Of a DNA stretch of 64,000 bases, positions 1 through 64,000 are shown piece by piece. Position 1 is the stretch's first letter. The number at the start of each line of letters is the position of its first letter. This DNA is from a virus. Taxonomy: Duplodnaviria > Caudoviricetes. A model generated the notes under the pieces. It was not told the DNA's origin. It did not search any database and worked only from the letters and a program-made list of their open reading frames with translations. The stretch is from IMG/VR virus record IMGVR_UViG_3300031998_000083, positions 556 through 64,555 of that record. One strand, 5' to 3'. A program made the translations under genes and the position numbers.

Positions 1-65
1 ATCACTACGAAGAGCAGGCTGATGAGCAGCCTGTGTCTCTCCACGAAATTCTGAATCTTTTTCAT
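1..65 (-). CDS. 5' part (truncated by window) of probable major capsid protein; MKKIQNFVERHRLLISLLFVV...
   Basis: ATG at 65-63 after an A-rich initiation region; directly downstream of the scaffold-like gene; frame open to the window edge. Identity with the MCP at the right edge is inferred from gene order. Confidence 0.6.
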   Translation of the reverse strand, partial: MKKIQNFVERHRLLISLLFVV

Positions 66-273
66 TCTCTCTTTTGTTTTAATGGGTTGTTTATTATTCA
101 TTTTCTGATATGTCTTGCTCTTACGAGTCCCCCGCGCTTCAGCTGCGTTGCGCTCATCTGCGTGCCGTTGAGGTTCTGTCCTGCATGGCGTCCGTATGGC
201 AGCATGTCGCTCCTTGTCGGATCCACGGGGTCGGGATGCCTCGGGCAGGGATCCATCACGGGACAGTCCTTCA

Positions 274-1071
274 TCATACGCCCAAGCTCTCCTGGAATGA
301 CTTCAGGCTGCCGTCGTTCTTCCTCTTCGGAGCCGTCCGCCCGCCTGCGCCTCCGCTGCCGAGGCTGGGGACGCCTGCGCTAAATTCCTTCTTTCCGTTC
401 TGGATCTTCTCGTTCAGTGCAGTGGCGCGTGCCTTCTCGGTGGCCGATGCGATGTCGCTGTCGTAGTTCTGAGCCTTCAGCACGGCCTCCCACACCTCCT
501 TGGGCACGATGCCCATCGATGCGTTGCCGATGATGCCAGGCTCCACCTCGTTGCCCTCCTCGTCCACGACGCCATAGAGCTTCTTGATAAGTCCGATGCG
601 GTCTTCGTCGCTCAGTCCCTTCTCCTGCTGCAGCTCCTTCAGGGCGTCCAGGCTCTTCTGGAAGTTCTCTCCAGCCTCCTTGTTGGCCTTGGCGGCAGCG
701 GCCTGCCGTTCCTGGTATTTGGCCAGTGCCTCGCCCATGGCCTTGCTGAACTCGGGGTTATTGGCCAGCTCACGGATGTCCGCGTCGGGGCCGATCTGCT
801 CTGCCAGGTAGGTGAAGGGGTTCTCGCCCTCCTTGGCCGCAAGCACGATCCCTGCCAGCAGCGGCGTCTTGTCAAACGCCTCGCCCAGCTGCCGGTTGCT
901 CTCGCGGTATCCCTCCAGCTCGTCGAGGTTCTTGTTGGCCAGGTCGTAGAACGCCTCCTCGTCGTCGAGGTTCAAGTCAGGATGGTTTGTGCTGTAGCGG
1001 CTGCGGTAGCGCTCCCGTGCGCTCTGCGGCTGCTGCTGTCCCTCCTGGGGGTTTTCTGTCATTTCTGCCAT
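274..1071 (-). CDS. Capsid scaffolding-like protein (acidic, coiled-coil)
   Basis: 265-aa helical, charged ORF immediately upstream of the presumed MCP start; positional inference. Confidence 0.6.
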   Translation of the reverse strand: MAEMTENPQEGQQQPQSARERYRSRYSTNHPDLNLDDEEAFYDLANKNLDELEGYRESNRQLGEAFDKTPLLAGIVLAAKEGENPFTYLAEQIGPDADIRELANNPEFSKAMGEALAKYQERQAAAAKANKEAGENFQKSLDALKELQQEKGLSDEDRIGLIKKLYGVVDEEGNEVEPGIIGNASMGIVPKEVWEAVLKAQNYDSDIASATEKARATALNEKIQNGKKEFSAGVPSLGSGGAGGRTAPKRKNDGSLKSFQESLGV

Positions 1072-1096
1072 AATATCTGTAAGTTGTTAATGATGA

Positions 1097-1528
1097 TTAG
1101 TCTCCGCATACGCGACAGTTCTCGGAGGCATTCTTGAAGAAGTGTTCCAGCGAGTTGTCGGCCTGCTTCTGCGTGTCGGGCTTGCTTTCGGGCTGGTGCT
1201 TCAGCTTCCATCCGATATCGCTCAGGGCGCTCGTCCACGACCATGCCTTCACACAGTTGTCGTCACCGGTCACGATGTAGTCGAAGCTCTCCTCGAGCTT
1301 GGTCACCTTGTCATAGGGGATCTCATTCTTCTTCAGGAGGCTCGTCACGTCCTCCACGCTGCTGTCGGTGCATACCACCACAAGGCTTGTGGCGTGCTTC
1401 TTCAGCGATGTCATGCCCTCCTTGGCCATCTCACGCGGCTTGTATGCCCCCGTGCCGTCCTTCTCAAACAGCGCGTCCTGCATCACCGCGTAGGCTTTCT
1501 TCGGGATCTTGGTTGTCTTTTCTGCCAT
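1097..1528 (-). CDS. Hypothetical protein with degenerate HAD-like pattern
   Basis: Start moved to MAEKTT (1528) because a promoter lies at 1547-1586; LVVVCT, IPYDKV and YIVTGDDN resemble phage HAD motifs, but DxD is missing. Confidence 0.55.
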   Translation of the reverse strand: MAEKTTKIPKKAYAVMQDALFEKDGTGAYKPREMAKEGMTSLKKHATSLVVVCTDSSVEDVTSLLKKNEIPYDKVTKLEESFDYIVTGDDNCVKAWSWTSALSDIGWKLKHQPESKPDTQKQADNSLEHFFKNASENCRVCGD

Positions 1529-1546
1529 GATTCGGAAATTTTGCCT

Positions 1547-1586
1547 CAAAATTAAGGGATAAAAAGGTCGGTTCTTTCATATAATT
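1547..1586 (-). promoter_or_regulatory. Late-class promoter for the head/tail-fibre operon
   Basis: AATTATATGAAAGA (1586-1573), 18-nt gap, TAATTTTG (1554-1547). Confidence 0.8.
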
Positions 1587-1618
1587 TCTTCACTCCTGCG
1601 AATTTGCGCAACGGACGG

Positions 1619-1658
1619 AATTTTATGAAAAGATGACCGCCTGCAAGGCTTATCTTTG
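1619..1658 (+). promoter_or_regulatory. Late-class promoter for the portal operon
   Basis: AATTTTATGAAAAG (1619-1632, 11/14 match), 18-nt gap, TATCTTTG (1651-1658). Confidence 0.75.
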
Positions 1659-1680
1659 CACGAAAAAGAATAAGGTATAT

Positions 1681-3720
1681 ATGACAAAGCCCGTAAAGCC
1701 CGTGAAGCCGCTGCTTACCCTCGATGATGTCCGTCCGCTGCAGAAGGGCAGCCGGCGCGATACCGTCATGGAGCGCCGGAAGAATAATCTCCAGGAAGGG
1801 AAGTACGACCAGGCGCTGCTTGCCGAGTGCGCGCGCTCATGGAACAATAAGGACAATTTCCGTCAGGAGCGCCACCGCGTACTGGAGATGATCTTCGGCA
1901 ACCAGTGGGGCGAGGTGATCCACGTCTACGGACAGGGTGACATGACCGAGGAAAAGTGGATACAGATGCAGGGCCTCACCCCGCTGAAGAACAATATCAT
2001 GATCTCGCTCTGGATGTCCGTCTTCGGCATCCACGCCAAACAGGAGACGGAGCCTGTCTGCTATGCGCGCAACCAGGCGGCAAAGGAACTGTCCGACAAC
2101 CTGTCCGCGGCCATACAGACCAACTGGCAGAGCCAGTACATGTCAGAGAAGCTTGATTCCGGATTCGCCGAATTTATCATCTCATCGGCTGCCTTTATTC
2201 GCAACACGTTTGAGGAGCGTAACGAGCTGTTCGACTCCTACAACGATTTGATGAATCCCGACGTCATGTTCTGGGAGGGCGGCAGCGACCCGACACATCA
2301 GGATATCCACATGATCGGCTGCCTGCATGATATGACGCCCGAAAACATCTACTTCCACTTCGCCAAGTCCGAGTACGGCCTGACCATCGACGACCTCGAT
2401 GAGATCTTCCATATCGGCGAGGTGGGCAACCTGAACCGTCAGACTTCCCAGCAGGTCAACGAGAAGCACAGCTACGAAAACCTGAGCTTCTACCAGCCGT
2501 CCGACCTCGGCCTCTGCCGCGTCATCGAGGTGTGGCGCGAGGAGGTGAAGCCCCGCTACCAGTGTTTCGATCCGCTGGCCACCGATCAGATAGACAAGTA
2601 TTTCCGCTGCGAGAAGGAGGATCTGAAGTATGTCATCGACATCAACCGCCAGCGCAAGGCACTGTATGAGGAGCAGGGTGTACCCGTAGAGCAGCATGCC
2701 TATATCACGGCACGGGAGATCGTGGATAAGTACTGGCAGTATTACTTCATGGCTCCCGACGGACGGATCCTCTGTGAGGGAGAGTCGCCCTACGACTATA
2801 AGAGCCATCCCTTCACCATGTCGCTCTTCCCCTACGTCAACGGTGAGATCCATTCCTTCATGGGCAGCTTTATCGACCAGCAGAAGTATATCAACCGCAT
2901 GGTGATGATCAACGACTACGCCATCCGTACCTCGGCAAAGGGTATGACGTTCCTGCCACTGTCGCTGAAGCCGGAGGGCATGAGCATTGAGGACTACGCC
3001 AGGCAGAAATCTCGATTTGATGCCGTGTTCGTATATGATGACACCAAGCGGCAGACGGGTGCCAAGCCTGAGTTCTATACCCATTCGGCATTCAATACCG
3101 GTGCCAACGATATGCTGCAGATACAGCTCAACATGATCCACGATGTGTCGGGCGTGTCGGGCGCCCTCCAGGGCAAGACGCCCGCCAGCGGCACGGCTGC
3201 CTCTCGCTACGCCATGGAGGCGAATAACGCCACCACCACCATCTACCCGCTGATCAAGAAGTTCAACGGCTTCGAGGAGCGCGTCGCCATGAAGACGCTG
3301 ATCACGCTCCAGCAGTTCTACGAGGAGGGCCGCGACATCACGCCTAAGAAGTCCGACAAACAGGTGTTCTACCGTGCCAACGCCTGCCGTAACGTCAAGG
3401 CGAACATCTCCATCAAGAACTCAGCGGCCTCAGCTGCCTTCTACCAGATGGGTAACGATGTGCTTAACATGCTCTGGGAGGGTAAGGCCATCGACGTGCG
3501 TACCTACCTGAAGAATCTCGATGCCCCGTTTGCCGACAAGATCCTACAGGACATCGACAACTACCAGAATCAGGTAATGTCGGGACAGATGCCGTCCGCT
3601 CCCGTTCAGGTGCCAGGCGCAGACCAGCAGCAGGCACAGCTCGCCACGCAGCTCCTCAACGGCCCCGGACAGCTCTACACCCGAAATGCCCCCGACCAGC
3701 CATTCACCCTACAACAGTAA
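1681..3720 (+). CDS. Portal protein (P22/podovirus-like)
   Basis: ~680-aa ORF (open from 1633; 1681 fits the promoter) with portal-like features (G.QW, 'IDQQKYINR', 'SGVSGALQG', Q-rich C-terminus); followed by connector genes. Confidence 0.8.
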   Translation: MTKPVKPVKPLLTLDDVRPLQKGSRRDTVMERRKNNLQEGKYDQALLAECARSWNNKDNFRQERHRVLEMIFGNQWGEVIHVYGQGDMTEEKWIQMQGLTPLKNNIMISLWMSVFGIHAKQETEPVCYARNQAAKELSDNLSAAIQTNWQSQYMSEKLDSGFAEFIISSAAFIRNTFEERNELFDSYNDLMNPDVMFWEGGSDPTHQDIHMIGCLHDMTPENIYFHFAKSEYGLTIDDLDEIFHIGEVGNLNRQTSQQVNEKHSYENLSFYQPSDLGLCRVIEVWREEVKPRYQCFDPLATDQIDKYFRCEKEDLKYVIDINRQRKALYEEQGVPVEQHAYITAREIVDKYWQYYFMAPDGRILCEGESPYDYKSHPFTMSLFPYVNGEIHSFMGSFIDQQKYINRMVMINDYAIRTSAKGMTFLPLSLKPEGMSIEDYARQKSRFDAVFVYDDTKRQTGAKPEFYTHSAFNTGANDMLQIQLNMIHDVSGVSGALQGKTPASGTAASRYAMEANNATTTIYPLIKKFNGFEERVAMKTLITLQQFYEEGRDITPKKSDKQVFYRANACRNVKANISIKNSAASAAFYQMGNDVLNMLWEGKAIDVRTYLKNLDAPFADKILQDIDNYQNQVMSGQMPSAPVQVPGADQQQAQLATQLLNGPGQLYTRNAPDQPFTLQQ

Positions 3721-3726
3721 GCGACC

Positions 3727-4191
3727 ATGGTAAAGACATTCGACTATACGACACTCTACGGCAAGGTCTCCCGCTCCCTCTCCATCATCGGGAAGCGAAG
3801 CACCGACGACCAGGGCAACCGTCTCTTTGCTGACATCACCCTCGGGTCGCGCGAGACAGATATCATCGAGGACTATATGCGCCAGGCGGTCATCGACCTT
3901 GCAGCCGAGATGGAGGCTCTTGTCACGGGCGAGACCGACACAACCATCACCATCACGCTGCCGTCGAACCATAACAGCGCGCTGGAGACGTTCATCAGTA
4001 AGTCGTGCGACGAGTACTGCGTGTCCTACGCCCTCTACTCATGGTTTACCGTCACCGCCCCGCGTATTGCGGAAAAGTACCTTGGCGACATGAAGCGCCA
4101 GCTCTCTGCCGTCGTGCGCCTCATCAATGAGAGGAAGGCACCGACGGGATCCGCTGACATCGTATCATCCACATTGACTGTAATCACATAA
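3727..4191 (+). CDS. Head-tail connector/ring protein paralog 1
   Basis: 154 aa; motif CDEYCVSYALYSWF shared with the next three genes; follows the portal. Confidence 0.55.
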   Translation: MVKTFDYTTLYGKVSRSLSIIGKRSTDDQGNRLFADITLGSRETDIIEDYMRQAVIDLAAEMEALVTGETDTTITITLPSNHNSALETFISKSCDEYCVSYALYSWFTVTAPRIAEKYLGDMKRQLSAVVRLINERKAPTGSADIVSSTLTVIT

Positions 4192-4202
4192 TATATATAA
4201 AT

Positions 4203-4730
4203 ATGTCAAAGACTATCACGCTTAACCTCAACAAGGCGCTGATCTTCGAGGCCGTCAAGGCCGACTCGTTCGACACTGCACGCATAGAGAAGGTGGAGGA
4301 TCCCGTAAAGCTGGCCTCTGCCGTGGCCGCACAGCAGGGAGGCGAGGCCCATCAGGAGCGCCAGATGCTCCGTTACCTGAAGGCTGCCCTCGGGAAGTTC
4401 GAGGCACAGATGGCAGAGTTTGTCGACGTGGCCGACGGCTCCATCGAGGATACGCTCTCCTCATCATCCGACACGTTCACCGTCACCATGATCGTCAATG
4501 ACCGGTACAACGACGGGCTGGCTAATCCCATGTCCTCTCTCTGTGAGGACTACCTCGTCAACCAGATGCTCTACGACTGGTGGCGCAAGAGCAAGCCCGA
4601 GTATTCGAAGAACTTTGCCGTCGATGCCATGGATGCCGTCAGCCATATCCGGCTCTGCCTGACAAAGACGGCCCCCGAAGCATCGGACAGCGACTACACC
4701 GACGTCACCGGTACCGTGACGCAGAACTAA
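4203..4730 (+). CDS. Head-tail connector/ring protein paralog 2
   Basis: 175 aa; LCEDYLVNQMLYDWW motif. Confidence 0.55.
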   Translation: MSKTITLNLNKALIFEAVKADSFDTARIEKVEDPVKLASAVAAQQGGEAHQERQMLRYLKAALGKFEAQMAEFVDVADGSIEDTLSSSSDTFTVTMIVNDRYNDGLANPMSSLCEDYLVNQMLYDWWRKSKPEYSKNFAVDAMDAVSHIRLCLTKTAPEASDSDYTDVTGTVTQN

Positions 4731-4743
4731 AAGCAGACAGACA

Positions 4744-5598
4744 ATGAGCAAGACAATCAAGATTCAGATCCTGCATGAGCTGGCCATGAACTCGGCCAAG
4801 AACGAGACCTATCAGAAGGGCGTCGTTGACAAGGCCGTCGACCCCAAGCTCATCACCGCCGCCTTCCATGAGCAGGCAGGCAACGAGGCGTACCACGAGG
4901 CGATGCTCTCGCGCTACATGTTCTCACAGATAGAGGTACTGAAGACGTTTTTTGCCGACTATCTCACAGGTGGCGGCAATGTGGCCGAGGATGCCACCAT
5001 CAGCGGCAGCGAGGAGAACGGAGTGACGGAGATCCTTCTGAGCGTGTCTGACCGCTTCAACGACGGTTATGTGAAGACCCTGGCCCGTCTGTCCCAGAAG
5101 TTCGTCGAAGACCGCATGATCTACCTCTGGTGGCACTCTGTCAGCAAGGAGTTTGCGGCCATCTACGGTGGTGCTGCCGAGGAGGACCGTGCCGGCATTA
5201 TGGCATGCTTCCTGAAGACGGCCCCGTCGGCTCCCGTCTACAAGTTCCCGACAGGAATAGAACTGCGCTACCCGGTCATCCCTGAGCGCGACGGTGTGCC
5301 TGGCTGTATCACGCCCAACGGTTCCAATACCGTCGATCCCGATATCCTCTTCTCCAATCCTTGGGTCATCGGACGCGGACAGGAGTCCGAGATCTCATAC
5401 ACCCTCACTGGCGAGGGCGGCAGCATGCCCGTTGACGATATCGTGGTACGTGCAGACAGCCCGTGCTGTCAGTGCTGCATCGGTACCGACGGACGCTGGG
5501 TTGTCCGCGGCATCTCCAATGGCTACTCCGTCGTCACGCTGTTCTCGCGCCATAACGACCAGGTGTTCGCCAAGTTTGCAGTAAGAGTGGTGAAGTAA
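4744..5598 (+). CDS. Ring protein paralog 3 with C-terminal Ig-like extension
   Basis: N-terminal half aligns by eye with 4203..4730 (MSKTI.., VSDRFNDG, FVEDRMIYLWW, CFLKTAP); beta-rich C-terminus. Confidence 0.55.
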   Translation: MSKTIKIQILHELAMNSAKNETYQKGVVDKAVDPKLITAAFHEQAGNEAYHEAMLSRYMFSQIEVLKTFFADYLTGGGNVAEDATISGSEENGVTEILLSVSDRFNDGYVKTLARLSQKFVEDRMIYLWWHSVSKEFAAIYGGAAEEDRAGIMACFLKTAPSAPVYKFPTGIELRYPVIPERDGVPGCITPNGSNTVDPDILFSNPWVIGRGQESEISYTLTGEGGSMPVDDIVVRADSPCCQCCIGTDGRWVVRGISNGYSVVTLFSRHNDQVFAKFAVRVVK

Positions 5599-5633
5599 GT
5601 ATTAAGTACGTATTAAGTAAAAGTGAAATGATC

Positions 5634-5661
5634 TTCAATTTTCAATCTTCAATCTTCAATT
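5634..5661. repeat. Heptamer array (TTCAATY)x4
   Basis: TTCAATT TTCAATC TTCAATC TTCAATT read directly. Confidence 0.9.
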
Positions 5662-5667
5662 AGAAAC

Positions 5668-6219
5668 ATGTACCCGCATCATCTTCACACAGGCCGACCT
5701 TTCCCCAAGGAGGTCATAGCATGTCCGCGTCGGGACAAACAGGTCATCGAGGTCATCATCCTGAAGCCGGAAATCGTCCACGACATCGAGGCCGACATCA
5801 CGCAGCTGGAGAGGCAGCGCAACCTGGAGTCGCCCATCATCACCGACGGCGACTACACCGTCAGGCGTCAGATTGACCGTGCCCTCAACCAGTGTGTGAG
5901 CCGCATGCAGGCATACCTTCTCCTCCCCTCTCCCTTCGTGAGAAGCATCTCCACGAACCACGCGGGCGACTGGGATGAAAAGAACATCTTCCTGGCACTG
6001 CCCCACAACTGGCCTCCACACTGCATCGATCCTTTGCGCGATGCCGTACACAACTATATCGTGAAGTCCGTCGAGTACAATGTCCTGCTGGCTCCCCTGA
6101 CCAACGATCCCTACACGGCCATGTGCCGCCAGGAGGCCGAAGAGTCGTACAACGAGATCAATGCGCTGATAAACTCACGCCTCGGTCCCATGAACATTCA
6201 TCCCTCATTCTTAGGTTAG
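5668..6219 (+). CDS. Connector/ring protein paralog 4 (divergent)
   Basis: 183 aa; 'LRDAVHNYIVKSVEY' helix pattern; in the structural operon. Confidence 0.45.
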   Translation: MYPHHLHTGRPFPKEVIACPRRDKQVIEVIILKPEIVHDIEADITQLERQRNLESPIITDGDYTVRRQIDRALNQCVSRMQAYLLLPSPFVRSISTNHAGDWDEKNIFLALPHNWPPHCIDPLRDAVHNYIVKSVEYNVLLAPLTNDPYTAMCRQEAEESYNEINALINSRLGPMNIHPSFLG

Positions 6220-6223
6220 CATT

Positions 6224-6514
6224 ATGGCAAAGAAGGCAGGACGTCCGAAGGGCGCACAGAACAAGGTAGGCAAGGATGAAAAGGAGTTCATCAAGGGCCT
6301 GCTCGGCGACTCCCAGGAGGAGTACCGCAATGCCTTCATGTACTACGCCAAGAACTCCCCCAACAATGCCGAAGACCGCAAGTTCTTCATCACCGTCCGC
6401 AACGAGCTGACAAAGCTGATCGTCCCGAAGCCCGTAGAGATCGACGCCACCATCGAGGCCTCCGACTTCGAAACCCTGCTTGGCATGTGCAACAAGTGGG
6501 ATGATGAGAAGTGA
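6224..6514 (+). CDS. Probable terminase small subunit
   Basis: Begins MAKKAGRPKGAQNK, a GRPKG..NK start typical of TerS; adjacent to TerL. Confidence 0.6.
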   Translation: MAKKAGRPKGAQNKVGKDEKEFIKGLLGDSQEEYRNAFMYYAKNSPNNAEDRKFFITVRNELTKLIVPKPVEIDATIEASDFETLLGMCNKWDDEK

Positions 6515-6515
6515 T

Positions 6516-6543
6516 TTCAATTTTCAATCTTCAATTTTCAATC
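6516..6543. repeat. Heptamer array (TTCAATY)x4 filling the gap between convergent terS and terL
   Basis: TTCAATT TTCAATC TTCAATT TTCAATC. Confidence 0.9.
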
Positions 6544-6545
6544 TA

Positions 6546-8777
6546 CTAAATGTCCGCTGCCGTTCCCGAGTGGCCCATCACCGTGCTGCCCGTATCCTCC
6601 ACCTTCCATGTAGGCAGCGGCATGCGCTGGCTCACCCACAGGCCGATGCCCGTTGACATCACGATATCGTCGTGGTTGTTCTTCCCGTCCACGTTACCCA
6701 TCGTGCCGTCCTCCTTGCGCTCATAGATCAGCAGCTCCTTGTATGCCTGCTCGTCAGGCTCCTCATACAGCTCATCCTCTATATACGATATGTAGTTGTC
6801 GATCACCTGCTCCTTGGTCAGCGTGTTCGTGTGGAAGCCGTAGACGTTGGTCACCTTCTGCGTCACCTTGTCTACCTCCGTCCTGCCGATATACAGGTTA
6901 GGATAGTAGTCTGCTATCTCGTCGATGATGGTGCCCGAGTGTTCGCCCTCCTCTTCCAGCCTGGCCTTGCGCGTGTCGGCGGTGTTCTTCTCTATCACCA
7001 GCATGGCGTCCTGGTAGAAGTGCGCCAGCTGTGCTGCCTTCCATGCCAGCATGTCGTGGCGTATGTGTCCCCGCCAGCGTGCCACCACCCTTGGGCGTCC
7101 TCCCATGTCGCGCATCATGCCGAAGCGGTCTATCACCGTCATCACCGTGAAGTCCGACGTCTTCGAGCGTCCTCCGATATCCACGCTCACCACATAGCGG
7201 TTATCCACCTTCAGGCAGTCGGGCATCTGCCATATCCTCAGCGCCTGGCCGTCGTCGAGGCGGTCAATGAGGTGTGCCGTCCTGATGGCCCTCGCGCCCT
7301 TGTCCTCTTCACCGATGATATTGCCAACGAAGATCGGAGCCTTCCTCATCTTCTGCTGCATGGCATCGACGGAGTACTTGTTGAAGATCAGGTTACCCGC
7401 GGCCATGAAGCACTCCACGTCGTCGCTGGGGAACTCGGTGGCGAAGTAGGAGTATGAACGGAACTCGTTGATCTTGTCCCGGCACCAGCTGATGGCCTCC
7501 AGCGAGGCGCCCTTCTGCCACAGCTGCCAGAAGTACTTGCCGCTCTGACGGTAGCCCTCCACCCAGTTCGGGTTATCCTTATTCAAATAGAGCCACCTGG
7601 CAAACTCCGTGGCCTTCTCCACATACGCGGGATCCTCCTCCACCTCGCGCCACGGTGTCTTGTTCCTAAAGATGCCCTGGTAGTTGGGGTTGAACTCCTG
7701 TCGGTACAGCTCGATCTTGAAGAACGGCACATACATCGCCTCCCACGCGCTGGGAATGTCGGGATCCTTCGCCTCCTGGTACATGTTATAGAAGAAGTCG
7801 CCCACGACGCGGCCTGACGACTCCATCACGATCATCGTGTCGGGACGGTTGCCGATGGTACCGTTGAGGGATGAAAGCACGCCCTCCGGCTTCTTCTGCT
7901 CCGTCTCCTTCCAGTAGGCCACCTCCGAGAGGTGCGCCATCTTCAGGTTCGCTGATCGGCTGGCGTCGTAGTTCTCATAGCTGGCCACCGTCGTGACGCT
8001 CTCCCTGACCACCTCGCCCGTGTGTGTCTTCACCACGAAGTCGGCGGGGCTGCCCTTGAAGGGCGCCGATTTCAACCGCTTACCCTTATAGCCTACACTC
8101 CATCCGGGCTGATTCTCCAGCGCCAGGTCGTACATGGCACGGATACGGATGGACGCTGCCGTCTGGTGTGCCATGATCGCCATGTTCCACCTGTGATGTC
8201 GGCAGTCCTGCATCCACTTGCCATAGAGCTGCGTCTCGGTGGATCCTCCGAACTGGCGCGCCTTGGGCATGACGATACGGATAGGCCTGCGCGCCAGTCG
8301 CATCTCCTCCTGCTTCTCCAGCAGCATCCGCTGGCCGTAGTTCAGGATATAGGGGATCACCGTGCCCTCCTCCTTGTCAACGATCTTGTAGATTATGGCA
8401 AAGTAGAAGGCGGGATCCTCCTCGCTGCGCGCAAGCATCATGGCATACACCACGTCCTGGTAGCGCTCGTCGGTGTACTCCCAGCCCATCTCGTCGGTGA
8501 TGTACTTGCGGATGGAGCCTCGCTTGACCAGCTTCTTGATGATGATGTTGTGCTTGACACAGCGCTCGGGCATGTACTGTGTCCTGATGGGTGAGTCGGG
8601 GATCTTGACCTTTATTCTCGGCCCTGGCGCCCCGCGTCCCGTCACGGGATTGAAGCCCTCGAAGATCTCCCTGTTGCGCCGGATATTCTCCTTGACGATT
8701 TCGAGGTAGATCTTCGTTGCGGCCTCATCCACGGTTAAGGTCCTATTTGAGGAAATGCTTCCACCGCCATCTGCCAT
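6546..8777 (-). CDS. terL: Terminase large subunit
   Basis: Walker A-like KARQFGGST, Walker B AHLSEVAYW, RNase H-like nuclease VSVDIGG, C-terminal HDDIVMS. Confidence 0.92.
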   Translation of the reverse strand: MADGGGSISSNRTLTVDEAATKIYLEIVKENIRRNREIFEGFNPVTGRGAPGPRIKVKIPDSPIRTQYMPERCVKHNIIIKKLVKRGSIRKYITDEMGWEYTDERYQDVVYAMMLARSEEDPAFYFAIIYKIVDKEEGTVIPYILNYGQRMLLEKQEEMRLARRPIRIVMPKARQFGGSTETQLYGKWMQDCRHHRWNMAIMAHQTAASIRIRAMYDLALENQPGWSVGYKGKRLKSAPFKGSPADFVVKTHTGEVVRESVTTVASYENYDASRSANLKMAHLSEVAYWKETEQKKPEGVLSSLNGTIGNRPDTMIVMESSGRVVGDFFYNMYQEAKDPDIPSAWEAMYVPFFKIELYRQEFNPNYQGIFRNKTPWREVEEDPAYVEKATEFARWLYLNKDNPNWVEGYRQSGKYFWQLWQKGASLEAISWCRDKINEFRSYSYFATEFPSDDVECFMAAGNLIFNKYSVDAMQQKMRKAPIFVGNIIGEEDKGARAIRTAHLIDRLDDGQALRIWQMPDCLKVDNRYVVSVDIGGRSKTSDFTVMTVIDRFGMMRDMGGRPRVVARWRGHIRHDMLAWKAAQLAHFYQDAMLVIEKNTADTRKARLEEEGEHSGTIIDEIADYYPNLYIGRTEVDKVTQKVTNVYGFHTNTLTKEQVIDNYISYIEDELYEEPDEQAYKELLIYERKEDGTMGNVDGKNNHDDIVMSTGIGLWVSQRMPLPTWKVEDTGSTVMGHSGTAADI

Positions 8778-9264
8778 ACGCGAAACCTCCCAACAGACAG
8801 TAAAGGTGCAGGCACCAGTTTATGCTTGGTATGACCATGCCTATCAGCGCAAAGGGCACGGTCTTATAACAGAACTCCCATATCTTCTCGCGCATGATAT
8901 CGTCGCCTGCAGGCCAGAAGCTCTGGCAGCAGACGCCCCACTTTGCGCCCCAAATGGCGAATATCACGCCAGAGAATCCCATCGTCACCCCGTCCATCGG
9001 CCATAACGGCCCCACGACGGGAAGGAATGTCGCCACGAAGGCGATCACCGCCGAGGCGAAGATATACAGGCGCCGCTTCATGATCCACAGCACGAACAGG
9101 TTGCCCGCCAGGTGCCACACGTTAGCATGGCTGACCATCGACAGCAGGTGATCCGCTGGCGACATGTCACCGCTGGCGTAGCCCGTCTGCCGTCCGAAGG
9201 CATACCAGGCCACCATCACAGCCGTCAGCACGGCCTTCTCTATCGTCAGCCTATGCCGTCTCAT
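8743..9264 (-). CDS. Rhomboid-family intramembrane serine protease
   Basis: HANVWHLAGN (HxxxxHxxxN), GFSG (catalytic Ser) and LHLYCLLGG (catalytic His) within hydrophobic helices. Confidence 0.85.
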   Translation of the reverse strand: MRRHRLTIEKAVLTAVMVAWYAFGRQTGYASGDMSPADHLLSMVSHANVWHLAGNLFVLWIMKRRLYIFASAVIAFVATFLPVVGPLWPMDGVTMGFSGVIFAIWGAKWGVCCQSFWPAGDDIMREKIWEFCYKTVPFALIGMVIPSINWCLHLYCLLGGFAYGRWRWKHFLK

Positions 9265-9727
9265 ACTCCACCATGCTTGCCGTTTTCCTTGCCGCTGCCC
9301 TGCGGATCGTGTCTACCTTCACGCGCTTCACCGTCTTCTCGCGCCATATCTGCCCCATGCGGTCCGTGTCGATGTAGAACCGCGGGGCAGGCTCCTGAAT
9401 GGCATGGCGTACCAGCTCATAGAGCGAGCTGTACCAGAACTTCTCGGTCTGCTTCAGCCTCAGCACGGTGTCGAGCAGGTCGTAGTACATCTGCTGCATC
9501 AGCGGACTCATCTTCTCCAGCCTGCTGTGGTCGCCTCGGGTCATCGGCGATATCACCTGCAGCGCCCATCGGGCGTCGATATAGTATCTCGGTGCCTGGT
9601 GCTTGACGGTCAGCTCGTAGGCCTCCGTCTGTGTCCGGCAGCTGTACTGCCCCACGATCTCACGGTACACCCGCATGAGGTCGTTCTTCATCTCCTCCTT
9701 GTGGTTTGTCTTGCATTTCATTGTCAC
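9251..9727 (-). CDS. Conserved phage protein with duplicated (P)APR(Y/F)YID motif
   Basis: Internal duplication QAPRYYID / PAPRFYID; overlaps the rhomboid start; SD-like AAGGAGG before two candidate ATGs. Confidence 0.7.
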   Translation of the reverse strand: MTMKCKTNHKEEMKNDLMRVYREIVGQYSCRTQTEAYELTVKHQAPRYYIDARWALQVISPMTRGDHSRLEKMSPLMQQMYYDLLDTVLRLKQTEKFWYSSLYELVRHAIQEPAPRFYIDTDRMGQIWREKTVKRVKVDTIRRAAARKTASMVEYETA

Positions 9728-9743
9728 CTCCTTGTTATTGTTG

Positions 9744-12536
9744 TTATCTCATGTTGTCCCCTCTCCGCTCCTGGCTTGTAATGATCGTACCACTCAGCCG
9801 CTCCGTCGGCAGCATCTTGATATAGAGCGCCAGCCTGTAGTAGCGTGCGGCAGCACCGAAGCGCGACTCGTCCCTATACCATTTCCGCAGGTCGCTGGAT
9901 ACATACACTTGTGTCTTTACGCAACTCAGATTGTTACCATTGTTATCCTTCTCCTGCCACATGCCAACGTTCATCAGTTCCCGTAGAGACGCCTGGCTCA
10001 CAGGGCCTGCAAGCTTTAACGGGCGTGTCAGAACAAATGCCAGCTGACGGTTTCCGACCTCATCCTCGCGCAACTTCTCATAGAGTGAGAATACCTTTCT
10101 TACAGTCACTGTCTGAGGTTCCTCTCCTTCCTCTTGTATTATCTCAGTGGTATCACCCTGCAGAAAATAGTCCGGATAGTTGTTGACGGCATTCTTTATT
10201 GTTGCTGGCAGCACAGTCTTTGATATAGTCCCGTCCTGGATATTGTAGACAAAGGCAAAATCGTACAGGCTGTTATCAACCATGATGATTCGTTGGTCAA
10301 TATAGTCGTAAGCCATGACCAAGCCGTTTGAGCTTATGTATTTGAGGAAGTTCTCATCATCATAGCACGATCCTACTACGCCAGACCAGTCTGTGCCAGT
10401 TGTCAAGTTTGGCAACTTTTCCTTATAATCAAATATTGGACCGTTCATCTGCGCGCTCACACACTTCACGCTCTCACCGACAAGTACCATCAGGCCTTTC
10501 TTTGATACGAAGTATATGGCTCCGTCTGTCTCGATGATCGATGACGGGTTAATACACACTTCGCGCGAAAGCTCGTCAGACCGCTGATATACACCCTCGT
10601 TATCCAGTCGCAATGTGGAGATGCCCCTCTCCGAGAACACGACCAGCGGGTGTATGCCGTGTTCCTCCTGTCCGAGTGCCACCGTCTGCGAAGCCATGCC
10701 GAGGATCCTGCCCCTGCCAACCGTCACATGGCCTTTGGCCGTAAACACCCAGGGATTGTCAACCTCGCTGACGATTATCTTTCCCTCCAGCAGTTCAGGC
10801 GTGTTGTTCAGTGTCGGTGCTGTCGCCACGACACCGCTCGGCCATGCGCCGTAGGAGTCGGGCAGGTGGCCGAAGTAATAGGCACCGTTCAGATACGGGT
10901 GTTCCTTCAGTGCAAGCGTGTATATCCTGTTGGTTCCCACAAACACCTCTGCCTTGAATGCCCTCGGGTCGGGATAGTAAAACCAAATGTCGCCTATCTC
11001 ATACGAAGAGCCGTCCGTCACCGACACCACCTTTGTGCCGTCCTCCGTCCTGATGTGAACGTAGAATTTCCTGTTCTGGCTGTCGGTATGTGCCGTGTAT
11101 GAGAATTTCCCGAAGCCCCAGAAGATGCTGCGCTTCACGTCGGCCAGGTGAAGGCGGTTGTTGTATGCCTTGATCACCTGTGGCCTCATGTAGGAGTTAG
11201 AGAAGTAGTCGTCGTTCTTCAGCGTCTGGTTGTTCACGAGATTCTTCAGCGCTCCGCGGTCTATCTTGCTTGTGGCGTCCTTCTGTGAGGTGTCAAGCAT
11301 CTCGTTGAAGTCCAGCTCGATGATCTTATAGAACACCGATTTCTCCAGCAGCCTGTGTGTCATCTCCCCCTCACTCAGCAGCGACGGCTGGTAGAAGGTC
11401 TGCCAGGTATTTGCATCGTTATCTACGAATGCGGGCATGCTGGCCAGCACGCCATATTGCGGCATGCATGCGTCCACGGTGCCAAGCGTCGTCGTCATGC
11501 TGTTGGGCCTGACGCAGTTGTTGATGATATTCCAGCCGCCGTTCAGATCGAAGCTCTTCACCTCCTCCGAGACGAATATATCCACTCCGCTGATGATGTC
11601 CTCCCAGTCCGAGAGGTCCTGTGCCCCGTAGTTTGTGCTGTAATACAGCTTGGCACAGTAGGGCCGGTAGGCCGTTATCCAGTAGCCGCCAGCGTCACCG
11701 TCTATCACCTTCGGGCCGTCCGTCTCAGGATCATAGGCAAAGATGTGCCAGTTGTTCAGCACCGTCGGCAGCAGAAGGAAGGGATTCGAGATTCGCGCAT
11801 GGGTTCCGTCGTAGAGCCTGACGGCAGACCGCGCCCAGAACGGGAAGGCAAACCGCTTCTTCTCCTTCACCCAGTCCAGCTGCGCCGACACGATGCCGAC
11901 AAGCGCATCCTTTCCTATCTCGTAGCCGCTATCCCACTTCCTGTCGTTCTCTGTGTCTTCGCTACCCCATACGTTGCCGGCATATTCATCTATATAGCCA
12001 GGACGTGGTATTTTAAGCAATATCTCACCGTGCATGCCAGGCACACGTCCGTACTTGTTCGGGTTTGCGTCCGTACCGCTCAGATAGCCGAAGTCACCGA
12101 GTGAGAAATCGACTCTGATGTCAGGGATCTCAGCCCCGAGGTAATTGTATGTTCCTCCCTTCCAGAGGAAATATCCCATGCCTGACGAAGAGGCCACGAT
12201 CAGCGTGTTGCCAATCGACTGTATCTGCAACGTCGCCGCATTGACGGCCATCATGTGGTTGTAGGCTGCTTCGGAGCTTGTGTCAAGCGTCCAGTAGAGC
12301 GTCGAGTTGGTGACCTTCCTCAGAATGTACCGCGTCGTATCGTTGTGGCTGTGAACATACACCAGCAGATACCCGCTTACCACCGTCATCTTCTCCTTCG
12401 GCTGCACTATCGGCTTCAGCTCCTGGTTGTCGGTGGTCAGGTTGATGCACTCTGCCAGCTCTCCGTCCTTGCAGAGGAAGTCACTCGGCGTCCTGGTGAT
12501 TCCTGCCTGATAGGTGATACGCTTCTCCTCGTTCAT
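9744..12536 (-). CDS. Tail tubular B / nozzle (stabilisation) protein
   Basis: ~930 aa, beta-rich; start 'GITRTPSD...DGEL.ECINL', YNNRLHLA, GRILGM, EVCINP patterns resemble P22 gp10/T7 gp12-like proteins. Confidence 0.7.
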   Translation of the reverse strand: MNEEKRITYQAGITRTPSDFLCKDGELAECINLTTDNQELKPIVQPKEKMTVVSGYLLVYVHSHNDTTRYILRKVTNSTLYWTLDTSSEAAYNHMMAVNAATLQIQSIGNTLIVASSSGMGYFLWKGGTYNYLGAEIPDIRVDFSLGDFGYLSGTDANPNKYGRVPGMHGEILLKIPRPGYIDEYAGNVWGSEDTENDRKWDSGYEIGKDALVGIVSAQLDWVKEKKRFAFPFWARSAVRLYDGTHARISNPFLLLPTVLNNWHIFAYDPETDGPKVIDGDAGGYWITAYRPYCAKLYYSTNYGAQDLSDWEDIISGVDIFVSEEVKSFDLNGGWNIINNCVRPNSMTTTLGTVDACMPQYGVLASMPAFVDNDANTWQTFYQPSLLSEGEMTHRLLEKSVFYKIIELDFNEMLDTSQKDATSKIDRGALKNLVNNQTLKNDDYFSNSYMRPQVIKAYNNRLHLADVKRSIFWGFGKFSYTAHTDSQNRKFYVHIRTEDGTKVVSVTDGSSYEIGDIWFYYPDPRAFKAEVFVGTNRIYTLALKEHPYLNGAYYFGHLPDSYGAWPSGVVATAPTLNNTPELLEGKIIVSEVDNPWVFTAKGHVTVGRGRILGMASQTVALGQEEHGIHPLVVFSERGISTLRLDNEGVYQRSDELSREVCINPSSIIETDGAIYFVSKKGLMVLVGESVKCVSAQMNGPIFDYKEKLPNLTTGTDWSGVVGSCYDDENFLKYISSNGLVMAYDYIDQRIIMVDNSLYDFAFVYNIQDGTISKTVLPATIKNAVNNYPDYFLQGDTTEIIQEEGEEPQTVTVRKVFSLYEKLREDEVGNRQLAFVLTRPLKLAGPVSQASLRELMNVGMWQEKDNNGNNLSCVKTQVYVSSDLRKWYRDESRFGAAARYYRLALYIKMLPTERLSGTIITSQERRGDNMR

Positions 12537-12560
12537 AGAAATAATAGTTTTATCTGGCGG

Positions 12561-12568
12561 CAAAGATA
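12561..12568 (-). promoter_or_regulatory. Bacteroidota -7 promoter element for the nozzle-rhomboid-terL operon
   Basis: TATCTTTG on the minus strand; only ATTAT of the late upstream box is present at the N18 position. Confidence 0.6.
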
Positions 12569-12747
12569 ACCATTAAAACAACACAATTATGTTAATAATC
12601 TATAAACATAGGAATTATCCGCACTTATCTGCACCAGTGGCTACCACTGCCGACGGCTGCCAATGTTGGCGGTTCCGGATGCCGTAACTTTGCACTCGGT
12701 TAGGGAAACGCCCTTTCCGCTATTTATTCACTTAACACAAAAACATT

Positions 12748-13245
12748 ATGGCACAGAAATTCAGAAAGATCCAGAACACCAACGACGAGTCGACAGCCTA
12801 CGGCAAATGGTTTGCCACGGCCGTCTACGACCAGAAATTCATCACCACCGCCGAGCTGGCCCACTACATCCAGGACCAGTGTTCGCTGAAGGAGAGCGAC
12901 ATCAAGGCTGCTCTCGACGAGCTTGGCAAGGCCATGAAGCACTACTTCCAGATGGGACAGAAGGTAAAGCTCGAGGGCATCGGCATCTTCAAGGTGGGCT
13001 TCTCCAGCATCGGCGCTGCCACCAAGGACGACTGCGGAGCCAACTCCATCACCACCCGCCGAGTGATCTTCACGCCCGAGACCGAGCGTATCGTGGTCGG
13101 CCAGAACATCAACAAGAAGGGCAAGATCAAGCAGAAGTACGTCATCGCCAAGACGCTCGTCAAGGACGTGGACTTCGAAGAGACCTTCGACACCAGTCTC
13201 AAACCCGATACCGATCCCGCCGGAGGCGAGGGAGGCAACGGCTGA
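12748..13245 (+). CDS. HU/IHF-like DNA-binding protein (long Bacteroidota type)
   Basis: 'ITTAELAHYI...SLKESDIKAAL...GQKVKLEGIGIFKVGF...RRVIFTP'; own TAACTTTG promoter near 12685. Confidence 0.85.
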   Translation: MAQKFRKIQNTNDESTAYGKWFATAVYDQKFITTAELAHYIQDQCSLKESDIKAALDELGKAMKHYFQMGQKVKLEGIGIFKVGFSSIGAATKDDCGANSITTRRVIFTPETERIVVGQNINKKGKIKQKYVIAKTLVKDVDFEETFDTSLKPDTDPAGGEGGNG

Positions 13246-13338
13246 TCATCGCAATATTGAAACTTCACGATGAGGATCTGCAGCGGCAGGTCCTCTTTTT
13301 TGTGCGCCATTAAGATATCTGTAACGGGTCGTTCTGCC

Positions 13339-13426
13339 TATCGGAACACCTCGTTTCCCTTATCGGAACAACCCGTTCCAGGCATTGGAACAACCCGCTA
13401 CAGGCATTGAAACACGACGAAGCTGG
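13339..13426. repeat. Degenerate 22-bp tandem repeat x4
   Basis: Units start at 13339, 13361, 13383 and 13405 (tatcggaaca.../cattggaaca...). Confidence 0.7.
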
Positions 13427-13433
13427 AATTTTC

Positions 13434-13652
13434 TTACGGCTCCCCGAGATAATCCACGATTACCGCCACCTGAGCGGCAGGATAGTGCTTGTCGTTGACG
13501 TTGTAGTTGGGAAACTTCCTCAGTTCGCCCATCAGATCCCTGCACCGGCGCACGTCTCGACGGAACAGCTCCACCGCCGACTCGTCCCTCGGCGTGTCCG
13601 GCCAGTATTTACGGGCCAGCTCCAGTTTGGTATAACTCCTGATCTCAAACAT
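13434..13652 (-). CDS. DUF4248-family protein
   Basis: 'FEIRSYTKLELARKYWP...Y...QVAVIVDYLGEP' family pattern. Confidence 0.8.
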   Translation of the reverse strand: MFEIRSYTKLELARKYWPDTPRDESAVELFRRDVRRCRDLMGELRKFPNYNVNDKHYPAAQVAVIVDYLGEP

Positions 13653-13791
13653 AACTTATTAGATTTTCGTTTGTGGCACTATTGCCAGGGCAAAGGTACG
13701 ACGTAAAAAGGCCGTCAGCGCGTGTTTTTGCCCGTTGTTTACGGTTATATCTGACTGATTGCCGAAAATTCTTACTACCTTTGCATCCGCT

Positions 13792-14016
13792 ATGCGAAAA
13801 ATACAATTCACCATTCGACAATACGGACGCACGGAGCTGGCACAGCTCTACTGTCCCGACATCCAGCCGGAATCGGCCTGGGTGAAGCTGAAGCTTTGGA
13901 TCAGCCAGCATCCAGGCCTCAACGGCCACCTTCACGCCCTCGGCTACGACGGCCGTTCACGCTCCTTCACACCCGCACAGGTCAGGGCTATCACCGACGC
14001 CCTGGGCGAGCCGTAA
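13792..14016 (+). CDS. DUF4248-family protein (second, divergent copy)
   Basis: 'FTIRQYGRTELAQLYCP...RSFTPAQVRAITDALGEP'; TACCTTTG at 13776-13783. Confidence 0.8.
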   Translation: MRKIQFTIRQYGRTELAQLYCPDIQPESAWVKLKLWISQHPGLNGHLHALGYDGRSRSFTPAQVRAITDALGEP

Positions 14017-14031
14017 AGAAATGGCTGTTAT

Positions 14032-14391
14032 TTAGTAAATACGGAAGATGGAAGAAATCAGAAGAGCAAGTAAGAACAAAGCAGCAAAGCCAATAATCAG
14101 CTTTAGAAAGATGAAAAAAGCTTTGGCCGGTTTGTTTATGCAATAACACACTAAACGTATGATAATAGAAGGAAGCATAAAAACCAGCATCATGGGCCAT
14201 CCCAATATACATGCTGCCAACAACATCGACACAACAAATAGAAAATTAAAGCCTGACGAAACAGTTACTGGTATTACGATGGATAAATAAATAATGACTG
14301 ATCCTATACAATAAAACCATTTATCGTGTTCTTTCAGATAGCCAATGTAACTATCTGCAAATTTATCCAACTTATCAATAACACTACCCAT
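14032..14391 (-). CDS. AT-rich small membrane protein (moron)
   Basis: 119 aa, 2-3 hydrophobic helices, low GC, own TATCTTTG (14418-14411). Confidence 0.7.
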   Translation of the reverse strand: MGSVIDKLDKFADSYIGYLKEHDKWFYCIGSVIIYLSIVIPVTVSSGFNFLFVVSMLLAACILGWPMMLVFMLPSIIIRLVCYCINKPAKAFFIFLKLIIGFAALFLLALLISSIFRIY

Positions 14392-14469
14392 AAAGCACTA
14401 ATATACGCGACAAAGATAGAGAATATTTTAATGAAAAACAAGAAAAACAAGAAATATTTCGCAAAAAGC

Positions 14470-14500
14470 TTGCAAGTTTCAGATAATTGTTGTATATTTG
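14470..14500 (+). promoter_or_regulatory. Promoter of the antirepressor operon
   Basis: TTG (14470-72), 20-nt gap, TATATTTG (14493-14500). Confidence 0.8.
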
Positions 14501-14622
14501 CACCGTCCAAAATTTATTTAGCAACAAAGCAGAGGTTAGAGATCTGCTGTGCGTGACGCATAGCTTTTTTCATATATACCTCCTTTGAATGAATGTACAA
14601 GTTTATTGTATAACCATTCCGT

Positions 14623-14696
14623 GCAGTAGTGTGTGGTAGCGGCGCAACGCCCACAAAGGCTCTTAGCTTTGTTGCAGCCTTGGACAACACTGATGC
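14623..14696 (+). ncRNA. C4/CI-like antisense RNA
   Basis: Closing stem GCAGTAGTGT/ACACTGATGC; internal GCTTTGTTGC and TTGGACAA are complementary to sites both upstream and downstream. Confidence 0.65.
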
Positions 14697-14718
14697 GCGG
14701 ATATTTTCATTTGTCCGA

Positions 14719-14955
14719 ATGAAAGCAACAAAACAAACATGCAGCGTCCAGCTCTCGCTTTTCCCCTGTCAGGGATCCAGCGTAAATGACGCAAAGAACG
14801 GCAGCACTCCCGTTGCCAAGTTGTCCACCTATTTAAAGACCCGCGAGGCCCTATGGAGGCTTATTGCATCTTATCCCAAGGGAATGCCCGTTGAAGATGC
14901 GATCCGTCGCGCCCGTGTCGACTTCACCAAGCCCAGAAAGGAGGCAGCCGTATGA
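14719..14955 (+). CDS. First ORF of the antirepressor operon (icd/kil position), 78 aa
   Basis: ATG flanked by the two antisense target boxes; stop overlaps the next ATG. Confidence 0.6.
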   Translation: MKATKQTCSVQLSLFPCQGSSVNDAKNGSTPVAKLSTYLKTREALWRLIASYPKGMPVEDAIRRARVDFTKPRKEAAV

Positions 14956-15179
14956 CTATCCAATCACTCAGAGAGGGTCTTGCGCTGATGGGCGCAACCT
15001 TCAGCGTCACGGAAAACTCTTTCTATTTTGAATTAAAAGGCGTAACCGTACTGATCGATCGGAGCCTTTCAGAGAAAGAAATGGAGGCAGCATTCTTCTT
15101 GCTGAAGCTCAACGTCCCAACATGGTTTGGTCTGGCCAAAGAGGCTATTAAGAAAGAGAAAGGAGGCGACAATGGCTAA
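14952..15179 (+). CDS. Small hypothetical protein
   Basis: AAAGGAGG at 14937-14944; ATGA coupling with the previous ORF. Confidence 0.7.
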   Translation: MTIQSLREGLALMGATFSVTENSFYFELKGVTVLIDRSLSEKEMEAAFFLLKLNVPTWFGLAKEAIKKEKGGDNG

Positions 15180-15300
15180 GATCGTACCGCTCTACTCCCC
15201 CAGGGAGACATATATGCGCCATATCGCGCGCGCGAACAATAGTATATTATATAAGGTAATCAATGAAATCCAAAATCAGAATAACAATGAACAACAATAA
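15172..15300 (+). CDS. 42-aa ORF (MAKIVPLYSP...), not in the ORF track
   Basis: AAAGGAGG at 15159-15166, ATG 15172, TAA 15298-15300, overlaps the antirepressor start. Confidence 0.5.
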   Translation: MAKIVPLYSPRETYMRHIARANNSILYKVINEIQNQNNNEQQ

Positions 15301-16168
15301 TATTAACCAGATCACAGACCAGCAGACGATGACATCCATGGACATCGCAGAGATCACTGGCAAGAACCATTTCGACGTGCTGAAGGCTATCCGGAAGATG
15401 GAGCCTGCATGGGAGAAAGTCACAGCAAGCAAATTTACTTGCCGTAAGAGAATCAATGAGTTAGCAAACGGATTTAAGAAAGAAATCCCTTACTTTGTAC
15501 TCACCAAGACCGAGTGCCTTTTCGTCGCCACCAAGTTCAATGATGAGGCCCGTGCCAAGCTTGTACTCCGCTGGGAGCAGTTAGAGAAGGAGCGTATCGC
15601 CCAACCTCAGCCTTCAACGTTCAATGTTCAACGTTCAATGTCGGGCGAAAGCACCCTCCCCGTCGATCCCCGTAACATGTCGCGCCTGCAGATCCTCCAG
15701 CTGGCCCTTGCCGCTGAGGAGGAGAACCAGCGCCTTCAGCAGCATGTGAGCGACCTCGAGGCCGACAACTACGGCATGATGATCGACCTCGGCCAGAAGG
15801 ATCAGCAGATCTACGAGCTTCAGGAGCGCACACGCTACCTCGATGCCATCATGGCCGACAGATCGACGGTCACCGCCACCCAGATAGCTCAGGACTACGG
15901 TATGGGAGCGCCCTCGTTCAATAAGCTGCTGAACGGCCTCGGCATACAGCGCAAGGTGGGTGAGCAGTGGATCCTCTACTCCGAACACCTAAACAAGGGC
16001 TATGTGGCCACCCGTATGATACCCATCCACCATGCCGGCATGCCAGACACCTACAAGCCCCTCACGTCGTGGACACAGTCCGGTCGCAGATTCCTGTACA
16101 ACAAGCTTAAGGAGCATGGCGTACTTCCCCTGGTGGAGCGCACCCAGCCGACAGCCTCAGCACAGTAA
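15287..16168 (+). CDS. Phage antirepressor: Rha-type N-terminal domain + KilAC/ANT C-terminal domain
   Basis: 'TMTSMDIAEITGKNHFDVLKAIR...ARAKLVLRWEQLE' and 'TVTATQIAQDYGM...WILY...KGY...WTQSGRRFLY'; ORF is open from 15263. Confidence 0.88.
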   Translation: MNNNNINQITDQQTMTSMDIAEITGKNHFDVLKAIRKMEPAWEKVTASKFTCRKRINELANGFKKEIPYFVLTKTECLFVATKFNDEARAKLVLRWEQLEKERIAQPQPSTFNVQRSMSGESTLPVDPRNMSRLQILQLALAAEEENQRLQQHVSDLEADNYGMMIDLGQKDQQIYELQERTRYLDAIMADRSTVTATQIAQDYGMGAPSFNKLLNGLGIQRKVGEQWILYSEHLNKGYVATRMIPIHHAGMPDTYKPLTSWTQSGRRFLYNKLKEHGVLPLVERTQPTASAQ

Positions 16169-16190
16169 CGGTTCCCCTTCATCACAAAGA

Positions 16191-16220
16191 CAGGCGGCGA
16201 TCCTCACGGACCGTCGCCTG
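16191..16220. terminator. Hairpin between the convergent antirepressor and giant genes
   Basis: CAGGCGGCG...CGTCGCCTG stem. Confidence 0.7.
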
Positions 16221-16255
16221 TAACGTTTAATTTAAAAATATTATAGAAATGAAAA

Positions 16256-19200
16256 CTATTTCTTGCTCTCTGCCCTCATCAGGATCTCCAGCGCTTCCTT
16301 GCGCCACTGACGGATATTCTTCATGATGGCCTCGTTGGCCTTCTCGTCACCGTCGGTACTGAACTGACGCTTTCCTGGAGCCAGCAAGTCAGGCTCGTTA
16401 CCCTTCTTACGGTTTCCCTTCCGGCCTGAAGGTGTGTCGTACTTACCGTTGCGGATCCAGTCGAGGCGCTTCTTGACCTCAGCCTTGGTTCTGTCGCCGG
16501 CATCGCTCTCACGGTAATCCTTCAGCTTGGCATCGAGCATCTCCTCCTCGCGGATATCCTCATACTCCATCCGCTCCTGGTACATGTGCTGATACCAGTT
16601 CTTATCGAGATCCTGCTTGGCGGTCAGGTCGGCCACTGGAGCCACACCCATACGCTGGGCTATGATCTTCGCATACTTACGCTTCTCCTCGGCACTCTCC
16701 GAACGAGCCAGGTTGTGCATCAGCTCCTTGTCGGTCAGGCGCTCCATACGCTGCTCAACAGCCTTGTCAAACTGCTGCTGGATCTTATCCATCTTCTCCT
16801 GGCGCTTGTCGTCGCCACGGAACCAGCCCATGACAGGCGCATCCTTCCAGTGCTTGTAGTTGGCATAGCGACGGGCCATCTCCTCATAGGGCAGCTTCTT
16901 GGCATCCTCCACGTTCATACCCAGCTCGTCGATATACTTGTTGCGCCAGGAACTTGTCGGGGCGTTCATCAGTCGCATGATGAAGAGGGCTATCTCCTTC
17001 GAGTTGGCCAGATCGTCGTTGCCTACATCCTTGGTGAACGGCATCCAGTCTGGATTACCGTAGTCCATACAGGCATTCCACATGTCGGTGAAGGTCTGCG
17101 GGTTCACGCCGACGGCACTCTGCATACAGATATTGAACACATCCTGAGCTGCTGCATACTTGTCGTAGCCCATCTTCTTGATCATGCCCTGTATGTCGGC
17201 CATCAGCGGCAGCGGGTTCACCTCGTAGTCGCCTCCCTGCTTCAGGGCAGCATCGATACCGGCACCCCACCCCTCTTTACGGATGGCCTTGCGCGTCTCT
17301 TCCGAGGCAGCCGTGCGGCTGATAAACTCACTGAACAGGTTGCCTGCGGCCATTCCCTCCGTAGGTCCGGCGATCATAGCCCTGACGGCAGCATCGGTCA
17401 GCATCTCCTTCTTCGTCTCGTCGTCGTCGCCCATCAGAAGGTATGGCAGGCTGGCACCGATGTTCCAGGCTGTGGTCACACCGAACATCATGTTCAGCAG
17501 ACGGGCCACGTCGTGACGGGCAGCGCGCGCATACTCCTTCTCGGCAGCCTTGCGGGCCTCAGCCTCATCAAGGTCGAACTGATCCTGCAGCTGGCGTGTC
17601 ATGAAGTTGATGCTGTCCTCTTTATAACCTTTCTGCGCCCTGTGGCTGAGGTTACGGGCAGCGTCCACCCACTGCCGGGTATAGGCCATCGAAGAGTTAC
17701 GGAACACTGACAGCATATTGGCAGCCACCGTGCGGTCTTTCTGGATCGCACTGACAAAGGCGCCCTCGCTCGATTGCTGCGTCAGGTTGTAGCCGATCTC
17801 GGCATCCTGAAGGGCGCGCTTACGGGCCACCTCGTCGGAGGCGCCGATATCCTTGTACTTCTTATAGCGAGCCTCGTAGATCGATCTGGCGCCGACGGCA
17901 CAGGTCACGCCGTCGACCAGCGCGTTGGGACTCATACCCAGACGGGTGGCCATCTGCACGACGTTGGTCTTCCACATCTTCCAGTCCGTAGGATCGTCCA
18001 TCAGACGGGTGTCGCCCACCTGGCGGCTCTTCCAGCGTTTCTTGAACACGGGCATATTCTCCATCGCCCACTTCCACGATCCGTAGGGGTTCATGCTGTT
18101 CTTCACGAAGTCGCCCAGATCGACGTCATGCAGGAAAGCTGGCGCCGACAGGATCTGCTTGAAGGCGGTATAGACGCGGAAGTTGATCTTCGCGGCCGTC
18201 ACACCCTTGGCGATATTCGAGATCGCCTTATCCACACTGCCAGGCTTGGCTTTGGGGTCGTATTTACCGGCAGCCATGCTGGCGGTGTTCTTGAATGCTT
18301 CCCATAGGGCATCTCCAGAGCCGTAGATGGTGTTCATGTTCTTCACCTTATTGCGGAAGGTGGTATAGCTCAACAGGGTGCCTATATCACGGTTCCACTC
18401 AGCCGTGGCAGCCCAGCGCTCCATGTCCTCCACATGCTCAATAATTAGACTGAGGGCATCGGTATGCAGGATATCCAGCGGAAGAGCGTTCTTTGTACGC
18501 TTGATGATATTGCCGGTAATAGTTGACGGTTTCGATTCTCTGTCTGGAACATTTACATCCTCTTCCTGATATCTTGCATCATTGATGATCCTAATAGGGA
18601 AGTAGTTGTCGATGGCAGCCATGGGCGCACCGAACATCCGTTCGTGTACCTTATTATAGGCTGTGCGCTTGCTCGGCAGATATTCATCCTGCAGCCAGTC
18701 GCCCAGCTCTTTCAGTCTGGGATCGAGGAAGTCCTTGATAGCCTCCACATTCTCCTCGTCGATTCCCATGTTACGGAGCTTCATACGTCCGTCGGCCATC
18801 TTGTCGGCCATGTAGATATAAAGCAGGTTGCCCTGGTTGAGCGTGAACGTCTTCGGGTTCTCACCGTCAAGCACCTCCACCTCCATCGTCGGGAGCCTGC
18901 GCTCCAGCTCGTAGAGGTCGCTCCAGCGCTTCACCTTGTCGCCGAACACCTCACGGGCCTTGGCATCCAGCTCTTCCTTGGCCTTCTGCTCGTTGACATA
19001 CGATCGGTCTACGGAGTCTATCCAGTTACGCATGAAGTAGTCGTACAGGTGGCCCTCGCCCTTCGCGTTACGGCCTCCGAACTGTCGGAGCATCTGCTCA
19101 AAGGTGGCCAGCGGCTGCAGGAAGAAGTTGGCAGGCTTACCCTTCTGCTTCTCCCTCATGGCGTCGGCAGGCTTGCCGGCAAGGTCGAAGTTGGCGATCT

Positions 19201-22200
19201 GCTGGATATGCTTCACACGCTCCTTGTCGCGCTCCACAAACTCCTTGGCACCCTGCATGCTCTCGCCGATGTTACCCTCCAGGCGACCGATGATGTCGCC
19301 GAACAGTCCGATACGTTCGATCTTGTTCTCCATCATCGCCTGATCGATGGCATCCAACAGCTCCTGCTGGGCCTTGTATGAGCGTCCGCTGCCCTTATAG
19401 TTCTCTACGGCAGCCTTATATACACGGTCAAGATCGGCATACTCGTCGCGGCTGGCCTCGATGTTCTCCTGGTACTGGAGCGCGATAGACAGACCCTCGT
19501 AATCCTGCTCCCACATCGGGGCCTCCTCGTCGTTACGGGCCATCTTCTCGACCACCTCGCTCATACGCTCACGGATCTTCTCGGCATCCATCCTGCCCTC
19601 GCGCGCCTGGCGGAAGGCCTGGATCATGCGCTGACCCTTCAGCTCCAGCCTGCCCTGCTTCTCCACTCCCTGGGCTGTCTTGCTCAGTTCCTTAACAGAA
19701 GAGAGTTTCGTCACGCGCTGGTCGAGGTTACGCAGCTGGTTGTCAACGAGGATATTCATGATGCTGTCAATTTCACGCTTGATATCTTTGGCACCGGTGG
19801 CGTTCTTCACCGCCGACAGCATACGCTCCATCTCTCCGCGTCGCAGGTTGTCGCCGAAGCCCATCTTCATAAACTCCTGGGCGAAGTCGGTCACAGCCTT
19901 CACAGTGGCCTTGTCGTAGGCCTTCTGCTGACTCATGGCGTGACGGATCTGCTGCAGCTCTGCAGCCACGCGGCGCATCTTGGCCGAAGGGCTGTCAGGA
20001 TAGCGACGCTCGTTCTCACGGGCTGCCTCCAGCACATCCTTATCGTCGCGCTTCTGGCGGTAGTCATCCAGCTTCGGGGCCGTCTGCCAGAGCGACTTCT
20101 CACGGTTCCACTGCACCAGACGCTTCGCATAGTCGAGGGCTGCCTCGCCCTGCTGCATCCTAGGCTTCTCGCTGGGGCCTGTAGCCGTCTCGCCGATGGC
20201 ATTGCGCTCACGCCACTTCTTCATATCGGCATCCCACTTGTTCCAGTACTGGCGCTCCTCCGCTGTCATCTCCGGCTCAGAACTGCCCGTGCGTTGGAAT
20301 TTTGGGGCCTCATCTGAAGATTTTCGCTTATTTTCTTGGTCGTTTGGAATATTTTTCGTATCTTTGCCCTCAGAAAAGGAGATGTTGTCATCGGCAGCGA
20401 CAGCCCTGCTGCCAAAAGTGTCAATAGGGGTTCCAGCGGTATTGGCAGATGACAACTTCTCCTTTTTCGTTTTACTGTTGTCAAATGCTGTCAGTACCCA
20501 CTTCTTCCCATTGTCCTCCTGGGCCAGAACTACACGATATCCATCCTTTGTAATCTCAATATTATTTCCGTTCTTACCTACGCTGCCATTATTGACAACA
20601 TCGTCCAGTACGGCAGACAGCTCATCGATATCCTTGAAGTCGTGCAATGTCTCGATGTGCTTTCTGATGATATGGGACAGGCCTTTTCCCCTGTAAGGGT
20701 TATGAGACTCGCCCCATACAAGATCGATATCGCCCACCTCGTCACGGTGGAACACACCCAACAAATCACCACCCTTCTTTTTAACTAAGAAGTCAACAGC
20801 TTCTTTAGGCTTACCCTTGAACTGATCGTAGACCTCGCCGAAGTCACCGGTACCGACAGGCTTAATATCCTTGATGTTCATCGAGGTACCGTCATCCATG
20901 ATAATCACCTGATCCTCGCGGGGAACATCCTCGGTCTCTGAGGCGAGGCTGTTTCTGCGCTCCTCCTCAGACATATTCAGGCGCTTATCGACATTACGTG
21001 CCTCTACCTCACCGGCCAGACGGTGATACAGATCCATGGCATCACTCTTGGCAGGAGCCTTGGTCTCTCTCAGACGATCTATCTGCTGGTTTATATTATC
21101 GTACTTACCTGCCAGATTAACGGCTTGATTCTGCAAATAGAAGGTGTATTCACCAACAGTCTTACCTACCAGGTCGGCATAGTCTTTCTTCTCTTCAGGA
21201 CTTGAACTCAGTATCTTGTTAATGGCATCAAGCTCAGTCTTAATGTTAGCCTTTTCGGCTTCCTTCTTGGCTATAATAGCATTGATACCCGTCTCTGAGG
21301 TGCTGGTATAAAGATTACCACCCTGTGCAAATCCCTCAATATCCTGAATGGCGTGCTGGATCTCATGCAACAGGGTGCCATAGACATTCTCGTTATTGAG
21401 CTGATTGTCGCCGAAGCGCTTCAACTCGTTATAACCTATCTTTATACCGTCCTCTCCGAAGCTGCCGGCTGTACCTCCCTGCAGGGAAGTGAAAGTTACC
21501 TTCAGATCCTTCAGTTCAGGATAGTATTTGAACAGTTCTTTATCCTCGCCCATCAGCTCACCAAGGGACATTGACACGCCTTGCTCGTCATACTCCTTTA
21601 CCTTATTGCCTGCTTCAAGATACTGCTTCCAGATCTTTTCCTTTTGTTTGCGCATCTCCCGATACTTAGCTTTCTGCTCTTCGGAGTAGCGGCTGTCAAT
21701 ACGGCCAGGGATGGCGTTTGTCAAGCTCTGGTACTTCTGCAGAAGATTATCTTCCTCCTTACCGAGTCGAGACACCTCTTGATCGTGTTCCAGGCGTGCT
21801 TGTTTGTATTTGCTGACGATATCAACGTCGGCATCGGGGATCTCGTAGCGCCACTGACCGTCGGCACCGCGCTCCCAGCCTGTAGCATACTTGATTGCCT
21901 TGGGATCCACTCCGGCTTTCTCGGAATCCTCTGCCAGGGCCAGGTTTCGGCTCCTCTCGTCGCCACCTTCGGCCTTGTCGGCAGCCTGAGTGCCCTCCTT
22001 GCCTACCATCTGGAACATGATATCATCACGTCCGCCGACGGCATCCATGGCGACCTGCTTACGGTTGGCATCCTTCTGATCTTCGGTACCGGTATTGTCA
22101 TAGGTGCGCACGTCAAGACCGGAATTCTTCAGGGCCTCAACGATCTCAGGAGAAGTGGTCTCAGGCACTACGGCCACGGCAAACTCGTTCAGATATACAG

Positions 22201-25200
22201 GACGCTCAAATTTGGTCTCAAAGTAACCCGTCGGGAACTTCTTCTGCACCGCGTTGACAAACTGCTCGATGGTCTGACGGTCCTCAGCAGACAGATCGTA
22301 ATTGTATTCCCTCTTCAAGTAACTGCTGATGTTCTTATAATGGTCAAGGGCGTCGCCCAGGATATTATCACCATTATACCAGTCGCCATTACCAAGCTTG
22401 TCAGCAATGGCGCGAAGCTTCTGGCCCCACTCCTCATGGAAAGCCTCATGCTCTTCCTTAGTGGTGTTCAGATTGGCTTTGTTCTTCCTGATACCTTCAA
22501 GTGTTTTCTCCTTGCTGGCCACCTTTGCTATCCAGTTGCCGATGCTGCTCCAGTTAGTGGCGCCATTGAGGCCTTCCTTCTTCATCAGCTTGGAAGCATT
22601 CTCCAGGGTGTTGCGTACCCACTTTTGCCGGCCCTGATAGTCGGTACCGTTGAAGAGCCATTCCTCCACACCGTAACTGTCGGCCTTATCTTGCAGCCAT
22701 TTGTCGAAGTCCTGCTGGAGATTCTGCTCCTTCACGGCCTTAGCAGCCTTGCTTATAGTCTCTTCGACATTCGGTTTGCCTTCACTGACAGCCGATCTGC
22801 GCACAGCATACTCAAAGTTATTGAGGTTATGCAGAAGCTCTCCGTACTTCTCCAGCTCTTCAAGACGAGCGCGTTGCAGGTTTGTGAACGGGGTATTCTT
22901 GTCTTCCTTGATCCTTTCCTTAAGCTTTGCTATACGCTCCTCGGCAGGCGTCACAGGTTCGCCGATGCTCTCCTTATAAGCACGGTACATCTCGGCGATC
23001 TCCTTGATCTGCTCTTCAGGTAGATTGCGTACCTCCAGATTACCTTTGTCGGTAAGCTCATCGATACGCTTTGCAACATCCTCACCATAAGGATTCTCGT
23101 TGAGTACCAGCTCTGGGTTCAGACCCTTCTCCTTCATATACCAGTAGGCAAGGCGCTCCTGTCCTGCCTCCTTATCAAGCCAGGTGTCAAAGGCCATCCT
23201 CATATAGCTGGCTACCTCTCCGGCATCCTCATTCAGGCTTCTGATATCTTTCCAGAACTTAGACATTCCCTTATCGCTCATACGCTTCTGCACCTGCGGA
23301 TAGGTAGGAGTCCAGGCATCTGCGGTAAAGGTGCCGGCATTGTTGCCTGTGCGGGAGTCTATCAGACTTGATTTCGGGATCAGGGAGATATCGCCGTAGT
23401 CTGTGTGCATGTGGTTGTTGGTGTCAACGACTGCAAGGCTCGGGTTAGCCAGTCCTCCCTGCTTCAACACCTTTCGGAGCTTATCCTCACTCAGGTTATG
23501 AACACCCATCAGGGTACGCTCGATCTCTGCCTGAGAGCGAAGCTTACCGCTGGCAGCCTGGCGCATACGCTCACGAGGATCCACACCATTGAGCATATCG
23601 GCCAGGATGCGGTCTGCAATCTGGTTGGCATTGCGGTACTTCCAGCCCATCATCTTAGCCACACCCTCCCAGAAGCGGTTGAGGATATTCTTCAGGCGCT
23701 GCATGGCGGTTACAGCCTCAGCCTTGCCAAAGACACCACCGTTCTCGGCTGCCACTTCGTTGGCGATCTCACGCAGGCGCTCGGCACCTCGCTTACCGGA
23801 GAACTGGGTGATGATCTCCTCGATGAAGTCATCCTCCCTGCCCTCTTTAGAGAGTTCAGGATAGTCACGCTTCACGCGGTCAATGATCGGCTGCACTAGC
23901 TTGTCGGTGAGCATCACACGCTTGATATCGTCCCACTCCTCGGGACTCGTCTGACGCTTCATCTCTGCCCACAGGTGGCCGTACTCATGCACCGGCGTCT
24001 CGCTCATGGCAATACGCGGATCCAGGTAGATCTTTCCCTTATAGGTATATCCGTAGGCATGGCCGTCCTTCGTCTTGAACAACATCGGGCGTCCATGCAT
24101 ATCAAACACCCTCGCCTGCATGGAGGCGGCTTCTTTCTGATCCAGCATGTCCTGCAGGCCTTCATTCTCGATGCGGTCAAGAAGATCCCAGCGTAATGAC
24201 AGCATGCCGTAGCCGTACTTCTCAGACATTGCGTTCAAGTTGTCGGCCATTACCTGGCCAAGACCTTTGACACCGTGTTTGGCAATATATTCCTGCCTGA
24301 TCTTCTCTTCTAACTCATCCACGTTCAGGCCTTCTTCATCAAGCATCTGCTCGTTGATACGCTTATAGGCCGCTACGACCTCTTCAGGAGTCAGCTTTGC
24401 CACTTTATCCTGAATATCCAGAGACTCCCGGATATTGGGATTCTTGACAATCCTTTCCTCGATCGGCCTCATATCAACGGTCTGTGCGACGCTGCCTTCA
24501 TCCACCTTCTGCTGGCGGATCGGATTGCCGTTGATGTCCTCGGTGACGGATCCGGCAGGCTTTGCGCCGATCTTCACACCCCGTTTCTCCAGCTCTGCAC
24601 GCTGGGCAGGCGTAACGACGTTGTAAGGCACCTCGATATCGGTCCCCTCCAGCTGTTTGGCGATCATGTCGGCCACCTCGCTGTCAGGCACGATGCGGTT
24701 CACCTTGCTATAGCGCGAAAGTGTCACCTGGCGCTGTCGGTCGGCAGGCAGCTGCCCGTTCACGACTCCACTGTGCCAGTCCACATTACCTACGGCGTCC
24801 TTGGCTCCTTCGGCCTTATAGCCGCTGGTCAGTTCACTCTCAGGGATCTCCACCTCTACAACAACCAGCTCGGGACGCTTATAGGCGCTGGTGAACTGAT
24901 CGTTAAGCCCGGATGTAGAGGTATGGAAATAGGGATTGTAGGCAGCAGGCACATTGCCCTGGCCCTTCTGTCCCTTGTTAAGCACGAACTTTCCGTTCTT
25001 GATAAGATCTGGACGCTCCTCGGCCTTCTCCCATACACCGATCTCAGTAGGCTCGCGCATCTCACCGTCCACCTTCGCGGACATCGGAGGATAGAGCTTA
25101 CCGTCGATCAGCTGCATAGCCCGGTAGCGCTTCACGGTCTTACCGTTGTTCAGCTCTTCAAGCTCGGCCTCATCTGTAACCTTCTGCGGCTTGATCTCCG

Positions 25201-28200
25201 CTTCGGGATCTTCAACCGCCATACGGCTGTTATAGTCATCAAGGATCCTCTGACCTTCCTTCCAGTCGGTGCTTACCTCGATGCCAGCCTGACGGAGGTG
25301 ATCCACCACGGCGTCACGCAGGGCCTTTTCCTGCTGCTCGGGAGTAACAGGCTGCCAGTCCTTGGGACGTCGAACCATGCTCTCACGGGTAAAGAAGTCG
25401 GTATTTCGGCCCTTGTTGTCCTTGAATCCGAAACGCTTGTAAAAGTCCATCAGGCGCTTGATGGAGGTGGCGCCGAAGCTGGTGTCAGGTGTCAGATCCA
25501 GCGTCCAGCCTTTCTCGTCGGCAAGCCTTGCAAGGTCTTCCATGAAGCGGGTGCCGTTGCCCTGTCCCTGACTGTCAACAATGAAATGTGTCAGCGTGAG
25601 GTGGTCGCCCAGACGCGACAGGGTGACGTTCTTAAGGCCGTACTCCTTCAGGAGGTCGGGATCATCGATGGAGATATCCCGCTCGTCAAGCTTCTGCAGG
25701 GCTGAGTCGAAGGCAGGATTGCCTTGCTCCACCCTATGCTCATCCATCTTTGCAAGGCGCTCGTCATACTTCCTGACGGCCTCATCCATCTTCTGGTAGC
25801 GGATACCGCTGTCGATCCAGTCCTGTTCCTCGCGGCGCATGGCCTCCTCGGCGGTCTTCATACGGTCGCGGATGATCATGTTGGAAATGTCTGTCGGCTT
25901 CTCGGCACCAGTAAGGACGTTGTAAATGATGTTGCGGAGATCCTGATCCGAATACTGTTCCTTCATTCCTTCCGGCAGGGACTCATGGACGGACTCGGCA
26001 AACTGCTTCAGGCTCTTTCCCTTTCCATTGGGAGCCAGCCACGGGTTGAAGCCCTTGGTGTCGCCACCGAAGCCCCGGCTGCCGAAGCCTGTCTCATCCT
26101 TCAGGCCTACGATCGTGTTGCCTCCCTGGTCATAGCTTGTGTATGCCAGGAATCCCTCTCCTGGCTTTGGCACGTCGCCAAGTGCATCGGCTATGTATTC
26201 CTCTACAGTACGCGGCTGCATAGACTCATCATCAAGGGCTATGGCAGCCTCCTCATTGCCTTTGTACAGCTTACGGAGCCGCTCGACCTTCTCCTTCCGC
26301 GTGCCATAGCCGATGGTACGCTCGGCAGCGGACGCCCTGTCGCGCTGTTCCAGGCTGATCAGATCCTCGAAATGATCTTTCCTGTATTCGTCGTAAAGTT
26401 CATTGAATGCCTTTCTGTCGCCGGACTCGTAGAGATTCCACAGCTTTTCCCTTTCCTCGTCAGTCAACACGCTGACGACCTTGTCGGCGCTCTTCTTGTT
26501 CCTGAAGACTCCCAGAAGCTTCTCTTCAGTCGTGAGATTCTTCTGCCAGACGTTGTTTTCGATGGCCTCACCGGTCTTGATGACGTTATACGACTCCCGT
26601 CTGGCCTCTCCGATGGGATTGCCGTCGGCGTCGTAGTCGCGGCGGGTGACAACTGCCTGCCCGTCATGGCTGATATGCTCAATGGTCATATCAGACCGTA
26701 TGCCGCGGCTGTCGGTGAAGCTGAAGGTGCGCCCGACGTTGTCCTGGACGGCCTTCTGGTATTTCTTCGCGGTCTTCTGGTCTACGGCTGGTAGTCCGTC
26801 AGCAGACCCAGTGCCACCCTCTCCCGTCTCGAGAGTTTGTCCGGATCCGGCTCTTCCGGCTGCTGGCTGTCCTCCAGCTGCTCCAACTTCTCCATCAGCT
26901 CCGGTCTCTGCTGCAGGAGTCTGCCTAGACGCTCCCGCGACTCCCTCAGCTGGACGTTCTTCGGATGATCCTTGTACTTCTCCGTCTGCGGGGGGTACCA
27001 TACCACTTCCTCCTCCGTGCACTGGTTCCCCGGATACACCTGGTCGAAGATGTCGCACATCTTGCTGAAGTATGCGTCGTCCCAACTCGTCCACCCTTCG
27101 TTCAGTAGCGGGGGTAACGTCTGGTATTTGTCGTGCAACATCACGTAGTCCTCGTCCGAGAGAGGCAGCTTGATCTGCTGTAAATCTTCCTTCGTTAATT
27201 CCATACTCAAAAATATCTAATAGTTCGTTTAACTTTGCATCATCAAGGGAGTAATCCCACTTCTCAGCCTCATCAGCAGAGACGCGGCCTCCTTCAGGAC
27301 GTTCTGCGGCCTTGTTGCCGCTGTTGTCGAAGCCGATGATCTCCACGTCAGGATGGAGCTTCCGCAGGTCGGCGATCTTTCCCTGATTCTCCAGGAAGGC
27401 CTCGTTCACGAAATACTCCAGAGCGAGGAACCGTCCTGTCCTGAGTCCTCTTTCAACGGTATTGTTGAACGAGGTGTAGGCATCATTGTAGACGGCTACC
27501 ACCTGAATGTCTGTCATTCCGGCCTTCTTCGCCTGCTTTATGGCTGCGTCAAGGCTCTTGACATTATTAAAGGCAGAGTCGTAGACCATTCCGCGTCCGC
27601 TAAAGTCCATGTTCCTGGTGGCGGTACTCTTGCCTGCGCCTCCTGCTCCCGTCAGCAGCGTGATGCTCGTCTTTCCGCTTGCGACGGCGTCTTTGAGCAT
27701 CTTATCGTAAATAACGGCCGTCAGCCGCTTTCCCTGTGCTTTGAAATCCGGTACGTTCTTCCCGTTATAACCTATCGGAGTAAGAGCGTCTCTGAGTTTA
27801 TCGGGATCCAGAAGATTACCATGCAACTTGATGTAAGTATCAACGATCTCGTCCATGTGTTCGTCTACCCACTTGGCCTGACTCTCTGGATCTGTTGCAA
27901 AGTTACGAATTTCTTTTGGATTTACCAAATTTATCCACGACTTTTTTGCATTATATACCTCAGAAAGTGCATTTTCGGGTACTCCGGCGGCTTTTGCTTC
28001 CTGATAAGCGACCTCTAACTGGTCAAGATCCTTGGCTCTGATGATGTTGGCGGTATGTGTAGTGAAGGCCTCAGCCAGCTTTGCCTCAGCCTCCTGGCCA
28101 CGTCTGGCAAGATCCTGCCAGTACTCAGCCTTCTGACGGGCCTCGGCCAGCTTATCCTCATGGGCTTCGAGGTCGGCCATGTCCGTAATGGATGAGGTGT

Positions 28201-31200
28201 CTGTCTTCTGAAGCTTATCATACTCCCTTGCAGCACTCTCGGCTATCTGGGCGATCATCTTACCGGCCTTCTCCTCGCCGTATTTCTCTGTCAGCTCGGC
28301 CAGGGTGTCCTCGGGCGTAGCCTTCTCGTACACCTTCTTACCCTTCTCGTCAACGGGAATACGGGAAGGAGCGGCGCTTCCGGATTCCAGCCGCCCATCA
28401 TCTTCGGCTGATGCGCTTACTTCACCGGCGGCATTTCCGCTCTGTATTTCTTTACCCTTTCCTTCCTGCTGGCCCTCAGGCTCTTGGGCTGCCTCCAAAG
28501 GAACCTCGGGCGTTTCCATTGATCCTTCGGGTGTAATCTCCTCCGGACGGTTGGCAGCATCGATCTCGTTGCTTTTCGCCTTGCGGTACTCGTCGATGTC
28601 AAATGGCTGCGGCTCTCCCAGGATTTCCGCAGCATTGCCGTTTTCGTCAGGAACCACTTCCGTCTTTGCCCACGTCATGTTTCCGTTCTCGTCGGATATG
28701 GTGCTTACCATGTAGGTCTTGCCGTCTGCCCCGACGAATGTCTCTCCGACCTCCTGTGGAACCTCAGGCGTGCCTGGTGCCAGCTCGATGGAGTCGTCGG
28801 CAACCTTCATCAGCTGTCCACGGAGTCCGTCCATACTGTCGTTGGCCTCGATCAGTCTGCGAGGATCAGTCACACCGGTCACCACTACATCATTGGGATT
28901 GACAACGTCGATCTCACCGGTATTGGCATCGCGGACGATCACGGCCCCGCTGCCGTCGGTAGATACCAGCTTGCCCTCGGGAGTGATCTGGAAGTGGCCT
29001 GCGCTGACATACACATCCCTACCCCTCGAATTGCCTGTGATCAGCATACCACTGTCAGGATGGGTGTTTCTGCGGATCTCGGCATTGGCGGCATCCACCT
29101 GCTCATCGACGGTCTTGATGGCCTGATCCATCATACCCTGCATACGGGCTGCGGCATTGAAGTACTCCTTGGCTGCCTCCAGCATCGGTCCGTCCACGTC
29201 GCGGCGCATGGCCAGCTCTGCCATCTTCTCGTCAGGATAGTCGGCAGCAGCCATCACCTCTTCGGCAAACTCCTGGCCGTACTGTGCAAGGGCCTCTTCT
29301 GCTACCTGAGCATCTACAAGGGCGAAGTGGCGCTCCTCGGGAGTGATCTTCTTTCCTTCCTCAAACCTGCGTCTGGGATTATACTCATCCTCAGGGAAGG
29401 CATTGCGGGAGATTACACCATATACATTATTAAACTGGTCGGGATCGAGGCTGGTGTCATTGGGGTTAAGGGCCTTCTGCACCATATCTGCGGCATCCAA
29501 GGGGGATATGCCGTTGGTCTCGGCGATCTCGAGGACAATAGCTTTGTGCTGCTCCTTGCTGGTGGCGTTCCACATGTTGACGGCATCATTGAGGCTGAAC
29601 TCGCTCTGACACTCCTCGCGCCACTGCTCGGCATCGCTGAAGGTATCAAACTTCAGGTCGCGCACACAGTTACCGTCCTTGTCGCGGGTCTTCACAATCA
29701 CACTGCCATCGGCATTATGTACGATATCGGCACCTGTCTCGAGTCCGGCACGGTAGACACCTCCCAGGACTCCTGCCACCTTCTGCTTCACGACGGCTGG
29801 GATCTCGGGATTGCTCATGAAAGCGTTATAGTTGTCGGCCAGCTGACGGCGCATCTGCTCACCCTCGGGAGTAAGCTTTTTCTTACCGTTCACCTCGCTG
29901 ATAGCTGCATCAGGGTGCATGCTGCTAAGAGTCTCCAGCAGGCTACGACCTTCGGCTGTGTCGCGCACATAAGCCTCCTCTTCCTTGGTGAACTTCATGC
30001 CAGAAGGTTTGGCTGACATGGCCTTACCGACGGCTTTACGCACACCGTTCTTATAGATATCGGCACCTGTCTCGAGGGTCTTGGTCAGCAGATGACCACC
30101 AGAGGCCTTCATCACTCCCAGCTTCTCCATGGCCTCCAGGGATCCCTCGAAGGGATTGGTGAAGCCTTCCTCGCCCTGTACCATCTTGGCCAGTTCCTCG
30201 GTGGCATACATCGTCTCGGCCTCAGCAGCGAAACCGGCTGCCTTGGCACCTACACGGGAGATACCGGTCAACGGCTGGGAGAGAGCCTGGGACATGGCAC
30301 CCGTAACACCGAAGGCTGCACCGGTGGCCAGACCCTCGGCGGTGGATCCAGCCAGTCGCATGGGGTCAAACTCGCTGTCGCGCATCTGACGGGCTGCCTC
30401 TGACGTGGCGTTATAGCCTCCCATGGTGAGGGAGCTGCTGATAACATGCTGCATCAGGTAGTTCTTCATCCTCGCGCCTACACTGTTCTCGAGGGCTGCA
30501 CCTACGATACTACGGGCAGCAGTCTCACTGAGGCCCTTTCCCATGAGATTCTGGATCTGGCGCTCGGCCACCTTCTTAGCCACCTGTCCTGACACCTTGC
30601 CATACAGGCCGAAGAAGGGAGCATCGGCAGCAAAGGACACACCCATCTGGGTAAGCTTCGCTCCTGTGCCTGGGTTATAGTTGGGGTTGAGACCTTCCTC
30701 GGTCATGGCCTCAGCCTGGTTCTTGATCTGACGCTGGCCCTTAGACTCGGTGATGGTGTTATAGAGCATACCGATGATGCTGTTACCCAGTCCGTTCATG
30801 ATATACTCTACGGACGATTTGGGAAGTTCGCGCTTCACCAACGTATCGGTAAGCCTGGTGGCAAGGTCCTGCTGGATCTTGGGCTTGATGATGTTCTCGA
30901 TGTATTCGGTACGGTCGATACCCATCTTATCAGCCTCCTTACCTACCTCCTCGGCAAAGGCACTGTCCTTATACAGACCTTCCATCTGCTGCTGGAGATA
31001 GTTGAGGATCTTCTCAGGATCTTTAGCCTCGTTGGCCTCGCGGACATTACCAAGGATGCCAAAGCCTCCGGCCTGTCCAATAGATCTTACGGCACTGGTA
31101 TTTTCGCGGCCCTCGTTGAAGACCTCGCTGGCTTTCTTGTCAAACTCGGCAATGGCCTTGTCTACGGCTGGAGCGACAACGGAGCTGGTAATACGGTTGA

Positions 31201-31906
31201 CACCCTGCTGCACCTCATCCTCCCACTGGCCCTGGGTTCTGACCACATGCTGGTTAGCCTCAGGGCTGCCGGTATCTACGAGCGGCTGACTGCGGCGCTC
31301 TTCCTCGCGCTGCATATTCTGGAGCTGCCGGACGGTATAGTCATTCATCCGCTCGATCTCTGCATGCTGGGCGACGGACAGATCCTGACGGAAGGAAGCA
31401 TTATAGCCGATACCATCAGGCTGATCGGTGGTACGCACCTGACCAGGAGCAAACGGTTTATATTCACGGCTCTGGCCTGTGCCACTGCCTGCGGTTCCCC
31501 AGGGAGTACCAGCGGCCTTATCCTCAGGAGCCTCAACGGCTGGAGCCTGATATGCAGCTGCCGGAGCCTGCTGGGGCTTCGGCTGGCTCTGCGGCTGCTG
31601 TTTTTTAGGCTTGACATTGGATCCGCTAGGATGACGTTTGAGGAAGTCGTCATAGGTGGCGTGATCCACTTCCTGCATCTCACCGCCTATCTTTATCCGC
31701 CTAACTGTCATATCGCGGTCAAACTGACCGTACTCAGGCACGTTCCAACCTGCACCTTTTGCGGCTTCGTATATGGAACGGCGGACATCCTTATTGTCCA
31801 TGTTCCGGTTAAAATCATCAAAAGAACCAAGGTCAAAGCCGTCATCAGTAAGATTGTCGTACATCTTACGACGATTCTCACTTCCGTATATCTTGCCGTT
31901 TTCCAT
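16256..31906 (-). CDS. Giant (5216 aa) polyvalent, probably virion-ejected protein
   Basis: Zeta-toxin-like P-loop (LTGAGGAGKST ~27625-27655), GNAT (QGQGNGT...FYKRFGF ~25410-25660), ART-like YRAM/FHTS domain (~24580-25150), HEYGH and HEIQH zincin motifs, LPD23-like TGWERGADGQWRYEI, PBECR-like DIDLVWG...GLSHIIRKH (~20480-20860). Confidence 0.9.
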   Translation of the reverse strand: MENGKIYGSENRRKMYDNLTDDGFDLGSFDDFNRNMDNKDVRRSIYEAAKGAGWNVPEYGQFDRDMTVRRIKIGGEMQEVDHATYDDFLKRHPSGSNVKPKKQQPQSQPKPQQAPAAAYQAPAVEAPEDKAAGTPWGTAGSGTGQSREYKPFAPGQVRTTDQPDGIGYNASFRQDLSVAQHAEIERMNDYTVRQLQNMQREEERRSQPLVDTGSPEANQHVVRTQGQWEDEVQQGVNRITSSVVAPAVDKAIAEFDKKASEVFNEGRENTSAVRSIGQAGGFGILGNVREANEAKDPEKILNYLQQQMEGLYKDSAFAEEVGKEADKMGIDRTEYIENIIKPKIQQDLATRLTDTLVKRELPKSSVEYIMNGLGNSIIGMLYNTITESKGQRQIKNQAEAMTEEGLNPNYNPGTGAKLTQMGVSFAADAPFFGLYGKVSGQVAKKVAERQIQNLMGKGLSETAARSIVGAALENSVGARMKNYLMQHVISSSLTMGGYNATSEAARQMRDSEFDPMRLAGSTAEGLATGAAFGVTGAMSQALSQPLTGISRVGAKAAGFAAEAETMYATEELAKMVQGEEGFTNPFEGSLEAMEKLGVMKASGGHLLTKTLETGADIYKNGVRKAVGKAMSAKPSGMKFTKEEEAYVRDTAEGRSLLETLSSMHPDAAISEVNGKKKLTPEGEQMRRQLADNYNAFMSNPEIPAVVKQKVAGVLGGVYRAGLETGADIVHNADGSVIVKTRDKDGNCVRDLKFDTFSDAEQWREECQSEFSLNDAVNMWNATSKEQHKAIVLEIAETNGISPLDAADMVQKALNPNDTSLDPDQFNNVYGVISRNAFPEDEYNPRRRFEEGKKITPEERHFALVDAQVAEEALAQYGQEFAEEVMAAADYPDEKMAELAMRRDVDGPMLEAAKEYFNAAARMQGMMDQAIKTVDEQVDAANAEIRRNTHPDSGMLITGNSRGRDVYVSAGHFQITPEGKLVSTDGSGAVIVRDANTGEIDVVNPNDVVVTGVTDPRRLIEANDSMDGLRGQLMKVADDSIELAPGTPEVPQEVGETFVGADGKTYMVSTISDENGNMTWAKTEVVPDENGNAAEILGEPQPFDIDEYRKAKSNEIDAANRPEEITPEGSMETPEVPLEAAQEPEGQQEGKGKEIQSGNAAGEVSASAEDDGRLESGSAAPSRIPVDEKGKKVYEKATPEDTLAELTEKYGEEKAGKMIAQIAESAAREYDKLQKTDTSSITDMADLEAHEDKLAEARQKAEYWQDLARRGQEAEAKLAEAFTTHTANIIRAKDLDQLEVAYQEAKAAGVPENALSEVYNAKKSWINLVNPKEIRNFATDPESQAKWVDEHMDEIVDTYIKLHGNLLDPDKLRDALTPIGYNGKNVPDFKAQGKRLTAVIYDKMLKDAVASGKTSITLLTGAGGAGKSTATRNMDFSGRGMVYDSAFNNVKSLDAAIKQAKKAGMTDIQVVAVYNDAYTSFNNTVERGLRTGRFLALEYFVNEAFLENQGKIADLRKLHPDVEIIGFDNSGNKAAERPEGGRVSADEAEKWDYSLDDAKLNELLDIFEYGINEGRFTADQAASLGRGLRDVARQIPDVTPATERRVDELGRRILQQDVRHLRPGVSGEPVHGGGSGMVPPADGEVQGSSEERPAEGVAGASRQTPAAETGADGEVGAAGGQPAAGRAGSGQTLETGEGGTGSADGLPAVDQKTAKKYQKAVQDNVGRTFSFTDSRGIRSDMTIEHISHDGQAVVTRRDYDADGNPIGEARRESYNVIKTGEAIENNVWQKNLTTEEKLLGVFRNKKSADKVVSVLTDEEREKLWNLYESGDRKAFNELYDEYRKDHFEDLISLEQRDRASAAERTIGYGTRKEKVERLRKLYKGNEEAAIALDDESMQPRTVEEYIADALGDVPKPGEGFLAYTSYDQGGNTIVGLKDETGFGSRGFGGDTKGFNPWLAPNGKGKSLKQFAESVHESLPEGMKEQYSDQDLRNIIYNVLTGAEKPTDISNMIIRDRMKTAEEAMRREEQDWIDSGIRYQKMDEAVRKYDERLAKMDEHRVEQGNPAFDSALQKLDERDISIDDPDLLKEYGLKNVTLSRLGDHLTLTHFIVDSQGQGNGTRFMEDLARLADEKGWTLDLTPDTSFGATSIKRLMDFYKRFGFKDNKGRNTDFFTRESMVRRPKDWQPVTPEQQEKALRDAVVDHLRQAGIEVSTDWKEGQRILDDYNSRMAVEDPEAEIKPQKVTDEAELEELNNGKTVKRYRAMQLIDGKLYPPMSAKVDGEMREPTEIGVWEKAEERPDLIKNGKFVLNKGQKGQGNVPAAYNPYFHTSTSGLNDQFTSAYKRPELVVVEVEIPESELTSGYKAEGAKDAVGNVDWHSGVVNGQLPADRQRQVTLSRYSKVNRIVPDSEVADMIAKQLEGTDIEVPYNVVTPAQRAELEKRGVKIGAKPAGSVTEDINGNPIRQQKVDEGSVAQTVDMRPIEERIVKNPNIRESLDIQDKVAKLTPEEVVAAYKRINEQMLDEEGLNVDELEEKIRQEYIAKHGVKGLGQVMADNLNAMSEKYGYGMLSLRWDLLDRIENEGLQDMLDQKEAASMQARVFDMHGRPMLFKTKDGHAYGYTYKGKIYLDPRIAMSETPVHEYGHLWAEMKRQTSPEEWDDIKRVMLTDKLVQPIIDRVKRDYPELSKEGREDDFIEEIITQFSGKRGAERLREIANEVAAENGGVFGKAEAVTAMQRLKNILNRFWEGVAKMMGWKYRNANQIADRILADMLNGVDPRERMRQAASGKLRSQAEIERTLMGVHNLSEDKLRKVLKQGGLANPSLAVVDTNNHMHTDYGDISLIPKSSLIDSRTGNNAGTFTADAWTPTYPQVQKRMSDKGMSKFWKDIRSLNEDAGEVASYMRMAFDTWLDKEAGQERLAYWYMKEKGLNPELVLNENPYGEDVAKRIDELTDKGNLEVRNLPEEQIKEIAEMYRAYKESIGEPVTPAEERIAKLKERIKEDKNTPFTNLQRARLEELEKYGELLHNLNNFEYAVRRSAVSEGKPNVEETISKAAKAVKEQNLQQDFDKWLQDKADSYGVEEWLFNGTDYQGRQKWVRNTLENASKLMKKEGLNGATNWSSIGNWIAKVASKEKTLEGIRKNKANLNTTKEEHEAFHEEWGQKLRAIADKLGNGDWYNGDNILGDALDHYKNISSYLKREYNYDLSAEDRQTIEQFVNAVQKKFPTGYFETKFERPVYLNEFAVAVVPETTSPEIVEALKNSGLDVRTYDNTGTEDQKDANRKQVAMDAVGGRDDIMFQMVGKEGTQAADKAEGGDERSRNLALAEDSEKAGVDPKAIKYATGWERGADGQWRYEIPDADVDIVSKYKQARLEHDQEVSRLGKEEDNLLQKYQSLTNAIPGRIDSRYSEEQKAKYREMRKQKEKIWKQYLEAGNKVKEYDEQGVSMSLGELMGEDKELFKYYPELKDLKVTFTSLQGGTAGSFGEDGIKIGYNELKRFGDNQLNNENVYGTLLHEIQHAIQDIEGFAQGGNLYTSTSETGINAIIAKKEAEKANIKTELDAINKILSSSPEEKKDYADLVGKTVGEYTFYLQNQAVNLAGKYDNINQQIDRLRETKAPAKSDAMDLYHRLAGEVEARNVDKRLNMSEEERRNSLASETEDVPREDQVIIMDDGTSMNIKDIKPVGTGDFGEVYDQFKGKPKEAVDFLVKKKGGDLLGVFHRDEVGDIDLVWGESHNPYRGKGLSHIIRKHIETLHDFKDIDELSAVLDDVVNNGSVGKNGNNIEITKDGYRVVLAQEDNGKKWVLTAFDNSKTKKEKLSSANTAGTPIDTFGSRAVAADDNISFSEGKDTKNIPNDQENKRKSSDEAPKFQRTGSSEPEMTAEERQYWNKWDADMKKWRERNAIGETATGPSEKPRMQQGEAALDYAKRLVQWNREKSLWQTAPKLDDYRQKRDDKDVLEAARENERRYPDSPSAKMRRVAAELQQIRHAMSQQKAYDKATVKAVTDFAQEFMKMGFGDNLRRGEMERMLSAVKNATGAKDIKREIDSIMNILVDNQLRNLDQRVTKLSSVKELSKTAQGVEKQGRLELKGQRMIQAFRQAREGRMDAEKIRERMSEVVEKMARNDEEAPMWEQDYEGLSIALQYQENIEASRDEYADLDRVYKAAVENYKGSGRSYKAQQELLDAIDQAMMENKIERIGLFGDIIGRLEGNIGESMQGAKEFVERDKERVKHIQQIANFDLAGKPADAMREKQKGKPANFFLQPLATFEQMLRQFGGRNAKGEGHLYDYFMRNWIDSVDRSYVNEQKAKEELDAKAREVFGDKVKRWSDLYELERRLPTMEVEVLDGENPKTFTLNQGNLLYIYMADKMADGRMKLRNMGIDEENVEAIKDFLDPRLKELGDWLQDEYLPSKRTAYNKVHERMFGAPMAAIDNYFPIRIINDARYQEEDVNVPDRESKPSTITGNIIKRTKNALPLDILHTDALSLIIEHVEDMERWAATAEWNRDIGTLLSYTTFRNKVKNMNTIYGSGDALWEAFKNTASMAAGKYDPKAKPGSVDKAISNIAKGVTAAKINFRVYTAFKQILSAPAFLHDVDLGDFVKNSMNPYGSWKWAMENMPVFKKRWKSRQVGDTRLMDDPTDWKMWKTNVVQMATRLGMSPNALVDGVTCAVGARSIYEARYKKYKDIGASDEVARKRALQDAEIGYNLTQQSSEGAFVSAIQKDRTVAANMLSVFRNSSMAYTRQWVDAARNLSHRAQKGYKEDSINFMTRQLQDQFDLDEAEARKAAEKEYARAARHDVARLLNMMFGVTTAWNIGASLPYLLMGDDDETKKEMLTDAAVRAMIAGPTEGMAAGNLFSEFISRTAASEETRKAIRKEGWGAGIDAALKQGGDYEVNPLPLMADIQGMIKKMGYDKYAAAQDVFNICMQSAVGVNPQTFTDMWNACMDYGNPDWMPFTKDVGNDDLANSKEIALFIMRLMNAPTSSWRNKYIDELGMNVEDAKKLPYEEMARRYANYKHWKDAPVMGWFRGDDKRQEKMDKIQQQFDKAVEQRMERLTDKELMHNLARSESAEEKRKYAKIIAQRMGVAPVADLTAKQDLDKNWYQHMYQERMEYEDIREEEMLDAKLKDYRESDAGDRTKAEVKKRLDWIRNGKYDTPSGRKGNRKKGNEPDLLAPGKRQFSTDGDEKANEAIMKNIRQWRKEALEILMRAESKK
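20374..20473 (+). ncRNA. Candidate antisense structured RNA inside the giant gene
   Basis: TTG-N20-TATCTTTG promoter (20336-20366); 18/19-bp closing stem, two inner hairpins, U-tract. Confidence 0.55.
26782..27204 (-). CDS. Nested out-of-frame gene (140 aa, acidic) within the giant gene
   Basis: Native G/C-ending codon usage in this frame; AT-rich region with A at -3 before the ATG; the host frame here reads as a G/A/R-rich linker. Confidence 0.7.
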   Translation of the reverse strand: MELTKEDLQQIKLPLSDEDYVMLHDKYQTLPPLLNEGWTSWDDAYFSKMCDIFDQVYPGNQCTEEEVVWYPPQTEKYKDHPKNVQLRESRERLGRLLQQRPELMEKLEQLEDSQQPEEPDPDKLSRRERVALGLLTDYQP

Positions 31907-31911
31907 CTTGT

Positions 31912-32679
31912 TTAATATAGATTACCCCTTTTGCCTGTCTGGTAACCGGGGATTGTTTTCTTGTTATTCTTGTTGTCCTTCTTATTACCGCTGCCTCCTC
32001 CGGTCTTGTTAGCCCGTATAACTGCGGCCTTCCCCTGCTGAAGGTTTTTCTTAGCCTGTGCATCGAGGGCTGACTGTTTGACAGGGCGCAAAGCTTCCTC
32101 GGTAGTCTTCTTTGATTCGATGTAATTTGTACGGGCGTCTGATGTTCTGACGGCTGCCTCAGCTTTCAGCCTGTCGTTCTCGGCCCTCAGTTTGTCGTTC
32201 TCGGCTTTCTGACGTGCCATCTCGTCACGGGTGCCGTAATAATTGACCTGGGCGTCGGTAAGCTTATCGCGTCGGGCGTCGTCTCTCAACTGCTTCTGCA
32301 GGCTATAGAGCGATGTGTTGTACTGTCGGCGGTAGTTGGCCAGGTCGTTATAGAGGTTGCGCTGCTGCTGGTATTCCTGATCCACCAGCTGATAGGGGTT
32401 GTTGAACGTCTGGGGCGCTGCGCCCTTGGTGGCATAGTAGAGGTTGCCAAGCTGACGGAGGCCGTCGAAGAGTCCCGTCCAAGCCTGCATCTTAGCCCTA
32501 TTCTGCAGCATCCTACGCTCCTGAGCCTCGCGCTCTGCGGGTGTGGGGCCGAGAAGTTCTGCCAGCGATCCAATGGCGTTGGCTGAGTCGACGACGGGAT
32601 AGGCCTGCTGTTGCTGATCCTGTGGGACTGCCTCAACTGGCTCGAGCTGCTTATTGTAATAGTTTAAGAATGTTCCCAT
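31912..32679 (-). CDS. Probable internal virion/ejection protein
   Basis: Q/A/K-rich helical 255 aa directly upstream of the giant gene. Confidence 0.55.
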   Translation of the reverse strand: MGTFLNYYNKQLEPVEAVPQDQQQQAYPVVDSANAIGSLAELLGPTPAEREAQERRMLQNRAKMQAWTGLFDGLRQLGNLYYATKGAAPQTFNNPYQLVDQEYQQQRNLYNDLANYRRQYNTSLYSLQKQLRDDARRDKLTDAQVNYYGTRDEMARQKAENDKLRAENDRLKAEAAVRTSDARTNYIESKKTTEEALRPVKQSALDAQAKKNLQQGKAAVIRANKTGGGSGNKKDNKNNKKTIPGYQTGKRGNLY

Positions 32680-32689
32680 AGTCGTACCG

Positions 32690-33427
32690 TTAAAGCGTTC
32701 CTTGTCCGTACAATGCCTGATAGATATAGGGATTCAACACCTTATAGTTGCTTCCCATCTGCTGTAGCTGTGCCGGTGTGCTGCCACCCGTCGTGGCGAC
32801 ACCTCCTCCGGCGGGACTGCCTGCGCCCATCAACTGCTGGCCAAACTTGCTGCCTGCGAAGCTGGAGATGGCGCCTTGCATCAGAGCGTTGCTCACTCCG
32901 CTGGCGGCCTGGGCTACGGCCTGCTTCTTGGCCTGATCGGTGGCAATAAGCTGCTGGTTGATGTTTGAAAGCTGCTGGCGGTAGCTTGCGTCGACCTGAT
33001 CTTTCTTGTCATCGTGGGCTGCTGAGGCCTGAGCGATCACATCGGCCTGCTTCTGGTTCTGCAGATCCTTGCTTGCTGCCACGGCTGCGTCGGTGGCTCC
33101 TCCCACGACTGCGGCGCCCCTGTTGCGTCGGTATTCCTCGTTGGCCATGTCCTTCAGCATGCGGATAGTGTTCATGCCGCTGGCCGTATCGGTCCACGAC
33201 TCATGTTTCTTGCGAAGACGCTCTGCCTCGGTCTCGGCCTTTTCCCTGGCAAGCCTTTCCTGTGCCTCCCTGTTGGCCTGGGCTGACTTGATCCCTCCGT
33301 ATGCCGTGGATCCTGCAGCGATGGCTGCCGACACAAGGGCTGCAATGGCAGAGAAGGCAATTTCTTTCTTTGGTGCTGAGCCTGGGCATGTGCTACCCAA
33401 CGGCTGACTAAGAATGTTCCATTTCAT
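32690..33427 (-). CDS. Probable ejection (pilot-like) protein
   Basis: Ala/Gly-rich hydrophobic N-terminal segment followed by coiled coil; start reassigned downstream of the promoter. Confidence 0.55.
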   Translation of the reverse strand: MKWNILSQPLGSTCPGSAPKKEIAFSAIAALVSAAIAAGSTAYGGIKSAQANREAQERLAREKAETEAERLRKKHESWTDTASGMNTIRMLKDMANEEYRRNRGAAVVGGATDAAVAASKDLQNQKQADVIAQASAAHDDKKDQVDASYRQQLSNINQQLIATDQAKKQAVAQAASGVSNALMQGAISSFAGSKFGQQLMGAGSPAGGGVATTGGSTPAQLQQMGSNYKVLNPYIYQALYGQGTL

Positions 33428-33454
33428 AATTGCGCAATATTGAATATTCGGCCT

Positions 33455-33494
33455 CAAAGTTACGCAGAAATAGGCTTGTGTCTTTCATATAATT
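33455..33494 (-). promoter_or_regulatory. Late-class promoter for the ejection operon
   Basis: AATTATATGAAAGA (33494-33481), 18-nt gap, TAACTTTG (33462-33455). Confidence 0.85.
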
Positions 33495-33612
33495 TAGATA
33501 CGCGCCGTAAAGCGGGATTTTTTATTGAGAAAGTGTTAATCGGTCAGTTAAAAGTATTATCTTTGCAGCAACAATGTTTTCTAGTTTGACATAGACTTTA
33601 ATTATCCAAAGA

Positions 33613-33643
33613 AAGGAGGCCCGTCGTGATGACGAGCCTCCTT
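33613..33643. terminator. Hairpin terminator downstream of the integrase
   Basis: AAGGAGGC-C-CGTC/GACG-A-GCCTCCTT followed by a T-run. Confidence 0.75.
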
Positions 33644-33713
33644 CTCTTTTGTTCAAATAAGCAGATTCAAACCTGCTTATTTTATCATTTTCGTCGAAAT
33701 AAGCAAAAATCGC

Positions 33714-35165
33714 CTATTCTGCCACCCTTAATTTTACTTCTTTTGCCTTTGCGAACTCCGCTGCTGCCATGATCGCACGCTCCTCATTGTCGAGCTTCAG
33801 GTATTTGCGGAGCATCTTCTCCGAGCTGTGGCCAGTGATGACCATGATCGATGATAGCGACACCTTATTCTTATAGGCATTGGTGGCGAACGTCCGTCGG
33901 GCTGTGTGCGTCTTGATACACTCATAGAAGCTTTTCTTCGTTGGCACCTCCATCGTACCGTGCAACTCCTTGATGCCAGCGTTCTCACGCCAGCCCAGCA
34001 GACGGCCTATCACCTTGATACGCTCGTTCAGGTCCTGGTCGTAGATCTTCGGCAGCTTGCCACCGTATTTCTGGAGTATCGCCCTCACGCGGATGTCAAG
34101 CGGTATGTATATCCACTTCTGCGTCTTGGCCTGCTGGAGGTAAATGTATTCGTTGCCGTCGGAGAGGGTACGGATCATATCCTCGTTGATGCGTTTGTAG
34201 TCCGATACGCGCTGGCCTGTCAGGCAGCCGACGGTGAAGATATCCTTCGCCTCGTTCAGCAGCTGGGGTGTGCGCCGTGTCAGCTGATCCTTCATCGCTG
34301 CGCGTTCCTCGTCGCTGGGTGCCAGCTTCATCAGGCGCTTGATGGTTTTCTCGTCCTCAAAGTCCGTCTGGTACATCTCCTGCAGCCTATCCTCGGTCAG
34401 ATAGACATTCTCCACCTCCTGAGAGTCTGCTGAGAAGCGGGCGCTCTCGAAGTCGTCGCGCGTCGTCAGCTTCATGTCCTTGGCGGCATAGAGAAAGATC
34501 TTCAAGTTCTTCACATGCTTGCCGATGGTGTTGGGCGAATAGGGCTGCTTCTCGCCTTTCTTATTCTTCTTCTCCAAGAAGAACCGTCTCCAGTCGTCGT
34601 AGAAGTCCATTGTGATATCGTCGAAGTCAACGATCTTGTGGCGTTTCTTCTGGTAGGCCTCCAGCTGTGCCAGCGTACCTTTATAGGTCTTGATGGTGCC
34701 AGGTGTGATGGTGCGGGTACTCTTCTGCTTCAGCCGCTCCCCACTCTCGCACTCGTCGATATACGTTCTGATCCAGTCCATCAGCTTTACGCGCTTCTCT
34801 TCCTCAGCCCTCACGATGATTTCTTCCTGCTGACGCTCCACCTCTTTTAATATATCCTCACGGAGTATCTCGTCGATGGTCTTCTTTACCACCTGCATAT
34901 CCGTGATGCCGGCAGTGATCATGGTGTCAAGCGAGACTTTAACCGTCCAAAGCTTGTTTGCCAGCGAATCCCTGAGTACGATGGCGCTGCCACCTTTCAG
35001 GGCCTGCTCGGCTTTCTTAAGTACGTTATCGATGAAGTCCCAGTCCGCTGCATTGAGTGTCGCACCGAGCGCGACTGTCTTATTGAGTTTCGGCCTTTTA
35101 TATAGTCGGGCATACAAGTTGACGGTCCCATCATCCTTGCTCCCCCTTGCGAAGATCTGTGTCAT
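33714..35165 (-). CDS. int: Tyrosine integrase
   Basis: SAM-like domain; catalytic motifs GQRVSD (R), HTARRTFAT (HxxR), GHSS and Y in LRKYLK. Confidence 0.95.
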   Translation of the reverse strand: MTQIFARGSKDDGTVNLYARLYKRPKLNKTVALGATLNAADWDFIDNVLKKAEQALKGGSAIVLRDSLANKLWTVKVSLDTMITAGITDMQVVKKTIDEILREDILKEVERQQEEIIVRAEEEKRVKLMDWIRTYIDECESGERLKQKSTRTITPGTIKTYKGTLAQLEAYQKKRHKIVDFDDITMDFYDDWRRFFLEKKNKKGEKQPYSPNTIGKHVKNLKIFLYAAKDMKLTTRDDFESARFSADSQEVENVYLTEDRLQEMYQTDFEDEKTIKRLMKLAPSDEERAAMKDQLTRRTPQLLNEAKDIFTVGCLTGQRVSDYKRINEDMIRTLSDGNEYIYLQQAKTQKWIYIPLDIRVRAILQKYGGKLPKIYDQDLNERIKVIGRLLGWRENAGIKELHGTMEVPTKKSFYECIKTHTARRTFATNAYKNKVSLSSIMVITGHSSEKMLRKYLKLDNEERAIMAAAEFAKAKEVKLRVAE

Positions 35166-35214
35166 ATATGAATGAATAATGTGTTACTGGGTGCAAAGAT
35201 ACAAATTTTTTAAT

Positions 35215-35470
35215 TTTGTAGCGCATTTGTAGCGCATTATTTGTAGCGCATTTAACTTCATTTAATTTTTCGGATTTCCTTTACAAATAAGCATCTTGTT
35301 GAATATCAATAACTTACAATAATATTTCGCCTTTATAATCAGATTAATGTAAATAAAAATAAGAGGTGCGCCAGGCACCTCCCAGTAAATTCGCAGAACT
35401 CCGATAAACAAAGGGTTCTGCGAATTTCTTTACTCCAGAAAATAACGATTTGTAGCGCATTTGTAGCGCA
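35215..35470. mobile_element. attP-like site
   Basis: TTTGTAGCGCA direct repeats at 35215, 35226, 35240, 35449 and 35460; IHF consensus TATCAATAACTTA at 35304; hairpin 35387-35427. Confidence 0.75.
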
Positions 35471-35472
35471 CT

Positions 35473-35590
35473 AAAAAAGCAGAGCCAACCGACTCTGCCC
35501 GTAACTACTTAACTTGCGCTGCATGCCTCACGGCAAAACACAAACTTCATTCATTCATTTCGAAAATTAGATGTACGTTCAAAATATCGG
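35473..35590 (-). ncRNA. Candidate sRNA beside attP
   Basis: TACCTTTG (35601-35594), no convincing ORF, terminator GCAGAG...CTCTGC followed by T6. Confidence 0.45.
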
Positions 35591-35675
35591 CTGCAAAGGT
35601 AGCCATTTATCCGAAACAAAAGTGTTAATATAACATAATATACCGCCAAACGCCCTGTGTGCGCTCCCGTAGCAA

Positions 35676-35715
35676 AATTATATGAAAGACACAAAGCTTA
35701 TTCCTCGTAACTTTG
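35676..35715 (+). promoter_or_regulatory. Late-class promoter for the lysis cassette
   Basis: AATTATATGAAAGA (35676-35689), 18-nt gap, TAACTTTG (35708-35715). Confidence 0.85.
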
Positions 35716-35739
35716 CCAAAAATATAATAAAGTATATCA

Positions 35740-36231
35740 ATGGAAGAGTTAAGAACTGTCGTCGTGACCGTTATCGGTGCTATCCTGACAATGCTGGCAC
35801 CCATACAGAATTTCATGTACGCCATGGTGCTGCTGTTTTCGCTCAACTTCATCTTCGGCATCGTGGCGGCGAGAGTCAACAAGGAGGGATGGAAGACAAA
35901 GAAGGCCCTCATGTTTTTTGTTTACTGCGCTATTTTCTTCGTAACGGCCTGTGCAGTATTCATCATCGGCCACTTTATGGGGGAACACCAGCAGGCCATC
36001 ACCGTCGTTAAGATCCTATGCTATCTGGCCGTCTATGTGTTCGGCACAAACATCTTCCGGAACCTGTGCCAGATCGTACCGCAAAACTCAACCTGGTACA
36101 AGCTCTTCGACCTCTGCTATTACATGTTGTCGGTGAAGTTCATCGAGAAGTTCCCGTTCATCAAGAAACGTCAGGAAGATCTTGCAGGCGCCAGTTCGCA
36201 CAATACCATTCTCGACAAGGACGATAACTGA
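35740..36231 (+). CDS. Holin
   Basis: Multi-TM 163-aa protein directly before the endolysin. Confidence 0.75.
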   Translation: MEELRTVVVTVIGAILTMLAPIQNFMYAMVLLFSLNFIFGIVAARVNKEGWKTKKALMFFVYCAIFFVTACAVFIIGHFMGEHQQAITVVKILCYLAVYVFGTNIFRNLCQIVPQNSTWYKLFDLCYYMLSVKFIEKFPFIKKRQEDLAGASSHNTILDKDDN

Positions 36232-36232
36232 T

Positions 36233-36700
36233 ATGAGGCGTATTGACAGGATCTTCGTACATTGCACGGCTTCGTGGCAGGAGACGACCACCGAGGAAAG
36301 CCTGCGGGCAGAGTTCAGGAAGAACGGCTGGCGCAATCCTGGCTACCATTATGTAGTGAAACCCGACGGTAACATCATCGAGATGCTGGCCGAGAACAGG
36401 GTGGCCAACGGTGTGAAGAACTACAATCAGAACAGCATCCACGTCGCATGGATCGGCGGACTGATAAAAGCTGGCGGCAAGATCCTCCCGTGCGACAATC
36501 GCAAGCCTCAGCAGAAGCAGGCGCTCTTCGACCTGCTGACCAAGCTGAAGCTGAAATATCGCAACGCCATCATCCTCGGACACCGCGATATCTCGCCCGA
36601 CCTGAACCATAATGGCATCGTGGATCCATGGGAGCGTATCAAGCAGTGTCCCTGCTTCGACGCGATGGTGGAATATATGGACATCAACAAAATAGGATAG
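36233..36700 (+). CDS. Endolysin, N-acetylmuramoyl-L-alanine amidase (amidase_2/T7 type)
   Basis: IFVHCTA, GYHYVV, GHRD and K.CPCFD zinc-amidase motifs. Confidence 0.93.
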   Translation: MRRIDRIFVHCTASWQETTTEESLRAEFRKNGWRNPGYHYVVKPDGNIIEMLAENRVANGVKNYNQNSIHVAWIGGLIKAGGKILPCDNRKPQQKQALFDLLTKLKLKYRNAIILGHRDISPDLNHNGIVDPWERIKQCPCFDAMVEYMDINKIG

Positions 36701-36703
36701 CTT

Positions 36704-37309
36704 ATGTCACCACAACAGCTGTTTGGATATTACCAGAGGCAGGTCACCGACCGAAGCGGATGCGGCGGTCCTGTGATCTTCATGTGTCTGTTGATTGCAT
36801 TCTTTCTTGTGGGATGCAGGACGATTACCAACGAGGAGACCAATACGGAGAGTCACCGCATAGAAAGCCTGGTGGATAAAGTGGACAGCCTCATCAGCAA
36901 GACTGCCACCGTGAAGCAGGATTCCGTCTGGCGCGAGACCATCATCAAGGAGCTGCAGAGCATCCGCGAGAAGAGCGACACCAGCCACACCATCGTCGTC
37001 GACACAGCCGGCAAGGTCATCAAGGAGACGATCGTCATCAACAATACCAGGGAGGTGACCAGCGAGAGCGACCGTCAGGAGATTGTCGGCATGATCCACC
37101 GTCTGGAAAAGCTCGACTCTACCCTATCCGTACAGAACACTCAGATCAGCAAGCTCGACTCGCTCCTGAAGGAGAAGACCAAAGAGACCACCATCGAGAA
37201 GAAACAGCCGTGGAAATCGTTTACTCAGCATGTAAAAGGTATCATCATAGGGATCCTGTTAAGCGTAATAGCGTTCCTTGTTCTTCGCTTGAAGAAGCTC
37301 CTGCCGTGA
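36704..37309 (+). CDS. Probable unimolecular spanin
   Basis: Lipobox FLVGC, coiled coil and C-terminal TM helix; last gene of the lysis cassette. Confidence 0.65.
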   Translation: MSPQQLFGYYQRQVTDRSGCGGPVIFMCLLIAFFLVGCRTITNEETNTESHRIESLVDKVDSLISKTATVKQDSVWRETIIKELQSIREKSDTSHTIVVDTAGKVIKETIVINNTREVTSESDRQEIVGMIHRLEKLDSTLSVQNTQISKLDSLLKEKTKETTIEKKQPWKSFTQHVKGIIIGILLSVIAFLVLRLKKLLP

Positions 37310-37457
37310 GGCAGTTCCATTTTCCTAAATTTTAATTAAACATTCTTTACAGGAATCGACTCTGCTACGGCGGTTGCAGGCTACCTTATATTCATAATGT
37401 TATAATTTGTTTTGTTATGGTTAATAGGTATTTGGTTTATAAATTAGTTAGCAATCC

Positions 37458-37497
37458 GATCCCCGCCCTCCGAGATGGAAAGCGGGGATCTTCTTTT
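37458..37497. terminator. Terminator between the lysis and early operons
   Basis: GATCCCCGC...GCGGGGATC followed by a T-rich tail. Confidence 0.75.
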
Positions 37498-37512
37498 CTC
37501 CCGTGCTGACTG

Positions 37513-37686
37513 TTACTCAGGCTTCACGAAGAGGTTGCACGCCTCGATGATGGCAGCACCAACGATGACGATGGCCGAGTTGATGGCCGTGGCGTACTCA
37601 GGCGAGGTGTAGGTGACCACTGCCACGCCTACAGTCTGTAGCGCTCCGACGATACCGGAGATCAATGCGAATGTTTTCTTGCTCAT
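37513..37686 (-). CDS. 57-aa two-helix membrane protein (not in the ORF track)
   Basis: MSKKTFALISGIVGALQTVGVAVVTYTSPEYATAINSAIVIVGAAIIEACNLFVKPE; typical codons and A-rich leader. Confidence 0.75.
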   Translation of the reverse strand: MSKKTFALISGIVGALQTVGVAVVTYTSPEYATAINSAIVIVGAAIIEACNLFVKPE

Positions 37687-37731
37687 TGTTTAATAGTTTA
37701 AAGGGTTAATAACTCTGCCTTGAAGGCTATA

Positions 37732-38070
37732 TTACTCGAACTTGAACTTTTTCAATCCTGTTTCATTAAACATGACAGACATTCCGATGGCTGTTGCAGC
37801 ATCAAACTCAACCTTACACCCCTTGGAATGAAGCCATCCGCTCATCATAAAGATAATATCATAGGGATGATCCTCGTTTGTAAGCTCTGCCAGATCCCTG
37901 TGCATGTGCTGGTGAGTGGTAGCCTCAGCAGGCAGACCGTTCTTCATTGGATTAAACACTTCAAAGTTGCATACTTTTAGGAATTCCTCTATCTTTTCAA
38001 ACTTTTCTGCGGTTTCTTTTAAATCATGGCCACTGATTGGGCCACTGATGTAGACTCTCTGTTTCTTCAT
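37732..38070 (-). CDS. DUF4406 / nucleoside deoxyribosyltransferase-like protein
   Basis: RVYISGPISG, FNP, GWLHSKGC..E pattern. Confidence 0.8.
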   Translation of the reverse strand: MKKQRVYISGPISGHDLKETAEKFEKIEEFLKVCNFEVFNPMKNGLPAEATTHQHMHRDLAELTNEDHPYDIIFMMSGWLHSKGCKVEFDAATAIGMSVMFNETGLKKFKFE

Positions 38071-38477
38071 ATCGTTTTATTCTTTGGTTTAAACTCTGTC
38101 TCGGGGCTGGCGTGCTGACCTTTTTGGAAGGTGCCAGGATATCCTTTGCGCTTCGACGCCACATGCGCCATCAGCCGTCGTTCCTCCCACACTCCCTTTA
38201 GCCATTCCTCATCCTTCTGCAGTCCGAGTTCTCTGGCTTTGCGGATCATCGTGCGAGGCGACACACCGAGGCAGCCTGCCAGCTCGTCGTTGAGCATCGT
38301 ATCAAAGTTAGCCTTAAGAAAGTCCAACATATCTTTGTTCCAGAAGATCCTTGTGGCGTGGTGGTCGTGCGTCACAACGCGGCCCATCTTATCGCTGAAG
38401 AATGTCCGTGCCGGCTTAATGGGATGGTACTTCCTATACTGCTCCCTCCATATCGCGCGCTGCTCCTGCTGTGTCAT
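38067..38477 (-). CDS. Hypothetical protein with HTH
   Basis: 'LAGCLGVSPRTMIRKARELGL' and 'FQKG' motifs; coupled to neighbouring genes. Confidence 0.65.
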   Translation of the reverse strand: MTQQEQRAIWREQYRKYHPIKPARTFFSDKMGRVVTHDHHATRIFWNKDMLDFLKANFDTMLNDELAGCLGVSPRTMIRKARELGLQKDEEWLKGVWEERRLMAHVASKRKGYPGTFQKGQHASPETEFKPKNKTI

Positions 38478-38917
38478 GATAACTCCATTGCTTTTCGAAA
38501 ATTGTCAATAAACTCATTATCTATCCATCCTGCAATGCCGTTATCTTCAGTTTTCACTTCTTCCCGATGCTGTTGAAGATATTCACATGTACTGTTAATC
38601 GTCTTCTCCTTCTGCCAGTTGGCAAAATGGATGGCAACTTCCTTAAACTCTTCATTCGTCAGTGTCGCAACTGGCAGAAGTCGATCGTAATTAAAATAGG
38701 AATATTCATTCCATAGTTTTATTAGTTCCTCACTGAAATTATCACTTGGAATATATTCAGATAAAGAGGTAATTTTGCACACAAGCCTCATGTATATATC
38801 ATGGAGTGCGATAAAGATTGACTGGGTACCAGTTCCATTGTTCTTGCGTTCCTCGGCAATCTTAATTAATTCGTTTCCCAATTCTTCTTTTAGTAAATCA
38901 GCATCTATTAATTTCAT
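38474..38917 (-). CDS. Hypothetical phage protein
   Basis: MKLIDAD start; AT-rich; coupled. Confidence 0.65.
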   Translation of the reverse strand: MKLIDADLLKEELGNELIKIAEERKNNGTGTQSIFIALHDIYMRLVCKITSLSEYIPSDNFSEELIKLWNEYSYFNYDRLLPVATLTNEEFKEVAIHFANWQKEKTINSTCEYLQQHREEVKTEDNGIAGWIDNEFIDNFRKAMELS

Positions 38918-38919
38918 AA

Positions 38920-39483
38920 CTAATCAAATAATGATAATTCTATTGTCTTTACGTTTGCTTTCTTATGTGATAGCTTTGTGAGTGAGGGTGTCCTATTTTG
39001 TGGGACAGGTTCCGCTAACACGGTATTTGTCGTATGTGATTGACATGTGACTGGAGCCTCAGCGTTAGGCTGTCTGCGATCATGTGCCCTTCGCCATAAT
39101 TGGTAAAGCTCTTCAAGGTATTCCGTCTGCAGATGATTGTGCGCCTCATCCCAGTGGGATTCCTTGAACTGCTGCACAAGAGTAGACACATATACCTGGG
39201 CCGCATATTCCTCAGGAGCCAGACAGTCTTTCGGGGAAACTTTTGGCTCGATTCGGGAAATCTCACGCGGTTCTGCCTCAACTTTTGGGGAATTTGGGGA
39301 AATTATCGGGGAATTTCCCTTAACTTCATCCGCTGAGGCGAACACATGCTGCGGCATGAAGAGGGCTACGGGATGGTGGCCGTCTAGCGGAATACGGACG
39401 GGAGTCATGCCCGCAAATCCGCTTCCGTCCACCACCTCGCCCTCAACTGTGCGTCCGTACCAGTTCACATACACCTTGCTCAT
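38920..39483 (-). CDS. Hypothetical protein
   Basis: Contiguous in the early operon. Confidence 0.6.
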   Translation of the reverse strand: MSKVYVNWYGRTVEGEVVDGSGFAGMTPVRIPLDGHHPVALFMPQHVFASADEVKGNSPIISPNSPKVEAEPREISRIEPKVSPKDCLAPEEYAAQVYVSTLVQQFKESHWDEAHNHLQTEYLEELYQLWRRAHDRRQPNAEAPVTCQSHTTNTVLAEPVPQNRTPSLTKLSHKKANVKTIELSLFD

Positions 39484-39484
39484 C

Positions 39485-41392
39485 TTATTTCTTCAAGAGT
39501 ATAACCTTCTCAAACAACGGTTTGCTTGGGTCATAGACATTCTTGCTGTCCTTGACGATCTTATAGCACTTGATGACCACACCCTTTTCGTACACCTCCA
39601 CGATACTCATTTCGGCATCCTTGTAGAGCCTGTAACTATTTCCTTTGCTGATAAGCTTCGGCTTCGACAACGACGGCAGAGAAACAATCCAGGCACCTTC
39701 TCCGGCCTTGGGCGTCATGCTGTCCTTAGTATAGACATACGGGCTTCCCGTTGACGGCATAACAACGGGGTAATCCTTGTTATCCACATGGTATTTGTTT
39801 TCGCCTGTCTTATGGAGGTGGCCTGTATAGACAATTACGTTACTATACATGCTGAACAACTTGTTCAAGAACCAAAATTCGATACCGGTAAGCGTGTTAG
39901 AACCCTTGTTGTACTTACCGCCCTCGTTTGTGTCCTTATCTCCATCAGGACTGATTACTGCATAAGACCATCCGCCATTCTTTGGGAGGTTGTCATCCAA
40001 CGGCTCGTCGTTTCCTGTTCTGTGCGGCAAGCAGTGGTGCATGTTAATCTGAATCTTGCAGCCCGTATTGTTCTCCAAGATTTCCTTCAACCAAATTAAG
40101 GTATTCGGTGAATAATACTGATAGTTGTACGGCTCATCAGCCTTTGAATAACCCGTGTCCTTGACGAACTCCACCATGCGCTTGATATACGGATCGTCGG
40201 CGTTGATGTCGATGATGTGTCGGGCGTGAATAACCCTGTCGTGCCATGTGTTGGTTACGCCCCAATTATCGTCGCCGTAGTCAATGGACAAGAAGATGTA
40301 GATGTCGTCGTCTTTCTTCAGCCAGTAGTTCAGCTTGCTATAGCCGTTACGTCCGTGACCACTACCGCTGTCCCACATCACAAGCTTATCCTTTACGGTA
40401 TTCCAGTTGCTGTTGACATACTGCTTGGCGCAACGGATAGCCTCGTCACTGATGCCGTTCTTATTGCTATCCCATATCGACTTGCCTGTGTAACCGCCTT
40501 TCCTGGCGTAGAGATCCACATAGTCGCAATATGAGAAGAAGCGCATATCCGACTGTCCTTCGGCCTTGTCCTTTCCGCTTTCAAGTTCAAAGGTGAATCG
40601 GCATCTACCGTTGGCAGGAATGGCGTTGATCTGCTGACCTGTAGGCCACAGGGTTAATCTCTGTTGGACGCTTGCGTTGTAGCCAACTATACATTCGGAG
40701 TTCTTTCCGCCAGTGATTACGTCACCATTACGACTCTCGAAGATGCCGTAATAGTCATGGTTGCCGAGACAGGAGAAGAACCGCAATCCGCACTTCTGCC
40801 AATATTCAACGTCGTACATTTCCGTAAACTCCTTATAGTCGGCATCGCATACACATTCAGGGTGCTTGTCCGCCTCGTTGGTCTGTGATTCGGCCACGTC
40901 GCCGTAGGACGCAACGAACTTAATTTCCTTGTCGGCAGCGCAGATGTCCATTGCAGCCTTAAAATCTGCCTCGTCGCCCCAATCACCACTTGGGTCTGAC
41001 GGGGTTTGCTTGCACATGTGGATGTCGCCCATCGAGCAGAACTTGTACTTGTATGCCCCCAAATCCTTTACTGTTGGTTCCGGCTCTGGTTGAGGATCTT
41101 CATCAACGATGGTTACAGGACACCAGATCTGACCGACATTGCCGTCAAAGTTAAGATGTGGCTTTTCGTTATCCCTGATGGAAATCACAAAGTCCGTGGT
41201 GTCCTCATGCACCATTGCATCAAAGACAAGTCTCTCAGTCTGCTGGTCGCAGATACGATTATAACCACTCTTTTCTCTTCTCTCATGCACACAGGCATAG
41301 CACTTGTGGTCGAACTCAGCCACAAGCCTTACTGTCTCGTTGGCCCGACCTTTAATCTCAGGGCCAACCAATTTGATTTGATTCTCACTCAT
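39485..41392 (-). CDS. Calcineurin-like metallophosphoesterase (635 aa)
   Basis: GDIH, YGD, GNHDY, MHH and GHLH motifs in the canonical order. Confidence 0.85.
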   Translation of the reverse strand: MSENQIKLVGPEIKGRANETVRLVAEFDHKCYACVHERREKSGYNRICDQQTERLVFDAMVHEDTTDFVISIRDNEKPHLNFDGNVGQIWCPVTIVDEDPQPEPEPTVKDLGAYKYKFCSMGDIHMCKQTPSDPSGDWGDEADFKAAMDICAADKEIKFVASYGDVAESQTNEADKHPECVCDADYKEFTEMYDVEYWQKCGLRFFSCLGNHDYYGIFESRNGDVITGGKNSECIVGYNASVQQRLTLWPTGQQINAIPANGRCRFTFELESGKDKAEGQSDMRFFSYCDYVDLYARKGGYTGKSIWDSNKNGISDEAIRCAKQYVNSNWNTVKDKLVMWDSGSGHGRNGYSKLNYWLKKDDDIYIFLSIDYGDDNWGVTNTWHDRVIHARHIIDINADDPYIKRMVEFVKDTGYSKADEPYNYQYYSPNTLIWLKEILENNTGCKIQINMHHCLPHRTGNDEPLDDNLPKNGGWSYAVISPDGDKDTNEGGKYNKGSNTLTGIEFWFLNKLFSMYSNVIVYTGHLHKTGENKYHVDNKDYPVVMPSTGSPYVYTKDSMTPKAGEGAWIVSLPSLSKPKLISKGNSYRLYKDAEMSIVEVYEKGVVIKCYKIVKDSKNVYDPSKPLFEKVILLKK

Positions 41393-41394
41393 AA

Positions 41395-41505
41395 CTATCT
41401 CTTTTTAACCAGGTAATATATAACCACGACGATCATAATAATACTTAACACAAATGCCGTCAATGAATACGGCCATGGAAGTTCTGCCAGTCTAAATGTT
41501 GTCAT
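41395..41505 (-). CDS. 36-aa single-TM peptide (not in the ORF track)
   Basis: MTTFRLAELPWPYSLTAFVLSIIMIVVVIYYLVKKR; stop 2 nt before the phosphoesterase start; GAGGAG upstream. Confidence 0.55.
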   Translation of the reverse strand: MTTFRLAELPWPYSLTAFVLSIIMIVVVIYYLVKKR

Positions 41506-41584
41506 ACTATTCCTCCTCATTAATATAAATACTGTTTATTGCCGAAAAATCTCCCAATTTCCGAAGCTTATTAAGTTCTTTAAT

Positions 41585-42193
41585 TCATAACTTTATTAAA
41601 TCATGATAAAGGTTACATAAAAGCGCTCCTTTCCCAGTACTCTTACTATAACAACAAAGATCTTTAAGCGCCTCCATCTGTTCTTTACTCGGCTTCCACC
41701 TATTCTGAGGCACGAGGTGTTTGAGCCAACTATGTAAATCTCTATCCCCTTGAAAGGCTTCTATATCAACCTTGCATACAATTTGTTCAAGCCTTTGATA
41801 GAAAGCTTCATCTTCTTTGCTCCACTCCTGCTTTGGCTGAACCCTGTCTTTTACATTACTTACCCAACAAATTGCACTTTGTAGATCTACGCTAAGAGCA
41901 TCAGAACCTATTAATTTCTTAATAATAGCATTACTTATTGTTTCATCCTCTTCACTCCACTCGAAAGGCATTGTACTTGACGGATTAGACTTTCTCTTCA
42001 CCACCGGCTCGTTAGTAATAGCCTCCTCCAGCGACGGACCTTCCTTTTTGTTGACGGCCCTTACAATGCTGTCACCTGTGTAGATCAAACCTTGATTTAG
42101 AAGGGCGTACAAAATATTGACCCTCAACGGGTGACCATCCTTTAATTGCTGTATCATCGAAACGATGAATTTCTCAATGTCGATCTTTGTCAT
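41585..42193 (-). CDS. Hypothetical phage protein (WSEED/WKPS repeats)
   Basis: Recurrent 'EWSEEDE' and 'WKPSKEQMEAL' motifs. Confidence 0.65.
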   Translation of the reverse strand: MTKIDIEKFIVSMIQQLKDGHPLRVNILYALLNQGLIYTGDSIVRAVNKKEGPSLEEAITNEPVVKRKSNPSSTMPFEWSEEDETISNAIIKKLIGSDALSVDLQSAICWVSNVKDRVQPKQEWSKEDEAFYQRLEQIVCKVDIEAFQGDRDLHSWLKHLVPQNRWKPSKEQMEALKDLCCYSKSTGKGALLCNLYHDLIKL

Positions 42194-42684
42194 ACCTTTA
42201 TGCTTCTTGTTTGTTCGTTATTACTGTTGTTGATGATCCATCTGCGGAGGGTGCGGATGTGCGGGGCGATGATCCAGCCGCGGCCGTAGTAGCCTGACGA
42301 ACACTCGCTGATGGCTGAGGCCGTGTCGGTGACGGGACACTTGCGGGCGATGCGGCGCCAGTGGTACACAGTATCGCCGAAGCATGAACGGCAGCGCTTC
42401 GTACCCAGCAGAACGTCGCGCAGGTCGCAGTCGATGAGCATTGCCAGGAAGCGGTCGTTGTCGTCGCAGAGTTCCAGACGGGGATCGTTACGGTGGACCA
42501 CCACGACGTCGCGCACATATCCGTTCCTGTTCGGCACTCTCAGGTAGTACTGCAGTTGCAGCAGCCTGATCGTGGTCTTCACCTCCTCTTCCGTCAGGTT
42601 CTTCACCGGAGCCGTCATCAGGATATAAGCCACGTTCGACTGGATCTCAGGATCCTCAGGGTTGAATGGTGGAATTTGTATCAT
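42190..42684 (-). CDS. Hypothetical protein
   Basis: Coupled ORF with typical codon usage. Confidence 0.6.
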   Translation of the reverse strand: MIQIPPFNPEDPEIQSNVAYILMTAPVKNLTEEEVKTTIRLLQLQYYLRVPNRNGYVRDVVVVHRNDPRLELCDDNDRFLAMLIDCDLRDVLLGTKRCRSCFGDTVYHWRRIARKCPVTDTASAISECSSGYYGRGWIIAPHIRTLRRWIINNSNNEQTRSIKV

Positions 42685-42690
42685 ATAATA

Positions 42691-43287
42691 CTATTCTATT
42701 AATTCAAACTCATAAACGAAAACCCACGGATTACGCTCCCACGTTCCTTTACCACTAACGCGGTTGATAAATTCTGCGAAACAGTCACGCACTGGTGACA
42801 GCTGATAGTAGCCGTACTTTGATTTCTTGTCGATGAACCTATAGGACTTCGCCCTATCATTAGGATTCCTGTCTATATATGGGTAGTATTCTTTAATTCC
42901 TTCACGCAAACAATCCTCGTCGCTGATGCTCTGAAGACGTTGCACGTCAACCTTGCGGATGATAATTCTGTGCGGCATGAGGTCGGCACGGACAAACATC
43001 TTGTTCTCATATCCAGCAGAACTCTCACATGTATGCTCTAACCATTCAGGAGCAAGAAATCCTCTCTTGTTCAGGTCGTGGTATGACTGAGCGATGGCCA
43101 CTTTATCATAGGAACATAGAGGTGTATGCTCCTTGATACACTCCACAAGTTCCTTGTTATGAATATGTGACTCCATTTGTGCCATCCTCAATGTGGATTC
43201 TGTCACAATGCGTCGTGTCATTGTTTTACTTTCTTCCAACACAGCTTGGGTTAAGCCGAACCTGTCATTGAACATAATCTTCTTCAT
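42691..43287 (-). CDS. Conserved phage protein (KTMTRR...NPWVFVYEF; ASCH/PUA-like)
   Basis: Family motifs recognised by eye. Confidence 0.6.
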   Translation of the reverse strand: MKKIMFNDRFGLTQAVLEESKTMTRRIVTESTLRMAQMESHIHNKELVECIKEHTPLCSYDKVAIAQSYHDLNKRGFLAPEWLEHTCESSAGYENKMFVRADLMPHRIIIRKVDVQRLQSISDEDCLREGIKEYYPYIDRNPNDRAKSYRFIDKKSKYGYYQLSPVRDCFAEFINRVSGKGTWERNPWVFVYEFELIE

Positions 43288-43808
43288 AATCCTATCACTT
43301 CTTTAATGTAACTGTCAATCTTCGCCTCGTAGTCGCGGAGCTTGTGGCTCATCTCGCGGTAGATCTGAAGGTCGTAGCCCTTGCGCTGGCTGAACTTCTT
43401 ACGTTCATGCCAGGTGTTGCGCCACTCCTCAACGAGCAGGAAGAAGGCGTAGGCTGCCGGATCCTTAACAGGACGGCCTGGGTGACTGTCTATAAACTCG
43501 CGGTCGGCCTTGATCTTCTTGTCGAGCGCACTCTCCAGCGCCAACGACGCCACCAGGTCGTCATGGTTGCGCCCACCGCTGTAGTACTTGTGCATGGCCT
43601 TGCGCACCTCCCACATCTGAAAGACGAAGCGCTGCGCTTTGGTCAGCGATTCCACGGCCTCAACGTCGGCCTTCAGCGTTGTCAGGGCCATACCTGGCTT
43701 GGCGCGCATGGCATTCAGCTCGATGTAGGCCAGCCGGCGGTCGCTGGTGGAGTAACACGGGGCCAGCTTCCCAGGCTCCCAGATATGGAACATTACCTTG
43801 AATGGCAT
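43284..43808 (-). CDS. Hypothetical protein
   Basis: Coupled ORF with typical codon usage. Confidence 0.6.
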   Translation of the reverse strand: MPFKVMFHIWEPGKLAPCYSTSDRRLAYIELNAMRAKPGMALTTLKADVEAVESLTKAQRFVFQMWEVRKAMHKYYSGGRNHDDLVASLALESALDKKIKADREFIDSHPGRPVKDPAAYAFFLLVEEWRNTWHERKKFSQRKGYDLQIYREMSHKLRDYEAKIDSYIKEVIGL

Positions 43809-43814
43809 AGGCGT

Positions 43815-45059
43815 TTAGTCGTTAATAAACATCGGCATGAGCAGCATTGTAATCTCCTCGTTGTCCGGCTGGGGCTGAGGCTGTATGATGACAGCGCGTG
43901 ACTGATCCTGATACAGGAATAACACTTTTTCCGTTGAGAGGGCCTTTAGTGTCTGCGACACAGCCACTACATTCATGCCGATGCGCAGACTGATGGAGGA
44001 ACAACCGTCGAATGGTTCGCATTCGCAGGGAAGCGCCTCGTCACCGGCCACCTCGAAGTCGGCATTTTCCGATTTGAGTTTCAATGTGGTCTTGTCGATC
44101 CTCATCTCCACTAAGTTAGACCGGTTAGTGAAGAAGGATAGGCGGCCACAGGACTTGATAAGAGCCTTGCGGTCAACAGTCATCTTGAATACATGGGATT
44201 CGGGAATGACACTCCAGTACGTCGGGTATTTCCCTTCAATGGGATTGAAGGAGATCGTGAGCGTATCGTCGATGACGATGCGGCACTGGGGCTTGCGCAC
44301 AGTAGACAGGTACTTCTCCTCACGGCCGTCGAGGTTTGTACGGGTATACTCCTTCATCAGTTCCTTCTGGTACTCCACATCGACATCGCCGGTGGATGGC
44401 AGCACCTTCAGGAGCGTCTTCACGACGGCGTAGGGGATAATGAACGACGTGCCTACGAAAAGATCTCCATAATTGACAGGATTCTTGCGCACACGCACCA
44501 ACTTGTGGCCGTCGGAAGAGACGTAGTCCGAGAACTGGTCCGTAAGGTTGACATAGACGCCGTTCATGACAGGCCTCAGCTCGTCCTGTGCCATAGCAAA
44601 GCTGCAGCGACTAAGGACGGATTTCAGGCAGGGAGCCTCGTACTCCAGCAGCCAGCCGTCGTCAGCCTTGACGTCGGGAGCCGGTGCCTTGAAGTCGAAG
44701 AACTCCGAGGCGTTCTGGTAGAGGGGCAGGCGGAAAGAACCGATGGAGTGATGCACGACGACCTGATACTCCAGCACCTCGAAGCGCAGGGGCTGTTCGT
44801 CGAGGGACTTCAGGGGATTGATAATGTCAGAGTAGTAGATTGCGATAGGCCGTGGCTCAACAGGATGCCCGTCGAGTGCTACCTTCTCTTCCATCCATAC
44901 ATAGCCGTTGGAGGCGTGGACTGTCATCAGCCCTTTCTCTTCATCGAAGGAGAACACAAAGTGCTTGAACACCTGTATCTCCTGCTTGGTAATGGCACAG
45001 CGGACGTGTTGTAATGCCCGCAGTAAACTGTTGCGTGATACGATAAATTCCATATTCAT
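43815..45059 (-). CDS. dnaN: DNA polymerase III beta sliding clamp homolog
   Basis: 'FAMAQDELRPVMNGVY', 'VSSDGHKL', 'IEGKYPTYWSVIP', 'LLMPM' C-terminus. Confidence 0.9.
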   Translation of the reverse strand: MNMEFIVSRNSLLRALQHVRCAITKQEIQVFKHFVFSFDEEKGLMTVHASNGYVWMEEKVALDGHPVEPRPIAIYYSDIINPLKSLDEQPLRFEVLEYQVVVHHSIGSFRLPLYQNASEFFDFKAPAPDVKADDGWLLEYEAPCLKSVLSRCSFAMAQDELRPVMNGVYVNLTDQFSDYVSSDGHKLVRVRKNPVNYGDLFVGTSFIIPYAVVKTLLKVLPSTGDVDVEYQKELMKEYTRTNLDGREEKYLSTVRKPQCRIVIDDTLTISFNPIEGKYPTYWSVIPESHVFKMTVDRKALIKSCGRLSFFTNRSNLVEMRIDKTTLKLKSENADFEVAGDEALPCECEPFDGCSSISLRIGMNVVAVSQTLKALSTEKVLFLYQDQSRAVIIQPQPQPDNEEITMLLMPMFIND

Positions 45060-45066
45060 TCTTGTT

Positions 45067-45282
45067 TTATTGTTCCTGCTGCTCGTCAAAATTTAAGCTT
45101 AAGTTGCGTGGGGGGGGGTAAAGCTCGATCTTCGGATTGGTGTAGGCACTCTTCCTGTGATTGTGGTAGCCGTACTTCAGCTTGACGTCCCTCGCCATCT
45201 GGAGGGAGAGCGGAGGCGTCACCACCTCGCGCTGTCCCGTCAGACGGTTACGGGCTGTGATACAGAACTTCGGACTGCTCAT
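45067..45282 (-). CDS. Small hypothetical protein
   Basis: 'ITARNRLTGQREVVT' phage motif. Confidence 0.6.
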   Translation of the reverse strand: MSSPKFCITARNRLTGQREVVTPPLSLQMARDVKLKYGYHNHRKSAYTNPKIELYPPPRNLSLNFDEQQEQ

Positions 45283-45512
45283 ACCGTATGCTTAACAAAT
45301 TGAGACTTCAGCATCTTATCCTTCAGGTCGTAGTCCTTGTGGTGGACCCAGTAGGCCTCGCCCGTCGGATCACCGTTATCGTCGAGCGGCTGGAGCTTCA
45401 TGCGACCCATACGGTCAAACTCCTGTACGATGCAGAAGTCGGACTTCACCAGGGATGTCTGGTCTGTGACGTACATCCCGATCTGCAGTTTCAAATATTC
45501 CTTGCCTGTCAT
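45279..45512 (-). CDS. Small hypothetical protein
   Basis: GAAGGAGG upstream; coupled. Confidence 0.6.
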   Translation of the reverse strand: MTGKEYLKLQIGMYVTDQTSLVKSDFCIVQEFDRMGRMKLQPLDDNGDPTGEAYWVHHKDYDLKDKMLKSQFVKHTV

Positions 45513-45976
45513 TTCTTATCCTCCTTCTTTGATGAAACATACTCAAACACGTCCATGATGTTCGTCTCGCTGACGGAGCTGATGACGTAATCGATCATCG
45601 TGCCACCCATCACCTCGTCGATGTTCTTACGGGCGCCCTCGAAGGATCCTGCCTGAACAAGATACGTCACCTTGGTCTTCTTCTCCTTATTGGTCTTCTC
45701 GTCGATGGTGATAAACTGGAGCTTGGCCTTGTACCACTTGTCGGCCATCTCGTCGTCGGAGAAGAATATCTCCTTGAACGGAGCGCGGTCGATCTCCACC
45801 ACGTCATACTCTCCACTGATGTAGCTGGCCATCTCGTCGATGATACGCTCCTCGGCCTCGCTGAAGCTCAGGGCATCCACTACATACTGTTCCTTCACTT
45901 TTTTCTGCAGGCCATCCTCCATCACCTTCTCATAGCGGATGTCACAGATAAACCAGTCTGCTGTCCTACTTCTCAT
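45509..45976 (-). CDS. DUF4494-family protein
   Basis: 'WFICDIRYEK...YVVDALSFSEAEERI...WYKAKLQFITIDEK...YLVQA'. Confidence 0.85.
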   Translation of the reverse strand: MRSRTADWFICDIRYEKVMEDGLQKKVKEQYVVDALSFSEAEERIIDEMASYISGEYDVVEIDRAPFKEIFFSDDEMADKWYKAKLQFITIDEKTNKEKKTKVTYLVQAGSFEGARKNIDEVMGGTMIDYVISSVSETNIMDVFEYVSSKKEDKK

Positions 45977-46754
45977 AATGATTTCTATTTTGATCGTTAA
46001 TACTTATACCGTAGGCCTCGGCCAGCTGACGGATAGCGTCGCTGCCGTAGGAGTCCTTGGTAAGGTTGATAAACTCTCGGACGGTCATCTGACCGTTCTC
46101 GATATCGATAGAGTGTTCGCGGGCAAAGGCCTTGCGGCCTGCCTTACATGAACCTGTGAGTATATGGTGCCAGCGATATAGTTCCTTGACAGGGAGCTTG
46201 CTGTCAGGATCAAGGAATGTGTTCCTGAATCGGAATATCCTGTCCTCCAGCGGCATCTGTTCGTTGTACTTCTCCGAAGCTTCATCATACGCTTCACGCA
46301 ATGTCTCACCGTGAGCAAAGAAATCGCCCACTCTCGCAATGTAGATCGGTGTCAGTGTGAAGTCCTTGTTGAGTATGCTTCCCTTTGCATGGTTGCCAAG
46401 AACAGAGTCTATCAGCGTTGGCACACCATCGATCATATAGACCTTCTGACCGTTGAACTCAGGTATACCAGAGCCATCGCCATAGCCATCGCCATCGCCA
46501 TCGCCATAGCCATCGCCATCGCCAGAGCCATCGCCATCGCCAGAGCCATCGCCAGAGCCATCGCCATCGCCAGAGCCATCGCCATAGCCATAGCCAGAGC
46601 CAGAGCCAGAGCCATCGCCATAGCCATCGCCATCGCCATCGCCAGAGCCATCGCCAGAGCCATCGCCAGAGCCATCGCCATCGCCATCGCCATAGCCATC
46701 GCCATAGCTTACGGCAAGGAACTCCTTAATCTGTTCGTCTAATTGTTTCTCCAT
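45966..46754 (-). CDS. Gly-Asp/Tyr/Ser dipeptide-repeat protein
   Basis: ~40 G-X dipeptides followed by a globular domain (FAHGETLREA, HHILTGSCKAGR). Confidence 0.85.
   Translation of the reverse strand: MEKQLDEQIKEFLAVSYGDGYGDGDGDGSGDGSGDGSGDGDGDGYGDGSGSGSGYGYGDGSGDGDGSGDGSGDGDGSGDGDGYGDGDGDGYGDGSGIPEFNGQKVYMIDGVPTLIDSVLGNHAKGSILNKDFTLTPIYIARVGDFFAHGETLREAYDEASEKYNEQMPLEDRIFRFRNTFLDPDSKLPVKELYRWHHILTGSCKAGRKAFAREHSIDIENGQMTVREFINLTKDSYGSDAIRQLAEAYGISINDQNRNHYEK
46468..46708. repeat. 6-bp unit array (GCCATC/GCCATA/GCCAGA)
   Basis: Directly visible; encodes the GD/GY/GS tract. Confidence 0.95.
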
Positions 46755-47047
46755 ACTCTTACACTCTCAATCGACTTGATAGCTTCGTCGCTACATGGAA
46801 TGACTTCAATGACCTGCTCCACAACGTGGCTTGGTACCACCACAGAGAACTTGCAACTTTCGGGTTCTTTCACACCTTCTGTTGCCAACTGGCTCAGACT
46901 GGCAGCACCTCTCCAGTACCAGAGACGACGGCTGTTTTCAAGTTTCACCTCAACACCTGCCGGTGTGTAAAGTTTGTCTTTTAATGTTCCAAAGAACACT
47001 CCGGCTCTTGATGCGCGGATGATCACTTTTTTTCCGATTAATTCCAT
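46739..47047 (-). CDS. DUF6948-like protein
   Basis: 'VIIRASRAGVFFG...RRLWYWRGAASLSQLATEG...EVIPCSDEA'. Confidence 0.75.
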   Translation of the reverse strand: MELIGKKVIIRASRAGVFFGTLKDKLYTPAGVEVKLENSRRLWYWRGAASLSQLATEGVKEPESCKFSVVVPSHVVEQVIEVIPCSDEAIKSIESVRVWRNN

Positions 47048-47071
47048 AATGTTACTTGAATTTAATTAATA

Positions 47072-47560
47072 CTATTCGGGCTTCTTCCCGATTACCTTGT
47101 AAAACTTCTCTCTTTCGCGCTGCTCGGCGGCCTTGGTGATCTCGACGTGAGCGGAAGCGATAAGCTTGCGGCGCCAGACGTCTACATTTCCGACGTATTC
47201 TGCCACAAGCTTCCTGAACTCATCAAGACTTCTTACTACGGTATACCTGTACCCTGCAGCCTCAAACATATTTTGATAGTCCTTCTGACTCTGCGACAGT
47301 CTTCCAGTCTTTGTTTTCATCTCTATGCCAAGACCCATGAAAGATAGAGGACATCCACTCGGCATAAAGAGTAACAGATCCGGCACTCCAGCTACGGCTC
47401 CCTCGGCCTTGTGGATGCCCTGACGACGGCGGTCGGTCGTGGTGTGTCCGCTCCCCTCGTTGATGGGATGCGTCAGCAGCATGGCATACTGTGGATACTG
47501 CGCCCTGAACCATGCGACACATTGCTGCTGTAGTCTACTCTCTTCGTGATTCATAATCAT
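47072..47560 (-). CDS. VRR-NUC (PD-D/ExK) nuclease
   Basis: 'ESRLQQQCVAWFR...GVPDL...IEMKTKTGRLSQSQK'. Confidence 0.88.
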   Translation of the reverse strand: MIMNHEESRLQQQCVAWFRAQYPQYAMLLTHPINEGSGHTTTDRRRQGIHKAEGAVAGVPDLLLFMPSGCPLSFMGLGIEMKTKTGRLSQSQKDYQNMFEAAGYRYTVVRSLDEFRKLVAEYVGNVDVWRRKLIASAHVEITKAAEQREREKFYKVIGKKPE

Positions 47561-47805
47561 ACTTTCTGTTTGTTCAACTTCTTAACAGCCTCAGCCAGCT
47601 TATGTTCGGCCTTCCTGAGTTTCTTCTTCAGGTCGTCGATCGTTGCCTGCTGTTTCTTGATGGTACCTTCATTCTCGCCAAGCTCGAACTGGTACTTGTT
47701 GTAGTGACCTTTCAGCAGCTTATGAAGGTGTACGTTTGCAGCCTGCAGCTCGTTTAGATTCTTCTGCAGCTCGTTCCAAGTCTTTGTCTTAATAATCTTG
47801 ATCAT
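47557..47805 (-). CDS. Coiled-coil hypothetical protein
   Basis: Coupled ORF. Confidence 0.6.
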   Translation of the reverse strand: MIKIIKTKTWNELQKNLNELQAANVHLHKLLKGHYNKYQFELGENEGTIKKQQATIDDLKKKLRKAEHKLAEAVKKLNKQKV

Positions 47806-47808
47806 ACT

Positions 47809-48678
47809 CTATTTCATGTTTGGTTTCCAATTCTTGTCTGCGTTGTAGGCATCCATCCAGCTTACTACCGTTGTCTGCTGAGGCTGCATGGCCTCGTCGG
47901 CTGCCTGCGCTGCCTGCTGGGAGATCTTCCTCTTCCTGAGGTTGGCTCTCTCGAGGTATGCCTGGAAGTTCTTCGGCTCGAAGATGAACTGGAAGCGGGC
48001 GATGAATCCCGTCTTGTTCTCCCCCAGCGAGAACGGCTCCGTCAGGATCTGCTCAAACACCAGGTCGATGCTCTGCATGCCGAAGCGCCTGATACACTCC
48101 ATCACCATCATCCTCGTCGGCATCGTCAGGCGGATGCACTCGGGCAGCTTTCCGGCGAACGTCTTGTTATATCTCTTTTTCACTTCTAAGGCCACGTCTT
48201 CGCTCTCTCCCTCCTTCTTGTAAGAACTGTAAGGGCTTACAAGAATATTATCTTCCTTCTTCCTTCTTCCTTCTATTGTAGATATGTGTGTCGTGCCATC
48301 AGTAGTGCCAAGAGTAATGCCATCAGTAGTGCCAAGAGTAATGCCATCAGTCGAACCGAATAAGCTTTCCTGTGCGTCGTAACTATCATAGTCGCAGACC
48401 GTTACCACACTAAATCTGTTGTTCCCCCTAACGATTATCTCGCCGTAAGAAATAAGCCTTCTAAGCACTCTGTCTATCGTCCGGAGGCTCATGCCCGTCA
48501 GTTCCGACATCTCCGGACGGGTGATCGGGCATGACCCCCGACGGATGATCTGACCCTCGTAGCGCCCTTCGGTGACGTAGGCGCGCTCCTTCAGGAAGTG
48601 ATAGAGGTGTACCATCGTTGAATCCTTATACCATGGACGCTCCGACAGGTTGCGCTGCTGTTTGTACCATCCGCTCAT
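47809..48678 (-). CDS. Replication initiator (lambda O/DnaD-like)
   Basis: wHTH N-terminus (RGSCPITRPEMSELTG, NNRFSVVTVCDYD), internal iterons, C-terminal 'FQFIFEPKNF'; start MSGWYK overlaps the upstream stop. Confidence 0.8.
   Translation of the reverse strand: MSGWYKQQRNLSERPWYKDSTMVHLYHFLKERAYVTEGRYEGQIIRRGSCPITRPEMSELTGMSLRTIDRVLRRLISYGEIIVRGNNRFSVVTVCDYDSYDAQESLFGSTDGITLGTTDGITLGTTDGTTHISTIEGRRKKEDNILVSPYSSYKKEGESEDVALEVKKRYNKTFAGKLPECIRLTMPTRMMVMECIRRFGMQSIDLVFEQILTEPFSLGENKTGFIARFQFIFEPKNFQAYLERANLRKRKISQQAAQAADEAMQPQQTTVVSWMDAYNADKNWKPNMK
48241..48351. repeat. Probable origin: 24-bp iterons x2.4 plus adjacent CTTC-rich tract
   Basis: GCCATCAGTAGTGCCAAGAGTAAT at 48295 and 48319, partial at 48343, inside the rep gene. 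Confidence 0.7.
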
Positions 48679-48953
48679 GCTGCCTGTGCGCCTGCTGAGG
48701 GTTTCACTCTCACCTGGATGAACTTCTCGCCGTCGGTGTGCTTGTACATCGGGCAGATCCACTTCGTGCTGGCCACCATCACCTGATAGGGGAAGTGGGC
48801 GTTGCCGGTGTTCGGCTGCACGGTACACTGTGCCAGGATGGGGTTGCAGCCGTACCTGTGAAGGTTCGAGTGCAGACAGTCCATACAGCACACCACGTCG
48901 GTGTTCTTCTTCTCCTCCTTGTTGTTGACTCTCTTACAGTTAGTCCTTGTCAT
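48675..48953 (-). CDS. Cys-rich small protein
   Basis: CxxC...C motifs; strong AAAGGAGG SD. Confidence 0.7.
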   Translation of the reverse strand: MTRTNCKRVNNKEEKKNTDVVCCMDCLHSNLHRYGCNPILAQCTVQPNTGNAHFPYQVMVASTKWICPMYKHTDGEKFIQVRVKPSAGAQAA

Positions 48954-49131
48954 ATATGCCTCCTTTGAATGAATGTATTTTCACTTCTATCATGTGTACC
49001 CTTCTCAGCAGCCCCTCGAAGGCCTGTATGCCTATATTGGCCACTGTGCGGTGAAGCTCCGAGTAGAGCCTCAGCCTTTCGGCCTCCAGCTCATACCTCG
49101 CCCGTTCCCGTCTTGCCGTCACCTGTCTCAT
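48940..49131 (-). CDS. Small hypothetical protein
   Basis: Coupled ORF. Confidence 0.55.
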   Translation of the reverse strand: MRQVTARRERARYELEAERLRLYSELHRTVANIGIQAFEGLLRRVHMIEVKIHSFKGGIYDKD

Positions 49132-49358
49132 CTCAGCTCCTCATGATGTTGCTCCCACCAGTGGGCTATCTCCCTCTCCGACGGACGGGTGCCGTTCTTC
49201 AGCTTTGTCAGGGTGTCCTTCGCATAGTCGTATTCCTCACAGCTCATGCGCAGTATCACCTGCTCGGTATAGTCGCAGTCGCCAGCCCAGCCCAGCAGGG
49301 CGAAGAAGCCTATCGTCATGGCCACGGCGGCCAGCAGTTGTAGTCTGTACTTGTTCAT
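49128..49358 (-). CDS. Small exported/membrane protein
   Basis: Signal-like N-terminus. Confidence 0.6.
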   Translation of the reverse strand: MNKYRLQLLAAVAMTIGFFALLGWAGDCDYTEQVILRMSCEEYDYAKDTLTKLKNGTRPSEREIAHWWEQHHEELR

Positions 49359-49371
49359 AGTTCTAAAGTCT

Positions 49372-49692
49372 TTAACGTCTGATTCTGATCCTTATATTCC
49401 CGCTCTCGATGGCCTCGCGCACCTTTGCCTTGTCGAAGAGGACACGGCCCTCGATGGTGACAGGCTCGGGCAGGATGCCCTTCTTGCGGTAGTTCAGCAG
49501 CGTGGGCTGCGACACATGCAGCAGCGCAGCCAGCTCCTCCCTCGAGTAGTATTTCGGCTCGTCGCGCTCCTCTATGCGCTGCATGCCCCAGGCAATGAAG
49601 CTCTCGAAGCATTTGCGCAGGTCTTCTGCGTTCACCACCACCTGTATGTTGGCGGCGTTCGGCGAGTGTATGATATCGTTCAGGCTCATCAT
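49372..49692 (-). CDS. Excisionase-like HTH protein
   Basis: 'YYSREELAALLHVSQPTLLNYRKKG...GRVLF'. Confidence 0.8.
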   Translation of the reverse strand: MMSLNDIIHSPNAANIQVVVNAEDLRKCFESFIAWGMQRIEERDEPKYYSREELAALLHVSQPTLLNYRKKGILPEPVTIEGRVLFDKAKVREAIESGNIRIRIRR

Positions 49693-49697
49693 ATCCT

Positions 49698-49832
49698 TTA
49701 TGCCAATGTTACCGTGAACGACTTGATCTTACGCTTCTCCACCCTGCGGCCTAAGCTGCCGTAGTCCGGAGCCTCAACGACGTCGTGCTTCATCGTCCCG
49801 TCGTTATTCAATACGATTACCCTATACATCAT
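49698..49832 (-). CDS. 44-aa ORF (MMYRVIVLNNDG...)
   Basis: Fills the gap; start overlaps the upstream stop. Confidence 0.5.
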   Translation of the reverse strand: MMYRVIVLNNDGTMKHDVVEAPDYGSLGRRVEKRKIKSFTVTLA

Positions 49833-50077
49833 TTTAAAGCCCTTTCTCTTATGGATTTTAATCTGTCAAAATTTTCCTTCGAATCCTCATAACGGTAGAG
49901 TGATGCGGTATCAATCGTGCAGGGTGAATAGCGCTTTGATTTTTCCTCCCAGACATTGCATTTTGCCCTGTCATTCCAGCCTACTACCACCATCGTTATA
50001 ACAAAATCTCCCTGTCGGTTCTTCTTTGTGGTTCCGATTGGCAGCATTGTGTGGTCATACATATCACCTTTACTCAC
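49829..50077 (-). CDS. Hypothetical protein
   Basis: 82-aa ORF in the early operon. Confidence 0.55.
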   Translation of the reverse strand: MSKGDMYDHTMLPIGTTKKNRQGDFVITMVVVGWNDRAKCNVWEEKSKRYSPCTIDTASLYRYEDSKENFDRLKSIRERALK

Positions 50078-50138
50078 GTTCAGTCCTCCTGTTTGTTTCG
50101 TTTTATTATCTTAGTCCCTTACTCAGCAAATTCAGTGA

Positions 50139-50213
50139 ATTTGGTTACCAAATTCGGCGGTTTTGGTCACCAAATTCGGCGGTTTTGGTCACCAAATTCG
50201 CCGATTTTGGTCA
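50139..50213. repeat. 22-bp tandem repeat x3.4 with internal palindrome TTTGGTNACCAAA
   Basis: Units at 50139, 50161 and 50183, partial at 50205. Confidence 0.9.
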
Positions 50214-50348
50214 GACGCTCTGCCCTCCTCTTACGGTTAAGCCTTACGACCTCCTGTATCTTCCGGTGCAGATCTATGGTCTCCCTGACGTGCGCCATAT
50301 CGAGGACGGGCAGATCCACATAGTTGAAATCCGTGTTTTTACTTGCTT

Positions 50349-50744
50349 TCATGCCTCGTCCTCCTCTTCTTTATCTTCAATCTCACCATCCTGAATCTTA
50401 TCAATCAGGTCAGGATCCATAGCCCAGTAACGCTTTGCACGTCTCAAACACTTACGCCAGAACTTGATAAAGTCCATGATGCCATCCATATAATCCACCT
50501 CGTAATACTTACGGGTGTCTGGATCACGCAGAACAACGCGCTCATGACTGCTGCCATCATCGTAACGGTAGCTTAAAATACCATTCTCAACTTTGATATC
50601 ACCCAGCTTGAACGACGTAAATGGATCCTCGTAGAGTACTGCCACCTCTTCACCTGTCTCCTTCCGGAAAGCTTCAAGCTCCTCCTTAAACTTGTCAAGA
50701 GCTTTCAGGTGGCTCTTCTTAATGAAAATGTTTAAATCTGCCAT
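50349..50744 (-). CDS. Hypothetical protein (first gene after cro)
   Basis: 131 aa with an A/T-rich leader. Confidence 0.7.
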   Translation of the reverse strand: MADLNIFIKKSHLKALDKFKEELEAFRKETGEEVAVLYEDPFTSFKLGDIKVENGILSYRYDDGSSHERVVLRDPDTRKYYEVDYMDGIMDFIKFWRKCLRRAKRYWAMDPDLIDKIQDGEIEDKEEEDEA

Positions 50745-50778
50745 AATGAATGAATGTTTAAGTTACTAATAATTGTCT

Positions 50779-50970
50779 TTAAGGAATGACCTTGGTGGTT
50801 TCGATGCCTCCGTATTCGGCCAGCACCTTCTTCCTGGTCAGCTTGGCGTCTTCCGAGTTCGATGTGTAATTCAGAGCGGCGTAGAGCGTTGTCCTGCCGA
50901 TCTTCAGGGCGCTGCAGATGCTGTCAGCCTTGCCCCTAGGAATCACGATAACTTTTCTTCTTATTGCCAT
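50779..50970 (-). CDS. Cro-like HTH repressor
   Basis: 'ICSALKIGRTTLYAALNY'; divergent from cI. Confidence 0.75.
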   Translation of the reverse strand: MAIRRKVIVIPRGKADSICSALKIGRTTLYAALNYTSNSEDAKLTRKKVLAEYGGIETTKVIP

Positions 50971-51016
50971 AACAATTTTTATATTATAAATATTTTGAAA
51001 TCTCAGTAAAAATTCG

Positions 51017-51088
51017 TATCTTTGCACTCTGTACCGCTGTCGGAACACTTTCGGAACTAATTCGGAATAGGTTCGCAGTGCAAAGGTA
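51017..51088. promoter_or_regulatory. Face-to-face cI/cro promoters with three TCGGAA repeats
   Basis: TATCTTTG (+, 51017-24) and TACCTTTG (-, 51088-81); TCGGAA at 51040, 51051 and 51062. Confidence 0.7.
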
Positions 51089-51158
51089 AGAAATAATTTC
51101 TTATATTACTATATATTATTCAATAATTTAATAATATTTATAATATAACATTTCTTGT

Positions 51159-52121
51159 ATGAATAAAAAAGATCGATTTAACAAGGCATACAATTTCTTG
51201 AAATACGAAGGTGTTATCAAGAAACAGAGTGACGTTGCCAAAGCAATGAAAGCGTCGCAGTCGAATGTATCAAGTGCATTAAATGGAAAGGAGTCCGTCC
51301 TTACAGACAACTTCTTGATGCGCTTCTCTAGCGCTTTCAAGCAGATATCGCTAGACTGGCTTCTCAATGAGCAAGGACCGATGACAACGATCGTTCCGGA
51401 GTTCAAGGACGAGAATAAGCCTCAGATACTGGAAGGCAATGCTGACAAGGATGTGATAGCCGAGCAGTTTAAGATGACCGAGCGTATCAGGGAGCTGATC
51501 CATGAGACGGGCCATCTGCCTAAGACGTTCGCGCTAGAGGCAAACATCGAGGTAAACAACTTCCTCCGTAAGATGAAGGGAGAGTATGTGTGGTCGGTGG
51601 CCGACGTACATAAGATCTGCGACAACTTCCGAGTGCGAAAGAGCTGGCTTGTGGACGGTGAGGGGCAGAAATACCGGCTGCCCGACGAGGTGCTGGAGAC
51701 CATGCCTGCCCGTCGCTCCTACGACAAGAACGTAGGCATACCGTATTATAATGTGGACTTTGCTATGGGGTTTGATCCTGGCGTCAACGACCAGACGATC
51801 AATCCGCAGTACATGATAGACTTCGCCCCTTACAACCGTGCCGACTGCTGGTGTAATGCCAGCGGCGACTCCATGGCGCCAACGATAGCCAACGGCGATC
51901 TGATAGCCATCAAGGAGGTGCGCGACCCGTCATCATGCCTCATCAACGACGAGATCTACGCCATTGTCACCACCAACGACCTGCGAACCATCAAGCGCGT
52001 CCGCGACAATGGCGATACGGTGACGCTCATTCCTGACAATAAGGAATACTCCGAGCAGACCATCAGCAAGGAGCTGATCCTGAAGGTCTATAAGGTGATG
52101 GGGAGCATGAAGATGTTTTAA
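51159..52121 (+). CDS. CI-like repressor: two XRE HTH domains + S24 peptidase
   Basis: HTH1 ending LDWLLNEQG, HTH2 ending SWLVDGEG; S24 motifs SGDSMAP and TIKRV. Confidence 0.88.
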   Translation: MNKKDRFNKAYNFLKYEGVIKKQSDVAKAMKASQSNVSSALNGKESVLTDNFLMRFSSAFKQISLDWLLNEQGPMTTIVPEFKDENKPQILEGNADKDVIAEQFKMTERIRELIHETGHLPKTFALEANIEVNNFLRKMKGEYVWSVADVHKICDNFRVRKSWLVDGEGQKYRLPDEVLETMPARRSYDKNVGIPYYNVDFAMGFDPGVNDQTINPQYMIDFAPYNRADCWCNASGDSMAPTIANGDLIAIKEVRDPSSCLINDEIYAIVTTNDLRTIKRVRDNGDTVTLIPDNKEYSEQTISKELILKVYKVMGSMKMF

Positions 52122-52528
52122 GGCTTCTCCATACCGCAACAGGGGCAGACGATCCGACGGATAGCTGGGGCCATGCGCTGGCCGAGGAATCCCTGCAGGT
52201 ATGCCGGAGGCTCCCCGTAGTTCATCACGTCGTAGGCAGCCGTAATCTCATCCACTATATGCTTCGTCTCGTGCATGACGGTGTTGAAGAACTCCCCCCA
52301 GTTCCATGCACGCCCTATCAGCGTGATGCTCCTGCGTCGCGCTGGGTTACTCCACGTATAGCCGCGGTTCCACTCCTGCGTCATCAGGTGCCAGGTCTTC
52401 CCGATGTCCTCCTGCGGGCAGCCCAGCCTCACCATGGCCTCAGCCACGGCAGGCATGTCCTGTTCCAGCGGCACGTAGATCACCGTCGCCAGCCAGTACC
52501 CGTCGATATCGATTGTCTGCCAGATCAC
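52118..52528 (-). CDS. HExxH metallopeptidase-like protein
   Basis: VMHETKH followed by GEPPAYL.G. Confidence 0.7.
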   Translation of the reverse strand: MIWQTIDIDGYWLATVIYVPLEQDMPAVAEAMVRLGCPQEDIGKTWHLMTQEWNRGYTWSNPARRRSITLIGRAWNWGEFFNTVMHETKHIVDEITAAYDVMNYGEPPAYLQGFLGQRMAPAIRRIVCPCCGMEKP

Positions 52529-52932
52529 GCCATTTCCTCCCAGGGCACTTCCACCTTCTTACCTATGCAGTCGGCCAGCCATCGGCAGAAGGCGATGCCG
52601 TCGTAGCCGTCGGGATCGTCCAGCACGTCCTTGACATACTTTGCCAGGTGGTCCATGTCGGGCACGCTGTCGCCGAGGTAGTCGGCCAGTCCCATGTTGG
52701 CCACGAACACATGGTCGTGTCCCTTCAGGTTCTTGATCTCCACCTTCGAGTCCTTCAGCAGCCGCTCCACCTCCTGTTTTGTCAGCGCTTTGATGGGCCT
52801 GCCGTCCTCGCCCTGCATGCGGCTGACGGCAAACTCGCACAGGGCTGCGCTGAAGTGGCAGCCGTGTCTCCGCTTGTACTCCCTGAGTCCTTCCGGTGTC
52901 AGGTCGAGTATTGTCATGATGTCTTCGTACAT
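52525..52932 (-). CDS. Conserved phage protein of unknown function
   Basis: 'HGCHFSAALCEFAVSRM...ANMGLADYLG...DDPDGYDG...WLAD'. Confidence 0.75.
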   Translation of the reverse strand: MYEDIMTILDLTPEGLREYKRRHGCHFSAALCEFAVSRMQGEDGRPIKALTKQEVERLLKDSKVEIKNLKGHDHVFVANMGLADYLGDSVPDMDHLAKYVKDVLDDPDGYDGIAFCRWLADCIGKKVEVPWEEMA

Positions 52933-53010
52933 ATTTCAGCTTGTAATTCGTACATATTTCAGATAGGAAAATCAAAGGGGCGAGGCTCCTCTCCCCGCCC
53001 CTCCTGTAGT

Positions 53011-53466
53011 CTACATGCCTTGCATGTGCTGTCTAAGCTCCTGCATCTGGCGGTCAAGCTCCTGGAGCTTCTGCTCGTTCTTCTTTCGGAGTTCCTCGCG
53101 CTCCTCCCAGGTGCCCTCGTTACGATGCCATGCCCGGCCTCCACGACGGAAGTAGCTGCCGCCCCTCTCGTCCATGTCGCCACGGTAGCCTCCGCGGCCA
53201 TAGCCAGAGCCGCCGCCGTCCATACCTGAACCGCTGCGGTAGCTTCCGCTGCCTCCCTCACGGCTGATGCCGCTCAGGGCGTCCACGAACTGGTCGCCGT
53301 AGTCCTTCAGCTCGTCGGCCATCTGCTCGATCTCGGGGCCGCATCCGTCGCTGATCTCGTCGATGAAGTCGCGCAGCTTCTTCTTCACCTCGCGGGCCGA
53401 CAGCTTGCGTGTCTTGATGATCATTACGTTCTCGCTCATGTCTCTTGCGTTTTTAGTGGAGATCAC
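53011..53466 (-). CDS. Gly/Arg-rich small protein
   Basis: Helix, RGG-rich linker, coiled coil. Confidence 0.65.
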   Translation of the reverse strand: MISTKNARDMSENVMIIKTRKLSAREVKKKLRDFIDEISDGCGPEIEQMADELKDYGDQFVDALSGISREGGSGSYRSGSGMDGGGSGYGRGGYRGDMDERGGSYFRRGGRAWHRNEGTWEEREELRKKNEQKLQELDRQMQELRQHMQGM

Positions 53467-53990
53467 GGTCTCTTCTTCAGCAGCTCCAGTATCTCCTGTT
53501 GCGACTGCTGGATCTGTGCCGTCTGCTCCTTCAGCTCCCCGTACTGGGTCTTCAGGTTCTCGATGGTCTGGTCGCGCTCCTGGTCCTGTGCATACTTGCG
53601 GTTAAGCTGCTTGCGGATCGCGTCGTAGTCCTTGCGGGCGCTCTCATGCCAAGGGGTCTTGGCGATATGCTCCGCACTGGCCTTGTCGAGGTTGGCGACC
53701 TCCGTATCCATCAGTTCCGGACTCTCGGTGATGATCGTCGAGCCTCCGCGGTCCACTGCGCCTGTCGCGGGCACGTTGCGGAAAGTCCGCTGTCCTGTAG
53801 GTGTGGTCACGATGATATCCACCACCATCTCATGCTGCTGCCCGAAGGCGATTGACGCCAGCACCTGGTTAGGCTGCGCGTCCCTTGGTCTCGGCTGGCT
53901 CACGCTCTCCACCACTCCGTCCGTCACCGTCACATGGTCGCCCATGTCGAGAATGGTCAGATGGGCACCTTTAGCTAAATTTGAAAACAT
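53463..53990 (-). CDS. Conserved phage protein with C-terminal coiled coil
   Basis: 'MFSNLAKG..L.ILD' start; coupled. Confidence 0.75.
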   Translation of the reverse strand: MFSNLAKGAHLTILDMGDHVTVTDGVVESVSQPRPRDAQPNQVLASIAFGQQHEMVVDIIVTTPTGQRTFRNVPATGAVDRGGSTIITESPELMDTEVANLDKASAEHIAKTPWHESARKDYDAIRKQLNRKYAQDQERDQTIENLKTQYGELKEQTAQIQQSQQEILELLKKRP

Positions 53991-54073
53991 AATCTCCTGT
54001 TGTTTTTGTTACCTTTTTGATGAACTCTCTCAGAAAGGCCAGCAGGCGGCGGCAGTACCACCGCCAGCCGGTC

Positions 54074-55057
54074 CTATTTTGCTGCCGGGGTCTCGGTTGT
54101 CGCGCCCGTGCCGGTAGTGCCGTTGGTGTAGCCAAGCAGGCGTGCCACGAGCAGCGTGCCGATGAAGTCGCTGCCGATGGTTGCGATGCCTGTCGGTACG
54201 GCCTGGTACTGGTTGTTGGGCAGGGTGATCGTGGGAGGCTGGCAGCGCTTGATGGCCTCAACCTCTGAGTAGATGGCGTTCAGGCGGGCATCCGTCTGTG
54301 CCTGGCTCTGTCCGACGAGACCAGCAATGTACTGGTTCTGCTTCATCTGCGAGATCTCACCGTCCTTGGCAAGTGCGAGTGCGGTCAGCTCCTGGATCTT
54401 CGCGTTCTTGTCCTCGAGCTTGTCGTTGTACATCTGCTGGAGGATGGCGCGGTAGCCCTCGGTCTGGTTGTCCACGATGCGCTGGGTGTTCTCGTTGCCT
54501 GCGTTGATCAGGGCGTTGGTCTGCTGGCACATGGCCAGTGCCTGGTCCTTGCAGCAGTTGCAGAACTGGAGGGCGATGTCGCTCTGTCCCTTCTGGAGGG
54601 CCATCTGCAGCTGCATCACGCTCATGTTGTTCTGGGCTGCAAGCTGCACCATGGCGAGGTTGATGTTGGCAAGACCAGCCTGGATGGCGTCGGTGGAGGT
54701 ATTGAAGGCCTGTGCCAGCTCCACTACGCGGTTGCCTACGCCGGTGACATGCTCCATCAGTAGGTCGTTGCCGTGGTTGTTGTTCGCCATGTTGGCCAGG
54801 TAGGCCGTGGCTGCCGCGTCGCTGCCGCCACCACCGAAACCTCCGAAGCCGTTGCCGTAGCCGAACATGTTGGCCACGATGCCAAGGCCGAAGAGGCCGA
54901 GAACGCCGTCCCACATGCCGTTACCGCCGAAGATGCCTCCGTTGTTGCCCTTGTTCTGGTTGCCCATCACGGCAGCGAAGTCGGCAGGACTCCATCCGCT
55001 GCGGCCACCGAAACCGCCTTCAGAGGATCCCAAACTGATAATTTTCTCTTCTGTCAT
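54074..55057 (-). CDS. Gly-rich membrane-segment / CxCC coiled-coil phage protein
   Basis: GG-rich region plus TM segment, 'QFCNCCKDQ', Q/N-rich helices. Confidence 0.8.
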   Translation of the reverse strand: MTEEKIISLGSSEGGFGGRSGWSPADFAAVMGNQNKGNNGGIFGGNGMWDGVLGLFGLGIVANMFGYGNGFGGFGGGGSDAAATAYLANMANNNHGNDLLMEHVTGVGNRVVELAQAFNTSTDAIQAGLANINLAMVQLAAQNNMSVMQLQMALQKGQSDIALQFCNCCKDQALAMCQQTNALINAGNENTQRIVDNQTEGYRAILQQMYNDKLEDKNAKIQELTALALAKDGEISQMKQNQYIAGLVGQSQAQTDARLNAIYSEVEAIKRCQPPTITLPNNQYQAVPTGIATIGSDFIGTLLVARLLGYTNGTTGTGATTETPAAK

Positions 55058-55125
55058 TTTCTTGAAATTTGAGTAGTTGATAATAAGATGTTAATTCTCT
55101 CGGGTGTCATTGGCCTTTGACACCG

Positions 55126-55168
55126 CAAAGATACCTAATTCTCCCTAATCACCCTAATAATCCCTACT
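55126..55168 (-). promoter_or_regulatory. Promoter with upstream CCCTAAT direct repeats
   Basis: TATCTTTG (55133-55126); CCTAAT/CCCTAAT at 55134, 55143 and 55152, CCCTAC at 55162. Confidence 0.55.
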
Positions 55169-55179
55169 CTACCCACTGC

Positions 55180-55413
55180 TCAAAACGTGCAGTCCATGAT
55201 CATCTTCCCGATGATCTTATATATCTTTCTCTCGCAAATACCGTACTTTTCGGAAAGATGTGCTATAATGTAGGTGGTCTTGTGACCCATGCCCTTCATC
55301 ATGTCAAACTCCTCTGTCATCGGCAAATGCTGGTAATAATCCATGCCGATGCCGCGTTCGTGCAGCAATTTCATGATCTCTTTGCCAATTTTTATTAATT
55401 CTTTCACTTTCAT
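55180..55413 (-). CDS. 77-aa protein with C-terminal HTH
   Basis: 'IIAHLSEKYGICERKIYKII'; start MKVKEL. Confidence 0.75.
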   Translation of the reverse strand: MKVKELIKIGKEIMKLLHERGIGMDYYQHLPMTEEFDMMKGMGHKTTYIIAHLSEKYGICERKIYKIIGKMIMDCTF

Positions 55414-55461
55414 TAGTGCAAAATGTTGGTTGATTAATATATTTTTCCTACCTTTGCACCC

Positions 55462-55590
55462 GCACCACCATACATCAGCCATAGCCTCACCTGCAGAGAA
55501 CGGGCAACTGTCCCCCGATCCGCTGCTGGTGAGGCAATGTGTAATAAGTTGGTGGTGCTTCTTATTATTGGGTCGGGGGATTTTTCTATT
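55462..55590 (+). ncRNA. Candidate pseudoknotted ncRNA
   Basis: TACCTTTG promoter (55449-56); three long complementary pairs; U-tract. Confidence 0.6.
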
Positions 55591-55620
55591 CTTTTTGGCC
55601 TCATCTCCCCGACTCCGCTG

Positions 55621-55660
55621 CAAAGATACAGCGTTTCTCCTGTCACTCTTTCATATAATT
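55621..55660 (-). promoter_or_regulatory. Late-class promoter
   Basis: AATTATATGAAAGA (55660-55647), 18-nt gap, TATCTTTG (55628-55621). Confidence 0.85.
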
Positions 55661-55697
55661 CCCATGCGCGATATAAATAATGTACGCGGGAATCAAT

Positions 55698-55726
55698 AAA
55701 AAAAGGAGTCCCATTTCTGAGACTCC
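55698..55726 (-). terminator. Terminator of the LRR moron
   Basis: GGAGTC/GACTCC stem followed by T7 on the minus strand. Confidence 0.65.
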
Positions 55727-55759
55727 CAAATATAATGGATGGTATAACTGGTTTCCGTT

Positions 55760-57547
55760 TTATTCCCCTGATTTCTCCTGGTTCATAATAATGTCACTTA
55801 GTGTCACATGATCAGCGGCATTCACCTTGCCATCGCCATTCAGGTCACCATTGATGAGTGACAACTTGATTTCTTTTGTCGCCTTATCAGAATCCATGTA
55901 TCCTTCCTTTGAGGCATAGACACTGACATTATACAAGCCTCCGAGCTCTACTTCTGTTCCTGTATCCTGCTTTATGTCTGCGCTTGTAATCTGGTATCTG
56001 AACCTTACGCCTTCCGTCTCGCAGGCAAAGCTGATCTTTCCGTCCTTGAACTTGATGGTTGGTGTGGCGCACTTCTGATCGCCAGTGGCAGCGATAGCCA
56101 CCACGTCCTTAAAGTCCTTCCACGGTCCAACGGCTTTATATTTGTCTATGGATCCTGCCGGCACATGCAGCGTCACATAGTCTATATATGAGTTTTCAAA
56201 AGCCGTCCTGTCAGTCTCTGGCACTTCCTCTGCATAACAGTACACATCATTGAGCTTGTTGATATTTGCAAAGGTTTTCTCGCCTATCTTGGCCACATTT
56301 TTGCTTATATCAAACCTTGTAATTGTATTGCGCCCATTAAAGGCGTTGTCAGCAATCTTTGTCACCTTATAGCTTACTCCATCAAACTCCACGGCATCGG
56401 CTATTGTTACCTCACCGCTGGCATTGTCATTACCTATCACCTCAGCGAGTTCGTTGTCCGCATCAGTCACCTGATAAGTTACGCCATCGACGTTTTTCTT
56501 TGAGTAACCGAATGTACCTCTAACGTTAACGTCCTTTCCTGGCATGGTCTCTGGTATCTTACTCCATCCGGAAAAAGTAAATCCCTTTTTTGTTGGATCA
56601 GATTCTTGATTTATCATATCTCCATATTTATATAAATAGTTTTTATAAATCTGGTTATCTACATAATATGTTAAAACAAAATCTGTATTGTCAAGTCCTA
56701 CAAAATTTTTAAATTTTTTGTTCTTCTCTTTGAAAGCTTCTATTAAATTGTCGTGAATATGCACAGTGGCGTTTGAAACATCATCTGAAAAACTAATTAT
56801 ATAATCTCCATAATAGTAAATATCTGACAATTTGCTGCATCCGGAAAAATTATCACGAATCATTGGTTCAAGATAATCATCGTTCTCTATTGATATTGAT
56901 AGGGTAACAAGATTGCTACAATTAGAAAAAGAACCGACCATTCCACCCATTTCTTTAACACTATTCGGAATGGTCAAAGATGTCAAGCCGCTGCAACACG
57001 CAAAAGCACCTTCGTCAATGCACTTTACACCTTTTGGTATAGTAACAGATGTTATATCTGAGCATCCATAAAAAGAATAACGTGATATACTACTAATATT
57101 TTCTGGTATAACAAGATCTTTCACCTCTTGCCCGTTCAAAAAAAGTTTTATAGAATTGCTTCCAGGAGCGCTTTGCTTGTCAGTACCTAACCAAGATTTA
57201 ATGTCTGATATGTATATTTTTTGTAGTTTTTTACATTCTGACAATCCAAATCTGCCAAGACTTTTGATACTACTTGGTATGGTCACAGATAAAAGATTTG
57301 TTACATCCATCAGCACGTAATCACCAACTGATGTTACTATATATGTCTGGCCATTGTAAACTACATGACCCGGAATAATCAAATCACTTATATATGGTAG
57401 TCTGGTAATTTCAGCTTCAAGTTTAGAAGAATCAAACTTATAGTTTATTCCATCAATCTCACCGTAACTTATTTCTCCAGCCTTAACGCTACAAACTCTA
57501 AAAAACGAGAAAACACACAAAATTAAAACAAAGACTCTATTGTTCAT
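55760..57547 (-). CDS. Secreted BspA-type LRR surface protein with InlB-B repeat and dockerin-like tail
   Basis: Signal peptide; LRR_5 repeats (I...AF..CSGLTSLTIP); 'PTKKGFTFSGW'; 'GDLNGDGKVNAAD'; own promoter at 57582-57575. Confidence 0.88.
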   Translation of the reverse strand: MNNRVFVLILCVFSFFRVCSVKAGEISYGEIDGINYKFDSSKLEAEITRLPYISDLIIPGHVVYNGQTYIVTSVGDYVLMDVTNLLSVTIPSSIKSLGRFGLSECKKLQKIYISDIKSWLGTDKQSAPGSNSIKLFLNGQEVKDLVIPENISSISRYSFYGCSDITSVTIPKGVKCIDEGAFACCSGLTSLTIPNSVKEMGGMVGSFSNCSNLVTLSISIENDDYLEPMIRDNFSGCSKLSDIYYYGDYIISFSDDVSNATVHIHDNLIEAFKEKNKKFKNFVGLDNTDFVLTYYVDNQIYKNYLYKYGDMINQESDPTKKGFTFSGWSKIPETMPGKDVNVRGTFGYSKKNVDGVTYQVTDADNELAEVIGNDNASGEVTIADAVEFDGVSYKVTKIADNAFNGRNTITRFDISKNVAKIGEKTFANINKLNDVYCYAEEVPETDRTAFENSYIDYVTLHVPAGSIDKYKAVGPWKDFKDVVAIAATGDQKCATPTIKFKDGKISFACETEGVRFRYQITSADIKQDTGTEVELGGLYNVSVYASKEGYMDSDKATKEIKLSLINGDLNGDGKVNAADHVTLSDIIMNQEKSGE

Positions 57548-57626
57548 AAACCCACTATTTAGTTATACTGTTTGCAAAAATAGCAATAATGCTGTTATGT
57601 TGTTATTTTTATTAAATAAAATTAAG

Positions 57627-57660
57627 AAAAATGCGGCATACTCTCACAAGCTTGCCGCAT
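57627..57660 (-). terminator. Terminator after the tail fibre gene
   Basis: ATGCGGCA/TGCCGCAT stem followed by a T-run. Confidence 0.7.
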
Positions 57661-57690
57661 TAAGTATAACTAAATGATGTAAAATATAAA

Positions 57691-59694
57691 TTATTCTATT
57701 TTCCTAATATTAGGAGCTAACAATATAGTCCCTATATCTGTAGGATTGTCTGCGTTTCCATCTACAAATTTGACAGTTATATAATATTTTGTCTGTGAAA
57801 CCACCTCAATTATTATTGGGAAATTCTGAAGTGTACACATATTTGTAGGATATCCACTTCCACTGTCTCTGTTAAGCGTTAAGAAGCATGCAATTTTTGC
57901 TTTAGGTGGCTGTATCATAGAAGATAGGCATTCAAAAATATACTTACCAGGATCCAGAGTAATTTCTCCAATTGATACTATAAACGTAGAACTAACAGGC
58001 TGACCGTCTGATGTCGTAACTTTAAATAGCTTATTTGCAGCAGAAGAAATAACACAATTACTATCAGTATTACCACTCCACCCGCCTAAAGTGCTATACA
58101 ATTCTTTAACAAGGTTCTCCTTGTTCTCAATTATAACAGCATTGTCAGAGCAACCAAGTTTTGGAACAGAATCATCGACGTAAAAAACAATTCTATAACC
58201 ATTGTTTCCACTATCTCCACTTGCTGCATAAATAAAATATGAGAGATCATAAGCGTTATTTATCTTACTTGACAAAATAGCGCAAGTTCCATAACAATTA
58301 CCCGTAGCATTTATAAATATACCATCATCTTTTAAAACACCAAAAAAGTCTTTTATGATAAAATTGCTGAATGCTCCTCTTAAAGTAATAGCGTTTAGGA
58401 CATCTTCACAACCGTTACCATCAAAGGACGTAGAAAGAAAATCCATCAAATCATAAGCAGTTGTAGCATGATCACAACAACAATTTCTAACTGAAGAATA
58501 TTTGAAAAATTTAAGATAATATCCCGTTGTTACATTTTTGGCAAAACATTTATCAAGAACAATAGATGTAGATGCTGATATATATATTCCAACACCTGTA
58601 CTATATACTATAACGTCTTGAATACGCGAAAAGTATAAAGTTAGATTAATACCATATTGCGTTGTATAGGCTATAAATAAATTTTTTAAACATATTCTGC
58701 TTTTAATATAGTTACTATCGTCATTTATACCCTTTGACGCTAAATTGTTTCCGTTAATTGTTATGCCTTCTATTGTTATAAAGTTCCCTCTTAATCGGAA
58801 AACCGAATCAATACTTTCTATTGCTTTAATTTCTCCGTTACCAGTCTCATAGCCATCCAGGTGACCGTTTAAGTATCCTTTTGGAGTGCTTGTAGTTTCA
58901 TCATGACAGCCTTTTATGATAGTGGAATCAGGAACGTCTAATTGGGAGCCAATAGCATATATCTTGTTTCCAAAATAGATCGGAAAAGGTAAATATAAAA
59001 CTTTCTGAATAGCTGTTGCGTCATCTGTCACACCGTCTCCAACTGCACCAAACCATTCAGGATATGCTTCTGACACAATCCAAGTACCTGCTATTGTGAC
59101 GTTGGTTTCTAAAATTTTTACCAATCCTGCCTTGATGCCAGTATTTGTGCCTGTAATGGTTTTATCACCTGAGATACTTCCACCGTCAAACTCCAGCACA
59201 CAATTAGCAGGGATCGTGATGTTCTCACCAAGCACAAAGTCATACTGAATGACAAAGATGGTGTTGGCGTTGGGAACACGGCTACCGACCTCGCCCTTGT
59301 AGAACATGTCCTGTGTGAGGGTGTTGACCAAAACCTCTGGTTCGCCCTCGGCGGCAGTGTTGACCATGTTCTTCTTCAGCACGATACGGCCCATGCCGTT
59401 ATAGGGGTAGTCGCCGGTGGATCCTGTGGTGGATGGCTTGTCGTGCCACATGAGCCATGCGTTGTAGTCGCCGCTCACCTGCTTCCAGTCCTGCGTGTTC
59501 GGTGTGATGATGTCACCGCCGTCCCATGTTGCGGGTGCCGACACGTTATCGTCAATCTTCGACTCCCACACAGCGCCGAAGAGACTGACCTGATCGAGCT
59601 GGTCGTAGCCTCCTTGCTTATTAGGATTGAAGTCACCCAGATAATTCTCGGTCTTAAACAACCGCTGTCTGATAATTCCAGTATTCTCTTCCAT
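57691..59694 (-). CDS. Tail fibre/spike with pectate-lyase-like beta-helix
   Basis: 'EWFGAVGDGVTDDATAIQ' beta-helix cap; N-terminal 'GMGRIVLKKN...IPANCVLEFDGG'. Confidence 0.82.
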   Translation of the reverse strand: MEENTGIIRQRLFKTENYLGDFNPNKQGGYDQLDQVSLFGAVWESKIDDNVSAPATWDGGDIITPNTQDWKQVSGDYNAWLMWHDKPSTTGSTGDYPYNGMGRIVLKKNMVNTAAEGEPEVLVNTLTQDMFYKGEVGSRVPNANTIFVIQYDFVLGENITIPANCVLEFDGGSISGDKTITGTNTGIKAGLVKILETNVTIAGTWIVSEAYPEWFGAVGDGVTDDATAIQKVLYLPFPIYFGNKIYAIGSQLDVPDSTIIKGCHDETTSTPKGYLNGHLDGYETGNGEIKAIESIDSVFRLRGNFITIEGITINGNNLASKGINDDSNYIKSRICLKNLFIAYTTQYGINLTLYFSRIQDVIVYSTGVGIYISASTSIVLDKCFAKNVTTGYYLKFFKYSSVRNCCCDHATTAYDLMDFLSTSFDGNGCEDVLNAITLRGAFSNFIIKDFFGVLKDDGIFINATGNCYGTCAILSSKINNAYDLSYFIYAASGDSGNNGYRIVFYVDDSVPKLGCSDNAVIIENKENLVKELYSTLGGWSGNTDSNCVISSAANKLFKVTTSDGQPVSSTFIVSIGEITLDPGKYIFECLSSMIQPPKAKIACFLTLNRDSGSGYPTNMCTLQNFPIIIEVVSQTKYYITVKFVDGNADNPTDIGTILLAPNIRKIE

Positions 59695-59713
59695 AATCGT
59701 ATGTTTTTATTTG

Positions 59714-60502
59714 TCATTCACTTTCTTCTTCAAGGGTCTTGTACACACCGGAATAGTTGTGATTCTCGTCGATCTCGATGCTTGTCAGCACCCTGTCGCC
59801 CACCAGCTCGCTGATCTCCGCGAACCTCTCGGCGTCGAGCGGCGTGTTGTCGGTCTGAACATAGGTCCAGTCGCCGTTCCGCTTCTCATAATATACCTCC
59901 TCAATGTTTTCGTGGTCGCAATAGACAAGCGACATTTCACCCTTCACGTCGTTCTTGTATTTCACGATGTAAGAGTGCTTGCTGTTTCCCGTCACCTTGT
60001 TGACGACATAACCGATCTTCAATGTCTCGATCTGTGCAGCCGTCAGGGCTGTGATGTCGCTGACCTCCATCGCAATGACCATCTTCTGAACTTTGTCCGA
60101 CGTGATGCCGCTGGTGATGGCGGCCCACTCTTCATCCGTGAAGTTATCACGCTTGATGGCCACCTCAAACACCCACTGATACTGTGTGGCGCCGGCAGGC
60201 AGCGTATAGCGGTAACGGCTGTAGACGTCGTTGCCGTTCTCGTCTGGAGTCACCAGGTATGCCCAGTCGTTGGCGTTGGCATCCTCGATGGCCTCGATAT
60301 CTGCCATCGTGGTATATGTGCCCTTGAAGTCGGGATCGGCCTCGGCCACCTTCTTCCGTACATAGTCCTTCGTGGCGATATCAAAGAACGGTATAGGCGT
60401 CTTCAGGTCGTCTACCCACTCAGGCTCTTGCCCTGGCTGCTGCACCTCTTTCTTAAGGGTGCCAATGCCGTTGGTATCCTCTACAAACTTGTAATGGTTC
60501 AT
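59714..60502 (-). CDS. Tail-associated structural protein
   Basis: 'ATKDYV' and 'WAAITSGIT' fibre-type motifs. Confidence 0.6.
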   Translation of the reverse strand: MNHYKFVEDTNGIGTLKKEVQQPGQEPEWVDDLKTPIPFFDIATKDYVRKKVAEADPDFKGTYTTMADIEAIEDANANDWAYLVTPDENGNDVYSRYRYTLPAGATQYQWVFEVAIKRDNFTDEEWAAITSGITSDKVQKMVIAMEVSDITALTAAQIETLKIGYVVNKVTGNSKHSYIVKYKNDVKGEMSLVYCDHENIEEVYYEKRNGDWTYVQTDNTPLDAERFAEISELVGDRVLTSIEIDENHNYSGVYKTLEEESE

Positions 60503-61122
60503 GACTGTGCTGATTGTGGTTGTACGTTTGTCACTCCAAAGATGGCATATACCCAGCCGTCCTCGTCGCGCTCAAAGCCGGTGATGGGGCCGCGGTTCCC
60601 GTAGTAGGCGTACCACCAGCCGTCATCCTCGCGCTGGATCGATATCAGGTTGCAGTTCAGGAAGATGTCGTGTCCGTCGAGCGTGCCTGGTGCGATCTTG
60701 CTGATGTCTACGGCACCGCGGGCGATGTTCCTGCCCTCCACGGACTCAGGGGCGAGATGTTCGCTCTGAATGGCCTCGTGGCCGATGTTCAGTCCCGTGA
60801 TCGTGTGCTGATGGATATGTCGGCCTTGGATGGTCCTGTCGGCAATGCTCCTGCCCTCGATGGTCTTGTCGGCGATATGTTTGCCCTGAATGGTCTTGTC
60901 GGCAATATTCCTGCCTTGGATGGTCTTGTCGGCGATCTTGCCGCCAGTCACGGCCTTGTCGGCAATATTCCTGCCTTGGATGGTCTTGTCGGCAATCTTC
61001 TCCGTCGTGACGGCAAAGTCCACGATATGGCGGCCCTGGATGGCTCCGTTGGCGATGTCGCGCGTCTGCACCAGCACCCGCCAGTCTCCTATATGTTGGT
61101 CGTATTCAAACAGCCTCTGCAT
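60499..61122 (-). CDS. Fibre-like protein with 10-aa repeats (TIQGRNIADK)
   Basis: 30-bp repeats at ~60690-61065. Confidence 0.75.
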   Translation of the reverse strand: MQRLFEYDQHIGDWRVLVQTRDIANGAIQGRHIVDFAVTTEKIADKTIQGRNIADKAVTGGKIADKTIQGRNIADKTIQGKHIADKTIEGRSIADRTIQGRHIHQHTITGLNIGHEAIQSEHLAPESVEGRNIARGAVDISKIAPGTLDGHDIFLNCNLISIQREDDGWWYAYYGNRGPITGFERDEDGWVYAIFGVTNVQPQSAQS

Positions 61123-61129
61123 GGTCGTG

Positions 61130-61399
61130 TCAGTTTAGGATGAAACACTTTGTCACCTCCACGGGGGTGGCGAGACGGATCACCGTCTCATGCTTTACGT
61201 GGAAATCTATCTGGAAGCCGGTATCGCTCCTGGGCGTCTGCCCGTAGTTGGCGTACCCGCCGTCGCTTTCTTTCTTCAGGGTCACCACGGGCGCACGGCT
61301 GGCAAGCTCGATCCTTGCCGTCGCGCACTCGTCGATGGTGATGTCTTCGCTGATATAGGCGTTAGCCTCAGCATCGAATGTGAATGTAGGGGTTATCAT
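61130..61399 (-). CDS. Small beta-rich structural protein
   Basis: In the head/tail operon. Confidence 0.6.
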   Translation of the reverse strand: MITPTFTFDAEANAYISEDITIDECATARIELASRAPVVTLKKESDGGYANYGQTPRSDTGFQIDFHVKHETVIRLATPVEVTKCFILN

Positions 61400-61410
61400 G
61401 ATTCACTTTC

Positions 61411-62094
61411 TTATTGTACGGTTCTTACAGCGTCAGGGTCAAGGTAGCGCTGCGATAATGCAAGCAGGGTGGACGCCACGTCATCCTTGAAGGCCGTCAT
61501 GGCAAGGCCTGCTATCTGGTAGATCAGCGAGGCCTCCAGCTGTGACGGCACACTGACGTCAGTCGTGGGATGGTCTGCGTCAACGTTGGTAAGGCTGGGC
61601 TTGCGGATGAATACAAACCTCAGCGTGTCATTATCGGCCTTGGCGCAGTACATCTCCAGTATCTTCTTGCCGCTGGCGTTGTAGGTCAGGATATTCACGG
61701 GTCTGTCCCATGATCCCCTGGCATACTCGTCCTGCTGCATGAGGTAAACCTGGGACGTGTCAGGCTCCGGCACGGGGAAATGAGACCACGACGAGAGCCG
61801 GGCCTCAACGATGCGGAGAAGGTCTGTGGGAAGTATCAGGGTGGCGACAAGGCTTGTGCCGTTGATGGAGAAGCTGTTGGTCAGTGCCGTACCCGTCAGC
61901 GTCTCGAGCATGTCGTCATCGAGTCTGTCAATCGGTGCATTCTCAAGGACGTACTGCAGCGCATAGCCGATTTTGTCGATGATGACCGACGTCAGGTTCT
62001 TCTCGTCCTCGCTCACGCGGAGGAAGTCCGAGTCGTTCTGCATCAGCTCGTCGATGGTGGCCCTCACCCGTTTCACTATCTCCGATACCGTCAT
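61411..62094 (-). CDS. Head-tail adaptor-like protein
   Basis: 'EIVKRVRATIDE', 'LPTDLLRIVEARL', 'ASLIYQIAG' patterns. Confidence 0.6.
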   Translation of the reverse strand: MTVSEIVKRVRATIDELMQNDSDFLRVSEDEKNLTSVIIDKIGYALQYVLENAPIDRLDDDMLETLTGTALTNSFSINGTSLVATLILPTDLLRIVEARLSSWSHFPVPEPDTSQVYLMQQDEYARGSWDRPVNILTYNASGKKILEMYCAKADNDTLRFVFIRKPSLTNVDADHPTTDVSVPSQLEASLIYQIAGLAMTAFKDDVASTLLALSQRYLDPDAVRTVQ

Positions 62095-62097
62095 CCC

Positions 62098-62622
62098 TTA
62101 TCCTTTCTTGATGGTGGGGTTGATGCCGTGTTCCTTCAGCACCCTGCGGGCCTCGGACTCTTTCTGCACGGGAATGTTCCACTCCCTGGCGATATACTGG
62201 ATGGCCTCGCCCAGGTTGTTGAAGGTCATGGCCTGTGTGCCGTCGCCCTCTGCGGTAGTCTCTGGATCCGTCTCGTGTTCTGGTGCGTTTGCGGGTTCCT
62301 GTGTCTGGGGCGGCTCCGGCTTGGGTGCCGGCTCTGTCTTTGCGGCCTGCGGTCTCACGGCGACTTTCCTTGCGGCTTTGGCGGCAGCGGCCTTGCGGTC
62401 ACTCTCCTCTTCCACCGTGCGCTCAAGCACGATATCCTTGTCCTTGAACATCTGGCTGTTCTCGATGGCGCGCTGCTTGAACGGGTCGTTGGTGTAACAC
62501 TTTGCAGGTACGCCGTTGTAGGTGTTGCCGTCGACGAAGGCCACCCTCACGCCTACGCCCTTGTATTTCAGCGTGACCTCGAAGGTGTTCTGCTTCAGTC
62601 TGAGTTGATAAATCTTCAGCAT
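62098..62622 (-). CDS. Hypothetical virion-associated protein
   Basis: Follows the MCP; low-complexity linker. Confidence 0.6.
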   Translation of the reverse strand: MLKIYQLRLKQNTFEVTLKYKGVGVRVAFVDGNTYNGVPAKCYTNDPFKQRAIENSQMFKDKDIVLERTVEEESDRKAAAAKAARKVAVRPQAAKTEPAPKPEPPQTQEPANAPEHETDPETTAEGDGTQAMTFNNLGEAIQYIAREWNIPVQKESEARRVLKEHGINPTIKKG

Positions 62623-62708
62623 AATGTATTACTTTAGCTTTTTGAAAATATGGGGTGGCCGCATGGCCGGGAGCCGGTACGCAGCCACCCCGAAGAAAGG
62701 AGGTCCGT

Positions 62709-64000
62709 TTAGACGTTGCCGGTGTACACAACCCACTGGTCGGAATCCTCGTCCCACTGCCATACCTTGTCACCGTCGAGTACGACGCCAGTGTACTCAG
62801 ACCAGCTGTCGGTCTCGTAGATGTAGTACTTTCCTTCCTCGTAGGTCACGGTGTCTGGAGCGGTACCGACCACGATATCCTGAGTAGGAGCGATGATGTC
62901 GCCCTCTGCGGGATCGGCGGGCAGTGCGCTCACCTTCGTCACCTCGCCGTCCTCGGAGAGCAGGCCGTCGAAGGAGATGATCATGCCGTCCGTCGGGTTG
63001 CTGGGGATGGCGTCCACCAACTCGATAGGCTCGGTGTCGTCGCTGATGTTCTTGTCGATGATCTGGTCAGAGGGACCGACGAGCAGCGAGTTCTGTCCGC
63101 GGAGTGCCAGGGCGCCGATCTCAATATAGGTATAGCGCATGGCCTCGCGTGCATCGTTGCCGGCCTTGTTCAGGTCGATGTTCGACTCCTTCTTCACCTT
63201 ATGGTAGTAGCGGGCGATCTGGAGGGGCACTGCGACGCAGAAGTCCTCATAGCCGATCTCATCCATCATCGGGGCGTATGTGATATGCAGCGTACCGAAG
63301 TTGGAGACGAGGTCGCGCACCACGATGCCGTAGTCGGTCTTCTTGTGGTCGTACTTGGCGTCCATGTGCTTGATGATCTCCTCCATGTTGGCAATCTCGG
63401 CCACCTTGTTCTTACCGCACAGCAGGTAGGCCTCGGTGGTCTCGGCATACTTGGTGAACATGATCTTGCCGATGGCGGTGATGTGTGCGTACTTGAACTT
63501 GCCTTCGATGCCCAGCGTGTTCGTCAGCTGGCGGAGGATACCCTCGGAGGTATATACATACTCCTCGTTGCCGTCCTTCGTGCGCATGAGGTAGCGGGTC
63601 TGAACGCCGTCCCACAGGTCGCGCTCGAACTTCTTGGAGAAGTTGGCCAGTGCCTGGTCGCGCATCTCGTCGAATCCCCACGGGGTCTTCTTCAGGATCT
63701 CACGCTCATGGTCGGTGATAAGGATATTGAAGAGGCGCTTCTGCAGATATACACGGGTCGAGCGGGGCTGGCTGTTGTCGGGAGATACGATCTTCTGCGA
63801 CTCGGAGCCTGCATAGCTGGAGACATACAGCTCGGTGTTGGCGGGGATGGCAGGCACGAGGTAGTCGCGCATGTAGTCGCTCATGGTTCCCTCCACCTTT
63901 GCCTTACCGTTCAGCGGACGGAGCGTCACCTCGTCCTCGTCGGCTGCGCTGACATACAGCACAAGGTCGCCGCTGGTCTTGGTGGTGCTGCCCCTCTGGT
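62709..64000 (-). CDS. Major capsid protein (5'-truncated by the window)
   Basis: Frame open to 64000; 'YLQKRLFNILIT', 'FERDLWDG', 'GILRQL', 'SNFGTLHI', 'EAMRYTYIE' resemble an HK97-fold Bacteroidota MCP. Confidence 0.8.
   Translation of the reverse strand, partial: QRGSTTKTSGDLVLYVSAADEDEVTLRPLNGKAKVEGTMSDYMRDYLVPAIPANTELYVSSYAGSESQKIVSPDNSQPRSTRVYLQKRLFNILITDHEREILKKTPWGFDEMRDQALANFSKKFERDLWDGVQTRYLMRTKDGNEEYVYTSEGILRQLTNTLGIEGKFKYAHITAIGKIMFTKYAETTEAYLLCGKNKVAEIANMEEIIKHMDAKYDHKKTDYGIVVRDLVSNFGTLHITYAPMMDEIGYEDFCVAVPLQIARYYHKVKKESNIDLNKAGNDAREAMRYTYIEIGALALRGQNSLLVGPSDQIIDKNISDDTEPIELVDAIPSNPTDGMIISFDGLLSEDGEVTKVSALPADPAEGDIIAPTQDIVVGTAPDTVTYEEGKYYIYETDSWSEYTGVVLDGDKVWQWDEDSDQWVVYTGNV

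Follow-up and report, generated by a model that had tools for sequence, protein, structure and literature searches.

A small selected gene encoded out of frame within the zeta-like kinase region of a giant phage polyvalent gene

In a window of 64,000 nucleotides from a contig of a tailed rumen phage (IMG/VR record IMGVR_UViG_3300031998_000083), a complete open reading frame (ORF) of 140 codons lies in another frame within a giant polyvalent gene on the same strand, and we conclude with good confidence that it is a real gene, selected and separately encoded, in DNA that codes twice. This gene is here called X. Gene callers and domain surveys take giant polyvalent genes as single reading frames, and genes such as X are systematically missed; the present one harbours a second gene, selected and of an unrecognised family, whose exact protein sequence is absent from the protein collection, no gene caller having predicted it. 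With seven nested lineages, free-standing homologues that serve as natural controls, and about 47 codons predicted to fold in both frames, it is an unusually clean instance of dual coding. The features concerned are as follows.

16256..31906, minus strand: host gene, encoding a 5216-aa polyvalent protein with Zeta_toxin, PBECR5, LPD23 and PBECR1 domains
27062..27949, minus strand: predicted zeta-toxin-fold P-loop kinase module, giant aa 1320-1615, with Walker A GAGGAGKS (from Pfam, AF2 and Foldseek)
26782..27204, minus strand: nested gene X, ATG 27204-27202, TAG stop 26784-26782, 140 aa, in the +1 frame of the giant gene
26884..27204, minus strand: conserved part of X, residues 1-107, from the alignment; its profile matches 26 database clusters
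26782..26883, minus strand: variable acidic C-terminal tail of X, residues 108-140, pLDDT 61-71; tail length varies among relatives
27062..27205, minus strand: overlap predicted to be structured in both frames, with giant aa 1568-1615 as the last kinase-module helices and X residues 1-47 on the same bases
26780..27061, minus strand: predicted disordered G/A/R/E/P linker, giant aa 1616-1709, over the core and tail of X, pLDDT about 30

An earlier note, made from the sequence alone, had pointed out an acidic 140-aa ORF on the strand of the giant gene and in a frame different from it, and the ORF is found in that place in the +1 frame, complete with its own start and stop and with protein ends MELTKEDLQQ...LTDYQP. 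Its product holds 30 D+E against 17 K+R residues and has a pI of 4.53. In the alignment, residues 1-107 show the motifs LTKEDLxxIKLPLSDEDYxxLH, AY..K...FDQ..PGN and WYPPQTEKYKDHP, followed by a helical hairpin; the middle of the protein (residues about 25-40) is poorly conserved, and overall length ranges from 88 to 204 aa across relatives. The AF2 model has a pLDDT of 83.8 and a pTM of 0.68 with 72 residues at 90 or above, and the blocks within residues 1-107 lie at 79-98 except for one of 65 (residues 31-40). The product is thus predicted to be a small acidic protein with an all-helical fold.

The giant gene that surrounds X is a polyvalent one, since a single ORF carries PBECR5 (E=1e-23), LPD23 (3e-11), PBECR1 (5e-17) and Zeta_toxin domains. 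The zeta-toxin domain claimed beside the nested ORF is borne out: by profile and structure comparison, the module adjoining X is predicted to be a true zeta-toxin-fold P-loop kinase. On the domain alone, Pfam Zeta_toxin (PF06414) gives 23.7 bits against a cut-off of 22.3, and it matches five of five relatives with a best E of 1e-9; the AF2 blocks of the module have pLDDT 73-97 over model residues about 21-290, and Foldseek finds the gonococcal zeta_1 (6eph/6epg) at E=5e-9 as well as 1gvn and 2p5t at probabilities of 0.96-0.98. The ORF had been placed after this domain, but its first 47 or so overlapped codons are helices of the kinase module, and therefore it starts inside the module. The giant-frame helices 258-265, 268-274 and 280-301 (AF2 model numbering) have pLDDT 83-89, and the AF2 blocks of X over residues 1-50 have 79/93/87/65/92; about 47 codons are thereby predicted to encode confidently folded helices in both frames, and both frames are conserved. 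Consequently the description of the giant frame as a disordered G/A/R linker holds for the distal two thirds of the overlap but not for these first codons, and the length of the linker varies among relatives. In frame 0 the kinase module closes with its predicted final helices and passes, by way of a disordered linker, into the next module of a virion-type polyvalent protein; frame +1 holds the separate gene X, whose family also exists free-standing.

Regarding conservation, homologous regions with stops in the nested frame would have spoken against the gene; instead, the X frame is intact and its ATG identical in seven related giant genes (those of the window, L005, L006, L010, L007, L018/19 and L025), the kinase modules of the nested lineages being 49-81% identical to that of the window. 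A family profile, which scores the X of the window at E=6e-48, gave 26 matches in a search of 1.84 billion proteins, 16 of them with E<=1e-10 and none being a giant protein in frame, and the homology of X to free-standing genes reaches E values down to 1e-62. These free-standing homologues occur on AT-rich phage contigs from rumen or gut and in one Muribaculaceae genome, often as tandem repeats, and their residue 1 corresponds to the conserved nested ATG. Five of them (P0011/L009, P0012/L012, P0008/L011, P0010/L015 and P0016/L017) have a GC content of 0.37-0.41 and 7-14 stops per 100 codons in the frame equivalent to that of the giant gene; P0011 and P0012 have no match to the giant protein of the window.

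The X family is absent from domain libraries and constitutes an undescribed family: Pfam, PHROGs, NCBIfam and PADLOC hold no family for it, the only exceptions being a weak phrog_17336 match for P0006 and rows at chance level. A PDB sequence search with X and with the kinase profile was empty, Foldseek against PDB and BFVD and the wide VIA search found no fold credibly similar to X (best Z 3.7), the ESM Atlas had no usable match, and Rfam returned only a chance miRNA row. No match to GenBank phages was obtained by blastn and tblastn, and both a first scan of viral contigs with a segment of the giant gene and a scan of genome contigs with the kinase alignment were empty. A repeat scan of the viral contigs found the same two records again. 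One candidate relative, L002, was discarded, its match being confined to the low-complexity acidic tail.

The length of X is by itself not beyond chance; the conservation, the homology and the substitution pattern are. When the giant gene is resampled synonymously, its longest +1 run comes to 139 +/- 24 codons, and one of 144 codons or more arises in it with P=0.29; the second-longest +1 run, of 113 codons, also lies over a low-complexity stretch; in disordered G/A/R/E/P linkers the +1 frame rarely meets a stop because T is scarce at codon position 2. Nevertheless, a chance open frame is contradicted by the results on homology and selection, namely by the free-standing homologues, the confident predicted fold, the codon usage and the patterns of substitutions and variants, and in addition a third of the ORF lies over giant sequence that is folded and contains hydrophobic residues; we give this explanation practically no weight.

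The nested frame had been said to carry the usual codons of the phage, and the measures taken per frame agree: codon adaptation index (CAI) is 0.570 and GC3 0.81 in the frame of X, against 0.400 and 0.31 in the giant frame across the overlap. Elsewhere in the giant gene, 140-codon windows have a CAI of 0.709 +/- 0.063 (minimum 0.538) when read in frame and of 0.387 (maximum 0.455) when read in the +1 frame. The comparison of substitution rates per frame, which the note had proposed as a check, came out in the same sense. Between lineages, the upstream kinase domain has pS 0.6-0.8 and pN/pS 0.2-0.3, while in the giant frame of the overlap pS drops to 0.23-0.32 and pN/pS is about 0.95 over the first 110 or so overlap codons; read in the X frame, the overlap has dN/dS 0.41-0.57. 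Changes that alter X and are silent in the giant protein amount to 0.27 per site, those that alter the giant protein and are silent in X to 0.41. Among strain variants, giant codon positions 1/2/3 account for 11/7/1 within X and 5/1/15 outside it, which means that the giant wobble position holds 1 of 19 variants inside X as against 15 of 21 outside (Fisher p=1.8e-5). Purifying selection acts on X, which sets the codon usage of this stretch and holds back change at the wobble sites of the giant gene. At the deepest divergence the codon-position signal fades: 82 columns hold 83/85/100 changes at X positions 1/2/3.

Selection acts on the giant frame as well. Across X it contains no stop, against an expectation of 7.6-12.4 (P<1/2000 in each of five lineages), and the linker indels in alignments of relatives preserve it; the DNA codes in two frames and both are kept by selection. 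One may still imagine X as a relic, an old gene overrun by read-through of the giant gene, which is recognisable but no longer expressed. Such a relic is contradicted by purifying selection, which shows both in the comparison of lineages and in the strain variants: X is intact in all seven lineages despite kinase identities of 49-81%, its dN/dS is about 0.5, the giant wobble is suppressed both among lineages and within strains, and the initiation region is conserved. We therefore consider a relic extremely improbable.

Two further features lie at the start of X.

27205..27239, minus strand: AT-rich (74%) stretch directly 5' of the X start, within the giant codons K-L-N-E-L-L-D-I-F-E
27208..27215, minus strand: TATTTTTG box, ending 3 nt before the X ATG and matching TAnnTTTG

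The AT-rich stretch is nearly invariant in four lineages, giant wobble sites included, and its AT content is 0.66-0.80 in all seven; just 0.22% of the 35-nt windows within the giant gene are as AT-rich. The genes of this phage have a Shine-Dalgarno (SD) sequence in only 5 of 41 cases and are preceded by AT-rich leaders, and the stretch is, to judge from its composition and conservation, probably an SD-less translation-initiation region. We infer independent translation of X, starting at the conserved ATG, because this codon sits within a conserved, SD-less region of 74% AT that is typical of the starts of the phage; translation would proceed either from the mRNA of the giant gene or from an internal transcript. 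The promoter-like box that had been proposed here is indeed found at 27215-27208, and TAnnTTTG is the Bacteroidota -7 promoter consensus. However, such a box occurs at -11..-4 in only four of the seven nested lineages, being absent from L007, L019 and L025, and it is by consensus match a candidate promoter box. A sigma-70 or -33 element upstream of the box was rejected, no TTTG being read from the sequence at the right (-33) spacing.

Phages are known to use programmed frameshifting, as in their tail chaperones, and in the window a five-T run precedes the ATG by 4-8 nt, so one has to weigh whether +1/-2 frameshifting or transcriptional slippage at this run (ATTTTTG) yields a truncated giant protein ending in X. 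The +1 frame has a stop 1-4 codons before the ATG in every lineage, and only 1 codon before it in L007 and L025, which leaves almost no room for a shift site. Moreover, the T-run is absent in L007, L019 and L025, the shifted product would lose the conserved last kinase helices, and the ATG is conserved in seven of seven lineages as residue 1 of the free-standing homologues. Frameshifting is accordingly very unlikely, and a separately started X is the reading retained below.

Concerning origin, the earlier note took the locus for a captured toxin-antitoxin pair of the epsilon/zeta type, with the toxin fused in frame and an older antidote gene preserved underneath. Several parts of this proposal stand: X is a real gene, the module has a true zeta-toxin fold by prediction, X encodes a small protein that is acidic and helical, codon usage is better in the X frame, and X sits on the same zeta-like module in all seven nested lineages while the downstream modules differ by shuffling. 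Other parts do not. Against epsilon, epsilon_1 and PezA, X has no Pfam or PDB sequence match and no Foldseek PDB match at E<=0.001, the best VIA Z being 3.7, where a missing fold match does not exclude the family. In classical epsilon-zeta and PezA-PezT operons the antitoxin gene comes first, whereas X begins in the last part of the kinase module and extends past it on the 3' side. Stand-alone homologues had been expected downstream of zeta-like genes; the five free-standing genes, at four loci, neither adjoin nor follow one, so that this prediction of the note fails, and the upstream neighbours of two of them (298 aa in L009, 217 aa in L015) have no likeness to the kinase module. The kinase profile is also without a match in the Muribaculaceae genome G001, which has X and is possibly incomplete, and conversely L023 and L024 have a zeta-like kinase without X. 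That the nested frame is ancestral is likewise doubtful. The C-termini of X-less zeta-like relatives align weakly with the giant-frame helices beneath the X start, so the giant frame may be the older one there, and an AU test rejects nested X as a single clade (p=9e-5, a somewhat optimistic value because a quick tree had been viewed before the nested and free-standing groups were defined), which agrees less well with a single capture than with escape from the overlap. On balance a captured pair appears unlikely to us. The rejection of nested monophyly, together with the X-less relatives, hints at another possibility, in which overprinting on the 3' end of the kinase gave rise to X, which subsequently escaped from the overlap; the direction of origin, capture or birth and escape, is one of the questions that give the locus its interest.

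As for function, our leading guess, held tentatively, makes X a binding partner that keeps the zeta-like kinase of the polyvalent protein in check in producing or lysogenic cells, because X is encoded atop the kinase module in every nested lineage; if so, the free-standing copies would be orphan immunity genes, and X would represent a new antitoxin or immunity class and a novel means of tying antidote to toxin module. About equally likely is that X is an independent small conflict protein, acting in counter-defence or host takeover and tied to the kinase through shared DNA only. Consistent with such independence, free-standing X lies in accessory regions with AAA_33, Thg1, RlaP, Tpt1 and DNA methylases in L009 and with RtcB in L015, that is, among RNA-repair and methylase genes; two-repeat forms are fused to a segment known in DarB-like antirestriction giants (phrog_10089, E=2.7e-16); and zeta-like relatives without X exist. 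Yet no family, defence or anti-defence library recognises X, the neighbourhoods come from a handful of contigs, and the link to the module is kept while the modules downstream shuffle. A more specific form of kinase restraint seems rather improbable as a whole: X would be the antidote to the phage's own injected zeta-type kinase, the overlap would keep toxin and antidote inseparable under module shuffling, and free-standing or tandem X would be escaped copies that give orphan immunity against injected kinases. Were this true, the copies in rival phages and in the Muribaculaceae chromosome would guard against the kinases that such phages inject. Mutations silent in one frame are available, which makes direct testing possible.

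The arrangement may be set beside several known systems. Rz1 of phage lambda is encoded entirely inside Rz in the +1 frame, as a lipoprotein of about 60 aa in a gene of about 150 codons, and the two products form one complex. X shares with it the double-stranded DNA phage setting and the complete same-strand, out-of-frame nested gene with its own start, both products being functional in the case of Rz/Rz1; it differs in being a 140-aa predicted soluble helical protein inside a polyvalent gene of 5216 codons and in having free-standing family members, and any functional relation between its product and the giant protein is a putative one. In polymorphic toxin systems, immunity genes normally follow the stop codon of the toxin gene. 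Similarly, X begins at the 3' end of a toxin-domain coding region and has stand-alone 'orphan' copies elsewhere, but it lies inside a reading frame that continues, and its immunity role is a candidate one. With epsilon/zeta, PezA/PezT and the gonococcal epsilon_1/zeta_1 (PDB 1gvn, 2p5t, 6epg) the locus has in common a module of predicted zeta kinase fold with a Walker A motif and a small acidic helical protein encoded with it, while X is without detectable sequence or fold similarity to the antitoxins, the order is reversed, the genes overlap, and the kinase forms just one part of an injected protein with several domains.

Overprinted genes of small viruses (phiX174 A/B/K and D/E; tombusvirus p22/p19) are treated in two reviews (PMC8227390, PMC11044054), and they resemble the present case in long same-strand dual coding, where one frame dominates the codons and disorder tends to prevail in the other along most of the overlap. 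The differences are that this phage has a large genome (about 64.5 kb, 81% complete) under no obvious pressure for compression, that about 47 codons are predicted to be confidently folded in both frames, and that the X family has non-overlapping members, its origin being capture or birth and escape. Finally, zeta-toxin-like kinases are among the domains of the polyvalent proteins of phages and conjugative elements (Iyer et al. 2017, PMC5512222), of which the giant protein, with Zeta_toxin, PBECR5, LPD23 and PBECR1, is typical; a hidden gene in another frame is not described in that paper, where the words 'overlapping' and 'frameshift' are absent.

Antisense ORFs over the DNA of X (26646-27068 on the plus strand, with similar ones in relatives) were also considered and rejected as genes; they are shadows of the codon bias of X, because nucleotide variation is highest at codon position 2 of these ORFs.

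The 64.5-kb record behind the window (81% complete; source, bovine gut metagenome; the window is most of it) carries a giant gene whose Zeta_toxin, PBECR5, LPD23 and PBECR1 domains make its product a polyvalent protein sensu Iyer et al. 2017. The acidic 140-aa out-of-frame ORF that the earlier note claimed on the same strand is present within it, and the analysis confirms this ORF, here called X, as a real, selected gene of an undescribed family overlapping the giant one. The features concerned are as follows, the box lying where the note had described it.

16256-31906, (-): giant ORF, a single 5216-aa frame
27215-27208, (-): TATTTTTG box upstream of the X ATG
26782-27204, (-): X, ATG 27204-27202, TAG 26784-26782, +1 frame of the giant, 140 aa, pI 4.53

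Resampling of synonymous codons with the giant protein sequence fixed gave a mean of 139 codons for the longest +1 run, with P=0.29 for a run of 144 or more; the length of X alone is within chance expectation, and the case for X therefore rests on other evidence. The second-longest +1 run of the giant (31348-31686 (-), offset 220, 113 codons) covers the N-terminal Q/P/A-rich low-complexity region and is probably a compositional artefact, since long +1 runs on such stretches result from few T at codon position 2. Long antisense ORFs over the DNA of X (window 26646-27068 (+) and 25724-26794 (+); L001:3032-3574 (-) and L010:5032-5532 (-) in related contigs) were rejected as genes, because they look like shadows of sense codon bias, with the most variable nucleotide position falling at their codon position 2.

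Relatives were sought by scanning viral and metagenome contigs and by looking up database proteins. The zeta-like module of the giant, hereafter the kinase, is shared by six further lineages (L001/L005, L003/L006, L010, L025, L007/L008 and L018/L019) at 49-81% identity to that of the window. The nested frame, for which the note had raised the prospect of stops in homologous regions, is open from an identically placed ATG in all six, and its N-terminus reads M-x-LTKEDLxxIKLPLSDEDY...W(Y/F/T/E)PPxT(E/K)... across lineages. The modules beyond the linker vary from lineage to lineage while X stays, which indicates that X travels with the kinase module. In L018:1-2556 and L019:3-983 the linker past X runs into a different module bearing an ...LRKFSGWGGLGKAFN motif of the kind usually seen at the N-terminus of DarB-like methylase/helicase giants, which shows that the unit of kinase and X is shuffled among polyvalent architectures. 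The polyvalent gene of L010 is split: a 2115-aa ORF (278-6625) holds kinase and nested X and ends about 1 kb past X, and a second ORF (6456-10568, >1371 aa) overlaps it by about 170 nt in another frame; the source's gene caller annotated the nested X (P0009) and left the surrounding 2115-aa ORF uncalled. In genome record G002 the kinase match lies within an open frame of at least 4264 aa, and the corresponding frame of G003 is 4523 aa or longer.

Selection was visible on both frames. Over the 250 codons of the giant upstream of X, differences follow the normal pattern (e.g. 33/23/111 at positions 1/2/3), with pS of 0.6-0.8 and pN/pS of 0.2-0.3; within the overlap, the giant frame has a lower synonymous divergence of 0.23-0.32 and a higher pN/pS of about 0.95, against a dN/dS of 0.41-0.57 for X, so that the per-frame comparison proposed earlier came out for the nested gene. 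With substitutions classed by their effect in both frames, following the approach of PMC4316641, per-site rates were 0.27 for giant-silent/X-altering changes, 0.41 for giant-altering/X-silent ones and 0.23 for those altering both; all three lie below the upstream synonymous level, which means that both frames are constrained, with X under the stronger constraint. Contigs from other rumen runs supplied independent variants at strain level, which fell at giant positions 1/2/3 as 11/7/1 inside X versus 5/1/15 outside (Fisher p=1.8e-5). Among the lineages, the positional signal weakens at the deepest divergence. Codon usage also fits the nested frame, as had been claimed: X has a CAI of 0.57 and a GC3 of 0.81, the giant frame only 0.40 and 0.31, its CAI across X being lower than in every in-frame window of the giant. 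Moreover, the giant frame has no stop across X, where 7.6-12.4 would be expected from each X protein and phage codon usage (P<1/2000 in each of five lineages), and linker indels in the relatives' alignments keep the giant frame, so that the overlap is true dual coding rather than two adjacent genes. In a strain contig from run X4, a 1-nt loss at 27014 is compensated by a 1-nt insertion after 27017, amid a cluster of changes at 27001-27016, and a second strain contig (X7) gains 3 nt after 26858; neither frame is closed in these contigs, whose depth is low (4-5).

AlphaFold2 on giant aa 1320-1709 (9-row alignment) gave a confident P-loop domain to aa ~1615, then pLDDT of ~30, and Foldseek matched the kinase model to gonococcal zeta_1 (E=5e-9), pSM19035 zeta and PezT. 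X had been placed after the zeta-toxin domain; its ATG in fact lies at giant aa 1568, inside the module, so its first ~47 codons share their DNA with three confidently predicted kinase helices (pLDDT 83-89). Along this stretch the X product, too, is predicted to be structured (pLDDT 79-93 save one block at 65), and part of the overlap DNA is thus modelled as encoding folded structure in two frames. The disordered linker described earlier holds for the other ~93 codons only, where the giant frame is also length-variable and its sole conserved island, VPPADGEVQGS, is the shadow of the X motif WYPPQTEKYKD.

X is probably expressed from its own ATG with an AT-rich leader, judging from the sequence around its start. 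By a loose test only 5 of 41 phage genes have Shine-Dalgarno sites, and leaders are AT-rich (mean 0.63). The 35 nt preceding the X ATG are 74% AT against a gene average of 45% (top 0.22% of windows), are 66-80% AT in all seven lineages, and in four are almost invariant, giant wobble sites included. Free-standing homologues begin at the position of this ATG, and a +1 stop 1-4 codons before it in every lineage leaves little room for frameshift entry. As for a leaderless transcript, the box invoked for it is present in the window; however, TAnnTTTG is kept in only four of seven lineages and has no -33 partner upstream of X, which makes the idea weak.

X belongs to a real, undescribed protein family. 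A profile from three nested X proteins, scored against 1.84 billion representatives, matched 26 proteins (16 at E<=1e-10), none of them a giant protein with the X domain in frame; many are matched from profile position 1 onward, and two tandem copies are present in several. Free-standing genes (P0011 in L009, P0012 in L012, P0008 in L011, P0010 in L015/L016, P0016 in L017) lie in DNA of 37-41% GC, and their giant-equivalent frame holds 7-14 stops per 100 codons. AlphaFold2 on the 26-row family alignment confidently predicted an all-helical X (pLDDT 83.8, pTM 0.68, 72 residues >=90), which was recognised neither by Pfam, PHROGs, NCBIfam, PADLOC and PDB sequences nor by Foldseek (PDB, BFVD), VIA and ESM Atlas. 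Some members, nested and free-standing, bear a second motif after the X domain, (E/R)(E/Y)G(I/L)(P/Q)...PP.WLEWP.DQ.WPP.WL (residues ~150-180 of P0009, between the two X repeats in P0006 and P0008), absent from the window's X. P0012 (L012:5001-6071), a 'hypothetical protein' of Muribaculaceae MAG GCA_017557625.1, and P0011 (L009:4001-5158) consist of two X repeats and a C-terminal extension, that of P0012 matching positions 1279-1388 of phrog_10089, 'DarB-like antirestriction' (E=2.7e-16). The MAG encodes P0012 in a small islet whose genes are short, flanked by glycoside hydrolases and SusC/SusD.

That X neutralises or regulates the kinase is possible without being probable: the module is a true zeta fold, its link with X is invariable among nested forms, and X is small, acidic and helical. 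However, X does not resemble known antitoxins; free-standing X genes, hoped for downstream of zeta-like genes, stand beside none, their neighbours being unrelated to the kinase; the X-carrying Muribaculaceae genome, which may be incomplete, has no kinase match; and the zeta-like proteins of L023 and L024 (~640 aa) end ~55 residues past the would-be X start and lack X. An independent conflict role appears about equally plausible, as genes near free-standing X include AAA_33 kinase, Thg1, RlaP, Tpt1/PTS_2-RNA and two DNA methylases (L009:1-3952) and RtcB (L015:3917-5092), and forms with two repeats carry a fused segment known from DarB-like antirestriction giants; such RNA-repair and methylase neighbours, with the fusion, place the family in phage-host conflict generally. 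The toxin-antitoxin interpretation is offered as a hypothesis, not a finding. The closest relative, G002 (record of L001/L021), is classed by IMG/VR as a provirus, so phages of this group may be temperate, which, if true, is relevant to whether an antidote is needed.

Regarding age, the suggestion that the nested frame is ancestral would suit the distal two thirds of the overlap, where X is marked as dominant by codon usage and by a linker that is disordered and nearly neutral, but less so the X start, beneath which the giant-frame helices show a weak alignment to the C-termini of relatives lacking X. In the X-domain tree, nested forms are interspersed with free-standing ones, and an AU test rejected a single clade of nested forms (delta lnL 52, p=9e-5), a group that was defined only once a quick tree had been inspected. 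Since all nested copies also occupy one homologous site, the tree speaks more for repeated departures of free-standing copies from the overlap than for one capture event involving an old gene.
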